Assembly (NCBI GenBank): GCA_044892525.1
Contig: CM097886.1
Coordinates: 49,848,001-49,912,000, forward strand
Direction: 5' to 3'
DNA: 64,000 nucleotides
DNA from: Schmidtea polychroa
Lineage: Eukaryota
Shown here in pieces: positions 1 through 64,000 of this stretch. The notes below the pieces were generated by a model. That model saw only the letters and a program-made list of their open reading frames with translations, made no database searches and was not told where the DNA came from. The translations under genes and the position numbers were made by a program. The stretch's first letter is position 1, and each line of letters starts with the position of its first letter.

Positions 1-981
1 ATACAAACAAATTAGAAGTCTATTTATCCATCTGAGTAACAAAAGAGATCCGTGCACTAATTTTCAACTTCATAATAGATTTTTGTGGCTTTTAAGATTT
101 TTATTTTATTTATTTTTTATTTTTACTATATTTCTTTACATTTAAACGTTAACAAAACGCGTCAGATATATTTTAATAAAATATTACCATAATTTAGCAT
201 ATTGATGTATGAATGAAAAAATTATTTTAAGGTTACCTTATATAAAATCTTTATATTTAACCGATTAATAAAAGGTTATTACTGTTTGAATATAAAACAA
301 AAGTGAATATAAAATTAGATTAATTATTAAATTTTTTGATAATTACAAATAAAATAACAATAAAATCTTTAATTTCCTTCACCAAAGATCGAATATAATA
401 ATTTTCGATTTNNNNNNNNNNNNNNNNNNNNNNNNNNNNNNNNNNNNNNNNNNNNNNNNNNNNNNNNNNNNNNNNNNNNNNNNNNNNNNNNNNNNNNNNN
501 NNNNNNNNNNNNNNNNNNNNNNNNNNNNNNNNNNNNNNNNNNNNNNNNNNNNNNNNNNNNNNNNNNNNNNNNNNNNNNNNNNNNNNNNNNNNNNNNNNNN
601 NNNNNNNNNNNNNTCTACAAAGAATCTGAAGATAAAGGAAATAGAAAAAAGATCTTGAGATTGGTTAAAGATAAAAGATTTTACTGATTTTACACTTCTT
701 TACGATAAATATTCCGCATTATTTTATTTCTANNNNNNNNNNNNNNNNNNNNNNNNNNNNNNNNNNNNNNNNNNNNNNNNNNNNNNNNNNNNNNNNNNNN
801 NNNNNNNNNNNNNNNNNNNNNNNNNNNNNNNNNNNNNNNNNNNNNNNNNNNNNNNNNNNNNNNNNNNNNNNNNNNNNNNNNNNNNNNNNNNNNNNNNNNN
901 NNNNNNNNNNNNNNNNNNNNNNNNNNNNNNNNNNNNNNNNNNNNNNNNNNNNNNNNNNNNNNNNNNNNNNNNNNNNNNNNN

Positions 982-1100
982 TGCAATAGACAATGTTTTG
1001 TTGAAAGCACATATTTTTCGGTGTCGGTATATTTTTCCTTAGTGCAATTGTTTTCTTTTATTTTCTTTTCCTAAATTTTTTTGGGGTAGAATTGATAGTA
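982..1100 (-). mobile_element. Inverted, internally deleted Penelope-like fragment
   Basis: The reverse complement matches 1670-1727 (aaaaatataccgacaccgaaaaatat..aaaacattgtctattgca) and the aattcta.ccc region of the adjacent + copy. Confidence 0.7.
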
Positions 1101-1129
1101 TGAAATATTTCCTCCCATACTTTTCTGCT

Positions 1130-2482
1130 CTTGGTCGTGATAAAAATATCATCTACATATCTTGCATTAAAACCGATGGATTGTATGGTCCTCAGTGTTC
1201 GACGTTCGAAGTTATCCATAAAGATGATTGTGGGTCAATGAGATATTAAGTTTGAAATCGAATATCCGGAAGAAGATGGATCCCTCAATCTACTGGATAT
1301 AAAAATTAAAATAGAAGTAAATACTCCAACATACGGGTTCTACAGAAAACCAGCTCGCAAAGAAAAATTTATGCACCAAAGATCAGCGCTTCAATACTTA
1401 CAGAAAGTACACGTCATATAAAACGAGAAACAAAGGATAGCCAATCGATGCACTGAAGAAAACGAAAACTTTAAACACCAATTCAATAACATCCTACACA
1501 ATAATGGATATCAAGGTAAGAACATTGAAAGAATGAATTCTATCCCAAAAAGATCTTGTCAAATAACACAAGAAAAGAAGAAATATTTTTATCTGAATAT
1601 CCAATTCATTAGTGGCATACTCGATTTCAAGATCCTGACAGAACTTAATCGCACTGGCCTTCTAATTCGTAAAAATATACCGACACCGAAAAATATATGC
1701 TTTCGATAAAACATTGTCTATTGCATCACGTGTAATGTATGTAAAAAAATATACATTGGAAGGACGCTCAGGACCCTGCGCCAAAGAGTTAAAGAACATC
1801 TTGATCCTGGTGAAAAATTAGTAAACAGACATGTCAACCAAAGAAGGAAAGAAATTGTCATTATAAACAGACGGCCAACAATCAACACTCAAGAACAGAT
1901 CAATGAAATCATAAGTTAGATTTGTTGCTTTTGACCTTGAGAATAGCTTTTATAGAAAAAATTAAATTAAAAATTAAAAAATAATAATTTAAAATAACAT
2001 AGAAAATAGATAAAATATACTTTCAAAAGATCAGAAGAATTTAAAAATCAAAATAGAAAAATTTTTGAAATATTTAAATTGCGTATATAAATAGTTATTG
2101 AAAAGTATAATTTATAAATATTTTAAAATAGTATTCATTAAAATAGGTTTCTAAAGACTAATTATAAAAGCTTTAAAAAATAAAAAATTTTTTTAAGTGT
2201 TTCGTTTTAAATTTGAGAGAATATTTAATTAAAAAAATTTTTTTTTTAATTTTAAATTCTTCAGAAAAAAATTTTATTATTATTTTCAACCAATGAGAAG
2301 TAAGAAAAATGAAATAAAAGAGAAGATCAAAGAGGATTTTACAAATAGAAAAAGCTAAATTCCATGAAATTGAAAAGGTATATCTTATGGTCGAAAATAT
2401 TTTCATCTGAATTAAATATATTATTCGCAACAAAAGGCTTAAAATATCATTTAATTGTTTTAAAATTTAAATAATGCTGCTA
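1130..2482 (+). mobile_element. Degenerate Penelope-like retroelement 3' part (RT thumb, GIY-YIG, AT-rich tail)
   Basis: IKFEIEYPEEDGSLNLLDIKI, YGFYRKP and [30 protein letters not shown], with stops and frameshifts. The tail is homologous to 12215-12730. Confidence 0.85.
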
Positions 2483-3837
2483 NNNNNNNNNNNNNNNNNN
2501 NNNNNNNNNNNNNNNNNNNNNNNNNNNNNNNNNNNNNNNNNNNNNNNNNNNNNNNNNNNNNNNNNNNNNNNNNNNNNNNNNNNNNNNNNNNNNNNNNNNN
2601 NNNNNNNNNNNNNNNNNNNNNNNNNNNNNNNNNNNNNNNNNNNNNNNNNNNNNNNNNNNNNNNNNNNNNNNNNNNNNGTCTTATTACGGTTACTTATAAT
2701 AGTCATGAAATATTTGTTGTAATTAATTAGAGTATTTAAAAAATAACTGTGATTTTGATTTACAAAATATTTTTTAAAAATAATTTTCAATATATATATA
2801 AATATATATAATTGTACAAAATCATGTCTGACATAATTGCATAGATGTATCAGTATTTGATACAAAAACAGTCGCAATATACAAAAATTGACTGATGCGA
2901 AAATACCAATTTTGACTCATGGAAACTATTAAACTGATATATTTCAACCGAGTTTGTTACATTTGAAAAAGAGTTTTAAAAAGTAATTTACACAGTGAAA
3001 TATTGAATGGAAATCATATAACAAAAGAAAACTGAAACAGTAATTCTTTGATGAGTTTGAATCTAGTACGGGCGAAGACGAATAATAAACCTCAGTAACA
3101 AAAAAGCAGCCTGTAAATATATGGCTTTAGGCTCACTTTAGTTATTCCAGTATAACATGAAATCTCAAACCGGGCTTAGGAATATCAAAAGCAGTCATTT
3201 GAACAAATATTTAATTATATTTTGCTAAATTAATTTAAATATCTGACTTGAAACAATTAATCTATGTGATAAAATTCTTTGCATATTTTATTATTGAACG
3301 ATTAAAACAACTAATTCATATTCCGTAATTATTGTAAAATAATAGGAAAAATTAATGCTTTTTCACTCCAATAATTTTTTCAATTTTTAATTTGATAACT
3401 TTACAAGTTGTAGGTCAAATCTAATTAAGTGGAAATTTAATTATTGTTAAAATTCATTTAAAATAATAATGATTTCAAGTGACATTTTAAAAACACATTA
3501 CAAAAATTTTAATTAATTAATTAACTAATTAATTAATTCAATTCAATTATATATGGTTAGGTATAAAACTTAAAATAGATAATTTTCTAATAATTTTTTA
3601 TCATTATAAAATTTCAATAGAAAATTTTTTCAATTTTTTTATACAAATCCACTTATTACTCTCTACATCAATGACATTTTCCTACTTAAGTGTAAGTAAA
3701 TAATGTAAATAATTTTATAACATCGGATGCAACGAATATCATAGAAATGATTATTAATTTATAAATTAATCAAATTACAGTAGATTCATATGTTCATAAT
3801 TCGAAGCAGAAAAATATATACGGGGTAAGCTTAATTA

Positions 3838-4250
3838 CAGTCAAACTTCTCTAGTCAAACCCGCTAGATATGTTCTCAGAAAAGGCCACATAGAAGGAAA
3901 TCGCATTGTAAAAGATATGAACTATAGGAAATATGTAGAGGTCGGTTCGAAATAAGAAGCAGTGTGTTTACTGTTTGTTCACTGATATTCACTGTAAAAT
4001 AAAAATAATTGTTGTGATCCGTTTTGTTCTATGACTGAAAACAGATTAAAATGTACATCACAAACCATTGAAAAAGATAAGGTCTCGTAAAAAGTAAATT
4101 TGTTTGCTGAAGGTTTCCTGTTACGATGTAGATAAATCGCGTTGTAAGAAAAAGAAATCACGTTACAAGAAAAATTTCCGCATTCTTTTAACCGTGTTGT
4201 AGCGTAAACGCGTTACAAGAGTGACGCGTTATAGGAGGGAGGGTTTACTG
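3838..4250. mobile_element. pogo/Tigger-like non-autonomous element (degenerate)
   Basis: Left end TA|CAGTCAAACTTCTCT and right end GGGTTTACTG, with internal CGCGTT(A/G) repeats. Confidence 0.4.
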
Positions 4251-5827
4251 TGTTGTCTGGAATGAAAGTGAAATAAAAACGATAAATAAATAATGCTATA
4301 ATAAAACCTAATAAAGTATAAATTGATATTGAATTCACTATGAAAAACTCTTCATTCCATATGTACAAAACTGTTAGTAATTATTGCATCTATCTCATAA
4401 AAAAAGAAAAGAAAAATGAAAAAAAGAAATTTCATATATATAAATTTCTAACAAATAATTTATGAAACCCAGTACAAGAAAACAAATAAGACTTTCATCC
4501 ATAAAAAGAATAAAACGGTTTGATTAATTACTTTTTACGTTAATAATTTCATATGGAATTCTACTCTGTTTACATTTTTAGTCATTTTTATATGATATAA
4601 ACTGTACATATAAAATGAAGAGTTTTACATAGTGAATTTACCATCAATTTATATTTATATTGGATTTTATTTCACTTTATTTCACTTTCATTCCAGGTAA
4701 TAATTCTGCGACACAAAAANNNNNNNNNNNNNNNNNNNNNNNNNNNNNNNNNNNNNNNNNNNNNNNNNNNNNNNNNNNNNNNNNNNNNNNNNNNNNNNNN
4801 NNNNNNNNNNNNNNNNNNNNNNNNNNNNNNNNNNNNNNNNNNNNNNNNNNNNNNNNNNNNNNNNNNNNNNNNNNNNNNNNNNNNNNNNNNNNNNNNNNNN
4901 NNNNNNNNNNNNNNNATCATACATTTTCGTTTGTTTACCCACCTTTATCAATCATATCAATCACATCAGAGATTTATCGTAAAAGTTTTACCGAAAACAT
5001 TGTTATTTACATTAAAGGTTTTGATCAAATCGAGAATATTTTTTCATATTTTTTTAAAATTTCATTTCGAACCATTTAGATAACTCCTTTAAAATTTTAC
5101 TATTTTATTTTAGGAAGCGAAATATTTTTATCAATTTTAGACCCTAAGTAAGTTTGATGAAACAAAAAAAATTCACCTGAACTTAATAGCATATTCCTAA
5201 TAACTCGTTTAAGATATTAAATGAAATTAGTGCCAGGCTCCATAACATAACTAAAATGTACTTGATTATCTAGGATTGAATAGTTAAAGATACTATAAAA
5301 GTATTTAAAAATCTCTGTAAAAATTAAAGCATGCTTCTAAATTCATTTATAAAACATTTCCATTTCCGTGCAAAAATATGGGAACCACCAAATAAATTTC
5401 GAAATTTTTCAAAAATAGTCAAAGAACCTATATCTGGACATAGTTAGTTGTTATAAAAAAGTTGTAAAGCAAATCGTTCTGTAAATGAATATATAAAAAT
5501 TTTCTTAGTCTCATTAAATAAAAATTGAAAATGTATTTTCATTAAATTATCATGATATTTTTACATAGAAAATTCTAGCGAATAAAAGATCAATCTTTAC
5601 AATTCATTTAAATAATTTCAACATGACGCATAAATTTAGCTCCTCAAATAACATTTTAAATGAGGGTTATGATTTTGAGGCAACAATGTAGTGTTTGGAA
5701 AGGACGCAAATGGTAATCTTTGAAAAATGTTATTCAACTATTTAAATTCAACGAAGTCTCTTTTTGTTTAAATTGTTTCACTTCATAAAAAAAAGAGACT
5801 TTTAAGAATTTATATAATTTTCTGATG

Positions 5828-6661
5828 CAATGGCGTCACTACGGGGTGTTCTGAAAGCACCTGGTGACACAGTCACAGGATGTGACACCAAAAAGCAAAA
5901 TATCACTGTCTATGATTCTATGCCATTCCATGAAATTATTCTTATGCATTGTTTCAACCCAGCCGGCCCAGCGTTCAGCTACAGAAATGTATTATATTTT
6001 TGAAATAAAAAATTTTTTGCATGTATAATAACTACTCCAGAATATAACATTAGGTTTGTTGGGTTCTTTGTACTAACTTCTGATAAGTTACACCGAAATA
6101 GTACGGAAGTTGCAATGGATGAAAACACCACGCTGTGTGCGTCGGTAAACACACGAGCTGCGGTAGCAGCGTGGCGGCCGTGTGGGTAGGTTACAGAATG
6201 GTGAAAATGGCGCACCCATATTTCTTGTGATCTGTGTGTCTATGGCTTCATGTGAGAGGAGTTTTTCAAAGACAAAGTTTATAAAGAACTATTTGCGATC
6301 TACCAAGGAACAGCCAAGGCTTTCTGATCTTGCAAGTTTGCAGCTTTAAAGACCAGGAAAGGAAAGTTCTGATTTAGTCAAGATTTAATATAACATAAAA
6401 TTTAATGTTAAAATAATAATTAAAAAAGTAACCTAATTTCTATGTAGTTCTTGGTTCATAACTTCCTTACAATCTTTTATAAACCGACCTTGAATTAATT
6501 TTTTCTTCTATTGCCTTTAGAACCTACAATTATAAAGGTTGGTAAGGATTCTGTATGTTTCCATTATTTGACACTGACGGACTCGGAGGTCTATGGAGTG
6601 TTGTGAGGGGTGACACCGTGAGTTACCACACTGGGGGACACCAACCCTAGTGACGCCACTG
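5828..6661 (+). mobile_element. hAT internal-deletion element with intact ends
   Basis: TIRs CAATGGCGTCACTACGGG / CCCTAGTGACGCCACTG and a perfect 8-bp TSD TTCTGATG. A dimerisation-domain remnant SMASCERSFSKTKFIKNYLRST lies at about 6240-6345. Confidence 0.92.
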
Positions 6662-7111
6662 TTCTGATGGACATTAATTTTAAGTAAAATGACATCCTTT
6701 ATAATTTTAAATAAAAAATCTTAAAGTTTAAACTTTTTCCGAAAAGCTTTAACGATTATGATATCAAATAAATTTATATATGAAATTCTATTTGTAAAAA
6801 AATTAAAATGAAAATAAACCATTTTTATAAGGTTTATTTAATACATTAATTTTGACTAAATCTTCTTGTTATTAATTCATACTAATACATCAAAAAATCT
6901 TTCACAAATCTTAAAATAAACAAAATACTTAACAAAACTAAAAATGATTTAAAGAACTCTAATATTGTTGAAATACTTTGTTTTACTACATGAATTTGGT
7001 AACTAGAAAACTGAAGGAAAATTTAAGCACTAATTATTAATTGTCAATCGAGAATTAATTAGTTTTCAAGTATATTAAAGATAAATTATTATCGATAACA
7101 TAGAATCAAAA

Positions 7112-10100
7112 ATGGATAAAACTGGAAAATTACACTTGTCAGACCAAGGAATAGATAATATGACAAATCTGGTGTAAGTTGTTAAATTTTAATCACGAAT
7201 TATTATTTCTTAATTAATTAATTTTAATCTTACTATCAAATTAAAAGTTTTTTTATGGAAAAATAAATTTTTTTTAAATTACCAAGAATTTCTAAAAGAA
7301 ATATTAATTAGTTAAAATTCGTATTTCTATTATTCATGAAAAGCTTAACAGAGGATAATATTATGAATTCCAATTTTTGATGCCCTTTATTAATGAAGCA
7401 TAATTTCTATATTATTTAATAAATTTCACAATTATTGCCAATATCAAAAGTATTTTCGCTTTCTTTAACTCCAAACAAAATTTGCAGGACAAATAGAAAA
7501 TTATATATGACTGCTATATATTACTATAGCGTACTATATATATTTATAATATACACCTATAAAAGGAAATGCATCACATTTCGATCCAAAGTGAAGGATC
7601 TTTTCAGCAACAATGACCTTTTACTTTCACTACAGCTCTCCAAAAAATAGAAATGCTGACCTTTATTCTTTTAATATGGCAAATTGAATTAATGATAGAG
7701 CACTGGTACACCGCCCCCCCCCTCACCACTCTACTCATGGCTATATATATTATAAGAATTAGTTTTTTCAAATTTCACCACTGATTTCTTCTCCATTGTC
7801 ATTGTATTTATTAAAAAGCTTAACTATGAATCAGTAAATATATCAATGTTTTTTATATCTTTACTGATTCACAGTCATAAATACAATATATATCAGGCGA
7901 AATCTCTGTGTCAATTAAAATACAGAAATTCAGCCAACTGCTATTTTTAGACTCCAGACGCCTACATGATTACTAAATAAATGTAATATACATATGTACA
8001 TGCTTTATATTGTTTCATCATACAAATGTTACAAAAGACAACCTACTATTCTCTGTTTTTGTGTCATTTCACAACAGAAAAATGCGTCAGCTAATGTGTG
8101 ACATTTTTAATCGAGGGCTTGTTGACCAAATTTTTTCATAGTCATTCTGAAATGATTTTGGTTTGAAATGTTTACTTAAGGTGCCATCTTCGTATTTGTT
8201 TCTTTATTGCCATTTCAAAAAATTATCAATAAATATTTAACAAATAACAGTTAACTAGTTCGGAATAATACTAATAACATTTAATTTGTTTTATTGAAAG
8301 AAATAAAATATCTAAGCCTAAAAAATTTTAAGTCAACTCCTTTTATTTAAAAATTAATTTTATTATATTATGATCTTATATTATTCACGTAAAATCCATG
8401 TTCATCCAATCTCAGAAATTTAACATTTTCCATCAATATAATGCAGTTTCTACATAATTTTAATTTTTATTCCATTTTTTAAGAATGAACATAAGACACC
8501 AAGGATGGGTGAATTAATTAAATGAAATCATGTAGTGATAATATGTTGGCATAGGTAGGTATAGGAGAGAAAATATATCTAAGATTAAAAGAAGATGAAA
8601 AATTAAATTAAATTTTTTTAGTAAAAATGAAATTTCTGTGCGCAATTTTCTTAAAACCGAACTTTAGTAACCTTTACTATGACTATAAAATTCAAATCAA
8701 TAAGTTAAATTTTTTTTAAATGTTTTTAATATTTAATATTAGCATAACAGATTTTCATGAAATAGTTAAAATGAATTATTTATATATTATTCAATTATTT
8801 ATTTATATATTATATTATATATTAAGAGAAACGGTGATTTTCAGTTTATGTAAATGCACTACTTATTGGTAATTTTGCAAGCTCTCAGGTGAGAATGGGA
8901 TGACCATTATATCTACCAAAATTCTACTTGCTCGTCCCTGGTGCTACCGAGTCATTTACATGCATTTTCCATTTTTCAAAATTCATTTATTTTTCAACCA
9001 AAAACTCAAAACAAAATTTAAAAATTAACAAAGGTGCAAAAATTAATTTAAATTATTAAAAATAATTGAAAATCAATATTTTGGGGGAATAAGATATTAT
9101 CATGTAATTTCCAAAGTACATTGAAAAGATAAATACGAATATAATAATATTAAATCTATGACAATGTTATTTAAATATTACCAAGTAGATTGATTGAGAA
9201 GTTTCAACAAATTTAAGCAGATTAATTAGATAAAATTAGATAAAATCCGCTCTAGTTTCAATTGGGCCCCAAAAGAGTTTCCTGTTCTTATATTCAAACT
9301 AAAATAGGACTTCTATTATAGGTATAGTAATGACTATTGTTATATGAAAATTGACGATTTGTTATTTCTGTGCTAACAATAAATCTTATTAAGCAATTAA
9401 ATGATAATATAAGCCGTTTTCTGCGAAGTATATATTCAATAAGATGAAAAACTTTTCTATTATATAAAAATTCTTTCATTTTATTGAATATATATTCTTC
9501 ACAGCAAAAGACTTATATTATCATTTAATTGTTTAATATTGAATTAATGCTACTAAAAAGAAATCATCGCTTTATAATAAGTCTTATTGTTTTAACAAAA
9601 GTCAAGTGAAGAAAAAATTTGTTGTTTCCTGTAGATACTATTTAATAACCAAACAATATTAAGAAACGTATAATTATTTACTTATNNNNNNNNNNNNNNN
9701 NNNNNNNNNNNNNNNNNNNNNNNNNNNNNNNNNNNNNNNNNNNNNNNNNNNNNNNNNNNNNNNNNNNNNNNNNNNNNNNNNNNNNNNNNNNNNNNNNNNN
9801 NNNNNNNNNNNNNNNNNNNNNNNNNNNNNNNNNNNNNNNNNNNNNNNNNNNNNNNNNNNNNNNNNNNNNNNNNNNNNNNNNNNNNNNNNNNNNNNNNNNN
9901 NNNNNNNNNNNNNNNNNNNNNNNNNNNNNNNNNNNNNNNNNNNNNNAGTACGAAATTACATACTAAGCTTAATTAACAAACGAAACAAATTTATAATGAC
10001 TTAGGTTTTGCTTGTGAAATTTTCTTCTTAACCTATCATTAATTTTGAACTGAATTTTTGTTTTAAAATGACTATTAAAGCTAATTAAGACCAACACAAT

Positions 10101-13100
10101 AGCATAGCTAAACTCATCAATGCTGAATGATACAAGCTATATAAAATTTTGGTTCAGAAAGATATTTGTAACCTTTGTGATGATATAACTGATAGCCGTT
10201 AAATGCGATTTAAACTATTAAATTAATATATTCTTTCATCTGATTACAATAAAAAAACTAAATTCTTTATATAATATTTAATATAAAACTTATATTTCTG
10301 ACTAAACACAATAATCTAATTATATAATTAGCTTTGTGTGAATGTATATATAGTGACACCTCGCTATACGTTCTCAATCCGTTCCAGATCTTTGGACTTA
10401 TAACAATAGAATTTTCCCATAATCATTTTCACCTGATTCCGAGAATCTTGAACGGATTAAGAACATATACCGAAGTACCACTCTATATATAAATATAATT
10501 TGAGTTATTATATTATATATATTATAAATTTTACATTAAATAAACCAACTTTCAGACTTCTACATTTAAACAATCACAATAAAACTCTTTACTTTCCCAT
10601 GTCTCCAATCAGTTACTCCCAATCATATTTTTGACTGGCCTCCATAGTATAATATAATATTTATATTCCAAATTTTTGCACTTAAAATTTCTTTCCGTTT
10701 TTAGAGATTGTTTGATTTTATTACAGTATTTACAATTTTCTATAATAAATTTTTTAAAAATTGTTTCGTAACTTACTAGCGCTATTTAAATATATAAGAT
10801 TTGGAAGGATGGGACTGAACTGCCAACTGTAAACATAATTAGTTTCAAGGAATTTTCTGAAACGGTTATGTTACAAATTGTAATGTTTTGTCAAGATCTT
10901 TGAAATGAGATATTAATGTTTAATAATTTCTCTTGATAATAGGTATAGATAAAATCTTATTAGCTGAGAAAATGGGTCATTTTATATAAAGATTTGTAAT
11001 AACAACCAATTTGATCTTCAAAACTTATACCTTTACATTTGTTGGGATAACACGAAACTTAATAACATCGAAGAAATATCAAACAGCAAAATTTAAATCA
11101 TAAATTATAGTATTTTGTATGGAAAAATCTACAAGCAAGAATGATAAATAATAAATTGCTAAAATAAGCCGAAGATTAGAAAGCAAAACATAGGAAAGGA
11201 AAAGATTGTTTGAAAACATCTTATTCTCATCCATATCAATTTAGTTATGTTTTTACATTCTAAACATTTGTCTAAGGAATTATTGTAATAGTTAAATAAA
11301 ATTGAGCTATATTATTTACTGCTACATTTAATTTCTATAATAATAAACATAGCGAATCATATTTTATTATAAAACCCAGCATATTAAGTGCATATATTGC
11401 GCATGGTTTTATCTTTACTCATATCACAACGTTGCATTCCAGAAATGGACCATTTTGTCCTTCATATCAAAAATCTTTCCTTTTAACGCTAATAATTGCA
11501 CATTAGTATCATAAAAACATCCTATTTCAATTCCAAATAAACCGAACAGAGTCTGTTGAGTTTCTAGCAGACAAATATTATCAGAGATTTTGTTATAACT
11601 ATAGATTAAAACAATTTAATATTCTACATAATAAATAATATTTCAAAGATTTAATCTGAACTAATTAAAACCCTTTAACAAGAAATATGACACCTTTTAC
11701 ATTAATATATAAGAGTAAGCCATTAGAGGTAAAGAATTAATGTGTCATTGCTCAGTGTTATATTTATGCATAATTTTCAATCAAATGCTTTTGGTATCTA
11801 TAATGTTGGAAACTTAGAATCCGGCAATACTAAATTTATTATTATTATTATTTTGCTAAGGATTTGGTTTTTGTATATATTAATTACTTATTGCTTTTGA
11901 TTTCCTTGAAAATTTCTTAAATTTAATATAATGTTACCCGAAATCTAAGAAACTATAATAAATAAAATAATATTATAAATTTAAATTTAAATAATAAAAC
12001 AAAAATTCAAAATAAAATTTACTAATTCAGTAACTACGACTTCTGAATCTTTGACCTAATGACTAGAGTAATATTCTTTTATGAATGTTTAAAATTGTGC
12101 ATAAACATGGGGTCTTTGATTATATCAAATCGTTCAAGCATAAAAAAAAGATTTTAAAAAAATCATTGGCGTAACATTTAATTCTTACGAAATGGACTAG
12201 ATTTACAATACTGCAATATATAATTTAAGCCTTTTGCTGCGAATAATGTATTTAATGAAAATATTTTCGACTATAAGATGGTCCTTGTCAATCTCCTGGA
12301 AATTAGCATTCTTCTTCCAAACATACATCTCGATCTTTCTTTTATTTCTTTTTTCTTACTTCTCATTGGTTAAAAATATAATATGATGATATAGTTTCTT
12401 TTTCTGAAATTAAAATTAAATATCTAAAATTCAAAATGAAACACTAACCAAAATTTTTAAATTTTTAAAGCTTCTATAATTAGACCATAGAAGCCTATTT
12501 TAATAAAATATTTTAAAATATTTATAAAATAAAGCTTCCAATAACTATTTATATACGCGATTTAAATATTTTAATAAATGTGTCAATTTTGATTTTTATT
12601 CCTCCTTTGAAAGTATATTTCCTAAAATTTCTATATTATTTTAATTATTACTTTTTCTAATTTTTTTTATTATCAGTTATTCTCAAGGTCAATGACAACA
12701 GATCAAATTGATGATTTCATTGATTTCTTCTCTAGTGTTGATTGTTAGCCGCCTGTTTATGATGAGAATGGGTTCTTTGAACGTGACATTTTTCTTGGAT
12801 GTTTCCATTGGCTACGATTTCGATTGAAATATTTTTTACCGAGGATTTTCCACCAGGATCTAGATGTTCTTTAACTCTTTGGTGCAAGGTCCTGAGTGTA
12901 CTTCCAGTGTAAATTCCCGTGCATACATTGCACGTGATGCAATAGACGATGTTTTTTCTAAAACACATGTCTTTCGGTGTCTGGCAGTTTTCCATTGTGC
13001 AATTGATTTCTTTATTTGTGTTGTTTGCCAGAGCTTTTCTCAATGTCCAAGATTTATGTGCTACCCGAATTGGAAAACCGGTACGTTTAAGTCCTTTTAG

Positions 13101-16100
13101 GATCTTGAAGTCGAGTATGTCACTGATGAATGAGATATTATTAAGATAGAAATGTTTCTTCTTCTTTTGTGTTAATTCCCTAGATCTTTTTGGGGTAGAA
13201 TTCATTCTTTCAATATATATATATATATATTTAATACTATTGGATTTCTTACATATGTAGAATTCCGATTGGAAAATAACGTTTTCACGACTTTTTGATT
13301 TGAATTTGAAAATTGGAGTTTTGAAATGTATTTTGATTATTATCTTTGAAAACAACAATAAACCGGTATAAGGGAGACGAAAATTAACGATAAAAAGCTG
13401 AAATAAAATTTATTAATATATAATATATAATATTCCTCTAATCGAATATATTATATTTGTTTGGTGAAATCTGATCAACCAAAATAAAATTAAAACTATT
13501 AGAAAATAAAATTTATTGATGGCATATATTTTTGTATCTTGATATTTTATTATTATTAATTTATTATTAAGAATTAGATATATATTTAAGACCAATAGTA
13601 AAAAATGTTTTTAGAAAATTAACACCCATCAGCTATTTATATTTAATTTTTTATATATTAGTGAACTATCAGATCAGTCTCTTTTATCAAACCTTCAAGT
13701 AAGATATTCACAGAAATTGATTTACGTAATTATTTTTATTTTTTTAATTTTTATTTTGTGATAAATATTATAGACTTATATTGGCAGCATACTGATAAGC
13801 ATAAATCCTTACACCGAATTAGGAATTTATGATAAAAAATACATTGTTTCCTACCAAAACAAACTAATACAAGACATGCCACCGTAAGTTTGTTTTGTAA
13901 AATATTTTATTCCTAAATATTGATAATAAAATCATAAAAATTTTATTCATAATATTTTTGCAATACGATAATATTATAAAATATTTTATATATTAAATAA
14001 TATTCTTATATTTTGTTTAATCTTGTAATTGAAACAAATGCTTTTAAAATCTTTTAAAATATGTTGTTTTGAAAATTTTCTAAGCTAATCACTAATCATA
14101 AAATAATGGTAATTAAAATGCGATTTTTTACACCATAGAGTAATAAATTATGTAAAATTTTCTGATATAACTCACATATGTGTTCTTTTTATAAAATATT
14201 TTTAATTGTACACGAAACAAAAGCTCTGAGTAGTGTGCTTCTATTTTTTACGATAATCTCAATATTCAAGTTCCTTGAAATTTCTCTGCAATTGAAGCAT
14301 ATACTGTTTATTATTATTCGTCTAAAATATTCAAAATAGGTGATTAAATTTTAAATTAAACAGTTTGTTTGTTAAAACAAGAAGACTTTTAATTTTAATT
14401 CTTTAAAAGGAAGTTCTGTGATTTTTTTTTTAAAAATTAAGTATAAAATGTTATTTTTAACTAGTTAAGGCGCCCATTGAAAAATACCGAATACTTTAAT
14501 ATTATATACACGAAATATTTATTAATAATTCAATTTTTGCTAATATTATGCAAATTTAATAAAGAGCCTCTTGAAAAACTACATTGCATGTGAATTGTCT
14601 CTGGTCATTCGATAATTTTCCTTGCTGTGGATTCGATTCAATATACACCTTCACTTGACTTGCAACTCTTGATCGTGAGAAAGCCTCATACAATTGGCTG
14701 TTTGAAAATACTGGGTTCTCCAAAAAATTCCAATGTAGTCAAATGATCAAAATTGAAAAAAACAAAATGAAAATATTTTTTGAATAAATTTTAAATTCAA
14801 AAAATATTCCTATATATAAATTTTGAAAGCGTTACACAGTCAGTCAGTCAGTCAGTGATGAACGAAAATATATATACATATGATGTTTTCTAATAAATAT
14901 TAGTAAAGTTCTAAACAGTTATGGAAAAGTATTAGAAGAATTATTCAAAGATAAATTGAGAATGAAGCAATACGATCTTGTAGTTCAGGGATTCTCTGTC
15001 TATTCAAATGGGAGATCAAGAGATTTGAGAACTTTCAAACTGTATTATTGTAATTTCTTTGGGATTTTCTTATGAATGAATTAATTATGAAAGAAAAAGC
15101 GAATTAGAATGTAAGAAAAATAAAGATTTTAACCAGTATTGTAAAAAATAAGTTTACAATAATTCCAAGTTATTTAAGTTTTACAACATTTGAAATTGAT
15201 GGTTATTATTTGCCATCAAGTTCTTTGACTAATTCCTACTTTCTGGTTCTAAAATAAAATAGTAGCGGACAAAATGGTATAGATTTAAGTCTATTTAAAT
15301 AGAGTAATAAGTTTATTTTTTAAATTTAATTAGTTTTTTCCCCTATAATATATACTATATTATATACTTTACTTCCATCTTTTTGAGACAGAACAGCACC
15401 AATGCGGTCAAAACTTGCATCTGTATCCAAAATGAATGGCTTAGAAAAATCTGAGAACTTCAATACAGGTGAAGACGTCAATTTCAGTTTTAAATTTTGA
15501 AATGAAGTTTCACACTCATCAGTCCACATAAGCTTCTTTTGTTTACTTCCACATAACGCTTCTAATACTTTGGAATCTTTGGTGTAATTTTCTATAAATC
15601 TGCTATAGTAATTTACCAAGCCTAAAAATCCTCTCAAACTTTTGACGCATTTAGGTCTTTCAAAATTTTTAGTAGTTTCAATCTTGCTTTCATCCGTACG
15701 TATTCCATCTTCACCAATGATATGACCCAAAAATTTTACTTCTTTCCTTTTGAATTGACATTTTGCTGGACTTATTTTAAGATTTGCTAATTTAATCTTT
15801 TGAAAAACCTTTTCAATGGTACTATAATGTTCATTCAATGTCTTTGAAAATATAAGGATATCATCCAGATATACAATTGTTCCTTTCCAATTTAATTCTC
15901 CAAGAACCAAATTCATGAGTCTTTGAAATGTTGCTGGTGCGGCTGCTATTCCATATGGCATTCTGTTAAAGAAATATTGCTTGCTTTTTGTCGAAAATGC
16001 TGTTTTCAATTTTGATGCATCATCGAGTTCTACTTGATAATAAGCATTGCCTAAATCAATTGTCGAGAAAAACTTTGCTCCGTCAAGAATATCTAATAAT

Positions 16101-19100
16101 TCATCAGTATTTGGACCGTTTTGAAATGTCGTTCCAAAATTCCTTTCTTCGGTAATGAAACACTATTATTACAAATTAAACAACAGCATTTCTTCTTTAT
16201 CATAATAAAGAAATAATCATGCTCCCATTTTTCAAGATAGTGATAAGTTTTAATCTTTTTAGAATTATTCATGGTGTCACAATTTAAAAAATTTTTAATT
16301 TATGTCAATTTGATTACTACCACCAGTACAAATAGTTTTTGATTCTTGAAATTGAAAATGGGAACTTGAAAGGAAATAAATATCTGAAATATGAATATTT
16401 ATTGCCGATCGACCTAAAATCATTACGCGATCGACGTTATTGACATCTCTGCTATATACTATATGTATGAAAATGCCGATTCGCAAAGGTATGTAGATCA
16501 GAAACAAGAATAGATATATTCGCTACATTTGGTGACATTGGGATATTTTTCTCGGCTGACATATTTCCAAAAATCTTTTTCAGATTTTCTGGCTTGTCAC
16601 AGTAGTAAACAGAATTTTTCCCAGACATTGCGAGAGATCGACGATCGACCGGTCGATCGCGATGGACTTGTTGGCCACCACTGATATATAGCATTAATGT
16701 TGAAGGAATAGATTAACGATTAGAAAAGTAAGTTGCTTTTATTTTTTCCATGCCATTTTGTACATTGTACCATTTAATCATAGTACCACTTTGTCCGCTA
16801 CCATTTTGTCCGGTCACCCTACATTTCTTTTTTATCAAATAGCGAAATACACATGTGTTTAGTTTTTAGGTTTCTTTCAATCCAAAATCCACCAAAATTC
16901 TTTTTAATGACTTCATGATTACTTACTATGCTTAATTGAAATTCTTTTCATTGGTCTTCCATAAAATATGCGATTAAAGGAGTCCTTTTAGTTGTGATAT
17001 AAAAGAATATTTGTCATTTAGACATTTATTTGGAATCGGAGAGACGAATTACACGAAAATGATGAGAGATAATGAGAACCAAGTCATCGTTATCAGGTTA
17101 ATCAAAACAATATATTTATTAATTTCAATATTTCTCACAGTGGAGAATCAGGAGCTGGAAAAACAGAAAGTTTTAAAAGGTTGCTGAAATATTTTGCATA
17201 TGTATCTGGTGGATTTAAGGAAGTAAAGCAGAATTCTGATCAGTTGTCGAACGATATTGCCACACGAATTCTAGACAGTACTCCTCTATTGGAAAGTTTC
17301 GGTAATGCTCAAACGATTCGCAACGACAATTCGTCAAGATTCGGTAAATACGTGGAAATATTTTTTGACAAGTAACAAAAATTAATAATTGAATTTGATA
17401 ATTATTGTTATGTCAATTCTTTCCTAGCGGTAACATTTGTGGCTCACGGATCACGAATTATCTGTTAGAGAAATCCAGAATTGTTAATATTGTATTTATT
17501 ATATTTTTAATTATAAATTATATAATAATAATATATTATTATAAAAGAATCCCAGAGAAAGAGGATATCACATTTTCTATGAAGTTCTTCTTGGATTGGA
17601 CTCATTCAACAAAAGCCAATATTATTTCAAGGACATTAAAGATTATTCGTATCTCAGCAATGTAATACTCATATATAATTTATTGTTTTTATAATATTAT
17701 TTATTATCTTTGTTAACCTCCACATTACTGCAATTTGCATACCTGACATCTTTTTACACTCCATTTTAATGTTTTCTTTACCCCCACCAAGTTTAAGATC
17801 ATGTTGTTCGTACATTCTTCGCCAAAGAGTCTTGAAAATTTGAAATTTCAACTCTTGAAAACTTTGAGTGACTTCCATTAATAAACAGTTGCTGATCAAC
17901 AACTTTATTTTACTTGTATCTATAGTTTTATTTTTGGATCTTATTAATGTTATGGATAAATGTAACATTTTCAAATTGAATATACCATAAGCAAACAACT
18001 TGTGCATCACATTCACGTGAATGTTTTTGGTTGCCTTTAATATTGTCAATAGCTGGTAAATTACAGTTATAAATTAGTTAGGCGGAATGCCACAAATGCG
18101 TATGTGGGCATTTATCTAATTGAATTTATTAAAAGAGAGTGTGAAGACTATAAATCAGTAATTTATCGATGTTTGTTGATACTCACGAATTTTCGGCACT
18201 GCATTTTTCAAGTGAATTCTCATTTGAAAAAGGCAGTGCTGAAAATTCGTGAGTATCAACAAACATCGATATATTACTGATTTACACTCTCTTTACACTC
18301 TCTTTTAATAAATTCAACAGAAAAAATAATCAGTGGTGAAATTGGAAGAAATAAAAGTTCTTATAATAATTTATCTAATTGTTGATAGCAAAGTTAATTA
18401 GGAAATGTTGTATTTCCATGGATTATAAGAAAATTGCAAACAAGAAAAAAATAGCATTTATTTTATTTTGTCATTTTTAGTCTTAAGTTTATTTTCTCTT
18501 CGATAATTATGCGATAATTATAATACGATAATTATAAAACGTTTGAAAGCATAACCAAATATATTTTGACTCAAAATAAAAAAAAACAAATAACTACACG
18601 TCTAAAAATTGGATTAGAGTAAACAAAGTTAAATACATTTAATATATTTTTTTTTGTAATTCTCCACATATTTGGATGGCTACGATAAAATGAGGAGTTT
18701 AGACCATTATGAGATCCTTCATAGTAATTAGTGGTCTTTAAAGACTGGTGTATCAAAATAATTGAAAATTTCATTGTATCCTTCACCAGGAAATGTTTCA
18801 GCAAGTTGGTAAAACACAGTTCTTAGATCTATCATAAGAATAAATGCCAAGGCAGCCAAAGGTTTGAGTTTAAGTTTTAAATTTAAATCACTTTCGAAAG
18901 CACTTCTAAGATTAACATTACTAACTTTTCTTATTATACTATGGGACGAACGACAGTTGCAGACTTTCACTTCAGTATTAGGAAAAGCATTTTTCAGAAT
19001 GTAATAGTGTCTATTTTCTATTCACATTATTTACAGTTGATCCTGACTTGTAATACTGATATCGAAGGTTTGTTAACATTTTGGTACATGTCGTTACCAG

Positions 19101-20540
19101 GAATATCTCCTTCTTTATATTATAGACGTATTAAGTTATGATCACATAAACTCCATATCCACAAATTCTATACAGATTTTTCTGGATAATTTATTTTTTA
19201 TTTCGTTTCATTGTGCATTTTTGTGTGGACTCTTTATTATAATTATTCATATATATAAATAAGTTTTTATTAAAAATTTTTTACCAGTCTAAAGAGTTCA
19301 CAATTAAAGATCGAAACGATGCTGCAAATCTCAAAGAATTTATGAATCAGTGGGACTCATTAGGATTGACGAGTGAAGATTTAGATGTTGCAATGAGGAT
19401 CTTGAGTGCCGTTTTGCATCTTGGTAATATTAAATTCATGGAGGAACAAGTAAATTATCGATTATTTTTAAGGGTTTATGAAAATATTTTTTAATTAAGG
19501 AGGCCAGTTATTTAGTGGAAACTGAGAATATTGGGATCGTTTCTAAAATGTTAAAAATTGACCATGAGTCATTGAAACAATGCCTAACGATGAAGACAAC
19601 TGTAAGAAGATTTTTTAATATTTACTTTGTTTAGAATACTAATTAATATATTGGCTAATATTAAAATAACGAATTTTATTTGTTTTTTTATTAATTTATA
19701 TTAAAAAAAATATGTCCTTTTTTCGAAATTACTGATCGCTAGCTGAACATTAATCATTTTTACCTGAAAATGCCATATTAGCTTTGGAAATAGTTTGATC
19801 CTAGGATCTAAGTTTCTTGTTTCGATTTGATTCATTTAAACAAAATATATAAATAGAATTTTATATTTTAAAAGATATTTTTAAAAGAAATTATTTGTAT
19901 GTTTCCAAAAAATAATTAAAGAGTAAATAATAGGTTTTGAGTAACACTTAACGTTTTAGTTAAGATTTACATATTTATCATAGTTTTACAAGTTTATATG
20001 TAATTGTAATATTTATCACATAATTAGAAATCTTTCGATTTATTATAATAATTTATTATCTTAATAATAACACTAACAATTGTATTTATTAAAAAACTTG
20101 ACTATGAATCAGTAAAGATATCNNNNNNNNNNNNNNNNNNNNNNNNNNNNNNNNNNNNNNNNNNNNNNNNNNNNNNNNNNNNNNNNNNNNNNNNNNNNNN
20201 NNNNNNNNNNNNNNNNNNNNNNNNNNNNNNNNNNNNNNNNNNNNNNNNNNNNNNNNNNNNNNNCGACTAATTTTTTAGTCCGCAGAGGTGATTATGATTT
20301 TTCATACGCCATGTTTACAAGTTTACAGATTTTTTCTGTGACCAAGCTATTTTGCAAGCGATGTGATTTCCAGTGTACCGGGGAAAGTATGCAATAGAGT
20401 TGAATCAACAATATTGTATACTTACCTGGCGCGAAGAGAAATCTTCGTGTCTCCCGCATAGTACTGATGAGAGCCAAAAGCTCGAAACTAGTCTACTATT
20501 GGGATTTGCACTGGGTATCACAAAGCTTGTACTGTTTATT

Positions 20541-20612
<72 letters not shown>

Positions 20613-23096
20613 CTGAACTAAACAAATACTGTTAATCAGTTATAACAAAAATCATTTTGTTTTTAAACTTTCTTTTAACATTGCGAATTTGACGAAATCT
20701 ACTGGAATTTATTGCCATTTTTACTTCTTTTTATTTTACAAAAAAGAACAACTAGTATACTAAAGATTGTTAAGTGTACATTAAATCTTTTAACATTTTG
20801 ATTTTTAATTAATCGGTATATACAAAATTTATTAAAATTATTTAATAAATTAATTTTAACTCGTTCTCAATGAACTAAATACCGCTCTTACATATTTCCA
20901 AAATTTCAATAAGTTACTTATAAATTTGAAAGCAAATAAATTCATATATATTGTCCGATATTTTCTTGTTAATAACTAACCAATTGATTAATTGCAAAAA
21001 TCATCTTAAATTAATTTTTAAAAATGTCATTATTTTTTATTGATTTTTTATTGCTAACCAATCATTTTATATGGATTCTGAAATCATTATTGATTATTTT
21101 TTTCAAACAATAATTCATAAAATTAAATGATAAAATTTATTTTAAACTGATCTGCCGCATAAAACTTTTTGATGTAACTTTTGTTTAAATAAGCAGTTGG
21201 TAGGTTTGTGCTGGCATTTGCATTATTTATACATTGAGTATTTCATAATGCCAATAATTACTATAGATGTTACCAAACAAAATTTTATCAAGCAATAAAA
21301 TAATTNNNNNNNNNNNNNNNNNNNNNNNNNNNNNNNNNNNNNNNNNNNNNNNNNNNNNNNNNNNNNNNNNNNNNNNNNNNNNNNNNNNNNNNNNNNNNNN
21401 NNNNNNNNNNNNNNNNNNNNNNNNNNNNNNNNNNNNNNNNNNNNNNNNNNNNNNNNNNNNNNNNNNNNNNNNNNNNNNNNNNNNNNNNNNNNNNNNNNNN
21501 NNNNNNNNNNNNNNTACTTTACTTAAATGTGAATTTGAATTTTATTTTAATTTAAGGAAACCGTAAAAGATGCATCAATTAGCCCTTTGAATATGGAACA
21601 ATCTATTAATTATAGAGATACACTTTCCAAGCATCTTTATTCGGAGTTATTCAACTGGATCGTCACTAAAGTTAATGCAGGTTTGAACCAAAACAATTTG
21701 CCTGTTCGACGCCAATCAGTAGTCGACAGGTCTCTACTTTCGGCGGGATCCACATTTCGGTCCATTGCCATGCTCGATATCTATGGGTTTGAAGTAAAAA
21801 TTTAATTCAATTCCTGTAAATTCATATCGTTTTTTCATCACGAAATTTCTCATTCCGAATTTATTATTTTATTTTACTTGTTATTATTGGTTCTTTATAC
21901 AGGTTTATTTGGGATTTTGGTTACAAGTTGTAAATTTAAAAAAAATATGAACTCATTAAGCTACAAAACTTGTAACAACAATTTCCAATCTGTTTTCTTT
22001 TCATTTTTCTAATATTTTATAACAGTAAATTCAATTGGAAGAATATAAAAGTTTTCGATACAAGCTGTATCAAGTCTTTTTATAAAGAACTTTTAAATGT
22101 TTATGTAGAAGTTGATAACTTGTCCCATGAATGAATTGAACCACCAACTTTTCTAAAAATGTTTGTAGTAATTTGTTTGTTTGTTATTGAGTTTGTTCTT
22201 TGAGTCGCCGTTTGAATATTAGATAAGTTTCACTGATGTAAATTTCGTCACATATTGGATGAATTACCATATAAAATAGACGGATAATATAATTTTATAT
22301 ATTTACTTCTCAAGCATGGCTCCAAGGAAAACAACGCTTAGACATACATCGACAATGCAATAATATAGCCACTCTCCCATTTCATCAGTTATTCTTCTCA
22401 TAGATTCTGAGGACTTTTAAAAATAAAATGCATTCTGAGAAATTTGAAGTTGATAAAAACTTTTTAGAGAAATTTCTTATATTTATATCAATTGCCTATT
22501 CTTAATTTCGTCAGTATCGTGAGCAATATGTATTAGAACCAGCCTGCCATCCTGAACCACTTAAAAAGGACGTTTTAATTGTTTTAAGTAATTGTCTTGA
22601 AATAAAAATGAATAGTTATTGACGATTGTTTAATATTTTTGTCTTATATAATTCATTATGTGTGATATTTAATGGTTTACCTTAGAGAAATTCAACTGCT
22701 ATGAATGTCATACACAGGGCCGTAACAAGGGTGGTGCGAGCGGTGCAGTTGCACAGGGCGCACATCTGAAAGGAGCGCAACATTGGGATGTACCAATTTT
22801 TTAATGTCACCAAAAAATGAAGAAATATAAAAAAAACGACATCCTAGCTAGCCTATCTTTAGCATTACTGGTTGCACTGGTCCATTAGCGTGCCTTCGTA
22901 GGTGTGTATTTTATAAAGTGTTAGTTCACAAAATGGTTTCCTGTCATTTTTTCAATTAGCAACAGTATTTTAAGAGCATTACTACCTATTATAATAGCTG
23001 GAGATGAATACATAGTCAACAATCTTAACATGAATATTATAATTATTATAGTAGGCTGTTTCGAATTCGCGTGATGGGGGCGCCAGATATATGAAC

Positions 23097-23155
<59 letters not shown>

Positions 23156-24931
23156 CTTATTAGTTGACCGAGAATCCCGCAAATCCCTAAATCGAATCTG
23201 ATATCTATGACAAGAATTAATGAGATATAATTTATTCAAACAATAATTCTATGTTACAGCATTTTAGGCATCACTTAATAAGTGTGTAAAGCACAGAGTA
23301 TTTACTGGTCCGTGCAGTGCAAAATTGCAATATATTAGACCAATAGAAATTGAATATTATCAATCAATCAAAATCTTTATAAATATGCTGATTTTACATC
23401 TGAATGCACACAATTAGTATTGAACTGAATTCCAAGAATATCGATATTTTGAATGGCAACTTTGGAGGTTTTCTGAAATAATTAAAAGTCATTTAACCGA
23501 AAAAATAATTGTAAATGTTTTGTATTTCAAAAACAATCAATTTTATTTATACATTTCATTTATTTTAATTATATATAAAAAAATCTCATTAAAAATATTT
23601 CATTGTTTTATATTTAAATTAGGTGTAAAGGATATTGTATTAATTTTAGAACTTCCCTGACAACAGTTTGGAACAGCTATGTATCAATTACGCAAATGAA
23701 ACTTTACAACAATTCTTCAACCGATACGTATTTCAACTGGAACAGGAAGAATACAAAAAAGAAGGTATCAGTTGGCACTACATAGCCTATCCAGACAACC
23801 AACCGATTATAGACTTATTGTCCTCAAAACCAAATGGCATCATACAGATCCTGAATGACGAGTGTTCCATACCCCAGGTTATTTATAATAATAATAATAT
23901 TAATATAATAATAATAATTTTTAGGGATCAGATGTATCATTTTTAAATAAATGCCACAATGTTCATGGTAAAAACGAGAACTATGAGAAACCGAAAAAAA
24001 CTCATCCGCCTCAATTTATCATTCATCATTTTGCTGGCAATATTTCTTATTCAGTGATAACTTATATAATATTGTTTCAGTAATTATTTTTCTCTCTAGG
24101 TTGCTGGATTTTTAGAAAAGAATCGTGACGTTTTACGAAAAGAAATCCTCAACATCATCGAAAATTGTGAGGTTATTGAGATTGCTACGATGTTTCGTAA
24201 GAAACGAGAACTACAAACGAAAAGCCCCACTGCCAAAGCAAGAACACCTGCTGTGATGGGAGATTTCCAAAATTCATTAACGACATTATTAGCGAAAATG
24301 AAAACGTTAGTTTTTGATTTGTTGTTCGAAGGGAATTTGAAAGACCTAATAAAATTGGAATTTGTACTTTATGAAATATTTAAAGGATTTCTACAGTTTG
24401 AATGACTTAGACAACAACATCACTTATAGATTCACATAATAAATTAACTTCTAAAACCTTTGAGCCTTATAACTTAAACTTAGATTTAGATCTACATGAA
24501 CAACCAAGATGGAGGTGACATAATTTTGTTTCATATTCAATTTTACTTACGTCGTCCAGAGAAGTAATAGTTAATCCCGGAGCCCGGAAATAACTCACTG
24601 AAACCCGGAGAGGTAGCAACCCTAATTACTAAATAAAAATATAAACTCCAAAAATTTATTTAATGAAAACTTGTCAAAACCTAATTATACTATTCTTATA
24701 AATATTATTTAAACAAATTTCCATGAAACATTTCTAAAAATAATTCAAATAGTACTTTCATACAAATTCAGTATACGATTTAAATTTCATATTCATTTTA
24801 ATTTTATAGCGTTTAATATCTAATCCAAAAGATTAAAAAAAATTTTATATTAAATTTGCTATTCAAATTCCTAAATAATTTCTAGAATTTTACGCAATAT
24901 AATTTTAATATTATTTTTAACATTATTCAAA

Positions 24932-24994
<63 letters not shown>

Positions 24995-25135
24995 AAATAA
25001 TTTCTTGGTAAGTGCATAAATTAAATTTTAAGCAAGTAAATGAAAAGAGAAGACTTTCTTATAATCTAAGATTTTCTCATTTAAAATTTAATTCTCATTT
25101 TGCAACAAAGGTTTATCTTACTTTTACTTGTTTAA

Positions 25136-25207
<72 letters not shown>

Positions 25208-25725
25208 TTTTTTAAAATGATCTAATTAATTTTATAAATTTAAACATTTAGCTGTCAACCTTGGTTTATTCGATGCTTGAAACCAAACACAACAAAAGAA
25301 GCATTAAAATTTAATAAAGACATTGTCATGGATCAAATGAAATATACTGGAATTCTTGAAACTGTAAAAATCAGAAAATCCGGATTCCCTATTCAAATTT
25401 TATTCAGCGTATTTTTGTCTAGATTCTATTTGCTTGTCACCAAAGAAATAAGGAAAGCAAGTCTACAAGGTCAACAGGAAGCTTGCTTGAAGTTGATGAT
25501 CAAGTTCAAAGGTGTAAAAAATAAGCATTTTGAACTAGGAAAAACGAAATTGTTTTTGAAAGAAGATTTTGCTCGGCATTTAGAGAAACAAGTTCAAATC
25601 ATTCGCAATCGAAGTGCTGTGACAATTCAAAGAAAATGGCGTGCATATTGGAAGATCCGATTGGTCATTATACAAAATCAAGCAGCTACCAAAATACAGT
25701 CAATTGTTCGGGGATTTATAGACAG
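7112..25725 (+). CDS. MYO15: Myosin motor domain and first two IQ motifs (exons 1-14)
   Basis: [22 protein letters not shown]-loop GESGAGKT, switch [16 protein letters not shown], switch [35 protein letters not shown], then IQRKWRAY and IQSIVRGF. Confidence 0.96.
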
Positions 25726-28700
25726 GTTGGCTGACATTTTACACTTTTTTATGATTTTCTTTATTTTTATTTATTAATAATATTTGTTACCGTTTGCAAA
25801 AAATATTAGAGTTCTTTGTTACTTAACATTCAATAGTATCAAATATTTGATTAAGGGGTTTTCATTAGCCATCTGAAGTTCATTAGGAATATCAACATAT
25901 TTTATTTTAAAAATGGAAACATATGGTAATTAAAAAAATAAATACAGTAGACCCCCGCCTTACCATGACTCACAATTACGACTAGCCTAGCCACGCATTC
26001 CCCCAGCCTACAATAGTTAGGCCTTAACTTCAATGAAAGTATAATGACTAATTTTGTAACAAAATACTAGACATTCATGTTTTCAATCACAATACTGCCG
26101 AATATTATTAAGAATTTTGTTTTATTTTTAATATTTATTAATAAGTGAATAATATCTAGTGAATAATATTTAAAATACAAACAATATTTCTTTCATAAAA
26201 AAAATTTAAACTACAATTTTATTAATTAAATTTGGTACAATTGTGTATTTGAGTACAAAAGCTACTTTTCGTGTGATTGAGAAGAGCAGTATTCAATTGG
26301 GTCATCGTCGATTGCAACTACATCATTTTCAATTGTAAAATCTTCTATCACGACTGTATTATCAACCTCCATTGATTGGCTGGCACATACAGGTTGAGCA
26401 CCTTGAGCATGCCCGAATTAATCTCTTCGTAGGCCCTAGGCACTTTTACCTTTAACCCTATCGTCTTTTGCCAGTATCCCTAATGAAGTCAGCTGTGGTT
26501 TATTTTTAAAATGCGTTTTTTTAATTCCAAAGTGTTTTTGTTTAACAACACTTTATTTAAATAACAACGTTTAGTTTCATTCCATATTGGTTTATTTTAT
26601 GAATGTTATTTTGTGAATATTATTTGCGCCTTTATTTCGCTTTATAACGTTTTTCTACTACGATCGATATTACATGAAGAAATGCTTATTTCGTATATGT
26701 ATGACGATGATGAGTACCAATTATTATACTTTAAGTCTTTTGTTTCTAAGTTTAAATTCCACGCATTTGAAAACAAAAATTTTAAACCTGCTTGATATGA
26801 TTGGCTGGTTTATTTTCAATTGCAAAGAAAATTCATTTTCTTACATATGTATACGAATGAAATTAAATTTTCTGTGATTATAGCTGTGCAACCATAGAAA
26901 CTGATTTTTTTACAAGTAATTTTCTGAAAAGATTAAGAAATTTCTATTGTGTTTCTACTTTGTTAGAGTTATCTAGTTATAACAAATAATATTGCTGTAA
27001 AACTATAAATATTAATTACTTATTAAAAGTAAGTAAATTAAAAATAAGAAAGTAAGAAAGTAAAATGTCTGACGGATATAAGAGAAAACATGAATCGGGC
27101 TCCGAAAAGCGTAAAAAGAAAATAGTCAAAGAAGAAGCATTGAAAAAAATGAAAGGTTCACTACTCAAATATATAACGGAAACAAGAGGAAATAATGAAA
27201 GCTGGTCTACAAATGTAACCGAATTTATTGCTCCAGAAGACCAAAATCAAAATAAAACTTCTAATAATGGAAATTATCTTGGTTGTATCGATCTTATAGC
27301 CGAATTTGATCCTTTTTTAAAAGAACATATTCGAAGACATGCAAATGCTGGAAGAGGAAATGTTTCCTATTTATCTAATGCTATATGTGAAGAATTTATT
27401 GGTATATGTAATGTACAGTCATACATTTTATTTATTTTTAAACAAGGTTTCGCGACACTTTGTTATTTTATTGAGGGTAAGCCGTAATGGCAAAGGAATA
27501 AAATATACTATATAGCGATAATTTACTATGGTAAATTATCGCTATAGAAAAATTGACAAAACGAAAAAAAACCAATAACTCCATTAAAATATACAACTGA
27601 AAGAAACCAAAAAATAACGATAGAAATAGCTTTGAAATAAAATCTACCAGACTAAAAACGAATAAAAGACGAAGATCATAATAAATAGCCGAAATAAAAG
27701 AAAGCAAAAGATATCCGAAAACAAAATACTCTTCGAATTTGCCTATATCCGAAACTAAAGAAAACCAAAATACCCTTCGGATTAACTTATACCTGAAAAC
27801 AAAATATCCTTCGGATCAATCTATATTCAGAATCCCTTCGGATTAATTTATATCCGAAACCAAAATACCGTTCGGGTCAATCTATATTCAGATCTAAAAT
27901 AAACTAAAATACCCTGAGAAACAAATTATACTCGAGACTAAAAGAAACCTAACTATCCTGAGAAGAGAATTATATTCGAAACGAAGTCCATATAAGAGCG
28001 TATTATTTTATTTATTTCATTAATAAAAGTTATTGTTTGTATGTGTTATTGTTAATTCATTACTGTATTTTTATACATTCCTACATACATTCACCCCAGC
28101 TGTCCCGAGACAGTTTATTTACTGGAGACTCGGCTGGGCTCTTCAAATCTCTATTACACACGCAATCACTCATCAACTACACAAAAAAAACAAATATAGA
28201 TCAACGAATACAATAACAGTATACTAGGATCTAAAGTTACAACGCAGATAATATCTGAAATAAAATATTATGGAATCAGCATTGATTCAACTCCTGATAT
28301 TAGTCATATGGACAAGCTTACCGTGATCATTCGGTATGTACTTAAATGTGGAAATGTGGTTGAACGATTTTTAAAATTTATTGCAATTGAACAACACGAT
28401 GGAAAATATTTATTCGACATTATACGACATACTTTGGAACATTATAACATAAGTATTAGAAATTGCAGGTCCCAATCATATGATAACGCCAGTAATATGA
28501 GCGGCATATATGCAGGTGTACAAGCTAGATTTTTGAGAAATAAATAGTCTGGCTGAATGGGTTCCATGTGCTGCTCATAGTCTTAATTTGCTAGGTTCAA
28601 CTGCTCTGGAGTGCTGCTTGAAAGCAGTAAAGTTTTTTGGAATTTTACAAGCAATATACACTTTTTTTTGTACTTCACCACAAAGATGGTCCAAATTTAA

Positions 28701-31700
28701 AGACAATATGAAAGAAAATACTTGTGTTGTTAAATATTTATCAGAAACCAGATGGTCTATTCGACATGATGCTACTAAGGCTCTATTTATGAATTATTCA
28801 GAAATTCAACAAGCATTGTTTGAAATAACTGAAAGCGAACGTCAACCTGCTGTGGCTGTGCAGGAAGCGAAATCTTTAATAAAAAAGCTGAACAATTTTG
28901 AAACAGCATTGATGTGTGTTATTTGGAATGATTTATTACAAAATATTAATATTGTCAATAAAGCTCTGCAGGAGACTGGCATAGAATTATGCACTATTGT
29001 AAAATTATTTGATACTCTCATAGTTTACTTTCATGATATTCGTTTAGAGTTTGATAAATTTGAAACCATGGCAAAAAAGATTACATCCTCCGAATATAAA
29101 GAATATACACAACGTAAACGAACACGAAATAGATTTTTTGATGAAGTTTTAGACAACACAGATCCTAGCTTGAGGCTAAGTGCAAGAGACAAATTTCGTA
29201 TAGAATCTTTTTATATAATAGTAGATAGACTTATAATTGAAATGCGTAAGTGACTTGGAGCATATCAAATGTTATATGAAAGGTTTAATTTTTTGGTGGA
29301 CAGAAGTTTAACAAATAATGAAATAGTTTCGAAAGCAAACCAGTTAGTGCAAATATATTCTTCAGATGTTGAACATGCATTTGTTGACGAGTTTTTATTA
29401 TTTTCACGAATGTATGGGAATAAAAAATCAGTGAAGGAAATGATAATTGCACAAATAAATGATAAACTAGTTACCAGTTTTCCTAAAGTAAATATTGTGT
29501 TAAGAATTTATTTATCGATATTTGGAACGAATGCGGAAGGGGAACGGAGCTTTTCAAAGCTTAAAAGGAACGATTATCATATCTTACGCTTTTATCAATT
29601 GAAAGTGATTTAATGCGAGAAATTAGTTTCGAAGATGTTATTGTCGAATTCGCCAATAAAAAATGTAGGAAGGTTAGTTTAGGTAATAATTAAATAAATT
29701 GTTTACTAAATTAATGATTTTTTTTTGGTTTTTTGAAAATAAATTTTGAATTATTTTGGATTAAGTGAAGTTTTTCTGTTCATGCTTTGGTTGAATATTT
29801 ATTATATAAATCTCTCGTAAATAATAATATGTATACATTTTCGTAGGCCATTTACAGTTCGTAGGCCCTAGGCACTGCGCCTATTGTGCCTATGGGATAA
29901 TGCGGGTGTGACCTTGAGCACCCCCAAGAATAACTGGAGTCTTCATAAAATAACAATCTAATGTTTTTTGAAATGATGGCTTTTTTCATAATATATTTGT
30001 CTGTACCAAGTGTAAGCTTCCTTTATTAATGAATTAACCTTCGAACTACGTTGAAAATTCGGGTCATCATTTTCAAGACCTACGACGAATTAGCCATTTA
30101 TAACATTGGGTCAATGGGAAATAAAACCTCTCTTTATGACTGCTCACATTGCGACTTCTTTTCAGCAACCAATTAGGTCGTAATTGCGGGGGTTTACTGT
30201 ATATCAAGTTCAAATATTTAAAAATTCATTGGAGCTTGTGTAAAAGTACCTATGTGAAAGTATATTAGGTATCAATGTCCTTAATTAGACGCTAGGTTGC
30301 TGTAATGGGATGTATTCTAAACTTCTTTAGAGTTTCATTCTTTAAATTACTAAACATTGTTTAAATTATTGTGAAAATGAAATAAAATTTTTTGTGAGAA
30401 AAGCCTTAGCACAAAGGTGTTAAATGGATCATTTTATAATGATTTGAATAACTTTACTGACATTTTTTTCTCAGGCGAAGAATCAGGAAATTGCATATAG
30501 GAATTGTCAAATTGCAGGCATTCGTTCGAATGCAAATCGCCAGAAAAAAATTTCTGCGGGTTATTACGATAATAAATTTACTTTATTTTTTCACTCTACT
30601 CGTTTAGGCTCATCCATCATTTACAAAGTTATCCATTTACAACAAGCCCATTGAACCGAAAGGCCAAGATAATTCGAAACTGACTGCATACAAGGTAAAT
30701 TGCAAAATTATTCACCAAAAGATAAACTATTGAATTTAGGCACCAGTTAGTGGAATTCTTAAAAAGGGCAAAAAAAATAAAAAAAAGACTTCTATTGGAA
30801 ATGCGTTTAATTATGATTTGTTAAAAATACCGATTGAATTAGCTTTCTTATTGGATAAAACAGAAGGTATATTTAAAACTTTTAATCGTATTAATGGTAA
30901 GGCTAAAACAATTTGTAAAATATTTATAAAAGTAAAAAAGAAAAATAGAAAATATAGATAAATATCCAATTGAGGGAGCCATTATTAAAATTAATCAAAC
31001 TACACTCTGCATATCCAATCACATGAGTAAATGAGAATGTAATAAAAGGTCCTTGGGGTCTTTTCAAAAGGAAATTTTAAATTATGTTTGAAAATATTTC
31101 TTCATATTCGGACACGTTTATGTGAAGTTGAAGATTTTATCGTGAATAATCGACCTTTGATGTATTAGCAGTTAGAAGGCGTGGTACATAGCTATCAGAA
31201 ATATCTGGAGAGAAAAGGTGTTGACATTGAAACGCACTGTTGTCTCTCTGATCGGGGTTTTTCTTTCACTTTGAAAGATTTTATATGACTTTTCTGTTGA
31301 TCTCACATGGACTTCTTGGATTTTCTAGATCAACCACAGAGGTTTTTCCAGCTCTATATTCATTGAACCATTGTTTTATTGTTGCCAATGGAATAATTTC
31401 TTTGCAATAGACATCATTCAATTCAATTTTAGTTTCATTTCAATTTTTCCCTTCAAATACAAAAACCAAATCCCACGGCAAAATTACACGCTTTTCAATG
31501 AGATTTTCAAAGTAACACAACAGTTGGTCACCAAACGATAACCAACTAAAACAAAATACTTTATGATTTATTTCTTAACAATATTTTAAAATTCCCTTTC
31601 ACCTTTCTATATTAGGCTCACTAATTATAGGGCACAACACGAATGCAGATATTTAAGACAAAAATTTACAATAAATTTCAGTTGATTATTGTATTTCAAA

Positions 31701-34700
31701 ATCAAAGAATCTAGAAAGTCTTTACGAGCTAAGATCATAAATTTTCATCTATTTATTTGTTAAAACAAAAAGAAATTTCGAAAAAGTTTTTTTAAAAACC
31801 CTTTAATTGTTTTAAATATCTATTTGTTGGGTTTTAGTTAATTTAAGTCGGTAACCTCTGACTCCTCGTGTCCTTTTAATCAAGCAATGAACTACCCAAC
31901 GCATATTTGTATCACAAAAATATATTCTTTTCTCAACAATAAACAATCAATAATCAAAGTTAAGCTTGACCGATTCTCAGCTCGGTGTTGATGCTTTGAC
32001 AAAAGATAATATTCACCTTTTATTTCCTTAGGTTCCCTCGACCAACGTCTTCCTTTTTCTCTTTGATTCGATCCTTTTTCACCTTTTCGTATGCCTATTC
32101 GTATTCCTAATCTCCTTAATTAGTTTTAACCTTTCGCCTAGTCTTGTTTCTTCTTACCCTAACTGAGGCAAAATGCCGATTTGCTCTGATTTTCCCATTC
32201 CTTATATACTCTTCGAAATCAGGATGACAAATGGTTATTACCGAGCCAATCTTTCACTTGACATTCGACCCCACACATCTGCTTCGTCTGTCACCCATAA
32301 TGGTCCAACGAACAAAGATAATTAATGGCCTGTCCGGCCTTTCTGCACACACTATCTTCTCTTTGTTCTTTTCCAATTAATCATTGTGTCACGCAAATGG
32401 GCCCAAATCTTCCTTCTATTTACTTTTCTCTTTGTTTACCCAGCTCGGGTTTCCTTCATCTCTCGGGTTCTCCATTGGCTCGGGTTTCCCATTAGCTCAG
32501 GTTTTCTATTAGCCAATAAATTAATTAAGTACCGTTTTCTGTTTTTACACATTTGAATGCTTTTCAACCCCTTCTAACCATTTTCTGACAAATCCCTAAT
32601 CATCATCTTGTTGACCATTAGCTAATCTATACCTGTCCCGTTTTCCCAATTCGATTTCGATGATTTTACAATTTATTGATTTTTCTCGGATTTCCGGATT
32701 CTTGCCTTTCGCAACTGCTTTTATCATTTTCTAATACTACTTCCATCATACTTTCCTTTACTATCAATTCTGTGCATGATCACGCTTTTATTTGTCTTTT
32801 TTCTTTACTTACTTTTTATTTAAGTTTTCGATTTAAATTTTCATTTAAATTTATTTTAATTTACGGACCTCAACATATTCAAGAATTTCATCGATTCTCG
32901 TTAGAATAATATTTTACCTTCTTCTTTCACGTGAAGAACTCGCGTTAAACAAAAAACAAAATTAGATCTGAGAAATGCAAATTTTTCATAAAAAATAAAG
33001 TATTTTATAAAATTCTTTTTAATTTTTTTAATCAATATCTTGATTCAAAACCCCAAAAATTAGTTGTCACATTATATTTTGGGGGAAGGGGAACTCAAAA
33101 AATTCGGTTCACCGCGTTGAAGGGAAAAAATTCTGACGACTTTAATATGGATTAGGTGGATTTTGTCTTTACTTACTGCAATACTTACTCATTTCAATAT
33201 TTTGATTTTTAGATTCCTATTATCCTTTTCCTTAAGAAATTACATTTCAATCTCTACTTTTTTACTGTTAATTTACTCTTAATTGACTCTATTAAAATGA
33301 ATTGTTACAACAATTAAGAATCTTTATTTATTTATATTTCCAGGAGGAAAACTAAGCTCAGAGTTTTCTCAACCATTTCAGGAGCAAGTTATTCAAACTG
33401 GCAGGGCTCAACATTTGTGGAACCGTGGGGAGTACAAATTGCCCAAAGACATTGATTTTTTCGTCCTGGAAAATTTTCTTGATGACTATGGCAATCATGT
33501 ATATAATTTTTTTAATTTTTAATCTGCGAAATGTTATATAGAGTCTTGATTGATAAAACTCCGTTGAACCCATTCGGGACAACGTATTACTGCACTAACC
33601 ATATATCTAAAAATTATTTCTGAAATTCTTACTGGTTTCTATTAATATCTTTAGTGTAAGATACATTAATATCAAATTATTTACATTCATAGTTGTTTAC
33701 ATAGTTGTTTACATAGTTGTTTATATAGTTATTTACACACTTTTATTAATAACTCTTAATTCAGTTCTCGAAGGTTTAAAGAGGTAGTTTTCTAATTTTT
33801 CTTTGTTTGTTGAGATTCATATTTTCAAGGTTCAGAGGAAGCTGAAGGAAACGTATGCAAATTTCTAATTGTTTTCATTGAATCATAGCGATTCTTGGTA
33901 TTTTATTAAACATTTTACTTTTAAAGTTGCATAAATATGAATATTAATGAGCTGTGATTTATATTTAACGTGGACCTTGCAAGCAAGATTGGTGTGGTGA
34001 GGCATGTAGAGTATGCGAGGCATTGAGCCTCCCATTAATTGCAGTCCTAAGTTCATTCAAGGGAATTCTTTACAAAAGCTAATATTCTATCTGGTCTTTA
34101 AAAGAATATGTATGTGGTTGGCAAAAATGCAACGACAAAAACTTTGGAGTCCAAATGGAACTTTCAACTTAAATTAGAGTGTCTTTTTTTCGTCGCACTT
34201 TGATGATTAAAATAGATTCACATGAGTCCTCTACAACTGACTGACTGATTCGCTCCTCTTCAACTTTGTGCCAAACTGTTTATCCTTATGGGAAATATTT
34301 TGCTTGCTTTATAAAATAAGCAGATGCTTTAACTCACAGTAAATTTCTTATATACCAGGTCGCTTTTTAAAGGTTTTAACATTTTTATTTGCAGTAATCT
34401 GTTGGAAAATTTGACTCAAACCTGCAAGTCTAAAATTTCGTTCTTTTTTGGTAATTAAAAAGTTACTTAACACTCAAAATTTTGCATTACATGACCGCCA
34501 CACAAATGTCTTACTGATAACTGAAGGGGCCCTAAAATAGGACCGGTATATGAACTCACAAATGTATCACGCTGATTTTTGTTTGCTAGCATCTATGACA
34601 GCAGAAACGCGTTTATAGATAATTTCCCATATTAAAATTCAAGTCCCATGTTGGAATATTTAGATCGAAAAATATTGAACTTCTTTCAAACTACACTGCA

Positions 34701-37700
34701 CTGTCTTATGAAATAAAGTGATTTAAAACTTTTGGTAAGTCTTGAAAGAAAAACACCTTTACAAAAATATATCTAACAGTAGTGAACCCAGATTTAGATT
34801 TGGGTTTTAGTATGTATTAATTTCACCTTTCCTTATAAATTCACAGAAAACCGCTGTAATAATTGATGCTTTCAAGAAAGAAAAATTGAAATTAATAAAA
34901 TTACCACAAATTATTTATTCATAGTGCGATTATTTCAAAACTTGGATATATGAAAATATTTGATTTGTACTTTTGAATCGATGGCAATTCAAAATTTGCC
35001 GGTAAAATCTTTTCCATCTATCGGGACAACGACTAAAGATACACGAATAAATTTCTACTTGCTGGAACAAATAATATGAGACCTTGTGGAATGGATATCA
35101 GGGAACGATGCCAATTTTATTAATTATTTTTCTTTTTATATGACCTTAAATATGTCATGAAATTTATATAAAAGCATGCTTGGCTAATTTCATATTAGGT
35201 TAACTTTTTTACCCAGTTTCTTTATTAATGGCGTGTACCAGAAATGTAGGTTTCATGTACATTTGATGGTACCATTTCAAGAAATACTGGCTTCAGTGAT
35301 CCAGAAATTCCAGATATGGAAGTTCTGAACATTTCACCTGGCCAGATTTTATAGCTCGTAAATTTTTGGTAAAAAGTATTGTTAAGAAGTATAAAGTATA
35401 ATTCCAAATAACGGATGCAGAAAAAATTTCTTTTATATAGAAAATTCATTTTAGTGATAAACTTTTCATTCAATATATATTCAGATACCATTCGAGTCCA
35501 AATCGAGGCCTTTAACTATTCCCTATCTTAATGAAAATGTTTCCCAGGATCACAAAGATGATTCCCTAACTGCTCATAAATTGGTAAGAAATATGAATTA
35601 CTATAATTATTAAAAATAATAAAAACTGTTAATGAATGATATCATGAACTTGCTCCCGTAGACCGATTCTGAAGGGTCGCCTAAACATTTAACGTCATAG
35701 GACCGTTTTTTGAAAACGATAATTTATAATTGAATTTGTTGAAATAAAATTAGGAAAGTTTTATTTTACGAAAATATAATTACAAAGGTATTTTAAACCT
35801 TTTGCGACGTATTCTTTTTAGAGGATATGTATCACTCAACGTGCTAGAACAAAGTGAATAAATGTGATGGTATCATAAAATTTTGTGTCGGCAAATAAGA
35901 GCACCCTATGATGACGCATTAGACAACTAAATGATACGAATATAAAGCAAATTTGACCTAATTTTAAGCGTTTACTCCTGATATAAAACATAGTGGCACT
36001 TTTGCGTAACATGAGTCGCGAAAGGGTTGAAAAACTTTACATACGTTGGTTCTAAAATGGTTCAAATTAAAGTTACCCGACAGACATTGAAAAAGTCCCC
36101 TGTCAGATTGTTAATTTTCTTTATTACATTTATTATTGAAATATTTTCTCATTTTAGATACTGAGAATAATGTACTCGAAGTCGATGCCCTGGTTCCACA
36201 AGTTTCTAACGAATAGTTATCTTCAGTTTTTGGTAAACTTTTTTTGTTAAAAATGCGTTTATAAAATTATCAAAAATAAAGGGAATGAAATCATCAGATT
36301 TACAAAAGGAAATACTTGTCCAAATTTTGGCGGAAACCTTACCGAGTAAGTCAATTAGAACAAAATATCAATCTGATCATGAAGAAATACGACTGACAAG
36401 AGCCTGGGCATTACTGGGAAATTTCCTGAGCTTTATCATCCCGTCTCCTGATATTTATAACTATGTTTTAAAGTCACCTCTTTACCCAAAATTATGATTT
36501 TCTAATGTTCTTTGAATACAGATTCGTTTCGGATTGTATTGGAGTAGATCAGGCGAATACTTGTCAAGAGAAACTCTTACAATTTGCTTCATCCGACCAT
36601 CCTCAAATACCCAGGCTTTTTCCAGCTACGAATCTTGAATGCAGTGCTAATAAAAAAGGCTCAAAAACTTGTTTAAATGTTTTTCATCCAGATTGTAATT
36701 AAAACAATTGTTAGGAATATTTAATGTAATATTCTACAGATAAATCAAATTCAGTTCATATAAATTCTTTTACGGTTGGAGAGGATTTAGCTAGCCATTC
36801 TTTGTGTTTTAGGTATGGATGTCGCTATGTCTTTGTAAATGTGTAAATTCCTCTAGAATGAAAAGATTCAAACTGATGAAAGGATGGTCTGTTTCAGTAA
36901 TATATTCAGATAGAGTATACGATTGTTCTGGCCAAAACTATGTTTTGGACATTATCTCAGCTCTCGAACTACCTCAACACTGGTCCGAAATAACTGGGCA
37001 AGTTTTGGAGCAACATTTTCTAATGTCGAAGTAAGAATAGATAATATAAAACTTTTTATTTTAAATTATTATATTGTCATTAAGACGTCACCGATTGAAT
37101 GGAGATATTGTTGAAAACGCAACGCGGGGATATGTGAAAACTGTTTCAAAACCCCAAGGCATTACATTTAACAAGTGGGATAATCAAATTTATTGCAAAT
37201 TCCTTATTATAATAATTATATGCAATCACTATTATATAATGTACAAGAAATTTGAAGGAGTAAACAACATTACTTTTTCTTTATTATACAACAATTATTT
37301 GAACAATTCCCACCGAGCCTAATGATAAAACTTGACGTAGGGCGGACGTTCCTTTTGCCGTTATTATATAGTAATTTGAAAGCTGCACATTTTATGCACT
37401 AATGAATGTTTGTATTTATTGACTTATATAACATACGGTAATTGGCGTCAAAAGCCAAGGAAAATCCCAGGCAGAGTTTTCTTAGGTTTCCTCGTTATTT
37501 TATTTTATCAGTAAGCCTAACTTGGGCTGACCAAGGCTGTTTTAAGTTTTATCAAACTATAAACCTATAATCCTAAATATGATATGCTTAGCTCATATAG
37601 ATTGAGTTTGACATCTAGACAGGGTAGGCCATGAGTCAATCAGCCTAACATACGGTGATGTTAAACTCGTTTAGCAAATTTCATACACTTCAGGTCTAGG

Positions 37701-38596
37701 TGTAACACTATAATTTATTCTGCCCCCAAATCATCAAATTATTATCAAATTCATATGGATTTGTTAAGCCCAATTACACTTAACACTGGCTTTTTATAGT
37801 TTATAAACTTCTATTGATAAGTAGATAACTGTGTGTCACTTTTTGGTATCCTTCATCTATACTACTTACTAAATAATAATCGACAAAATGTGTAATTAAT
37901 TATCATTTATTTAAATTCTTTTTTATTAATTAAATATTTTTGTTATTTTATTTAATTAATTTATTAAGTAATTTAATTAATTTATTACATTTTAAAAATT
38001 ATTAATATTATTATTTCAATGGCATAATCAGGTAGAAAAGGGAAATGGGTTTTTTAAAATTTTAAAATAAATTAAAAACTATTTTATGATTAAAACACAC
38101 TTATCAAAACTTAGACTTCTTAAAGCTAATTTATTAATTAAATTTGTAAATTAAATATTTTAACTACAAATTTTATAATAATATAAACTAGTTTTTTTTC
38201 TTTTCTATATGATGATAACAGTGGACATGTCAAAATATACCGTAAAATTGATTGAGGGCCGTTTTTTAATATTTAAATTAGTAGGTTTATATTTTTTTTG
38301 ATTAATGGTAAAATAACTTTTCTAATTAAAATTACGAATAGATTATATATGATTTTATTATTCTAGAGGCCCTTCAACTGTAAACAGTTTACATTCCATG
38401 GATACTTGGGTAGAACAAGTTTTTGAAAGTTCATTTCGAAACGAAGACGTGGCAAATACTCCAGTTCAGGATTTTATTCACGGTCTTGAGGATGAACTTA
38501 GAGCCAAAGGTCATAACCATTATTCTTCAAATCCAACATTGGCTGCTAACTTCACTCATTCTTTAGATGGTCTTAACAGCAATCCGAATCTTGTAA

Positions 38597-38680
<84 letters not shown>

Positions 38681-41600
38681 TTGAAGGCTTTTGGTGGACA
38701 TGGTAATCTGCATTATTCAACCGATTATTTGTTGCCTCGGCCTGGACCAAATAATTCCTCGATGTATTTTCCGGCAGCTCCGATAACAAATGACTTTGAT
38801 ATGCTCCAAGACCCGACATATTTACAAGAGCAATTAAACAGTGTTCAATTGGAAAATAAAGTCATACAATCTTCAATCGAACGGGAAATTCTGCAAAGCC
38901 GGCTACAAAAGATTAAACAACAAAAATATTATCAACAACCTGGTTTAAATCCAAATATCCCAATGCAATATCATCAACAGTATTTGCCACATCAGGTTTC
39001 TATGCCAAATTATTCAATTGTCCAACCAACAAGTCGCTTTCCGACTTACCCTCATTACCATCAACAACAATATCCTCATCAATTTCTTAACTCTGAACAG
39101 TTTTCCAATTCTCCAACAGGTGGTCCACATTTTCATCAGACGAATCCATTGTCAAATTCTCAACCACATATTCACACGGATAATAACCAAATTCAACATG
39201 TTCATAGTATGTCCTTGGATCAAGCTGATTCAAGACCTATTACCCAAATTCCACCGAATAAAGAAACTGTTCAAGAAAAAGACTCGAAAATCATTGATTT
39301 ACAAAATATCAAATTAAAGAAAATTCCTACTTCAGCCGCTGCTCCACCAGTGCCACCGCCGCCTCCTCCTCCTCCTCCTCCTCCTCCTCCACCTGCTCCA
39401 AATGGACACATGTAAGACTTGACATTTTTATATTAATTTTTAACTTTTATTAATTTCTTAATTTTGAAAATCCAGAATACATTTGTGATGAGTTCTAATC
39501 CATTTTATTAACAAATATTCTTTTGATGTACGTATTTTAATGGCGACATCAATATGGGTATGTGTGAATAAGATTGGTTTAGTAAGGGGTGACTCTCAAT
39601 AAATGTTTCAGGTTCATATAGTATTTATCAAAAAAGCCCTTTTAAATCATAAATATAAAACTGACAATATTTTTGCCTTGCCTTCTTTGAACAATGCACT
39701 TAATACTCGTATGATGATTTGTTAGAAATCCCTTTGACATCAGTTTCGTTATTCTTCCGAATTCCTTTAAACAAAATTGACACTGAAAGAAAATTGAATA
39801 ATTAGCTACAAAGTTAGGGATTGCTATCGAATTCAGCTTCCATGGGACGTAATGTTTGTAATGTTTGATAATCTATAGCAATAATTAATATCCGTATGCG
39901 GACTTTTCGTCACCGGACGATTCATCCAGTAGACAGTTCACCCATGAACGATTCATCAGAGGACGGTTCATCCAAATTAATTGAAACTAGAAATTACTAA
40001 AGTCCTCTCAATCGTCCACTGGATGAATCGTCCGGGGACTAAAAGTCCTGGAATCCTAATATCGTACAAGAAAAGAAAACTGTGTTAAGTATGAGTTACC
40101 CCTTCCAATTTTAGCTAGGTCCACTTTAAGGTCAAAAATTTGTTCCGTGCGGGTGGCGGATTTTGTACATTATCTATGTCGTATCCATTTATTATTCTTG
40201 AAATAAATACAACCAAACAAAAAAACTAATAATACAAAAACATTGCAAGGATAAAAATTAAATAAAAGAAGCTTTAATTTATTTCAAATATAAATTAGCA
40301 CGTGTTTAGAACCTTCTCAAATTGTGAGTCACAATGTTGCATTGTATCACATTGTATGAAGTTTCAATGCCATTAACATTACTGCTGTGTTTGTTTAACA
40401 ATGAAGGTATATTGCACATTTAAAATGTTTATTTATAAAATTATAAAATATTATTTATAGCTTATTGTTAGAAATAAAAAAAACTGTAAAGGCTAAAAAT
40501 TTAATTTTTTAATTTTTTCTATAATTATAAAAACGTCTGCGGAACTTTGAAAAAAAATTAACGATTACACTGGTACCCCACTTATGGTTAAGGGTGTGTT
40601 CCAAGCTTTCATAACATAAAGTGAAATAACTTTAAACAGGATATAAAAGTATACGCACAATCTGTGAACCAGAAAACAATTTCTATAAAAAATGTAAAGT
40701 TGAAAAAAATTTTAAATTTGGATAATATTATAGTAAAATAACATGAAACGTAATAAAGTTAGAGGAGGTGTTTCTGTAATTAGATTTTAATCAATATTTC
40801 AACGAAAATTTAATGAAAAGTTAAAAGATAAGATTAATGCCCCATGTCACATCGAAAACCAACATAAAAAGATAAAACATATATAACGGTTAATATAACA
40901 AAGTGAACTGTCAATAGATGTTGATTGAAAGAAATATTTATTAGAAAAAAAAGTTTGTATTTTCCTTTTTTCCTTTTTAAGATTTTATTATTTTTGGTTG
41001 GTCACCTTAAAATTAAAAATATTTTCTAAAACAATTAAATAGTATATTAAATAGTATTAAATAGTATATATTTTGCTATGAATAATAATATGGAAAAACT
41101 TTCATTTGTATTAAATATAATATTCGCAACAAAATGCTTAAATTACCATTTAATTGTTTTAAAATTTAATTAATTCTGCTACCAAGCAATCATCACTTTA
41201 TACTAAAAATCTTTTCATTATTAAACTTCGCTGATTTTCTAATAAAATTTGTTTAAATATTACATTTGTTAAATGTTTAATTGTAAATCAGTCAAATGTT
41301 CAGAAATACATATATCGGCTACAACCAGTAAAATATTGTTTTTATAGCTTTTATAAATTTCAATCTAGAAATTTATAGTTATTGTTAATAAATGCAATGA
41401 ATTAACCATAATGATCCGAATCATACCGTCAGATGGGAATGAAGTTCAAAATCTCTTAGTATAAACCACTGGGAATTCATAAGCTTCCCTTACCGTAAAG
41501 CTACTATTCTAAAAATGAATGATTTTCTAAAAAAGTATAGTGAAATAATGTTAGTTGAAAGAAGTAAGTAAAATTGTAAAACTTCTTTTGAGATAAATAC

Positions 41601-44600
41601 AATATTTATACAATATATAAAAGTACCCATATACTTAAATAGTTAAGCGAATTCTGAGAATCAAAAACAGAAAGTGTTTGCTACTGGTAAGGAGGTTTAA
41701 ATTTATATAGAAAAGCGAAATCAAATAGTAAAATGATATTGGAATTTTGGAAGGATTAGGTTTATAATATCGAAGTCAATCATTCGGTGGCACTTTACAG
41801 GTATAGAAATAAAGATCATATTTTACATTTGTAAGTTTGTAATAAAAGAACTAAAACAATTTCTGAAGCTTTTTCAGAACTAATAACTCATTTTGTAAGT
41901 TTTTGAAAATATATTTACGAAAACATTGAGAACAGTTTATATAGGATATGTTACCACGGAGCCCGCTTTAGGTTTCGATGACCATGATTATGTCTACTTT
42001 TATTAGTATTCCTTAAGTGTTATTAAAAATTACTTTAAAATATATAATTTAAACGTTTTGATTTAATTAGATTTAATATATTATTTCAGGCCGAATAATG
42101 ATTCCAATGAACAGACTGAAAGTGGAGAAAAGGTAAATGAAGGAATTGTGATTTTTGTAAAAAAGTTCTTAAAGTTTGTTATATATTAACATTTTTTTAA
42201 TAAATATNNNNNNNNNNNNNNNNNNNNNNNNNNNNNNNNNNNNNNNNNNNNNNNNNNNNNNNNNNNNNNNNNNNNNNNNNNNNNNNNNNNNNNNNNNNNN
42301 NNNNNNNNNNNNNNNNNNNNNNNNNNNNNNNNNNNNNNNNNNNNNNNNTGCATTTTAATTTATATTTAATTTATATAATTATTTGTTAAAAACAATAAAG
42401 TGATAATATAAGCCTTTTTGCTTCGAATAATGTATTTAATGAAAATATTATCGACTATAAGATATTCCTTAAGATAGTCGAAAATATTTTCATTAAATAC
42501 ATTATTCGCAGCAAAAGGCTTATATTATCATTTTATTGTTTTATTATTATTATATTATTATCACTTTATTGTTTTTAATAATAAATGCTGCTACCAAGAA
42601 ATCATCACTTTATAATTATTTTTTGTTTAAATACAAAAAACAAATCATTTGTTTATTAAAATTCACTCATTTATTCGCTTGCGAAATGCCAGATACCAAC
42701 GGGTGACTGGAATAATTTAGCCCAGCGCTGGCGAACCTATGGCACGCGAGACGATTTCGTGTGGCACGTCAAACCTTTGAGATAAAACAAATTTGTGTAA
42801 ATTTTAGTAGTATAAAATCATTGAAATCGCAATTTAACACTTCAGCAAGATTCTATTGTGCAAATATTTTAGAAACCGTTAACTAGGAATCGAACAATAG
42901 GTCATTTTCAGATGGCAGAATATTTCTTATGATTAAATCTATAAATTATTTTCTATCAATTTTTGTATATTCCGCATTTGTTTTAAAAAGTAAAAATAAA
43001 CAAGTTAAGATGCGCACGAATTTGATGACGCAGACATCTTGTTGACATTATTATTGGTGAAAGATTTAATTTTTTTTGTAAATAGTTAATAATTTTAAAA
43101 TAGAAATTTGCTAAATTAAATGTCGTGTTCAAAGAAAAAAAATAAAACTCCTACATTTTTAGAATATTAATATAGATAAATTTCATATTGTAAAGTTTTA
43201 ATATTTTTATTAGTTATTCAAAATCTATCCCCATTAAAGGCTAAATGGAGAAACATTCACATTTGTCAGGCTTGCTCAACTTAAATAAGACTAGGAGTAC
43301 TTTTTTACTTCTTAACGAATAGCGATCGACCATACGTTTATAATACAGTTTCTTCATTCAATGACTTTCTGTTGAAACAAGGTTCCGTTTAAAATTAGAT
43401 TTAAATTTTCTTTATAATTATCAATATTTTCATTAAAATCATTAATATTTTCTTTATAATATTCTTCTTTAATATATGAAGAAAAAAGGTTTTTGTGTTT
43501 GTCACCCATAGAATTCCCCACCGTTGGACATAGGGTGCTGAAATTTTGCATGTGACCCTCATTTAACTCTGTACAGGTCATAGGCTATGTTTCACCCCAG
43601 GTGACCATCCCTAGGGTACCCTTAGTTGGTGTTTTGTCTGTCCGGTCAGCAATTTACCATATGAATAATAATTTATTATATGCTTGCTACTTGCAGTTGA
43701 AAGTAATATAATTTAGTCAAAAGTTTTCAAAGCAGAATTCAAATATGGAGAATTTGAATTTTATTTAACTAGTGAACCAGTTTGCAATTGGAAAAATATT
43801 GCCAGTTATTTTTCGATTTAAATTTGAGTGCGTTTTCGATTTTACAAATTAAAATTTATTTTGAAAGCTTTTCTTATTGTGAATTAAACATGGAATTGAA
43901 GCTGTTATAAAATTAATACTGGAACGTAATAATATCATTAAACAAAAAAATAATTTAAATGAATTATTATAATAAATGTAAACTCGGGCGAAGCCGGGTA
44001 CAATAGCTAGTAATTAATAACTCTGTAAAAATGTTATTGGATTTTTACCGTAAAGCCTAATATTTTTTATTTTTGTTGATTTACGCAAAATGTAAGCACA
44101 GAAATGTAAACGTAGGAAAATAACGTCCGATAAAATATACTTTTTTCGTGTTGAGATATCAACAGAGGTTGCAATGATATGGTAAGGACGAAATCTGAAA
44201 TAATTACAAAGATCTTATATTCATGAATATTTAAACAATTATTACACTAAATTTAATACCGATTTCACCCGAACAATTTCACAATAGATAGTGCCGAAAC
44301 GACGAAACTCTATTGTCAAATACTCGGAAGTAGGAAATCCATCGACTACTGTTGTAGACGATAAAGATGTTTTACCCGCCGAAAAATTGCAGGTAATGTT
44401 TGAATATTCGCGCCTCGATTCGTCGAGAATGGTGGCTTTGCGTCTGATGGCTTTATCGCCATTTTTACTTAATCTTTGGTGAATTAATTGCCTATTTAAT
44501 TGCGTTGCATTTTTTAATTACTTTCATTCACCAGTTAAATTACCTCTTAAAAATATTTGCTATTACATTTCTTTTAATCAGCGCGAATTAATTAAAACTA

Positions 44601-47600
44601 ACTCCGATTTATTAAAAAGTTTTAATACAATTTGATTATGACATTTATGTCAAAATAAATTATTAGTAGAATTCTTTGAAAGATACATTAAAATATTTAT
44701 TAAATGTCACAATATCCTTTTCACTGTAGATTTCTTTTCATTTTCAATTAAATTTCTTTTCATTTCTTTTCATAAATATATTTTTTTATTTAACGCGACA
44801 TTTCAATACAGTCTTGTACAAACAAAATTTTATTAATTAAAAAAAAATTATGATTTTAATTAAAATAATCAATTATTTTTCAATTTATATATATTTATAT
44901 TAAATATAAATTTTTAAAATATTTTATTATAATTTCATTTTAATACGAGGGTTGCTATTTATGTATCCAGAACTGGCATCGCTGGTGTTGGTAGGTGCCA
45001 TCTGACATATTAATCATTAATTTCGACATTTTTGACGATATACGTGCTCAGAACATTTTTTTCATACGGAGGCTATTTATGGAGTTTACAGTAACTTGAA
45101 AATTTCATCTCAGTCAAAAAATGGAATTAACTCGAGAAAATTTCCGACATCTCCTTAACATTGCCAACTTTAGGGATCAATTAATAATTGTGAGCCCAAT
45201 AAAGGTCCCACAACCTTGAACCCGGGAGATTATAAAATTACGAACAGTATAACGCTTAAGAAATAATATAACATGTGTTTTTTCACTTTTTTGGTTTACA
45301 CATGTTAGTGATTTTAACTATATGATGACTAATACCATAAAGATTTAAACAAAACAATTATTTTTACATATTACATAGTACAGTTTACAAATCATGCTAT
45401 TTTTGTTTGTTTACTTTCTTTGTAAAATTGTAAAATATTGTAAAAACGGAGAGACAGGAGATTTACATCTCCCGGGTCATAGTTAACCGGATTAGTTAAG
45501 CGGATTCCGGGAGACTCCCGGCAAAAACGGGAGAGTTGGAAAGCCTAGCTGTATGAGTAAAATAGCTATTGTGAATGTGTAATTTGTAAAGCTTTGTTGA
45601 TAACATCTTTGGATTCGAAAATTAATGTGAAAAATGCTGTGAACACTTGTGCTTTGAATGTTTTTAAACAGGTTGTAGATGGTCGGGGTTTGGATTGTTG
45701 TTGTTTTCAAATGTATTAAATTATATAATTGAAATTAAAAATAATGAAAAATTATATTAAAAAAATTATTAAAAAATTTTTTAATAACTTTAAATATATT
45801 TAGTATAAATCGAAAAATAATTGATTATTTCAATTAAATTTAAAAAAATATATTTTTAAAGAAAAATTAATAAAATCAGTTTATAGAGTTTATAATATCT
45901 ACAGTTTTTATCATATCTGATGATGACAAGAAAACTATCGAGATATATCGTAAAACAAATGTTTGAGTTGCACTATCTTATAATAGGAATCACGTCATAT
46001 TTTAAATGAAAAAAAGTTACATTTGATACTATTGCCAATTATAATTCAGTGGAATTTGAATGGAACCTTTACATGCATCACTGCTATAATACGAGAGTGT
46101 AAATCGTTCAAAGGAACATTGATGGTACTTTGGCTTTCGTAAGGAAGAATACAGATCGACTCTTACTACGAGTTTCACAAAAGCAAATAAAGAACACATT
46201 CTTAGAATGCCTATCTTTGAATTCAAAAAAATAATACTTGGAAATTCTGTATATATTATGAACGTTTTCAATATATAAAAGTTCATTGCGTTAAATTATA
46301 AAGTGAGACTTGGAATTTGATTGATATTGTCACGAAACAGATTGAAACAAATTATTTTACATAAATGAAAACATTTTACAATTAATTTATTAAATAAACA
46401 AATCACATTTTTTAAAATTATTCTCATTGATGATATAAATTATTTTTCAGGAAGATAAAAAATCTTACATGAGAGCTGCGGAAGTTCCAAAAGTCAATGT
46501 AACAAATCGAGCAGCTTTTCTCGAAAACTTCTTTAAAGAGAAACCTCCTCCAGGCGTCGATCCCACAATTCAAGGAAGTAGGAATAAATTGTTCATTTAA
46601 TTTTAAAGAATAACTAATACTCCCTCTGTCCAAAAATGATAGTCCAGTTTGACTTTCTTGGCAATTTCTTTTATGCGTAACAGTGATATTTAAAATGCAG
46701 TTTTGTTATTTGTTCAATCAATAAAATAAAATTATTTAATGTGTTTTTACTGTAAAAGGTTTTACAAAACCGTTCAATTTTTTATATTCTCTATTGACAA
46801 TCATTTTGGGAAAATGGCTAAAATGCAACGGACTATCATTTTTGGACAGAGGGAGTAATTAATTACTATTCTTTTGAATAATTTCAATGGTAAATCATAT
46901 TAAGGTTAACATGGATTGGGTAGTTGTTTCTAAAAGATTGAGATGAGCATACCTTTTCAATATTCATCTTCCTCGTATGTTCATAATATATCTGAGATAA
47001 AATGGAAACTATCATCTCCCTTTTCATCCGTAATAAGAATATTCATGAATGACAGAAAATATCTAAACAAATTATTAAGAAAATAAGCTTTTTTCAATAT
47101 TGAAAGGAAATAATAATTATTAAAATGTAACCCAAGTTTAAACAACCTATTCAATTACATTCTTTCGGTATTCCACATTTTTTTTGAATGACGAATATCT
47201 TTTCTTTTACTAATAATATTTACGCATTAATATTTATGTCTCATTTCAATTCAGAGAAACGAAAAGTACCAGCCTTGACAGTAGAAGAAACAAAATTCCC
47301 CGAAAATCAAGCCAATGCAATTAATCTGCTGGCATCGATGAATCCTCCTAAAAACCTATTACCAAGACCCAGTATGTCCGGTGGTAAACTTCAAGAAATA
47401 AAATTAAATAAAGTCAAATTGCCGAAGCCTAAACCACAAGTGTCAATAAGTGATAAAAAAGATGAAATCATGTTCGAAACACAGTTACCAAGAACCAACA
47501 TAAACACAATTAAAACAGAAACCGTTCCCGTTCCATTGCCGAGAAATCTAAACCAAACCGAAAAATTGCTGAAACCTATTACTATGAAACCTAGAAAATA

Positions 47601-50600
47601 TGTGTCAAATACTAAAGCGGATATTTTATGCGGTTTACCTGACATGAGGTATTACACATATCAGAAAGTCCCTTGGACTTGTATGTTGAAAAGAGAGGTA
47701 TTTTCTATTGTTTTTCTAATGGAGATTAAATTGAATTCCCATTCTAGATTTATCTCCCAAATGAAATCCAGAATACAACTATTATGAATCCCATGATATT
47801 TTGTCAGATTGTTCGAGATTTGATTGAATTCCCATGTATTCGTTGGATTGGTAACGAAAAGCGAAAACTTTTATCTCTAATTGGTAAGAAAATATTAGTA
47901 ATCAAATTATTAATCTTTATCACTCANNNNNNNNNNNNNNNNNNNNNNNNNNNNNNNNNNNNNNNNNNNNNNNNNNNNNNNNNNNNNNNNNNNNNNNNNN
48001 NNNNNNNNNNNNNNNNNNNNNNNNNNNNNNNNNNNNNNNNNNNNNNNNNNNNNNNNNNNNNNTTAAATAGGAAATCGAGTGACAACAGACATTAACTCCA
48101 TCCTTGCAGTACCAACGAATACAATGCTAAAGGTTATAGATGAAACCTTAAAATGTGAATTATATTTCTCTCGATTTTATGAAATTAAAGTAAATGTTAA
48201 TATTAATGTATGATAAAACTTTAGCAATTATATAAATAAAAAATTAGTGGGTGAAAATGCCCGAAGTGGGTAGCACATATCATTGGATGTCGATATCGCA
48301 CAGTGGTGTACGGTTCGTCTATCAGAATTCAAAATCATCCGAAAATGAATTAATGATTGGATCGCATATTTTATATTCAAATATCGATAAGGTCACTTGC
48401 AAATCCCCTGATCAATATAACAATTTGCAAATAATGACAATTACAACAAAACCAGGCAAAAAATTCAAAATCAAAACTATCCACGTATGGCAGTGTTTTG
48501 TAAAATATGAATTTTCACAACCGATATTTCTTTAGGCAGATTCTGCACGAAAATTGATAATGGAATTTTCAGAACAACAGAAAATAGAACAAGTAAGGAG
48601 TTTGTGTTAAATAGGGTTGATGATAATTTCCCCCGATAAATTTAATGTCTTAATGTAGTTTTAGTTTATTATTATATTTATTATTATTTATTTTTAGAGT
48701 CATGGAACGATCAATCTAGCCAGTAATTTAAATAATAAAAAACGAACTCGCAACCTTTTAAATGGTATAATAATGTCAAATCTTTCATTTTCAAATTTAC
48801 CTATAGAAGCTGTGCCATTTACAGATTCTGGACCGATGATGCTTGGTGTAAATAATCAACGGATCCAATTTCCCAGTCATTCGAATTCTTCTAATATATA
48901 TAAAAATATCGACAGATCAGTAGACATAGAGAAAATCTACGATAAAGTTAAAAAACAAGGAAATCTCATAGATTTTACCATGAGCTTTTCCAAATATAAG
49001 TAATTTTGAATGATATATTATATTATTTGTGATATTATTCAGAGACAGGCAACATGTGTCAAACGTTATCCTTAGATGGCAACAAGACCCTATCAAAGAA
49101 CCAATACTTCAATCATCAAACGATGGAATTATTCGGCAAGCCATGGAAATACATAATTGTAAGTTTTCTGTTAAGAATAAAATCTGAATAAATTTCTGAC
49201 ATAATTATGAAATTTTGATTTATCGAAACCATTTTTGTTTTTGGTGATTTTTTTGCAAAACTTCGTAAAATAGAATTTGCACATATTTCTAGGAATTTCG
49301 TATTGTAAAAAATTCTGGTTTTTTGTACAAAGGATATAATTTTTATTTTAATTTCGGATATTTATAAGATTATTATCCAACCAAAAATAATTATTATTTT
49401 AAAAATTTAATCTGAAAATAACCATTATTATTATTATTATGCACTTGTAAACAGTTTCTGTATATGACGGTATCTCCAGAGGTGAAACTGGTTTTTCATA
49501 CGCCATGTTTACAAGTTTACAGATATTTGTTTTCAGTGATTTAGCTAATTTGCAAGCGATATGATTTCCAGTGTGCCAGAGAAAGTATGCAATAGAGTTG
49601 AATCAGCAATATTGTATACTTACCTGGTGCGAAGAGAAATCTTCGTCTCTCCTGCATAGTACTGATGAGAGCCAAAAGCTCGAAACTAGTCTACTATTGG
49701 GATTTGCACTGGGTATCACAAAGCTTGTAATGTTTATATTATTATTATTATATTAAATTTTTAATTAAAATTAGTTTTATTGCTTTTCACCGACGATATA
49801 TCAAGCGGCCGAAATCCTAATCCGATCAATTCAGCAAATTTGATATTCAAGGTAAATTTGTGAACAATTTTTAGTCAAATTTAATAAATATTAGATGCTT
49901 TTGCAAAACGAGGAGTTAAATGAAGAAATTTTCGTACAAGTATTTAAACAAATTAATGGAAATCCATCGATTAAATCGTAAAAACATTTTTTAGAAATTC
50001 TTTGAAACATTTTTGAATTTATTTTAGGAGAAATTATTTATGGAATTTTCTCTCAATTCTGATAATGTTTATTGGCGTGAATCAGAGAATGCAGCCTTTT
50101 CTTTTAGAGCACTTGAATCAAATTATAAAAAATGTTTCAAATGAAGATCAGCGTAATTGATAAGTATAATAATAAGATTAATTTTTGTGTTATTTCTAGA
50201 TTTGGCGGCTTTCGCTTTAAAAAATTATAAAATATTCTCAAAATTCGGACCAAGGAAAGCGCTCCTATTGGATAATGAATTCGACCAATTAATGGTAAGC
50301 AAATTAAAACCACTTTATTTGCGGACAGTCATATGACTTGTATGAATAAGATAAAAATGAATAAGGAATAATGGGTCTTTAAATATACTCAATATGTATT
50401 ATAATAACGAATTTTATGATTGGTGAATTGAAAATATTTGCGACACACAAACTAATAAAGACGGTTACTTGCTGGACGAATAGGGATATATTTCAAATGG
50501 TCCAAAAATATAATAAACTAATCGAAACATCAAACTGCCATATAATAAACCTAAGATTATAAACCACAACATCACAATTGTAAATGATGGGATTTTAAGC

Positions 50601-53600
50601 AAAATGTTGTAAAAATTCTTTTACTATAACGTCACTGCTAAGTTTCTTTTCAAAAGATAATAATGTGAAATTCCGCCGTCGTTTTTCGATATGGAGTGTC
50701 TGAACGATGTTAAAATCCGTAAAGTTGATGAGAATCTAATTTCACATACGCTGTGGAGAAGGGAATCCTTAGAGAACGTTGATCTAACATTAACTTGGTT
50801 GCCATTTTTGTTGAAGCGGTTATTAATTTCTTCGAGTACTACATCAATTAATTAGTACGTAGGATAGCTCTCACGAGCTAATTTTGGTGAATTGTTTTCA
50901 TCGGACACATGGCCAGTGATATAATGTAGTCTCTATTTGGTTTGAAAGGCTTAGATGAATTGAAACAGAAATCATCACAGTCACTAGCGTTTTCCCAAAT
51001 CCAGTTAAATCGTTCATCACAACGGGATGTTTTTACCAACTTTGTCTTGAAGATATCACTGAACACTGCCTTTGTCGCCAGATATTACATGAACTCTATC
51101 ATAACCCTAGTTGTACTAAGTTCACGAGACGTTCCTCAGGCTCACTGACTCAATGATTTTTTCCTCAACAATACTGTACAACAAGAAAATTATCTCGTTC
51201 TAAATATCAGGTTACTTGTATTTTGGATTTCCAGGAATTGTTGATATTGCTTTTTTAAGTCGATCTGTCGATGAGTAAATTACCATAAATATTGAAATGT
51301 GTCATTATAAATATACAATAATATAAACGTACATTGAACAATTGAGCGTTCGGTTTCTGTTTCCCATTTTTGTTCACTTTTTATATATTTCTCTTAAAAT
51401 TTTTGAAAATAATACTTTGTAGAAAGGTGCTAGAGAAATGAATACCTCAATTTTAGTTCCTAATGATCATTATCAGTTCAATATTCCATTCAACGCTACA
51501 GTGGAAGATGTAATCAGGATCATTTCTGAAACCCTAGACATCACATCAAAACTGGAAATTACAGAATATTCACTAATTATTTTCGAAATGACAAAATCCG
51601 GCCCAGCAAAAACTGCTACGAATTATTTATTATTTAATAACTTCTTTTTTGACGAGATTAGCCCATTATTAAAACAAAAGAATACGAATTTATCCATAAA
51701 ATTTTTACGGACGTCCTGGGTTTCTCCTTTGAATTTGGATTATAGAACTCAGAATTTTGTCAGTTTTCATTTCAATCAATTATCAAAGGGTATTCTTGAT
51801 GAGGATTGGGTAAGTCGGTTAACCTTTTTTAGATTTCAATGTTTTAAATGTCATCCATTGCAGTTGGTTCCTTTGAAGAATCAGTCTTCAGATGCAGTTG
51901 AATTATCAACAATTTCAAAAATTGCATATTACAACTTGAAGGGTCAAGGACTGAGTAAACTGAAAAACGATGACAGTTTGAAATCACTTTTACCCGGTAA
52001 ACTGTTGGACCAGAAAAAGAAGACCATTTCCAAAAAGAGCATAATGAAAAATATAAAGTCAGAATCTGAAGAGAAACAGGCTCTTGGAATAAATGAATTT
52101 CAAAAATTGTTTTTGGGTAATTTTTTGTCATGGATTTTTCGAAAAAAATAGGACATGTGAACCTGTTATTTAAATTATCTATTTCACATTATGTTTATTA
52201 CAAAATTGACTATAATATCAATTTAAAATGAAAAGAAATCATAGGTGAAAATCAAAAGAAGTTTTTATAATATTAAATTATTTAAATTATTTAAATATAA
52301 TATTTTTAAAAATTTATTTAAATACAATAACGGATTTATTAAATTTGAAATATTGTAAATTTAGACATTAATAAAAAAATAATAAGATTATAGTAATAAT
52401 ATAAGAACTTTTTCCAATTTTCATTTCTGATTTCTTTTCAATTGACATTATATTAATTAAAATGCTTGACTATGAATCAGTAAAGATATCGATGTTTAAT
52501 ATTTATAGTCAAAGTTTTTTAATAAAAACAAGATTATAATAAGTTTATTAAAATATTAAAAAAAATTTATTGGTTTTATTAAAATTAATTTTTAATTTTC
52601 ACATTTTTAAATTCACAAATATTAAAAATTAAAAAAAATTATAATAATTAAATACATTTTTTAAGCTTTTCTAAAAAATAAATTATGATATAGCTAATAA
52701 GTTTGATTCGAAAATAAATAGTATAAATTTTATTAAATATATAGTATCTAGTAAAATTGCAAGTCCGATTTACGTATAAGCAAAATAAGTGTTGTTTAAA
52801 GGCCCCTACCCACTGCGGCCAGGGAAAATCTCATAATTTCCTACGAACAGATGTTTCCATTAGGTTTACCTAATATTATTATCTAAGTTTATTAACAAAT
52901 TAAACCGAAATAATTAAAGCCATTGATTTAACGAATGTGTTTTTGAATGTTTTTAAAGTATTACTTGGTGAGATTTGATTATTCGACAATGAAAAGTTAA
53001 GTTTCAGATAGCATTGAAATAAATATATCATTCAAAAATAATTTCCATAAATAAATACATGTTTTGTGAATTTCTTAAATCTTAACCCAAATTTCTCAAC
53101 ACAAAATTTAAAAAATTTATTTCTTTAACCTGTTTACTGATTTTTTAAAGCTTAATTTTGTGTGCTTAATTAATTTCATACGACGATGAGTATTTGCGAT
53201 ATTAGTAGATTAAGTTCGCATGCTCAATATATTCAAATTTAAATTTAATAGAATTTTTTTTCGCATGACATATATACTCAACATTATACAAAAAATAATA
53301 TTTTCAAAATAAATTCAGCTACGTGATATGAACAGTTAACTGGTTGAAATAATAAAAGTAATCGAATAGAAGAGTTTAAGTAATAATCCAATAGACAAAA
53401 TAGTGGATAAACTTTAGAAAAATGTCAATATGTCATCTATGTTTGCTAGTCGTTGTTAGGTGGTAGGCAGTGGTAGAACGTTAAAATTTGAACCTCAAAA
53501 AAAATTTATTTTCAACCTATAAATGTTATCTATTTAACAAAAAAAGTTACACATATTAGAAATTTATGAGAGTTTACTTTACAAACTTAGTTTATAAAAT

Positions 53601-55248
53601 TAAATAGGTAACAAATAGATATAATAATAGAAGATATAATAATTTGCTTTTATTTGACTAAAGATGGCAGTTATGTAGCTAAAACTGATAATAGACACAA
53701 ATACAGAATCCTTGAGTGATCGAGTATCATCATTTTTTTCAATTTACCATTGTTGTATTACATGTATGAGAATATAAATTATAAAACCCGACAATGATTT
53801 TATAGTGACTATATTACATAGGAAGGCTTTCACTTAATTTGATAAAATAATGGTTTCCAGAGAGGATGGAACGTAGTATGAATTTTGTATCAGGGTGTCA
53901 AACACCTTAGCTATGTCATTGCTTTCAATAGATGCTAATGTTATAGGTAAATAATTTCTATTAACTGCATTTGTGTAAATATTTCTCTGCCAGGAGCTCG
54001 GGGGGGGGGGAGGTTGGGGGAGTGAGTGGACAAACGCCAAAGAGACTTGATGAGGTCATTTCAACATTAATTTATTACCTACCATGGAACTCGTTTTAAT
54101 TTTATTTATTGCAAAGATATGTTTTTCAATTCAATAAATTTATTCTTTTATTTTTGAATTTTACATTTTATTGCAATTTAAGAATATTGTGAAAAGTTGC
54201 CTCGATTTGGATTGATAAAATGTCAAATTACTGATGTCAAACCTCTTACAAAGCCTGGACAATATTTTATCGTTTTCAGTTCCAATTCCATTTCATTAGT
54301 GGAAAACGAATCTCAAGAACATATTATGGACTTTATGATTTCAGAATTTCGTTCATTTCAAGTTTCCATTGAAAATTCTACAAAATTCCATTTTATCCTG
54401 CGATATAGAAATGAAGAAGAAATTCAANNNNNNNNNNNNNNNNNNNNNNNNNNNNNNNNNNNNNNNNNNNNNNNNNNNNNNNNNNNNNNNNNNNNNNNNN
54501 NNNNNNNNNNNNNNNNNNNNNNNNNNNNNNNNNNNNNNNNNNNNNNNNNNNNNNNNNNNNNNNNNNNNNNNNNNNNNNNNNNNNNNNNNNNNNNNNNNNN
54601 NNNNNNNNNNNNNNNNNNNNNNNNNNNNNNNNNNNNNNNNNNNNNNNNNNNNNNNNNNNNNNNNNNNNNNNNNNNNAATATTATAATAAATATTATAAGC
54701 AAGCAGCTAGGGAATTTAAACTATATGGTTGTGTCAAATTCATATAAAGTACGCAATGTGTTTATTAATAAGTCTAAAACTCCTATTCTGATTTCGGTTA
54801 TCAGTTTACATGTAATGAATGTCATGCCACATACATTGGAAAGACTTCCCGTCATCTAATGTATTCAAGCTCGAGAACATTATTGACCGAACTCATTGAC
54901 TAATATTAGCGAGTAAGAGTAAAATATGTAAGTCTGATTTTAAAATTTCATTAAAAAATTTCGATAATTATTGGGAACTTGTAATTTGTGAAGAGTTATT
55001 GATAAAGTCATCAGATCCGAAAACTAACATTCAAAATGAAGTGNNNNNNNNNNNNNNNNNNNNNNNNNNNNNNNNNNNNNNNNNNNNNNNNNNNNNNNNN
55101 NNNNNNNNNNNNNNNNNNNNNNNNNNNNNNNNNNNNNNNNNNNNNNNNNNNNNNNNNNNNNNNNNNNNNNNNNNNNTAGGGGGAGAAATTAAAAGTTCTT
55201 CTCATTCAATATGAAATGATAAAGAGGCTACGATTGATAGAAAAATGA
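7112..55248 (+). CDS. MYO15: Unconventional myosin class XV-like (motor, 3 IQ, MyTH4, FERM-like/Pro-rich, degenerate SH3, MyTH4, FERM); 45 exons
   Basis: Manual splicing with GT-AG at every visible junction and consistent phase through exon 43 into exon 44: 7112-7173, 13662-13725, 13774-13883, 17022-17096, 17141-17371, 17428-17491, 17548-17661, 19288-19449, 19500-19601, 21557-21793, 23650-23877, 23925-24053, 24100-24305, 25252-25725, 30475-30559, 30608-30694, 30740-30866, 33344-33498, 35485-35583, 36158-36232, 36282-36472, 36522-36694, 36740-36812, 36857-37030, 37085-37174, 38367-38592, 38687-39411, 42090-42132, 44288-44392, 46451-46577, 47255-47697, 47748-47883, 48071-48189, 48248-48484, 48536-48592, 48698-48999, 49043-49158, 49775-49851, 49895-49977, 50028-50152, 50200-50294, 51423-51809, 51864-52116, 54183-(>=54427, end in gap), 55180-55248 (last exon tentative). 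Tail motifs [39 protein letters not shown] and ELYFSRFY resemble myosin XV/Sisyphus as recalled; no alignment was run. Confidence 0.87.
9394..9531. repeat. Foldback palindrome, family A
   Basis: Roughly 55-bp imperfect inverted arms (caattaaatgataatataag...). Same family as 42389-42542. Confidence 0.75.
10351..10483. mobile_element. Tigger-like MITE
   Basis: Degenerate TIRs TAGTGACACCTCGCTATACGTTC / GAACATATACCGAAGTACCACTC, flanked by TA. Confidence 0.55.
12215..13210 (-). mobile_element. Penelope-like retroelement 3' fragment (GIY-YIG and tail)
   Basis: ORF 12732-13358 contains [30 protein letters not shown] and is homologous to the copy at 1.5-2.5 kb. Confidence 0.88.
14461..14883 (-). 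mobile_element. Non-autonomous Helitron-like element
   Basis: On the - strand it reads A|TCATATGTATATAT ... CTAG|T, with a (CAGT)n microsatellite near the 5' end. The 3' hairpin is weak. Confidence 0.5.
15326..16112 (-). mobile_element. Ty3/Gypsy pol fragment (RT and start of RNase H-like region), no LTRs
   Basis: [45 protein letters not shown] and [18 protein letters not shown]; 227-aa open frame. Confidence 0.93.
16400..16683 (-). mobile_element. hAT (Charlie/Buster-type) terminal fragment
   Basis: The reverse complement begins CAGTGGTGGCCAAC followed by CGATCGACCGGTCGATCG subterminal motifs. The other end is not found. Confidence 0.6.
18120..18317. repeat. Foldback MITE, family B
   Basis: Near-perfect inverted arms of about 60 bp plus outer arms ttgaatttattaaaagagagtgt. 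Related shorter copies lie at about 7810-7880, 20086-20122 and 52455-52520. Confidence 0.8.
18600..19240 (-). mobile_element. Degenerate Mutator (MULE) transposase remnant
   Basis: [20 protein letters not shown]...FYQL and [13 protein letters not shown]...HPNMWR resemble the CxFH..RK and RTNNxxEGWH..HPNIW motifs. The frame is broken. Confidence 0.7.
20281..20540 (+). mobile_element. Short hammerhead-bearing element (Penelope pLTR/retrozyme-like), copy 1
   Basis: About 250 nt closely matching 49475-49740. It contains the hammerhead and is followed by a long (TAA)n run. Confidence 0.7.
20458..20499 (+). ncRNA. Minimal type I hammerhead ribozyme motif (copy 1)
   Basis: ATAGTA-CTGATGA-GAGC CAAAA GCTC-GAAAC TA GTC-TACTAT. 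Stem I is ATAGTA/TACTAT, the CUGAUGA and GAAA cores are intact, stem II is GAGC/GCTC, and stem III is the palindrome ACTAGT. Predicted cleavage is after C20493. Confidence 0.88.
22715..22790 (+). mobile_element. hAT-like left terminus
   Basis: CAGGGCCGTAACAAGG followed by GCACAGGGCGC. No matching right end or TSD is found. Confidence 0.4.
24575..24624 (-). mobile_element. TAGGGTTGC-type DNA transposon end
   Basis: The reverse complement reads TAGGGTTGCTACCTCTCCGGG with CCCGG repeats. A related end lies at 45450-45547. Confidence 0.4.
26408..29910 (+). mobile_element. hAT element with disrupted ZMYM1-like/DUF4371 transposase
   Basis: Perfect 8-bp TSD ACCTTGAG. ORF pieces include [56 protein letters not shown] and [11 protein letters not shown]. 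Confidence 0.95.
27407..28218. mobile_element. Solo LTR inserted in the hAT transposase
   Basis: TG...CA termini (TGTAATG / AATAACA) and a 5-bp TSD GTATA. Removing it restores EEFI-GILGSKV in frame. It carries internal TATCCGAAAC-type repeats. Confidence 0.85.
30475..37174 (+). CDS. MYO15: Third IQ motif and first MyTH4 domain with following segment (exons 15-25)
   Basis: [15 protein letters not shown]; [15 protein letters not shown]; ILRIM; [10 protein letters not shown]; [12 protein letters not shown]; KFVSD; KGWSVSV; [14 protein letters not shown]. Phases are consistent. Confidence 0.88.
31150..31560 (-). mobile_element. Degenerate mariner transposase N-terminal remnant
   Basis: [36 protein letters not shown] is HTH-like, followed by YVPRLLT. 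Confidence 0.6.
35797..36026. mobile_element. piggyBac-like MITE
   Basis: TTAA|ACCTTTTGCGAC ... GTCGCGAAAGGG|TTGA, a degenerate TTAA TSD. Confidence 0.5.
38367..48999 (+). CDS. MYO15: Myosin tail: Gln/His/Pro-rich low-complexity region, FERM-like subdomains and degenerate SH3 (exons 26-36)
   Basis: ORFs 38681-39415, 47188-47787 and 48251-48535 splice in phase. The region contains a poly-Pro run and the segments PWTCMLKRE|IYLPNE and ISHSGVRFV. Confidence 0.82.
38598..38680. repeat. (TAT)n microsatellite; similar runs at about 20543-20609, 24933-24992, 25137-25204 and 56440-56525; (AT)n at 23100-23150
   Basis: Direct reading. These runs explain the poly-Y, poly-I and poly-L ORFs in the track. 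Confidence 0.97.
39900..40048. mobile_element. Short TIR element with GACGATTCATCC subrepeats (superfamily uncertain)
   Basis: 31-bp inverted repeats with 2 mismatches. The TSD is not resolved. Confidence 0.65.
42389..42542. repeat. Foldback palindrome, family A
   Basis: Roughly 70-bp arms with about 4 differences around a 15-nt loop. Confidence 0.85.
43224..44010 (+). mobile_element. Non-autonomous Helitron-like element
   Basis: The 3' end has a GCGAAGC-centred hairpin (CTCGGGCGAAGCCGGG) about 12 nt before CTAG|T. The 5' end A|TCTATCC is tentative. Confidence 0.6.
44946..45150 (+). mobile_element. mariner 5' fragment
   Basis: TA|CGAGGGTTGCTATTT terminus and a transposase start MELTRENFR at 45121, then truncated. 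Confidence 0.7.
46620..46855. mobile_element. Stowaway-like MITE (Tc1/mariner)
   Basis: Perfect 26-bp TIRs CTCCCTCTGTCCAAAAATGATAGTCC with a TA TSD; 236 bp long. Confidence 0.92.
49043..55248 (+). CDS. MYO15: Second MyTH4 domain and C-terminal FERM domain (exons 37-45)
   Basis: [11 protein letters not shown]; [17 protein letters not shown]; FGPRK; [11 protein letters not shown]; FQKLFL|[10 protein letters not shown]. The tentative last exon reads [22 protein letters not shown]. Confidence 0.82.
49475..49740 (+). mobile_element. Short hammerhead-bearing element (Penelope pLTR/retrozyme-like), copy 2
   Basis: Second copy of the same element, with (TTA/TAT)n runs close to both sides. Confidence 0.7.
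49656..49697 (+). ncRNA. Minimal type I hammerhead ribozyme motif (copy 2)
   Basis: Identical 42-nt motif to copy 1. Predicted cleavage is after C49691. Confidence 0.88.
50450..51250 (-). mobile_element. Highly degenerate hAT transposase remnant
   Basis: [13 protein letters not shown] and [15 protein letters not shown]-like segments in broken frames. Confidence 0.45.
54690..55043 (+). mobile_element. Penelope-like GIY-YIG remnant in the last myosin intron
   Basis: [20 protein letters not shown] and [18 protein letters not shown]. Confidence 0.8.
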
Positions 55249-55832
55249 AGATCCAGCCTCTTAATTCATATATCAACATATTTAATAAATATTATATATC
55301 TGTAACTTTATTTTGTGCTTTTCTGTTGAAAGTGGATTACCAAAAATTTTATTGAAAACTCTTTCTGAAAAGACTCTTTGTTTTGTTTTTTATATCAGCA
55401 AATTCAAATTTTCTTTCGAAATAAATTATAGGGAAACTTATTTTCATGTCTTATCGGTTTTTCATGCTTATAGTGAGTCGTTACAAACATTAATTTCTGG
55501 GAGAACAACGTTCTTACAAACTACCTTAAATTTTTATTCCATGTATATTCACCATGGTCAAAGTAAGTAAAAAGTAAGAATTATCATAGATATATTTTAT
55601 ATCGGTGATTATTCCTACTTTTATGATAATATCGTGATAAGTATTGAACTAACTCATTACAGTATCTGACTTTTTGAAAGTACATTTGCAGTAAATTACC
55701 ATAAAATTTTAAAAATAAATTAGGAAAAATTGAAAAATTAATCAAATGTCTTCCTGTGATAAATACAAATATTTCACAAATATATTTCAAATCATTTAAA
55801 TTCGGAATAGAATGTATGTTTCATTTCCTTCA

Positions 55833-56472
55833 TTATCCAGCTCGTTCTAAAAGTTGGAGTAAGCGGCGCCTCCTGTAAATCATATTTGCTTTGATAGGAG
55901 TGCACGTTCCTCCCAAGGCGATGGGATTACAAGTTAAACGTTTCCTGAAAAATAAATTGTTATTATTAATAGTTGCAAGAAAATATTTTTTGATATTCTA
56001 AACCATGGTTCTTCAATCTCAATTCCACCAAACCTTTAGCTTCCTTGAAACATCTAAGGGGTTCTCGGAATTATTTATGGGGAAAGAGTTCATTCAATAA
56101 AGACTGATATTTTTGAAAATTTGACTTAATATAGAGAATACTTTTTTCTTAATAAGTAACCGTGGATTCTTTATGAATTTCCGTTGAAAAAGCATGCCTA
56201 ACACTTGAGACATTAGGAGACCTAAACTTAATTTTAAAAATAAAGGTTCCGTAAATAAGTTCATAAGTTAAAAAGGTTCCAGTGGCCTGTAATAGTCTAA
56301 TGACCTTGTTTTAAACCATCGAAATGATGTATTACATGCATGCAAAAAACAATATTTGTATAATCGTCAGATTCGATTGTTTGGATACTTGATAGGGATT
56401 GAGAATCATAATATATCTATAAATAATATTAATAATAATAACTATTAATATTATTATTATTATTATTATTAA

Positions 56473-56526
<54 letters not shown>

Positions 56527-56852
56527 CATTAAATCAAAGACATTTACTTCAAAACTTGATTAGTTAATTTTGTTTGAATTAATTGAGGATTTTCTTCCAA
56601 TATCTTTTGAACTAAAATAAATCTAGAGAGAATTATTAATTATTAACAAATGAATTAAAATCTCAAATTATTGTGAAATTAATATTACAAATATAGGATT
56701 TACCTTTGCGTGATGTCAATATTATTCCAAAAAGCTTGGATATTGGCCATGATTTTAGCTTCATTTTCCAACTTTTCAATCTCATTTCCATCACAATGAG
56801 CAAAGTCAACGAAAAGAACAATTGCAATTGCTAGATAGATGAAATATTTCAT
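55833..56852 (-). CDS. Small secreted prepropeptide (neuropeptide/hormone-like precursor, 86 aa, 2 exons)
   Basis: Exon 1 56852-56704 encodes MKYFIYLAIAIVLFVDFAHCDGNEIEKLENEAKIMANIQAFWNNIDITQ plus AG, followed by gtaaat. Exon 2 55944-55833 follows ttttcag and completes R then KRLTCNPIALGGTCTPIKANMIYRRRRLLQLLERAG*. The phase 2 junction matches. It has a hydrophobic signal peptide, RKR and RRRR sites, two Cys and a terminal Gly. Confidence 0.8.
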
Positions 56853-58134
56853 TGTTAATTCTTTTCAGCTTTTTTAGTTAGAAATTACCCGTTTTATATG
56901 AAATGATTTATTTACCCTTCTAATCTTTTTCAATTATTATCAACGATTCGTGACGATTTTTATTTCTTTATATCTATTTATTTTCATAATTTTCAGAATA
57001 TTAGAAATATTTCATTAGTTAATATTTAATTTAGATAATAATNNNNNNNNNNNNNNNNNNNNNNNNNNNNNNNNNNNNNNNNNNNNNNNNNNNNNNNNNN
57101 NNNNNNNNNNNNNNNNNNNNNNNNNNNNNNNNNNNNNNNNNNNNNNNNNNNNNNNNNNNNNNNNNNNNNNNNNNNNNNNNNNNNNNNNNNNNNNNNNNNN
57201 NNNNNNNNNNNNNNNNNNNNNNNNNNNNNNNNNNNNNNNNNNNNNNNNNNNNNNNNNNNNNNNNNNNNNNNNNNNNNNNNNNNNNNNNNNNNNNNNNNNN
57301 NNNNNNNNNNNNNNNNNNNNNNNNNNNNNNNNNNNNNNNNNNNNNNNNNNNNNNNNNNNNNNNNNNNNNNNNNNNNNNNNNNNNNNNNNNNNNNNTTTAT
57401 AGTCTTCAAACTCTTTTTTATAAATTCAATGGGAAAAAAATCAGCGGTGAAATTGGAAAAAAAGTTCTTATAATAATAATACTAATAATAAGAAGAAGAA
57501 GAAGAGGAAGAATATACAGCCTACCTTTAAGAATGTTTATAAATCCGCGTCAGACTCGAAGCATGTTGTTTATTGATATTGAAATGTTCTTGATGAATGG
57601 CACATTGAATCTCATAAAGGTTTCATAATACCCGATTTAAAGAATGCTTGAGACGTATTGTAGATTTTTTTTAAATTTTTTTTTAGTTTTGTTCTTAAAA
57701 TTTATTGTCTCTTACAAACATTTTCCTTTTGCAATTTTTTTTTGCAATTTTTTTGCATACTATTTTTCTCGGTTAAATATTAGTTGATAGAATTGTTGAA
57801 TTATTTGTTTGATCATTATTGATGAAAACCTATATTATACTATTATGATTTGTTTCATTGGAAGAATATAACTCAAAAATCTTTAATTCAAAGTTTTCTA
57901 TTTAATCTGATAAATAAAATGTCAAAATATTAATTCCTAACAAAGGTTAACTAAAAAATGTATCCGTTTTGGATGCGTTATTCATTCTCCAGATAATCAT
58001 AATCGTATTAATGCCCATCATATATTTTCCGAGAAGTTTTTGGAGAGACTTATTGATGCATTTTCCTTAATGAATTTTACAAAACAATAATTTTAAGAGA
58101 AACTAATTTTGTTTTAATCTGCCAAGTTCGGTAC

Positions 58135-58270
58135 AACAATATCATTTCCTTATAGTTTTAACTTTTGGTATGTCGTTCAATGAAGTTATGAAGTCAATCT
58201 CTCGTCCCTGTGGATGTTTATAGTCATGAACCAGTAGCTTCTCATGACCAACTTTATATTATTTTATGAG
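58135..58270 (+). mobile_element. Helitron/PIF1 helicase C-terminal remnant
   Basis: SQSLVPVDVYSHEPVASHDQLYIIL resembles SQGQSL...PVFSHGQLYVAL. Confidence 0.5.
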
Positions 58271-58653
58271 AAAATTCAAAAACATACATAAAAGATTTTT
58301 AAGTGAATTTAAATATCCTGTTTATGACACTGTAAAATGTTATTTTGATCTATTATTTTTGAAGATCATTAAGGATTTCGGAAGTTTTAAATAATCAAAG
58401 TCGTTGTGTAGGAATCCTATAAAAATCACTTTAAAATAACACTCTAAAATATATTTAGTTCAACTAATGAAAATGTGAAATATAAATACGGTTCACAAAA
58501 TTTCTATAATAAATCATACACACTATAGGATATTGATTTAGCTTACGGATATTTAATAAGCCAAAAAGTTTCAATTTTTAAACAATTAATTATAAAAAAA
58601 TATAGAGGATATGTCAGAAGCTTCATCAGAATCGACTGATCCATTTCAAGAAA

Positions 58654-59030
58654 TTCATAGATGAATGCTCTTTCAATACATGGACGTACAAGAGACTCGG
58701 TAGATCACGAGTAGGCAGTCGAATTTATAGCCATATCTCAACAAATCGAGGTCCCGATATTTGCCTAGTTTTGGCAATATCCAAAGATGAGAAAATCCAT
58801 TCACAAATTATTATCACCCACTTTTTTAAAAAGGAATCATATCAGTCATTTATAACCGAATTGACTGTGAAGCGATGGCTCTGGATTCATTTTCATCCAC
58901 GATAATGGATCTATCCACAACAATATATCTTCATTGAATAACCAAATTGAAAAGTTACCTCCATATAGCCCATTTTTGAACGCCATCGAAAGTGTGTTCC
59001 ACAAAATTAAAAATGGTGTAAGGACTAAAG
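58654..59030 (+). mobile_element. IS630/Tc1-like DDE transposase remnant
   Basis: FIDECSFN, FIHDNGSIH and LPPYSPFLNAIESVFHKIK, frameshifted. Confidence 0.82.
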
Positions 59031-60069
59031 TTTCTTCGGCTGATGGATTTAGCAGACAGATTTACCTTCAATGACAGATTTACTGCAATATCCCAAGCAG
59101 TTAACGAGGAACTTCGAAAACTGATTATAGTTATTTGAAAGACAATATAATCATTTGAATAATCATATTAAAAGATCCTTCCCTAAATGCTTGAAGAAAC
59201 AAGATATTTTAGTTGAACTATGAAATATTTGATGTATATTTAAATAAATAAATAAATATCTTACTTCTTTTTTCATTATTTTAACATAAAAACTTAAATT
59301 ATAACTAAAACCAAAACAAAGCTCAATTGACATTTCTAGATCAATGTCTTATTAATGACTATCAAATGCGCTCTGGTGTATTATAGGAACACACAAACTT
59401 ACCTGTGTGTAAAAATTTAATGTTCCGAAAGTTAAAAGTTTTTATATAGGAATTGAGAAAATGACAGAAAAATAATTTTACATACAAACACATTACACAT
59501 AATATAAAGTACATGCAAATTTTTTAATGCTTTTTTTATTCCGAAAGTTAAAAGTAATTAACATATTATTAACATATCATTATTTTTAATATATTAAAAA
59601 ACACCCGAAGAAAAATTGTTTATAAATAGGATGTACTTTATACGGAAGTTTTACTGTAATTTAAATACTCTTATTATACTTTTTTGAATGAGTACTTTGC
59701 TAAAAATTGGAAAACTCATGAAAAATCTGGTGCAAGTTATGTTTCTTCAGCAGATGTAAGTGTAAACGAAGAACATGGAGAAGTAATTGATAGTGCCATA
59801 GATCCAACACATGATAATGCTAAGATGGCTCTCAACAGACAAAGTACTGTCACGATTGTTTCAATTACAAAATAAAATTCAGGTTTTTGCTGATGATAAC
59901 CCTTTTGAATTGTTCGCAAAGTTTTATGACATTGAATAGCTTCAGCGACTAGCCCATGTGTCAGATATTTCAGAAATAAACTAACTAAATCTAACATTAA
60001 AAGACAGTCCAATAACTATCTTAATGGTGTTTGACAAAATTGAAAGTATAATTAAGAAATTGTAATTTT

Positions 60070-60838
60070 GGGAATCATGTGTCAAAAAAGGACACTTCAC
60101 AGTTCAAAGTTTTTCCAAAGAAGTTCAAAGCAGTATAACCGATCATTTACAGGAACTTAAAGTTTCTTACAGAAACTATTTTCCACAGAGATCAAATGAA
60201 GACAATTGGGTTTCCAATCTATTCAGTGAAACATATTTTCCGCAAGCAGAAAGGTTAGCAGCTTATAAAAAAGAAAGATTGATTGAACTTTCAACTAATT
60301 CATCTTTGCAACTTGATTTCAAAAAAATTAACTTCATTGACTGTTGGGTAATGAGCATTGGGTAAATGAGCATTGGGTAATGAGCATTGGGTAAATTAGC
60401 ATTGGGTAAATGAGCATTGGGTAAATGAGCATTGGGTAAATCAGCATTGGGTAAATGAGCATTACAAATAACTGAATAATGCGTAATTTCTATTACTTTT
60501 CACAAACAGAGAGCCTGTGGAAATATCATTTTCATTTAATGCCTAAATATCGTAACAAGCTTGACAGAGCGTAAAATTTGAGGGTAACTCTATGTTATTT
60601 ACCCAGATAAAAGGTCAAGGATCACATTAAATACAAAAAAGGTAAAGATGATTTCCTTTATAGTTGCTTGAAATGATTAAACAATTTTATTAGTGAAAGA
60701 AAGCCTAAAATGAATAAATACATTCAATTAATAGTTTTCGTGTTATTGGGGATCAGGCCAGTTCGGGAATGTAGGAGTGACTCACAATTAAGAAATATAT
60801 TCAAAGGGTACGAAAGGGAAAAAGGTTGAAAACCGCTG
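60070..60838 (+). mobile_element. hAT Buster/Charlie transposase 3' remnant with right TIR
   Basis: ITDHLQELKVSYRNYFP..NWV, ERLIELSTNSSL and KYRNKLD; it ends GGTTGAAAACCGCTG. Confidence 0.75.
60345..60462. repeat. Minisatellite, 8 x 14-15 bp (TGGGTAAATGAGCAT)
   Basis: Direct reading. Confidence 0.95.
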
Positions 60839-60883
60839 AAATACATGGTAATAGATTTTAATGATTATTCTGTTTGATTAAAT

Positions 60884-61134
60884 CAGCCATGGCCAACCGG
60901 TGGCCCGCGAAGCGTTTTGATGTGGCCCGGACACAATTTTAAACATCAAATCAATAATTGTCTTTTTTTTAGAATTCATATTCGAATTAAGCATGTTTTT
61001 AATTTAAAAAATTGATTCTAAGTTTACTTGAATCGTAAAAACGAGTTATATTTATTTAAATGAATTTATTGTGGCCCGTGATAATATTTTCCCTAAAATT
61101 TGGCCCTTCGATTGATTTGGGTTGGCCACCACTG
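60884..61134. mobile_element. hAT MITE
   Basis: TIRs CAGCCATGGCCAACC / GGTTGGCCACCACTG, a perfect 8-bp TSD GATTAAAT and GTGGCCCG subterminal motifs. Confidence 0.92.
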
Positions 61135-62504
61135 GATTAAATGAAGGTTTTGTTATAGATTGATAAGTAGAAATTATTGTATGATTGATTGTTAATGAAT
61201 TTCTGCAAGTATATAAATGAGAAATTTATGCGTATTATTGATGGTTCAAAATTCTGACACCTTCGATTATTCTTACATATGTTGGGTGTTTATGAAAGTC
61301 GGTGTCAGTATCTGACCTCTTCATGTCGTTAGTTAAATAAATCGAGTAACCCAACAAAATAATTTGAAACTATTTGAAATGACTACAATTACATTTTTAT
61401 TATCTACAAACTTTAATACAACAATTTCACTTTGCACCACTTTTAATAACACTTTTTATTCTACAAAATTATCAATAACACTTTTAGTCTAGCCTAGGGA
61501 TACGTTTTCCAATGGAAGATCGCCCTTTTTGTTATGATAAGACTCAACTTGGTTTGGCTATCACTAAGTTTTGGAATGAATTCACCTATCTTTCACTAAT
61601 ATTTTCACTTGCTTGCTCTTTTTATACTAGTCCTGTAACTAAATTCTCTCCCAATCGAATTGATTTTGTCATTTTTTTTGGAATTTCTTTCTCCGAGCTT
61701 CCCACGCTAACCTAATTTATCTTCAATTTGAAGCTTTCAGGCCTTCGGATAATTCATTTACTTTATCGTAATTTTGGCCGAATTTAATTTACAGCCAGGT
61801 TCATTTTTACCCCTGGATTTCCTCATTTCTATTTTTGCGCAACTTAATTGAATAATTTTGTCGATCAATCGGGTTTCCCGTTAGATGATTAATTTTTTTT
61901 ATTAATTTCAATTTTTTTATAAATATTTCCTTCTGGGGACCCACGTTGATTTTTTTTTCTATATTTGAATTCGTCTCATTGTTTGGCATCCGTCAATATC
62001 AGAGTCCTCCAAAAAATATTCATTATTGATTTTTAATTCATATTTTTGTACTTTAATTATTATTGTGAATTTAATGATATTTTCACTTTATTTTTGTGCT
62101 TGTTTTTATTTTATTTATTTCTTTATTTTTTGTTGTCAAAACCCAACACATGTAACCGAGATCAAGAAGTTACAACTTGACAAACTATAATTTTAAAAAT
62201 TTATAAGAATCTTGAGAATTAGTCTCTCCAGTTTCTAATATCTATCCAATTTTTAAGAAAATGTCTAATTAATGCCAAATGGTTCGCTTTGTTATTGGTT
62301 CTTTCTATTGGTTGCCGCTCATAATTTGTGTGTATGTTTGTGTTTGAGCCTTTTGAATGGCTTGTTTAGAAATCGGAATTTTTAATTAGAATAATTTTAT
62401 ATCAACAATTCAAAATATATGCAATTACTCAAGGCTGAGTGAGCAAATCAAATAAAAATAAATCCTTGAGTAACTTTTTAACATATTCAAAGTTTTGATT
62501 TCAT

Positions 62505-63856
62505 TTATTCAGGCTGACTTAAATTAGTCCTTCCTCGGTACATTCGAGTTACAATAGCCGCTAAATTATTGAAATTATTATATAAAAATAAATATTTTAA
62601 AATAGAATTTACATAGCAATGAAAGGCCACTTCCTACCAGAAATGGAATTAAATAGATAGTACTGCTTACTTCCTTCTTTCTCTTATCAAAATCAGTCAT
62701 TTTAAATATGACAGTTGTACAGGAGCTTGTAATCAGTCCTGCCAAAGCCTAAAATATTATTAATAATAACAATAATAATATAAAGTGATTATTTCTTGGT
62801 AGTAGCATTAATTAATTTTTTAATAATAATAATAAACTAGTAAATAATAATATACGCGTCTTGCTGCAAAGTGTATATTTCATTTTATAAAATTACTTTA
62901 AAAATTCATTTTATCATTTATATTGAAATCTACACATAGGTGCCTGAAGCCTATTTATTAAAGAAATATATTTAAATATAAAAGTTATGCATCTATTAAG
63001 TGTTTTGGCATTACAATTTTAAACTATTCGAAAGGTAGAGTTCAAAAAGGTAAAGTCCTGTGAATGGTCTCATTTACCGTACAGAACTAACAGTACCACA
63101 TTCATAGACTTACCGCATCACGACTGAGAACCAATGTCTAAATTAAATGTGGACTTCAAATAATCTTCTAGGTAGTCTTCCTTAATTTATAAATTTATTA
63201 AATCCTTTTCTAAAATCGTAAACTAAATTACATTATTTGTCTTAAGCAAAAAATTTAAAAAACAACAGTTAAGCATCATACATAATCAAAGAAAAACTTA
63301 CATAAGCTGTAAAGAGGACTCCATAATTGACGACTGAATTCTCTTGACCAAAGGTTCGAGTACAAATTACAGGATAAATGGAAAAGTTTCCGGACAACAA
63401 GAAATGTAAAATAATGATCCAGATAAAAAACATTATTAATTTGTGATCGTCATCTTTTATCTTGCTACATAGGTAAAACGTTCCAATCATAGTTGACATA
63501 GATAACGTTAAAATTGTCATGATGGTCTATGATTAATAAAGAAAAAATACTAAAATAACATTTACCTTATATTGAAATTTATCAATAAGAAATCCCCAGA
63601 CAATTCTCCCTATTCCATTGCATCCAGCTCCAACTGCCGAAGCTATCGTTAAATGTAGGTCTGTTATACATAAAGTTCCTCCGAAAACCTAAAATAATCA
63701 TAGTAAAAAAAGAATTTGAAGCAAACTCTACAAACCTTATGAAGAGATAAAACAAGAATGGCAACACAGGAGTTAAAAGTGTAAGATAACCACAGCACCC
63801 AGAAATCCTTTTGAAAAATTAACTTAATTGGTTTCAATTGAAGTTCTGTGTAATTT
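62505..63856 (-). CDS. MFS transporter (oxalate:formate antiporter/Mch1-like), 3' five exons; 5' part not resolved, probably beyond the window
   Basis: Exons 63856-63736, 63688-63566, 63526-63302, 62748-62613 and 62560-62505 splice in phase with GT-AG. Translation includes QKDFWVLW, GCNGIGRIVWGFLIDKFQYK (MFS motif A-like), GNFSIYPVICTRTFGQENSVVNYGVLFTAY and several hydrophobic helices. Confidence 0.85.
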
Positions 63857-64000
63857 CTAAATAAGGAGGCAGCTTAAAAACATTTATTAAAACCTTTAAA
63901 GGTTAATTTAGATACAGAAACCTTTAAAATAGAAAATGATAATAGCAGAGAGGAAAAATTAATTTTTTAATTATGTGTTTGTGTAACTTATGAATTAAAT

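Follow-up and report, generated by a model that had tools for sequence, protein, structure and literature searches.

A hammerhead retrozyme with the tip of U1 snRNA, probably copied into a myosin intron of Schmidtea polychroa by a Penelope-like element

We analysed a stretch of 64,000 nucleotides from Schmidtea polychroa, hereafter the window (GCA_044892525.1, contig CM097886.1, positions 49,848,001 to 49,912,000). It holds, in a myosin intron, an element (copy 1) that is probably a recent, 5'-truncated copy of a 378-bp non-LTR retrozyme, carrying nucleotides 1-16 of U1 snRNA and likely copied by a Penelope-like element (PLE) into a (TAA)n tract. The analysis establishes the repeat unit with its arrays and copy number, the pattern left by insertions, the identity to U1 and the intron that hosts the copy. 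An earlier note had delimited a short mobile element at 20281-20540 and described it as a non-autonomous retrozyme or solo pseudo-LTR (pLTR) with a minimal hammerhead, plausibly mobilised by PLEs. The location was right, but the element is larger: its visible part covers 20264..20543 on the plus strand, and its 5' end enters a stretch of N. The hammerhead parts were recognised, but the U1 tip at 20418-20433 was missed.

The hammerhead of copy 1, including an extended stem I, occupies 20452..20504 (+) and is supported by the sequence, a motif scan, Rfam HH9 and pair probabilities. Stem I has 6 bp (20458-20463/20494-20499) and is extended by 5 bp (20452-20456/20500-20504) beyond a one-base bulge. 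The core CUGAUGA (20464-20470) is followed by a 4-bp stem II (20471-20474/20480-20483) with the loop CAAAA, by GAAA (20484-20487) and by the palindrome ACUAGU (20487-20492). C17 is 20493, the hammerhead core as a whole spans 20464-20493, and the cut is predicted at 20493/20494. Core nucleotides, stems and palindrome therefore sit as first described, by sequence, scan and folds alike; the label "minimal" does not suit the motif. By the definitions in the available text of PMC4209133, the PLE min-HHR is marked by an additional base separating positions 9 and 10.1; in copy 1, A9 directly adjoins G10.1. Because helix I has 6 bp, helix II has 4 bp, helix III is short and palindromic and the 9/10.1 insert is absent, the hammerhead belongs by its sequence to the canonical metazoan type I rather than to the min-HHRs.

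A type search with Rfam models, which the earlier note had suggested, returned nothing at gathering score for copy 1, but Hammerhead_HH9 matched 20449-20513 with E=1.1e-4 (26.5 bits; cut-off 52). The note had also staked its reading on other genomic copies, and these exist: the 42-nt hammerhead motif occurs 611 times in exact form genome-wide and the reversed-pattern control 0 times, so the hammerhead is not a product of chance. Within the window, a structure-aware scan of both strands found two such hammerheads, that of copy 1 and one at 49662. GTC and GTM patterns, tried as a route to further hammerhead families, returned mostly variants of the 378-bp family or chance matches.

The genome searched comprises 781 Mb in 1,012 contigs and is AT-rich. 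Copy 1 corresponds to unit positions 99-378 and is identical at 280/280 positions to a unit in the array locus L017. The element has 41 matches at 99-100% (40 scored among 2,101 candidates), and its 100% identity to dispersed copies indicates that copy 1 is very recent. The unit is non-coding, with many matches at 378-bp spacing; the combined pattern of U1 tip plus core has 1,185 matches in the genome and none for the reversed-pattern control. Arrays reach ~11.5 units, and one of 4,338 bp is 99.9% uniform. Their junctions are exclusively head-to-tail, with no linked ORF, low GC and, judged by these junctions, no LTR organisation. A second copy in the window (copy 2, 49439..49741, +) belongs to an older subfamily, with 88% identity over 311 columns, an intact hammerhead (core 49662) and a U1 tip (49616-49631) with one change. 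Given the 378-bp unit, the 611 exact hammerheads and arrays of about 11 units, copy 1 is, on sequence grounds, a non-autonomous non-LTR retrozyme of a recently active family rather than a solo pLTR. This upholds the first of the two options in the earlier note, for a multicopy element whose arrays consist of pure units without an ORF.

The cut-to-cut monomer is predicted to fold tightly as a circle (-127.6 kcal/mol, z -9.5 against 100 shuffles; the antisense gives z -7.0). In the MFE folds, 20353..20377 (+) forms the 5' strand of a long helix, paired with about 20507-20531, that encloses the domain of U1 tip and hammerhead. Between these two parts, a hairpin of 8-10 bp with a GAAA tetraloop is predicted at 20428..20451 (+), and a common subfamily variant at 20448 retains its pair. 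Among the contigs of the family in sequencing run X1 is a head-to-tail junction, which fits a circle, a multimer or read-through alike; another repeat in the intron of copy 1 is deep in X1 too, and depth over the element there was rejected as a measure of expression. A search of 39 loci for a longer parent through common flanks found none, only microsatellite and scattered repeats without a fixed junction. In metagenomes, 0/80 checked matches to U1 tip plus hammerhead, from at least 119 existing matches, had a hammerhead fold. Just upstream of copy 1, in the same intron, lies the end of a high-copy repeat (20079-20122), also present at 7801-7844 and 52447-52490.

We characterised insertion footprints at 42 retrozyme loci with 52 3' ends, merging overlapping loci per insertion and excluding the window's own site. 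The main 3' end is U-rich, lies 50 nt downstream of the cut, corresponds in copy 1 to the putative priming site at 20529..20543 (+), and accounts for 37/52 ends. A further 11/52 lie 36-48 nt beyond it and 4/52 elsewhere. For part of the loci, the query used to pick them stopped at the main end; where loci were chosen without regard to their ends, the 35 ends divide into 22 main, nine further-on and four elsewhere. TAA/TTA repeats then follow 35/52 ends, and copy 1 itself is flanked by a (TAA)n microsatellite (20544..20611, +), the presumed target. The 5' starts are scattered over unit positions 1-370, and inverted pairs occur among the copies. Since the genomic ends do not lie at the hammerhead cut, we infer that priming is internal, with a circle or multimer as template. 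The retrozyme thus combines the traits of a PLE insertion, namely a fixed 3' end with an optional tail, 5' truncation, inverted copies and a microsatellite target; the accessible part of PMC8557442 counts such a tail, of 30-40 bp, among the PLE hallmarks, along with inverted copies and microsatellites as targets.

The GIY-YIG remnants that the earlier note had reported in the window are present and belong to a young PLE family. One, a remnant of the candidate mobiliser, is a 5'-truncated GIY-YIG end with pLTR at 12220..13214 (-), 82% identical to the active family and recognised by Pfam as GIY-YIG. The other, at 982..2482 (+), includes inverted pieces and is 74-87% identical to the active family. 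The family (L141:2216-4783, L142:4781-5280) has also left pLTR scraps near 9467, 41110 and 42383 of the window. It is abundant, has an intact 856-aa frame of reverse transcriptase plus C-terminal GIY-YIG, and its full copies are ~99% alike. At 33 loci its ends show the same geometry as those of the retrozyme: 28/51 at a U-rich main position, 18/51 a further 30-50 nt on and 5/51 elsewhere, with the same microsatellite after 38/51. These matching footprints strengthen the case for Penelope-type mobilisation, and we consider it likely that the 378-bp retrozyme is spread by a co-resident PLE.

Sequence common to the retrozyme and the young PLE was not detected by blastn, and an alignment of the 3' ends gave p=0.09. 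A hairpin at the priming site is present in the PLE but in only 1/4 retrozyme copies folded in isolation, and a shared 3' sequence or hairpin was rejected as not significant. PLE pieces lay within 300 bp of the copies at 3/39 loci against 0/33 controls, a weak excess. As to the linkage to Penelope ORFs that the earlier note proposed to check, PLE protein matches occur in 11/120 loci; at the C2 array, L066 and L077 they are separate insertions by coordinates. Neither strand of the 500-nt pLTR of the young PLE contains a CUGANGA core. The available text of PMC8557442 calls hammerheads universal in such PLEs, and the hammerhead-less young family stands against that statement. At least two older PLE families (L322-L348; e.g. 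L333, L341, L344) carry, 3' of decayed GIY-YIG frames, hammerheads with an extra U. The pattern with this extra U between positions 9 and 10.1 matched 30 loci, of which 29 were taken and the remaining one belongs to the 378-bp family; GIY-YIG sequence lies upstream in 6/29. Because these older hammerhead-bearing families exist beside the young PLE that was measured, the PLE partner is not pinned down.

The same data bear on the second option of the earlier note, that copy 1 is the solo pLTR of a PLE. The PLE-type footprints would suit such an origin, as would the homology of Xenopus retrozymes to pLTRs described in the accessible portion of bioRxiv 10.64898/2026.07.22.740005. Against this, neither the pLTR of the active PLE nor the hammerhead regions of the 29 extra-U loci resemble the unit, and this lack of relation makes a solo pLTR unlikely. 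The hammerhead is canonical rather than minimal, the head-to-tail arrays consist of pure units without an ORF, and the few PLE protein matches include the separate insertions named above. In the loci fetched, moreover, the unit is neither continuous with an ORF for reverse transcriptase plus GIY-YIG nor a homologue of a terminal repeat. We regard the solo pLTR as extremely improbable and retain the reading of copy 1 as a retrozyme.

The U1 tip (20418..20433, +; unit position 253-268) agrees at 16/16 positions with nucleotides 1-16 of the U1 genes L031-L033 and L037, a match with a chance of ~6e-8 in the unit. On the minus strand it reads as a perfect 5' splice donor. A mere antisense splice donor is insufficient as an account, since U1 nt 12-16 also match. 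The match begins exactly at nt 1, the five bases past the splice-site complement agree as well, and the probability of nt 12-16 given nt 1-11 is ~2e-4, which argues for more than a splice-site complement. A switch of reverse transcriptase to U1 snRNA as template, with run-off at the 5' end of that RNA, is the simplest and most likely origin that the analysis offers. Template switching accounts for the arrival of the tip, not for its retention in a second organism, organism B. In contigs of that organism, the block alignable at 80% or more extends from the tip (L017 1646-1654) to a point shortly beyond the hammerhead. The 30 bases visible upstream of the tip differ in that organism, and the second base of the tip appears changed.

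One alternative is that the element captured the start of a U1 gene, with an internal snRNA-type promoter that initiates at 20418, so that cleavage would yield a capped 76-nt RNA with a free tip. The precise start of the match at U1 nt 1 fits this, as do the prediction that the tip is mostly free in such an RNA, which would run for 76 nt from the first U1 base to the cut, and the precedent of newt satellite 2, with its snRNA promoter as cited in the available part of PMC2220036. We compared the region with 13 U1, U2, U4, U5 and U12 promoters, which have a common motif near -71 (information 6.8 versus 5.2-5.7 in shuffles). In leave-one-out, 8/13 promoters score 6.3-11.1, although a model from 13 promoters is weak. 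At the expected place in the element the motif scored 2.3, a value reached at 17% of the element's own positions, and by this 13-promoter model the unit holds no site above chance. The sole echo is a TGCAA word at -65 of the tip, close to its place at -66 to -68 in several snRNA genes. Against capture also stand the lack of homology between the sequence upstream of the tip and the upstream regions of U1 genes, and the nature of that sequence, a predicted RNA helix that differs in organism B. We therefore judge promoter capture unlikely and keep template switching as the preferred origin.

Two other candidates were set aside in this connection. TATGCAA at -30 of the tip scores 6.4 as a promoter motif, within chance. 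X1 and X4 contigs begin exactly at 20418, which could be taken for a start site, but the variant at 20448 breaks 31-letter words there. Among the snRNA genes themselves, an ATGCAAA-like motif near -70 of U1, U2, U4, U5 and U12 genes (L033, L035, L040, L147, L351, L363) is a candidate proximal promoter element. The U1 genes L031-L050 are unusually diverse: in several variants the tip that reads splice sites is altered, and one variant is repeated in tandem ~30 times at a period of 1.7 kb. L034 (reverse complement position 1842; also in L033) contains, in an snRNA gene cluster, a U1-like 5' start of ~19 nt without a U1 body, 18/19 bases of which agree with the tip region of the element.

A further alternative holds that the tip is a working RNA module under selection, acting as a U1 decoy on donors after refolding or cleavage, or as a perfect donor on the opposite strand, and helping the element in export, processing or survival. 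The organism B block, which begins at the tip and runs through the hammerhead while the upstream bases differ, speaks for it. So does the finding that nt 1-16 show no subfamily-type variant in 34 copies chosen independently of the tip. The arm complementary to the tip (20378..20396, +), a predicted mask that pairs with U1 nt 1-11 except nt 7, mostly avoids GT: a GT donor-like word occurs in 3/156 masking arms, with array units counted repeatedly. Yet folding predicts, for circle and solo copy alike, that the tip is fully paired with this upstream arm, nt 7 excepted. Conservation of the tip within this genome is also no higher than that of adjacent positions (majority fractions of 0.87 and 0.82 versus 0.87-0.94), and downstream of it there is neither an Sm site nor any other U1 domain. 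A working module is in our view improbable. Equally doubtful is the wider picture of a circular RNA parasite that keeps the tip as a switchable module, concealed within the circle and exposed, on a capped fragment of 76 nt or through refolding, to serve as a U1 decoy, while using the enzymes of a PLE that lost its hammerhead. Template switching remains the origin we prefer.

Copy 1 lies in sense orientation in the pre-mRNA of a myosin gene, as the earlier note had said. The host intron, 19602..21556 (+), is defined by an X1 contig that joins 19601 to 21557; Pfam recognises Myosin_head, and the best PDB match is myosin XV. The contig, of 5,532 nt, has the joins 19449-19500 and 19601-21557 and then continues into the next exon. 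The exon joins, together with almost no coverage of unique intron sequence in X1, indicate that X1 behaves as RNA and that the intron is spliced. The gene (17076-54427, +) is large, with a proline-rich middle part, and by eye copy 2 also seems to lie in sense in one of its introns. Broken transposase-like frames at 27056-29610 (+) inside the gene, which we take to be hAT-like, gave no significant Pfam match for the one piece submitted; short tandem repeats lie at 27711-27892. Elsewhere the window contains an LTR-type retrotransposon fragment with reverse transcriptase and RNase H (15329-16162, -), an 85-bp near-perfect inverted repeat (18131-18304) and ~8 copies of a 15-bp tandem repeat (60335-60478).

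The earlier note had suggested that the element could cut its host pre-mRNA, and the reading that it thereby regulates or damages the myosin gene draws on several features. The intron holds the copy in sense orientation, with another sense copy 29 kb downstream; folding of the solo copy predicts both stem I and stem II; and coral and mussel monomers do cleave well according to the available text of PMC7229834. Helix III in copy 1, however, is of the weak one-pair type, with one A-U pair plus the CUAG palindrome. For an axolotl hammerhead with a one-pair helix III, monomer cleavage reached 6% within one hour, and the dimer cleaved far more efficiently (PMC7229834, in the part available). Given this likeness to the axolotl monomer, a lone intronic copy is predicted probably to cut the pre-mRNA only weakly. 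Spliced mRNA across the intron is seen in X1, though the splice alone does not imply that X1 animals carry the insertion. The copy is also very recent, and two probable DNA runs give a weak hint of an insertion-free allele, with 20 bases on one side only. The joint concerned, 20119 to 20641 (X7, X9), starts in a repeat and was not counted as such an allele. Regulation or damage of the gene by cutting is very unlikely, and copy 1 probably does little to the myosin gene.

A cycle can be proposed from these elements. RNA of a tandem array would be cut by hammerheads paired through their ACUAGU palindromes, giving 378-nt monomers that likely circularise into a tightly folded RNA. A Penelope protein with reverse transcriptase and GIY-YIG would nick a TAA tract, and synthesis would be primed either at the U-rich site, 50 nt downstream of the cut, or ~40 nt beyond that site. 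Reverse transcriptase may then run round the template for a variable distance, which would account for multimers and inverted pairs as well as for truncated monomers. Entry of the U1 tip most likely was a single event, a template switch of reverse transcriptase onto U1 snRNA with run-off at the U1 5' end, and today the tip would be locked in its predicted hairpin. A lone intronic copy such as copy 1 probably would cut the myosin pre-mRNA weakly.

That animal retrozymes ride on PLEs has so far been argued from co-occurrence and from homology to pLTRs. In this genome, a young retrozyme and a young PLE show the same two-position 3' ends at the same microsatellite yet have no common sequence. They form a concrete candidate pair for trans-mobilisation, one that suggests recognition through structure or position and not through a tail in common. 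If it is only a fossil, the U1 tip documents a template switch; a functional tip would connect a ribozyme parasite with host splicing. As one more intronic copy, the locus has little weight. The literature searched, mostly titles and abstract openings, contained no retrozyme with U1 sequence and no 378-bp family, and the supplements of PMC4209133, PMC7229834 and bioRxiv 10.64898/2026.07.22.740005 may list flatworm hammerheads. In the available text of PMC7229834, "snRNA" occurs in a reference title only.

Compared with known systems, the element is closest in build to the metazoan non-LTR retrozymes, among whose named carriers are flatworms. As described in the accessible parts of PMC7229834 and bioRxiv 10.64898/2026.07.22.740005, these share with it a non-coding tandem unit of 150-450 bp with a type I hammerhead, low GC, a self-paired predicted circle, monomers and multimers, and PLEs in the genome. 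The S. polychroa unit differs in carrying U1 snRNA nt 1-16. Its link to PLEs is a 3'-end geometry that matches a hammerhead-less PLE, and its circles are predicted only; unlike the Xenopus retrozymes, as far as the bioRxiv text available describes them, it has no homology to a pLTR of its own genome. With EN+ PLEs and the min-HHRs of their pLTRs it has in common microsatellite targets, 5' truncation, tandem or inverted insertions and a 30-40-bp tail (PMC4209133 and PMC8557442, in the portions available), but it differs in having no ORF, a canonical hammerhead and no sequence link to the PLE families examined. The SINEU elements of crocodilians are likewise non-autonomous and contain sequence from the U1 5' end, with no internal promoter found; template switching onto U1 was proposed as the origin of their heads (Kojima 2015, PMC4494074, in the text available). 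In SINEU the U1 or U2 piece is a 5' head, mobilisation is by Tx1 and, in that text, a hammerhead is not described, whereas here 16 nt lie base-paired inside a circularly permuted unit whose 5' starts spread over 1-370. Newt satellite 2 also unites a hammerhead repeat with part of a small-RNA gene, its snRNA-type promoter, and schistosome Sm-alpha is a hammerhead repeat tied to a tRNA-related SINE with a pol III promoter (both as cited in the available parts of PMC2220036 and PMC2770079). Compared with newt satellite 2, it is the transcribed U1 sequence that is present here and the snRNA promoter motif that is absent. The retrozyme is thus of a kind known from many animals, and the U1 tip is its undescribed part.

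What the first reader, a model, noticed from the sequence alone, without database searches (positions are those of the whole stretch)
55833..56852. Hidden two-exon prohormone-like gene encoding a Cys-ring, C-terminally amidated peptide (possible divergent calcitonin-type neuropeptide)
Seen: both exons fall below the ORF-track cutoff but splice in phase (AG|G = Arg) to an 86-aa precursor. It has a 20-aa signal peptide, an acidic propeptide, RKR, then LTCNPIALGGTCTPIKANMIYRRRRLLQLLERA-G-stop. Established: signal peptide + acidic spacer + dibasic site + N-terminal two-Cys ring + terminal Gly (amide donor) is the layout of calcitonin/CGRP-type precursors, whose mature peptides are about 31-37 aa. 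Inference: the uncleaved product would be a 33-aa amide of that size. Against this, it lacks the usual C-terminal Pro-amide, has a C-x8-C ring, and contains an internal RRRR. Cleavage at RRRR would instead give a 21-aa cyclic peptide plus LLQLLERA-amide, so it could be a new peptide family.
Basis: partly seen in the sequence, partly recalled or inferred. Interest (0 to 1): 0.82.

Follow-up and report, generated by a model that had tools for sequence, protein, structure and literature searches.

The report
Unannotated planarian Cys-ring amidated peptide gene
A small, expressed but unannotated flatworm (planarian) gene encodes a 111-residue secreted precursor of a disulphide-ring, C-terminally amidated peptide; it has three exons rather than the two proposed, and it is a plausible but unproven ligand for the planarian calcitonin-type receptors, which have no known ligand.

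Summary
The gene is real, but the exon model was wrong. Spliced contigs from three runs in two studies show three minus-strand exons (56852-56704, 56622-56548, 55944-~55770) with GT..AG introns and a poly(A) end. The precursor is therefore 111 aa, not 86, and the basic site before the peptide is KKR, not RKR.

The genome is a planarian that is not Schmidtea mediterranea. The gene is single copy. Among 1.84 billion representative proteins there is one homologue, an unnamed 112-aa protein that is 82% identical. It has the same architecture, with KKR plus the Cys ring and the C-terminal RRLLQLLERAG fully conserved, and it ends in -GK. The gene is absent from the published planarian prohormone catalogues.

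Calcitonin membership is not shown. Pfam, BLASTP and hhalign find nothing significant, and the invariant Ser-Pro-amide end is missing. Some features do match lophotrochozoan calcitonins: a C-x8-C ring within their x6-x10 range, an LGG-x-C ring motif, a 21-residue tail and an amidation signal. A small HMM scores it above 99% of constrained shuffles. Planarians also carry CT/DH31-type receptors, for which I found no reported ligand.

Best reading: an orphan secreted signalling-peptide precursor. Odds that it is calcitonin-type: about 0.3.

The parts
56892..56898 (-). TATAAAA box about 46 nt upstream of the ATG. Inferred promoter element; the transcription start is not mapped.
   Evidence: Read directly from the sequence. 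RNA contigs begin only at 56837, so the 5' end is not shown.
56704..56852 (-). Exon 1 coding part. It starts at ATG 56850-56852 and encodes residues 1-49 plus the first two bases of Arg50. Residues 1-20 (56793-56852) form a signal-peptide-like segment, MKYFIYLAIAIVLFVDFAHC.
   Evidence: Translation. Contigs of X1, X2 and X3 cover 56837-56704. The signal peptide is judged by inspection (K2, a 12-residue hydrophobic core, A-H-C before the cut). No predictor was run.
56623..56703 (-). Intron 1, 81 nt, GT..AG.
   Evidence: Joint 56622/56704 found in one contig in each of three runs, with ends CT..AC on the + strand (table 5).
56548..56622 (-). It encodes (R)FILVQKILEENPQLIQTKLTNQVL(K).
   Evidence: Contig blocks 56547-56622 in X1, X2 and X3. 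The G at 56547 is ambiguous with the G at 55944; a GT donor puts the exon end at 56548. The same residues are present in homologue P0001, 23 of 26 identical.
55945..56547 (-). Intron 2, 603 nt, GT..AG. It contains an (ATT)n-type microsatellite at about 56412-56538 and two dispersed-repeat fragments.
   Evidence: Contig blocks on both sides (table 8). The splice-site sequences were printed. The joint row was dropped by the tool because of the repeat.
55770..55944 (-). Exon 3. It holds the last base of Lys75, then KR, the peptide, Gly, the stop (55833-55835) and a 3' UTR of about 62 nt ending at a poly(A) site near 55770.
   Evidence: Contigs cover 55943-55803. An X5 contig ending at 55770 carries a 19-T loose end on the + strand, which is a poly(A) tail on the minus strand (table 7).
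55938..55943 (-). Lys76-Arg77 of the tribasic KKR site; Lys75 is split across intron 2. Predicted prohormone-convertase cleavage site.
   Evidence: KKR is conserved in P0001. Planarian peptidomics shows cleavage before Leu after KR or KK, for example KR.LSVPTYF and KK.LSIPTYW (Collins 2010, Table S2).
55839..55937 (-). Predicted 33-residue peptide, LTCNPIALGGTCTPIKANMIYRRRRLLQLLERA. The Cys80 codon is 55929-55931 and the Cys89 codon is 55902-55904, giving a C-x8-C ring with LGG-T-C.
   Evidence: Ring plus flank is 12 of 12 identical and the tail 17 of 21 identical to P0001. Calculated monoisotopic mass 3751.08 Da (amide, one disulphide).
55863..55874 (-). Internal RRRR (residues 99-102). A possible second convertase site that would give a 21-aa ring peptide and LLQLLERA-amide.
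   Evidence: The homologue has KQRR here, so only the RR pair is conserved. Whether the site is cut is not known.
55833..55838 (-). Gly111 (amide donor) followed by the TAA stop.
   Evidence: The homologue ends -ERAGK, a Gly plus basic amidation signal.

Best explanation
This is a real, single-copy, three-exon gene of a freshwater planarian. It encodes a 111-residue preproprotein of the peptide-hormone/neuropeptide type.

Proposed mechanism, with each step marked:
- Shown: the mRNA (about 0.4 kb) is spliced from exons 56852-56704, 56622-56548 and 55944-~55770 and is polyadenylated.
- Inferred from sequence: a 20-residue signal peptide directs the protein into the secretory pathway. A convertase cuts after KKR77. 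Carboxypeptidase and the amidating enzyme turn the terminal Gly into an Ala-amide. Cys80 and Cys89 form a 10-membered ring.
- Product: either one 33-residue cyclic amide, or, if the conserved RR inside the tail is also cut, a 21-residue cyclic peptide plus LLQLLERA-amide.
- Inferred: the product acts as an extracellular signal on a G-protein-coupled receptor.

The family cannot be assigned by sequence. The closest layout is the calcitonin type, with an N-terminal ring for receptor activation and an amidated C-terminal end for binding the receptor's extracellular domain. Planarian CT/DH31-type family-B receptors are the leading candidate targets.
For: - Spliced contigs in X1, X2 and X3 (two studies), a GT..AG joint and a poly(A) end.
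- A 336-nt in-frame ORF across the three exons.
- Each exon occurs once in the genome.
- The only homologue among 1.84 billion representatives, P0001 (112 aa), is collinear and 82% identical. KKR plus the ring is 15/15 identical, RRLLQLLERAG is 11/11 identical, and it ends in -GK.
- Protein-language-model neighbours of P0001 are almost all neuropeptide or hormone precursors (DH31, PDH, NPS, urotensin-2B, NPFF, gastrin/CCK, FMRFamide-related peptides, NMU). All score below 0.9, so this is a lead only.
- Cleavage before Leu after KR or KK is documented in planarian peptidomics.
- Receptors are present. A family-B extracellular-domain exon in this genome has CLR and CTR as its best solved relatives (E about 1e-6). 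S. mediterranea CTRa, CTRb, DH31Ra and DH31Rb are listed in PMC12638048 source data.
Against: - There is no direct evidence for the peptide itself. It is absent from the 51 prohormones of Collins 2010 and from Ong 2016. No unassigned pc2(RNAi)-sensitive mass in Collins Table S6 equals a predicted product of the homologue.
- The cell type that expresses the gene is unknown, so a gland or defence role is not excluded.
- The signal peptide and cleavage sites were judged by eye; no predictor was run.
- The two species are close, so conservation discriminates poorly between regions (72-100%).
- The runs are only guessed to be RNA by the tool. Splicing plus single-copy exons argues that they are.
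Confidence: 0.65

Rival explanations
1. The gene is a true but divergent member of the calcitonin/DH31 family. The uncleaved 33-residue cyclic amide would then be the calcitonin-type ligand not so far recovered from freshwater planarians, and would activate their CTR/DH31R-type family-B receptors.
For: - The layout equals lophotrochozoan calcitonins read from Thiel 2021 supplement and Cardoso 2020: a basic site, one or two residues, then C-x6..10-C. Mussel CALCIa is also C-x8-C.
- The ring ends LGG-x-C, as in nemertean and phoronid NLGGHC.
- Exactly 21 residues follow the second Cys, then Gly.
- An HMM of 7 such peptides scores 3.5 bits. Only 0.4% of 3000 shuffles that keep both Cys and the Gly reach that score (1.1% for the homologue).
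- hhalign aligns the rings with P = 0.027.
- DH31 is the top language-model neighbour (0.88).
- No canonical calcitonin exon is found in this genome (a weak negative).
- Planarians have CTR and DH31R genes, while calcitonin is reported as not recovered from freshwater planarians (PMC13551398).
Against: - Ser-Pro-Gly at the C-terminus is invariant in all seven model peptides and in every other amidated lophotrochozoan calcitonin peptide read. Here the end is Arg-Ala-Gly.
- Pfam Calc_CGRP_IAPP and the DH31 family give no hit, even at E = 10.
- BLASTP against nemertean and phoronid precursor segments gives no collinear match (E = 0.19 and 7.2).
- hhalign probability is 1.8% and covers the ring only.
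- The tail is strongly basic, whereas calcitonin tails are acidic or neutral.
- The tail contains a conserved RR that may be cut.
- I noticed the LGG motif before running the shuffle test, so that p-value is post hoc.
- Only 3 of the 10 best language-model hits share a family with DH31, which the tool reads as 'family probably wrong'.
Confidence: 0.3
2. The gene encodes a secreted host-defence (antimicrobial) or gland/mucus peptide rather than a neuro-endocrine signal. The anionic propeptide would neutralise a cationic mature peptide until cleavage.
For: - The predicted mature peptide has net charge about +4.7 and pI 10.8, while the pro-region is acidic (pI 4.6).
- A signal peptide, an acidic spacer, KR, a cationic peptide and an amide is also the plan of many animal antimicrobial-peptide precursors (general knowledge).
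- The gene is restricted to planarians as far as the searches reach.
- It is fairly abundant in whole-animal contigs, although contig depth is a poor measure.
Against: - The 21-residue tail is not more amphipathic than its shuffles (hydrophobic moment 0.29, p = 0.45).
- Language-model neighbours are hormone precursors, not defence peptides.
- It is single copy, whereas defence-peptide genes are often in expanding families.
- The ring and the C-terminal octapeptide are perfectly conserved, which suits a receptor ligand better.
Confidence: 0.12
3. The reader's two-exon, 86-aa form (exon 2 skipped) is the main or a regulated product.
Against: All three contigs that span the gene include exon 2, and none joins 56704 to 55944. 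The homologue's protein also contains the exon-2 residues. Contigs can hide minor isoforms.
Confidence: 0.05

Closest known systems
Lophotrochozoan calcitonin-type precursors (nemertean, phoronid, brachiopod, mollusc; Thiel et al. 2021 PMC8557429, Cardoso et al. 2020 PMC7200681, Conzelmann et al. 2013 PMC3890597)
   Same: A signal peptide and a helical Leu-rich spacer. A basic cleavage site one or two residues before the first Cys. A ring of 6-10 residues (here 8, as in mussel CALCIa). An LGG-x-C ring end. 21 residues after the ring. A Gly amidation signal. A total length of 31-34 residues.
   Different: No C-terminal Ser-Pro-amide (here Arg-Ala-amide). A basic rather than acidic tail with an internal RRRR/KQRR. 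One peptide copy in a 111-aa precursor, whereas most of those precursors carry two or more copies in 150-250 aa or more. No significant sequence match by Pfam, BLASTP or hhalign.
Orphan 'secreted peptide prohormone' (spp) genes of Schmidtea mediterranea (Collins et al. 2010 PMC2953531; spp-20, Ong et al. 2016 PMC4825013)
   Same: A small planarian-restricted precursor with a signal peptide, KR/KK sites cut before Leu, and C-terminal amidation. No homologue found outside planarians.
   Different: It is not one of the 52 named genes (string searches of their sequence tables). No mass-spectrometric or in-situ evidence yet. It carries a disulphide ring; the family table of that set lists no calcitonin-type or ring-peptide family.
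Elevenin / L11 peptides
   Same: A two-Cys ring of similar size shortly after a basic cleavage site (from my own knowledge of the family).
   Different: Elevenins end a few residues after the ring and are not amidated, and their ring has a conserved F-V-F..P motif. None of this is present here. I did not test this with a profile.
Arthropod/annelid diuretic hormone 31 (Pfam PF27927)
   Same: A single-copy amidated peptide of about 31 residues in a precursor of about 105 aa. It is the top language-model neighbour (0.88).
   Different: DH31 has no Cys ring and ends in Pro-amide. There is no Pfam hit, and only 133 of 256 features are shared, below the count usual for true family members.

Membership tests
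Calcitonin/CGRP/DH31 family (lophotrochozoan calcitonin type) | Two Cys forming an N-terminal ring directly after a basic cleavage site | tested here: met
   KKR-LT-C-x8-C. The ring range in real lophotrochozoan calcitonins read here is x6 to x10. The disulphide itself is inferred.
Calcitonin/CGRP/DH31 family (lophotrochozoan calcitonin type) | C-terminal Pro-amide (Ser-Pro-Gly plus basic residues in the precursor) | tested here: not met
   S29, P30 and G31 are invariant in alignment A1. Here and in the homologue the end is E-R-A-G. Amidation is kept, but the proline is not.
Calcitonin/CGRP/DH31 family (lophotrochozoan calcitonin type) | Mature length about 31-34 residues, with about 19-21 residues after the ring | tested here: met
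   33 residues in total, 21 after Cys89, the same as nemertean and mussel peptides. This holds only if the internal RR is not cut.
Calcitonin/CGRP/DH31 family (lophotrochozoan calcitonin type) | Statistically significant sequence similarity to family profiles | tested here: not met
   Pfam gives no hit at E up to 10. BLASTP gives E = 0.19 and 7.2, both non-collinear. hhalign gives P = 0.027 and probability 1.8%, ring only. The HMM gives 3.5 bits, better than 99.6% of constrained shuffles but far below any search threshold.
Calcitonin/CGRP/DH31 family (lophotrochozoan calcitonin type) | Ring motif (N)-L-G-G-x-C of the 'b-type' peptides | tested here: met
   A-L-G-G-T-C here, against N-L-G-G-H-C in nemerteans and phoronids. 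The comparison is post hoc.
Calcitonin/CGRP/DH31 family (lophotrochozoan calcitonin type) | A cognate CTR/CLR/DH31R-type family-B receptor in the same organism, activated by the peptide | tested here: inconclusive
   A receptor is present. The HRM exon at G000:C2:81812713-81812886 has CLR and CTR as best hits, but its TM3-4 exon does not discriminate. S. mediterranea CTRa/b and DH31Ra/b are listed in PMC12638048. Activation cannot be tested here, and the complex prediction gave no answer.
Neuropeptide / peptide-hormone prohormone (general class) | N-terminal signal peptide | tested here: met
   MKYFIYLAIAIVLFVDFAHC, judged by inspection; no dedicated predictor was available. 75% conserved in P0001.
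Neuropeptide / peptide-hormone prohormone (general class) | Conserved basic convertase sites and a Gly amidation signal flanking a conserved peptide | tested here: met
   KKR, RR and the terminal G (GK in the homologue) are all conserved. Ring 100% and C-terminal 11 residues 100% identical.
Neuropeptide / peptide-hormone prohormone (general class) | Expression in neurons or endocrine cells, and detection of the processed peptide | not testable with these tools
   Only whole-sample contigs were available. The peptide is absent from published planarian peptide lists.

The most novel reading that the evidence does not exclude
This is the calcitonin-type ligand not so far recovered from freshwater planarians. 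It would have diverged so far (Ala-amide instead of Pro-amide, a basic tail) that homology searches missed it, and it would pair with planarian CTR/DH31R receptors for which I found no reported ligand. That would mean triclads did not lose calcitonin signalling, and that the Pro-amide is dispensable for a calcitonin-type ligand.
Probability: 0.3. Interest if true: 0.7.

Novelty: new member of a known kind. Interest (0 to 1): 0.5.

Why it matters
Planarians are a main model for regeneration and for peptide control of reproduction, yet their catalogue of peptide-hormone genes (52 named) comes from 2010-2016 and lacks several ancestral bilaterian families. A 2026 review states that freshwater planarians failed to yield, or have lost, calcitonin among others (PMC13551398). 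Receptor phylogenies nevertheless list two CTR-type and two DH31R-type receptors in S. mediterranea (PMC12638048), and I found no ligand reported for them.

This gene is not in the protein collection searched for this species, is conserved in a second planarian, and has the only layout among known bilaterian peptides that fits those receptors. It therefore gives a concrete, cheap test: synthesise one to three peptides and assay four receptors. Even if it is not calcitonin-type, it adds a new disulphide-ring amidated peptide to the planarian signalling repertoire. It also shows that short multi-exon peptide genes are still being missed by annotation.

Tried and rejected
- **Two-exon model.** Rejected by the contigs.
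- **Paralogues in the genome.** None found for exon 1 or exon 3.
- **Homologue searches.** phmmer of exon 3 against 1.84 billion representatives found only P0001. The word-indexed search of 5.8 billion proteins with P0001 found only itself. P0001 has no encoding contig on record, and its cluster has one unnamed UniParc member.
- **Wasted search.** A myosin exon used to name the organism returned nothing.
- **Hydra.** My first guess from the AT-richness. I dropped it after an earlier scan note on the mpl-1 gene pointed to a planarian. Smed-NPY-8 then matched at 82% and 74% across two adjacent exons, which also shows the species is not S. mediterranea.
- **Family searches.** Pfam on the peptide and on P0001 gave nothing relevant. 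BLASTP against two calcitonin precursor segments gave nothing collinear.
- **Canonical calcitonin in this genome.** The calcitonin HMM against the six-frame genome gave no hit; the tool warns that an empty answer proves little.
- **Polyclad calcitonin.** No sequence is held in the Piovani 2023 supplement.
- **Complex prediction.** The receptor HRM exon with the 34-residue peptide scored 0.02: no verdict, and not evidence either way. The extracellular domain was only one exon, and no alignments were used.
- **Mass match.** Predicted products against Collins Table S6 gave none. The 2163.3 entry is assigned to SPP-5.
- **Amphipathic-helix test of the tail.** Not significant.
- **Full-length search with this species' own protein.** The full 111-aa protein of this species has no reference, so I did not type it into the database tools. 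I used exon references and P0001 instead.

Full report
**What is in the sequence**

On the minus strand an ATG at 56852 opens a 49-codon stretch, MKYFIYLAIAIVLFVDFAHC DGNEIEKLENEAKIMANIQAFWNNIDITQ. It ends at a consensus donor, CAAAG|GTAAAT, after 56704. Further downstream a polypyrimidine/AG acceptor, TTATTTTTCAG|G, precedes 55944. The frame then reads (K)KR-LTCNPIALGGTCTPIKANMIYRRRRLLQLLERA-G-stop, with the stop at 55833-55835.

**The exon structure is different**

I laid the contigs of four public runs on 55180-57040. Three runs of the window's own species (X1, and X2/X3 from another study) each have one contig of 338-351 nt. Each contig lies on three blocks: 56837-56704, 56622-56547 and 55943-55803 or 55816.
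- The 56622/56704 joint is listed with the intron ends CT..AC on the + strand, which is GT..AG on the minus strand.
- The second joint crosses a microsatellite, so the tool dropped its row, but the contig coordinates are contiguous (record positions 134/135 and 210/211).
- The G at 56547 is the same letter as the G at 55944. Placing it with exon 3 gives a GT donor, GAA|GTAAAT.
- The middle exon is therefore 56548-56622, 75 nt, and preserves the phase.

The spliced ORF is 336 nt and 111 residues. Exon 2 adds (R)FILVQKILEENPQLIQTKLTNQVL(K), and the basic site in front of the peptide becomes KKR, not RKR. A contig from a fourth run (X5) ends at 55770 with a 19-T loose end on the + strand, which is a poly(A) tail. 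That gives a 3' UTR of about 62 nt.

The tool only guesses that these runs are RNA. However, each coding exon occurs exactly once in the 781-Mb genome, so the intron-less form cannot come from a DNA retrocopy. Contigs can hide minor isoforms, so I give exon skipping about 5%.

**The organism**

The window is about 26% G+C. A large myosin gene lies on the + strand, and retroelement and hAT debris are present. An earlier scan note on the same genome mentions the planarian gene mpl-1.

I tested this with the Smed-NPY-8 sequence printed in Collins et al. 2010, Table S5. It matches two adjacent exons in this genome at 82% and 74% identity. The genome is therefore a planarian closely related to, but not, Schmidtea mediterranea.

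**Conservation**

A full HMMER scan of 1.84 billion representative proteins with the exon-3 peptide found one protein, P0001 (E = 3e-13). It is 112 aa and is an unnamed UniParc entry. It aligns without gaps to the 111-aa product at 82% identity and contains the exon-2 residues, which is independent support for the three-exon model.

Identity by region:

| Region | Identity |
|---|---|
| Signal peptide | 75% |
| Exon-1 propeptide | 72% |
| Exon-2 segment | 88% |
| KKR plus LTCNPIALGGTC | 15/15 |
| Tail | 17/21 |

All four tail changes fall in the middle (KAN to RAG, RR to KQ), and the last eleven residues, RRLLQLLERAG, are identical. P0001 ends in -AGK, a textbook amidation signal.

The species' own protein is not in the 5.8-billion-cluster collection, so the gene appears unannotated there. 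Six, then four, diagnostic strings shared by both orthologues are absent from the sequence tables of the 51 prohormones of Collins 2010 and from Ong 2016, which added spp-20.

**What kind of protein it is**

By inspection it has these parts, in order:
- a signal peptide;
- an acidic pro-region (pI 4.6);
- a monobasic site and then a tribasic site;
- a basic peptide (pI 10.8) with two Cys nine positions apart;
- a terminal Gly.

Planarian peptidomics shows that KR and KK sites followed by Leu are cut (KR.LSVPTYF.., KK.LSIPTYW..). The KKR|L site is therefore credible, and so is a cut after RRRR|L.

The language-model neighbours of P0001 are almost entirely peptide-hormone precursors: DH31, PDH, neuropeptide S, urotensin-2B, NPFF, gastrin/CCK, FMRFamide-related peptides and neuromedin U. 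All score 0.85-0.88, which the tool rates as a lead only.

I conclude, at about 0.65, that this is a secreted signalling-peptide precursor. The product is either a 33-residue cyclic amide (3751.08 Da) or a 21-residue cyclic peptide (2191.08 Da) plus LLQLLERA-amide (953.60 Da). A cationic defence-peptide role is the main non-signalling rival. The tail is no more amphipathic than its shuffles (p = 0.45) and the gene is single copy, so I put that rival near 0.12.

**Is it calcitonin-type?**

Formal tests fail:
- Pfam gives no hit at E up to 10.
- BLASTP against nemertean and phoronid spacer-plus-calcitonin segments gives only short non-collinear matches (E = 0.19 and 7.2).
- hhalign of a seven-peptide calcitonin alignment against the homologue aligns only the ring (P = 0.027, probability 1.8%).
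- The Ser-Pro-Gly end, invariant in all those peptides, is replaced by Arg-Ala-Gly.

Their rings span C-x6-C to C-x10-C, and mussel CALCIa is C-x8-C. The 'b-type' peptides end the ring with N-L-G-G-H-C, against A-L-G-G-T-C here. Most have 21 residues between the second Cys and the amidating Gly, as here.

An HMM of seven such peptides gives only 3.5 bits. Still, only 0.4% (homologue 1.1%) of 3000 shuffles that keep both Cys and the Gly fixed reach that score. I had seen the LGG motif before running this test, so the p-value is post hoc.

Context also matters:
- The genome has at least 13 hormone-receptor-domain exons and at least 28 family-B 7TM hits.
- One extracellular-domain exon (G000:C2:81812713-81812886) has CLR and CTR as its best solved relatives. 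Another is CRF-receptor-like. The TM3-4 exon of the first gene does not discriminate.
- The literature lists S. mediterranea CTRa, CTRb, DH31Ra and DH31Rb (PMC12638048 source data) and a calcitonin-receptor-like transcript (PMC3022928).
- A 2026 review says calcitonin and other ancestral peptides were not recovered from freshwater planarians (PMC13551398).
- A six-frame scan of this genome with the calcitonin HMM found no canonical calcitonin exon (a weak negative).

Weighing the layout, the motif and the receptors without a reported ligand against the missing Pro-amide, the basic tail and the possible internal cleavage, I put calcitonin-type homology at about 0.3. I do not file the gene in that family, because a defining feature was tested and not met. 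It may still work like one, with the ring engaging the receptor core and the conserved amidated C-terminus engaging the extracellular domain.

A structure-based complex test of the receptor exon with the peptide returned no verdict. It counts neither way.

**Verdict**

The finding is a genuine planarian prohormone-like gene that I could not find in the protein collections or the published prohormone catalogues. It is a new member of a known kind. It also yields a testable and moderately interesting hypothesis: that it is the ligand of planarian calcitonin-type receptors.

Noticed in passing
window 23668-54859 (+): A large multi-exon unconventional myosin gene (Myosin_head and IQ exons at 23668-23943 and 25277-25774; Pro-rich and FERM-like ORFs further on). 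Its 3' end converges on the peptide gene: an X2 contig of 1164 nt ends at 55180-55222, about 550 nt from the peptide gene's poly(A) site.
   Followed up: partly
window 12735-13358 (-), 15329-16009 (-), 29269-29610 (+): Transposon debris: an ORF with a GIY-YIG nuclease domain (Penelope-like?), a reverse transcriptase plus RNase H fragment, and a hAT dimerisation-domain ORF. The GIY-YIG element may relate to the hammerhead-bearing mobile element that earlier notes place at 20281-20540.
   Followed up: partly
window 56083-56125, 56243-56286, 56412-56538: Intron 2 of the peptide gene holds two short dispersed-repeat fragments and a long (ATT)n-type microsatellite. The fragments are matched with 5 mismatches by unrelated X5 contigs that run on into unlike sequence. 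The microsatellite made the read-laying tool drop a joint row.
   Followed up: no
G000:C2:81812713-81818858 (+); loci L004, L013, L014: A family-B GPCR gene. Its hormone-receptor-domain exon is closest to the human CGRP receptor (CLR) and calcitonin receptor (E about 1e-6). It is a candidate CT/DH31-type receptor of this planarian. The gene model was not reconstructed.
   Followed up: partly
G000:C1:268847006-268859294 and C1:269187788-269200080; C4:37.77-37.81 Mb; C2:120.43-120.57 Mb: Two family-B receptor loci with identical HRM and 7TM scores lie 340 kb apart, suggesting a recent segmental duplication. There are also two clusters of single-exon 7tm_2 ORFs (six at C4, three at C2).
   Followed up: no
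Given the four CT/DH31-type receptors, it would be worth comparing with this gene (a possible DH31-like partner).
   Followed up: no
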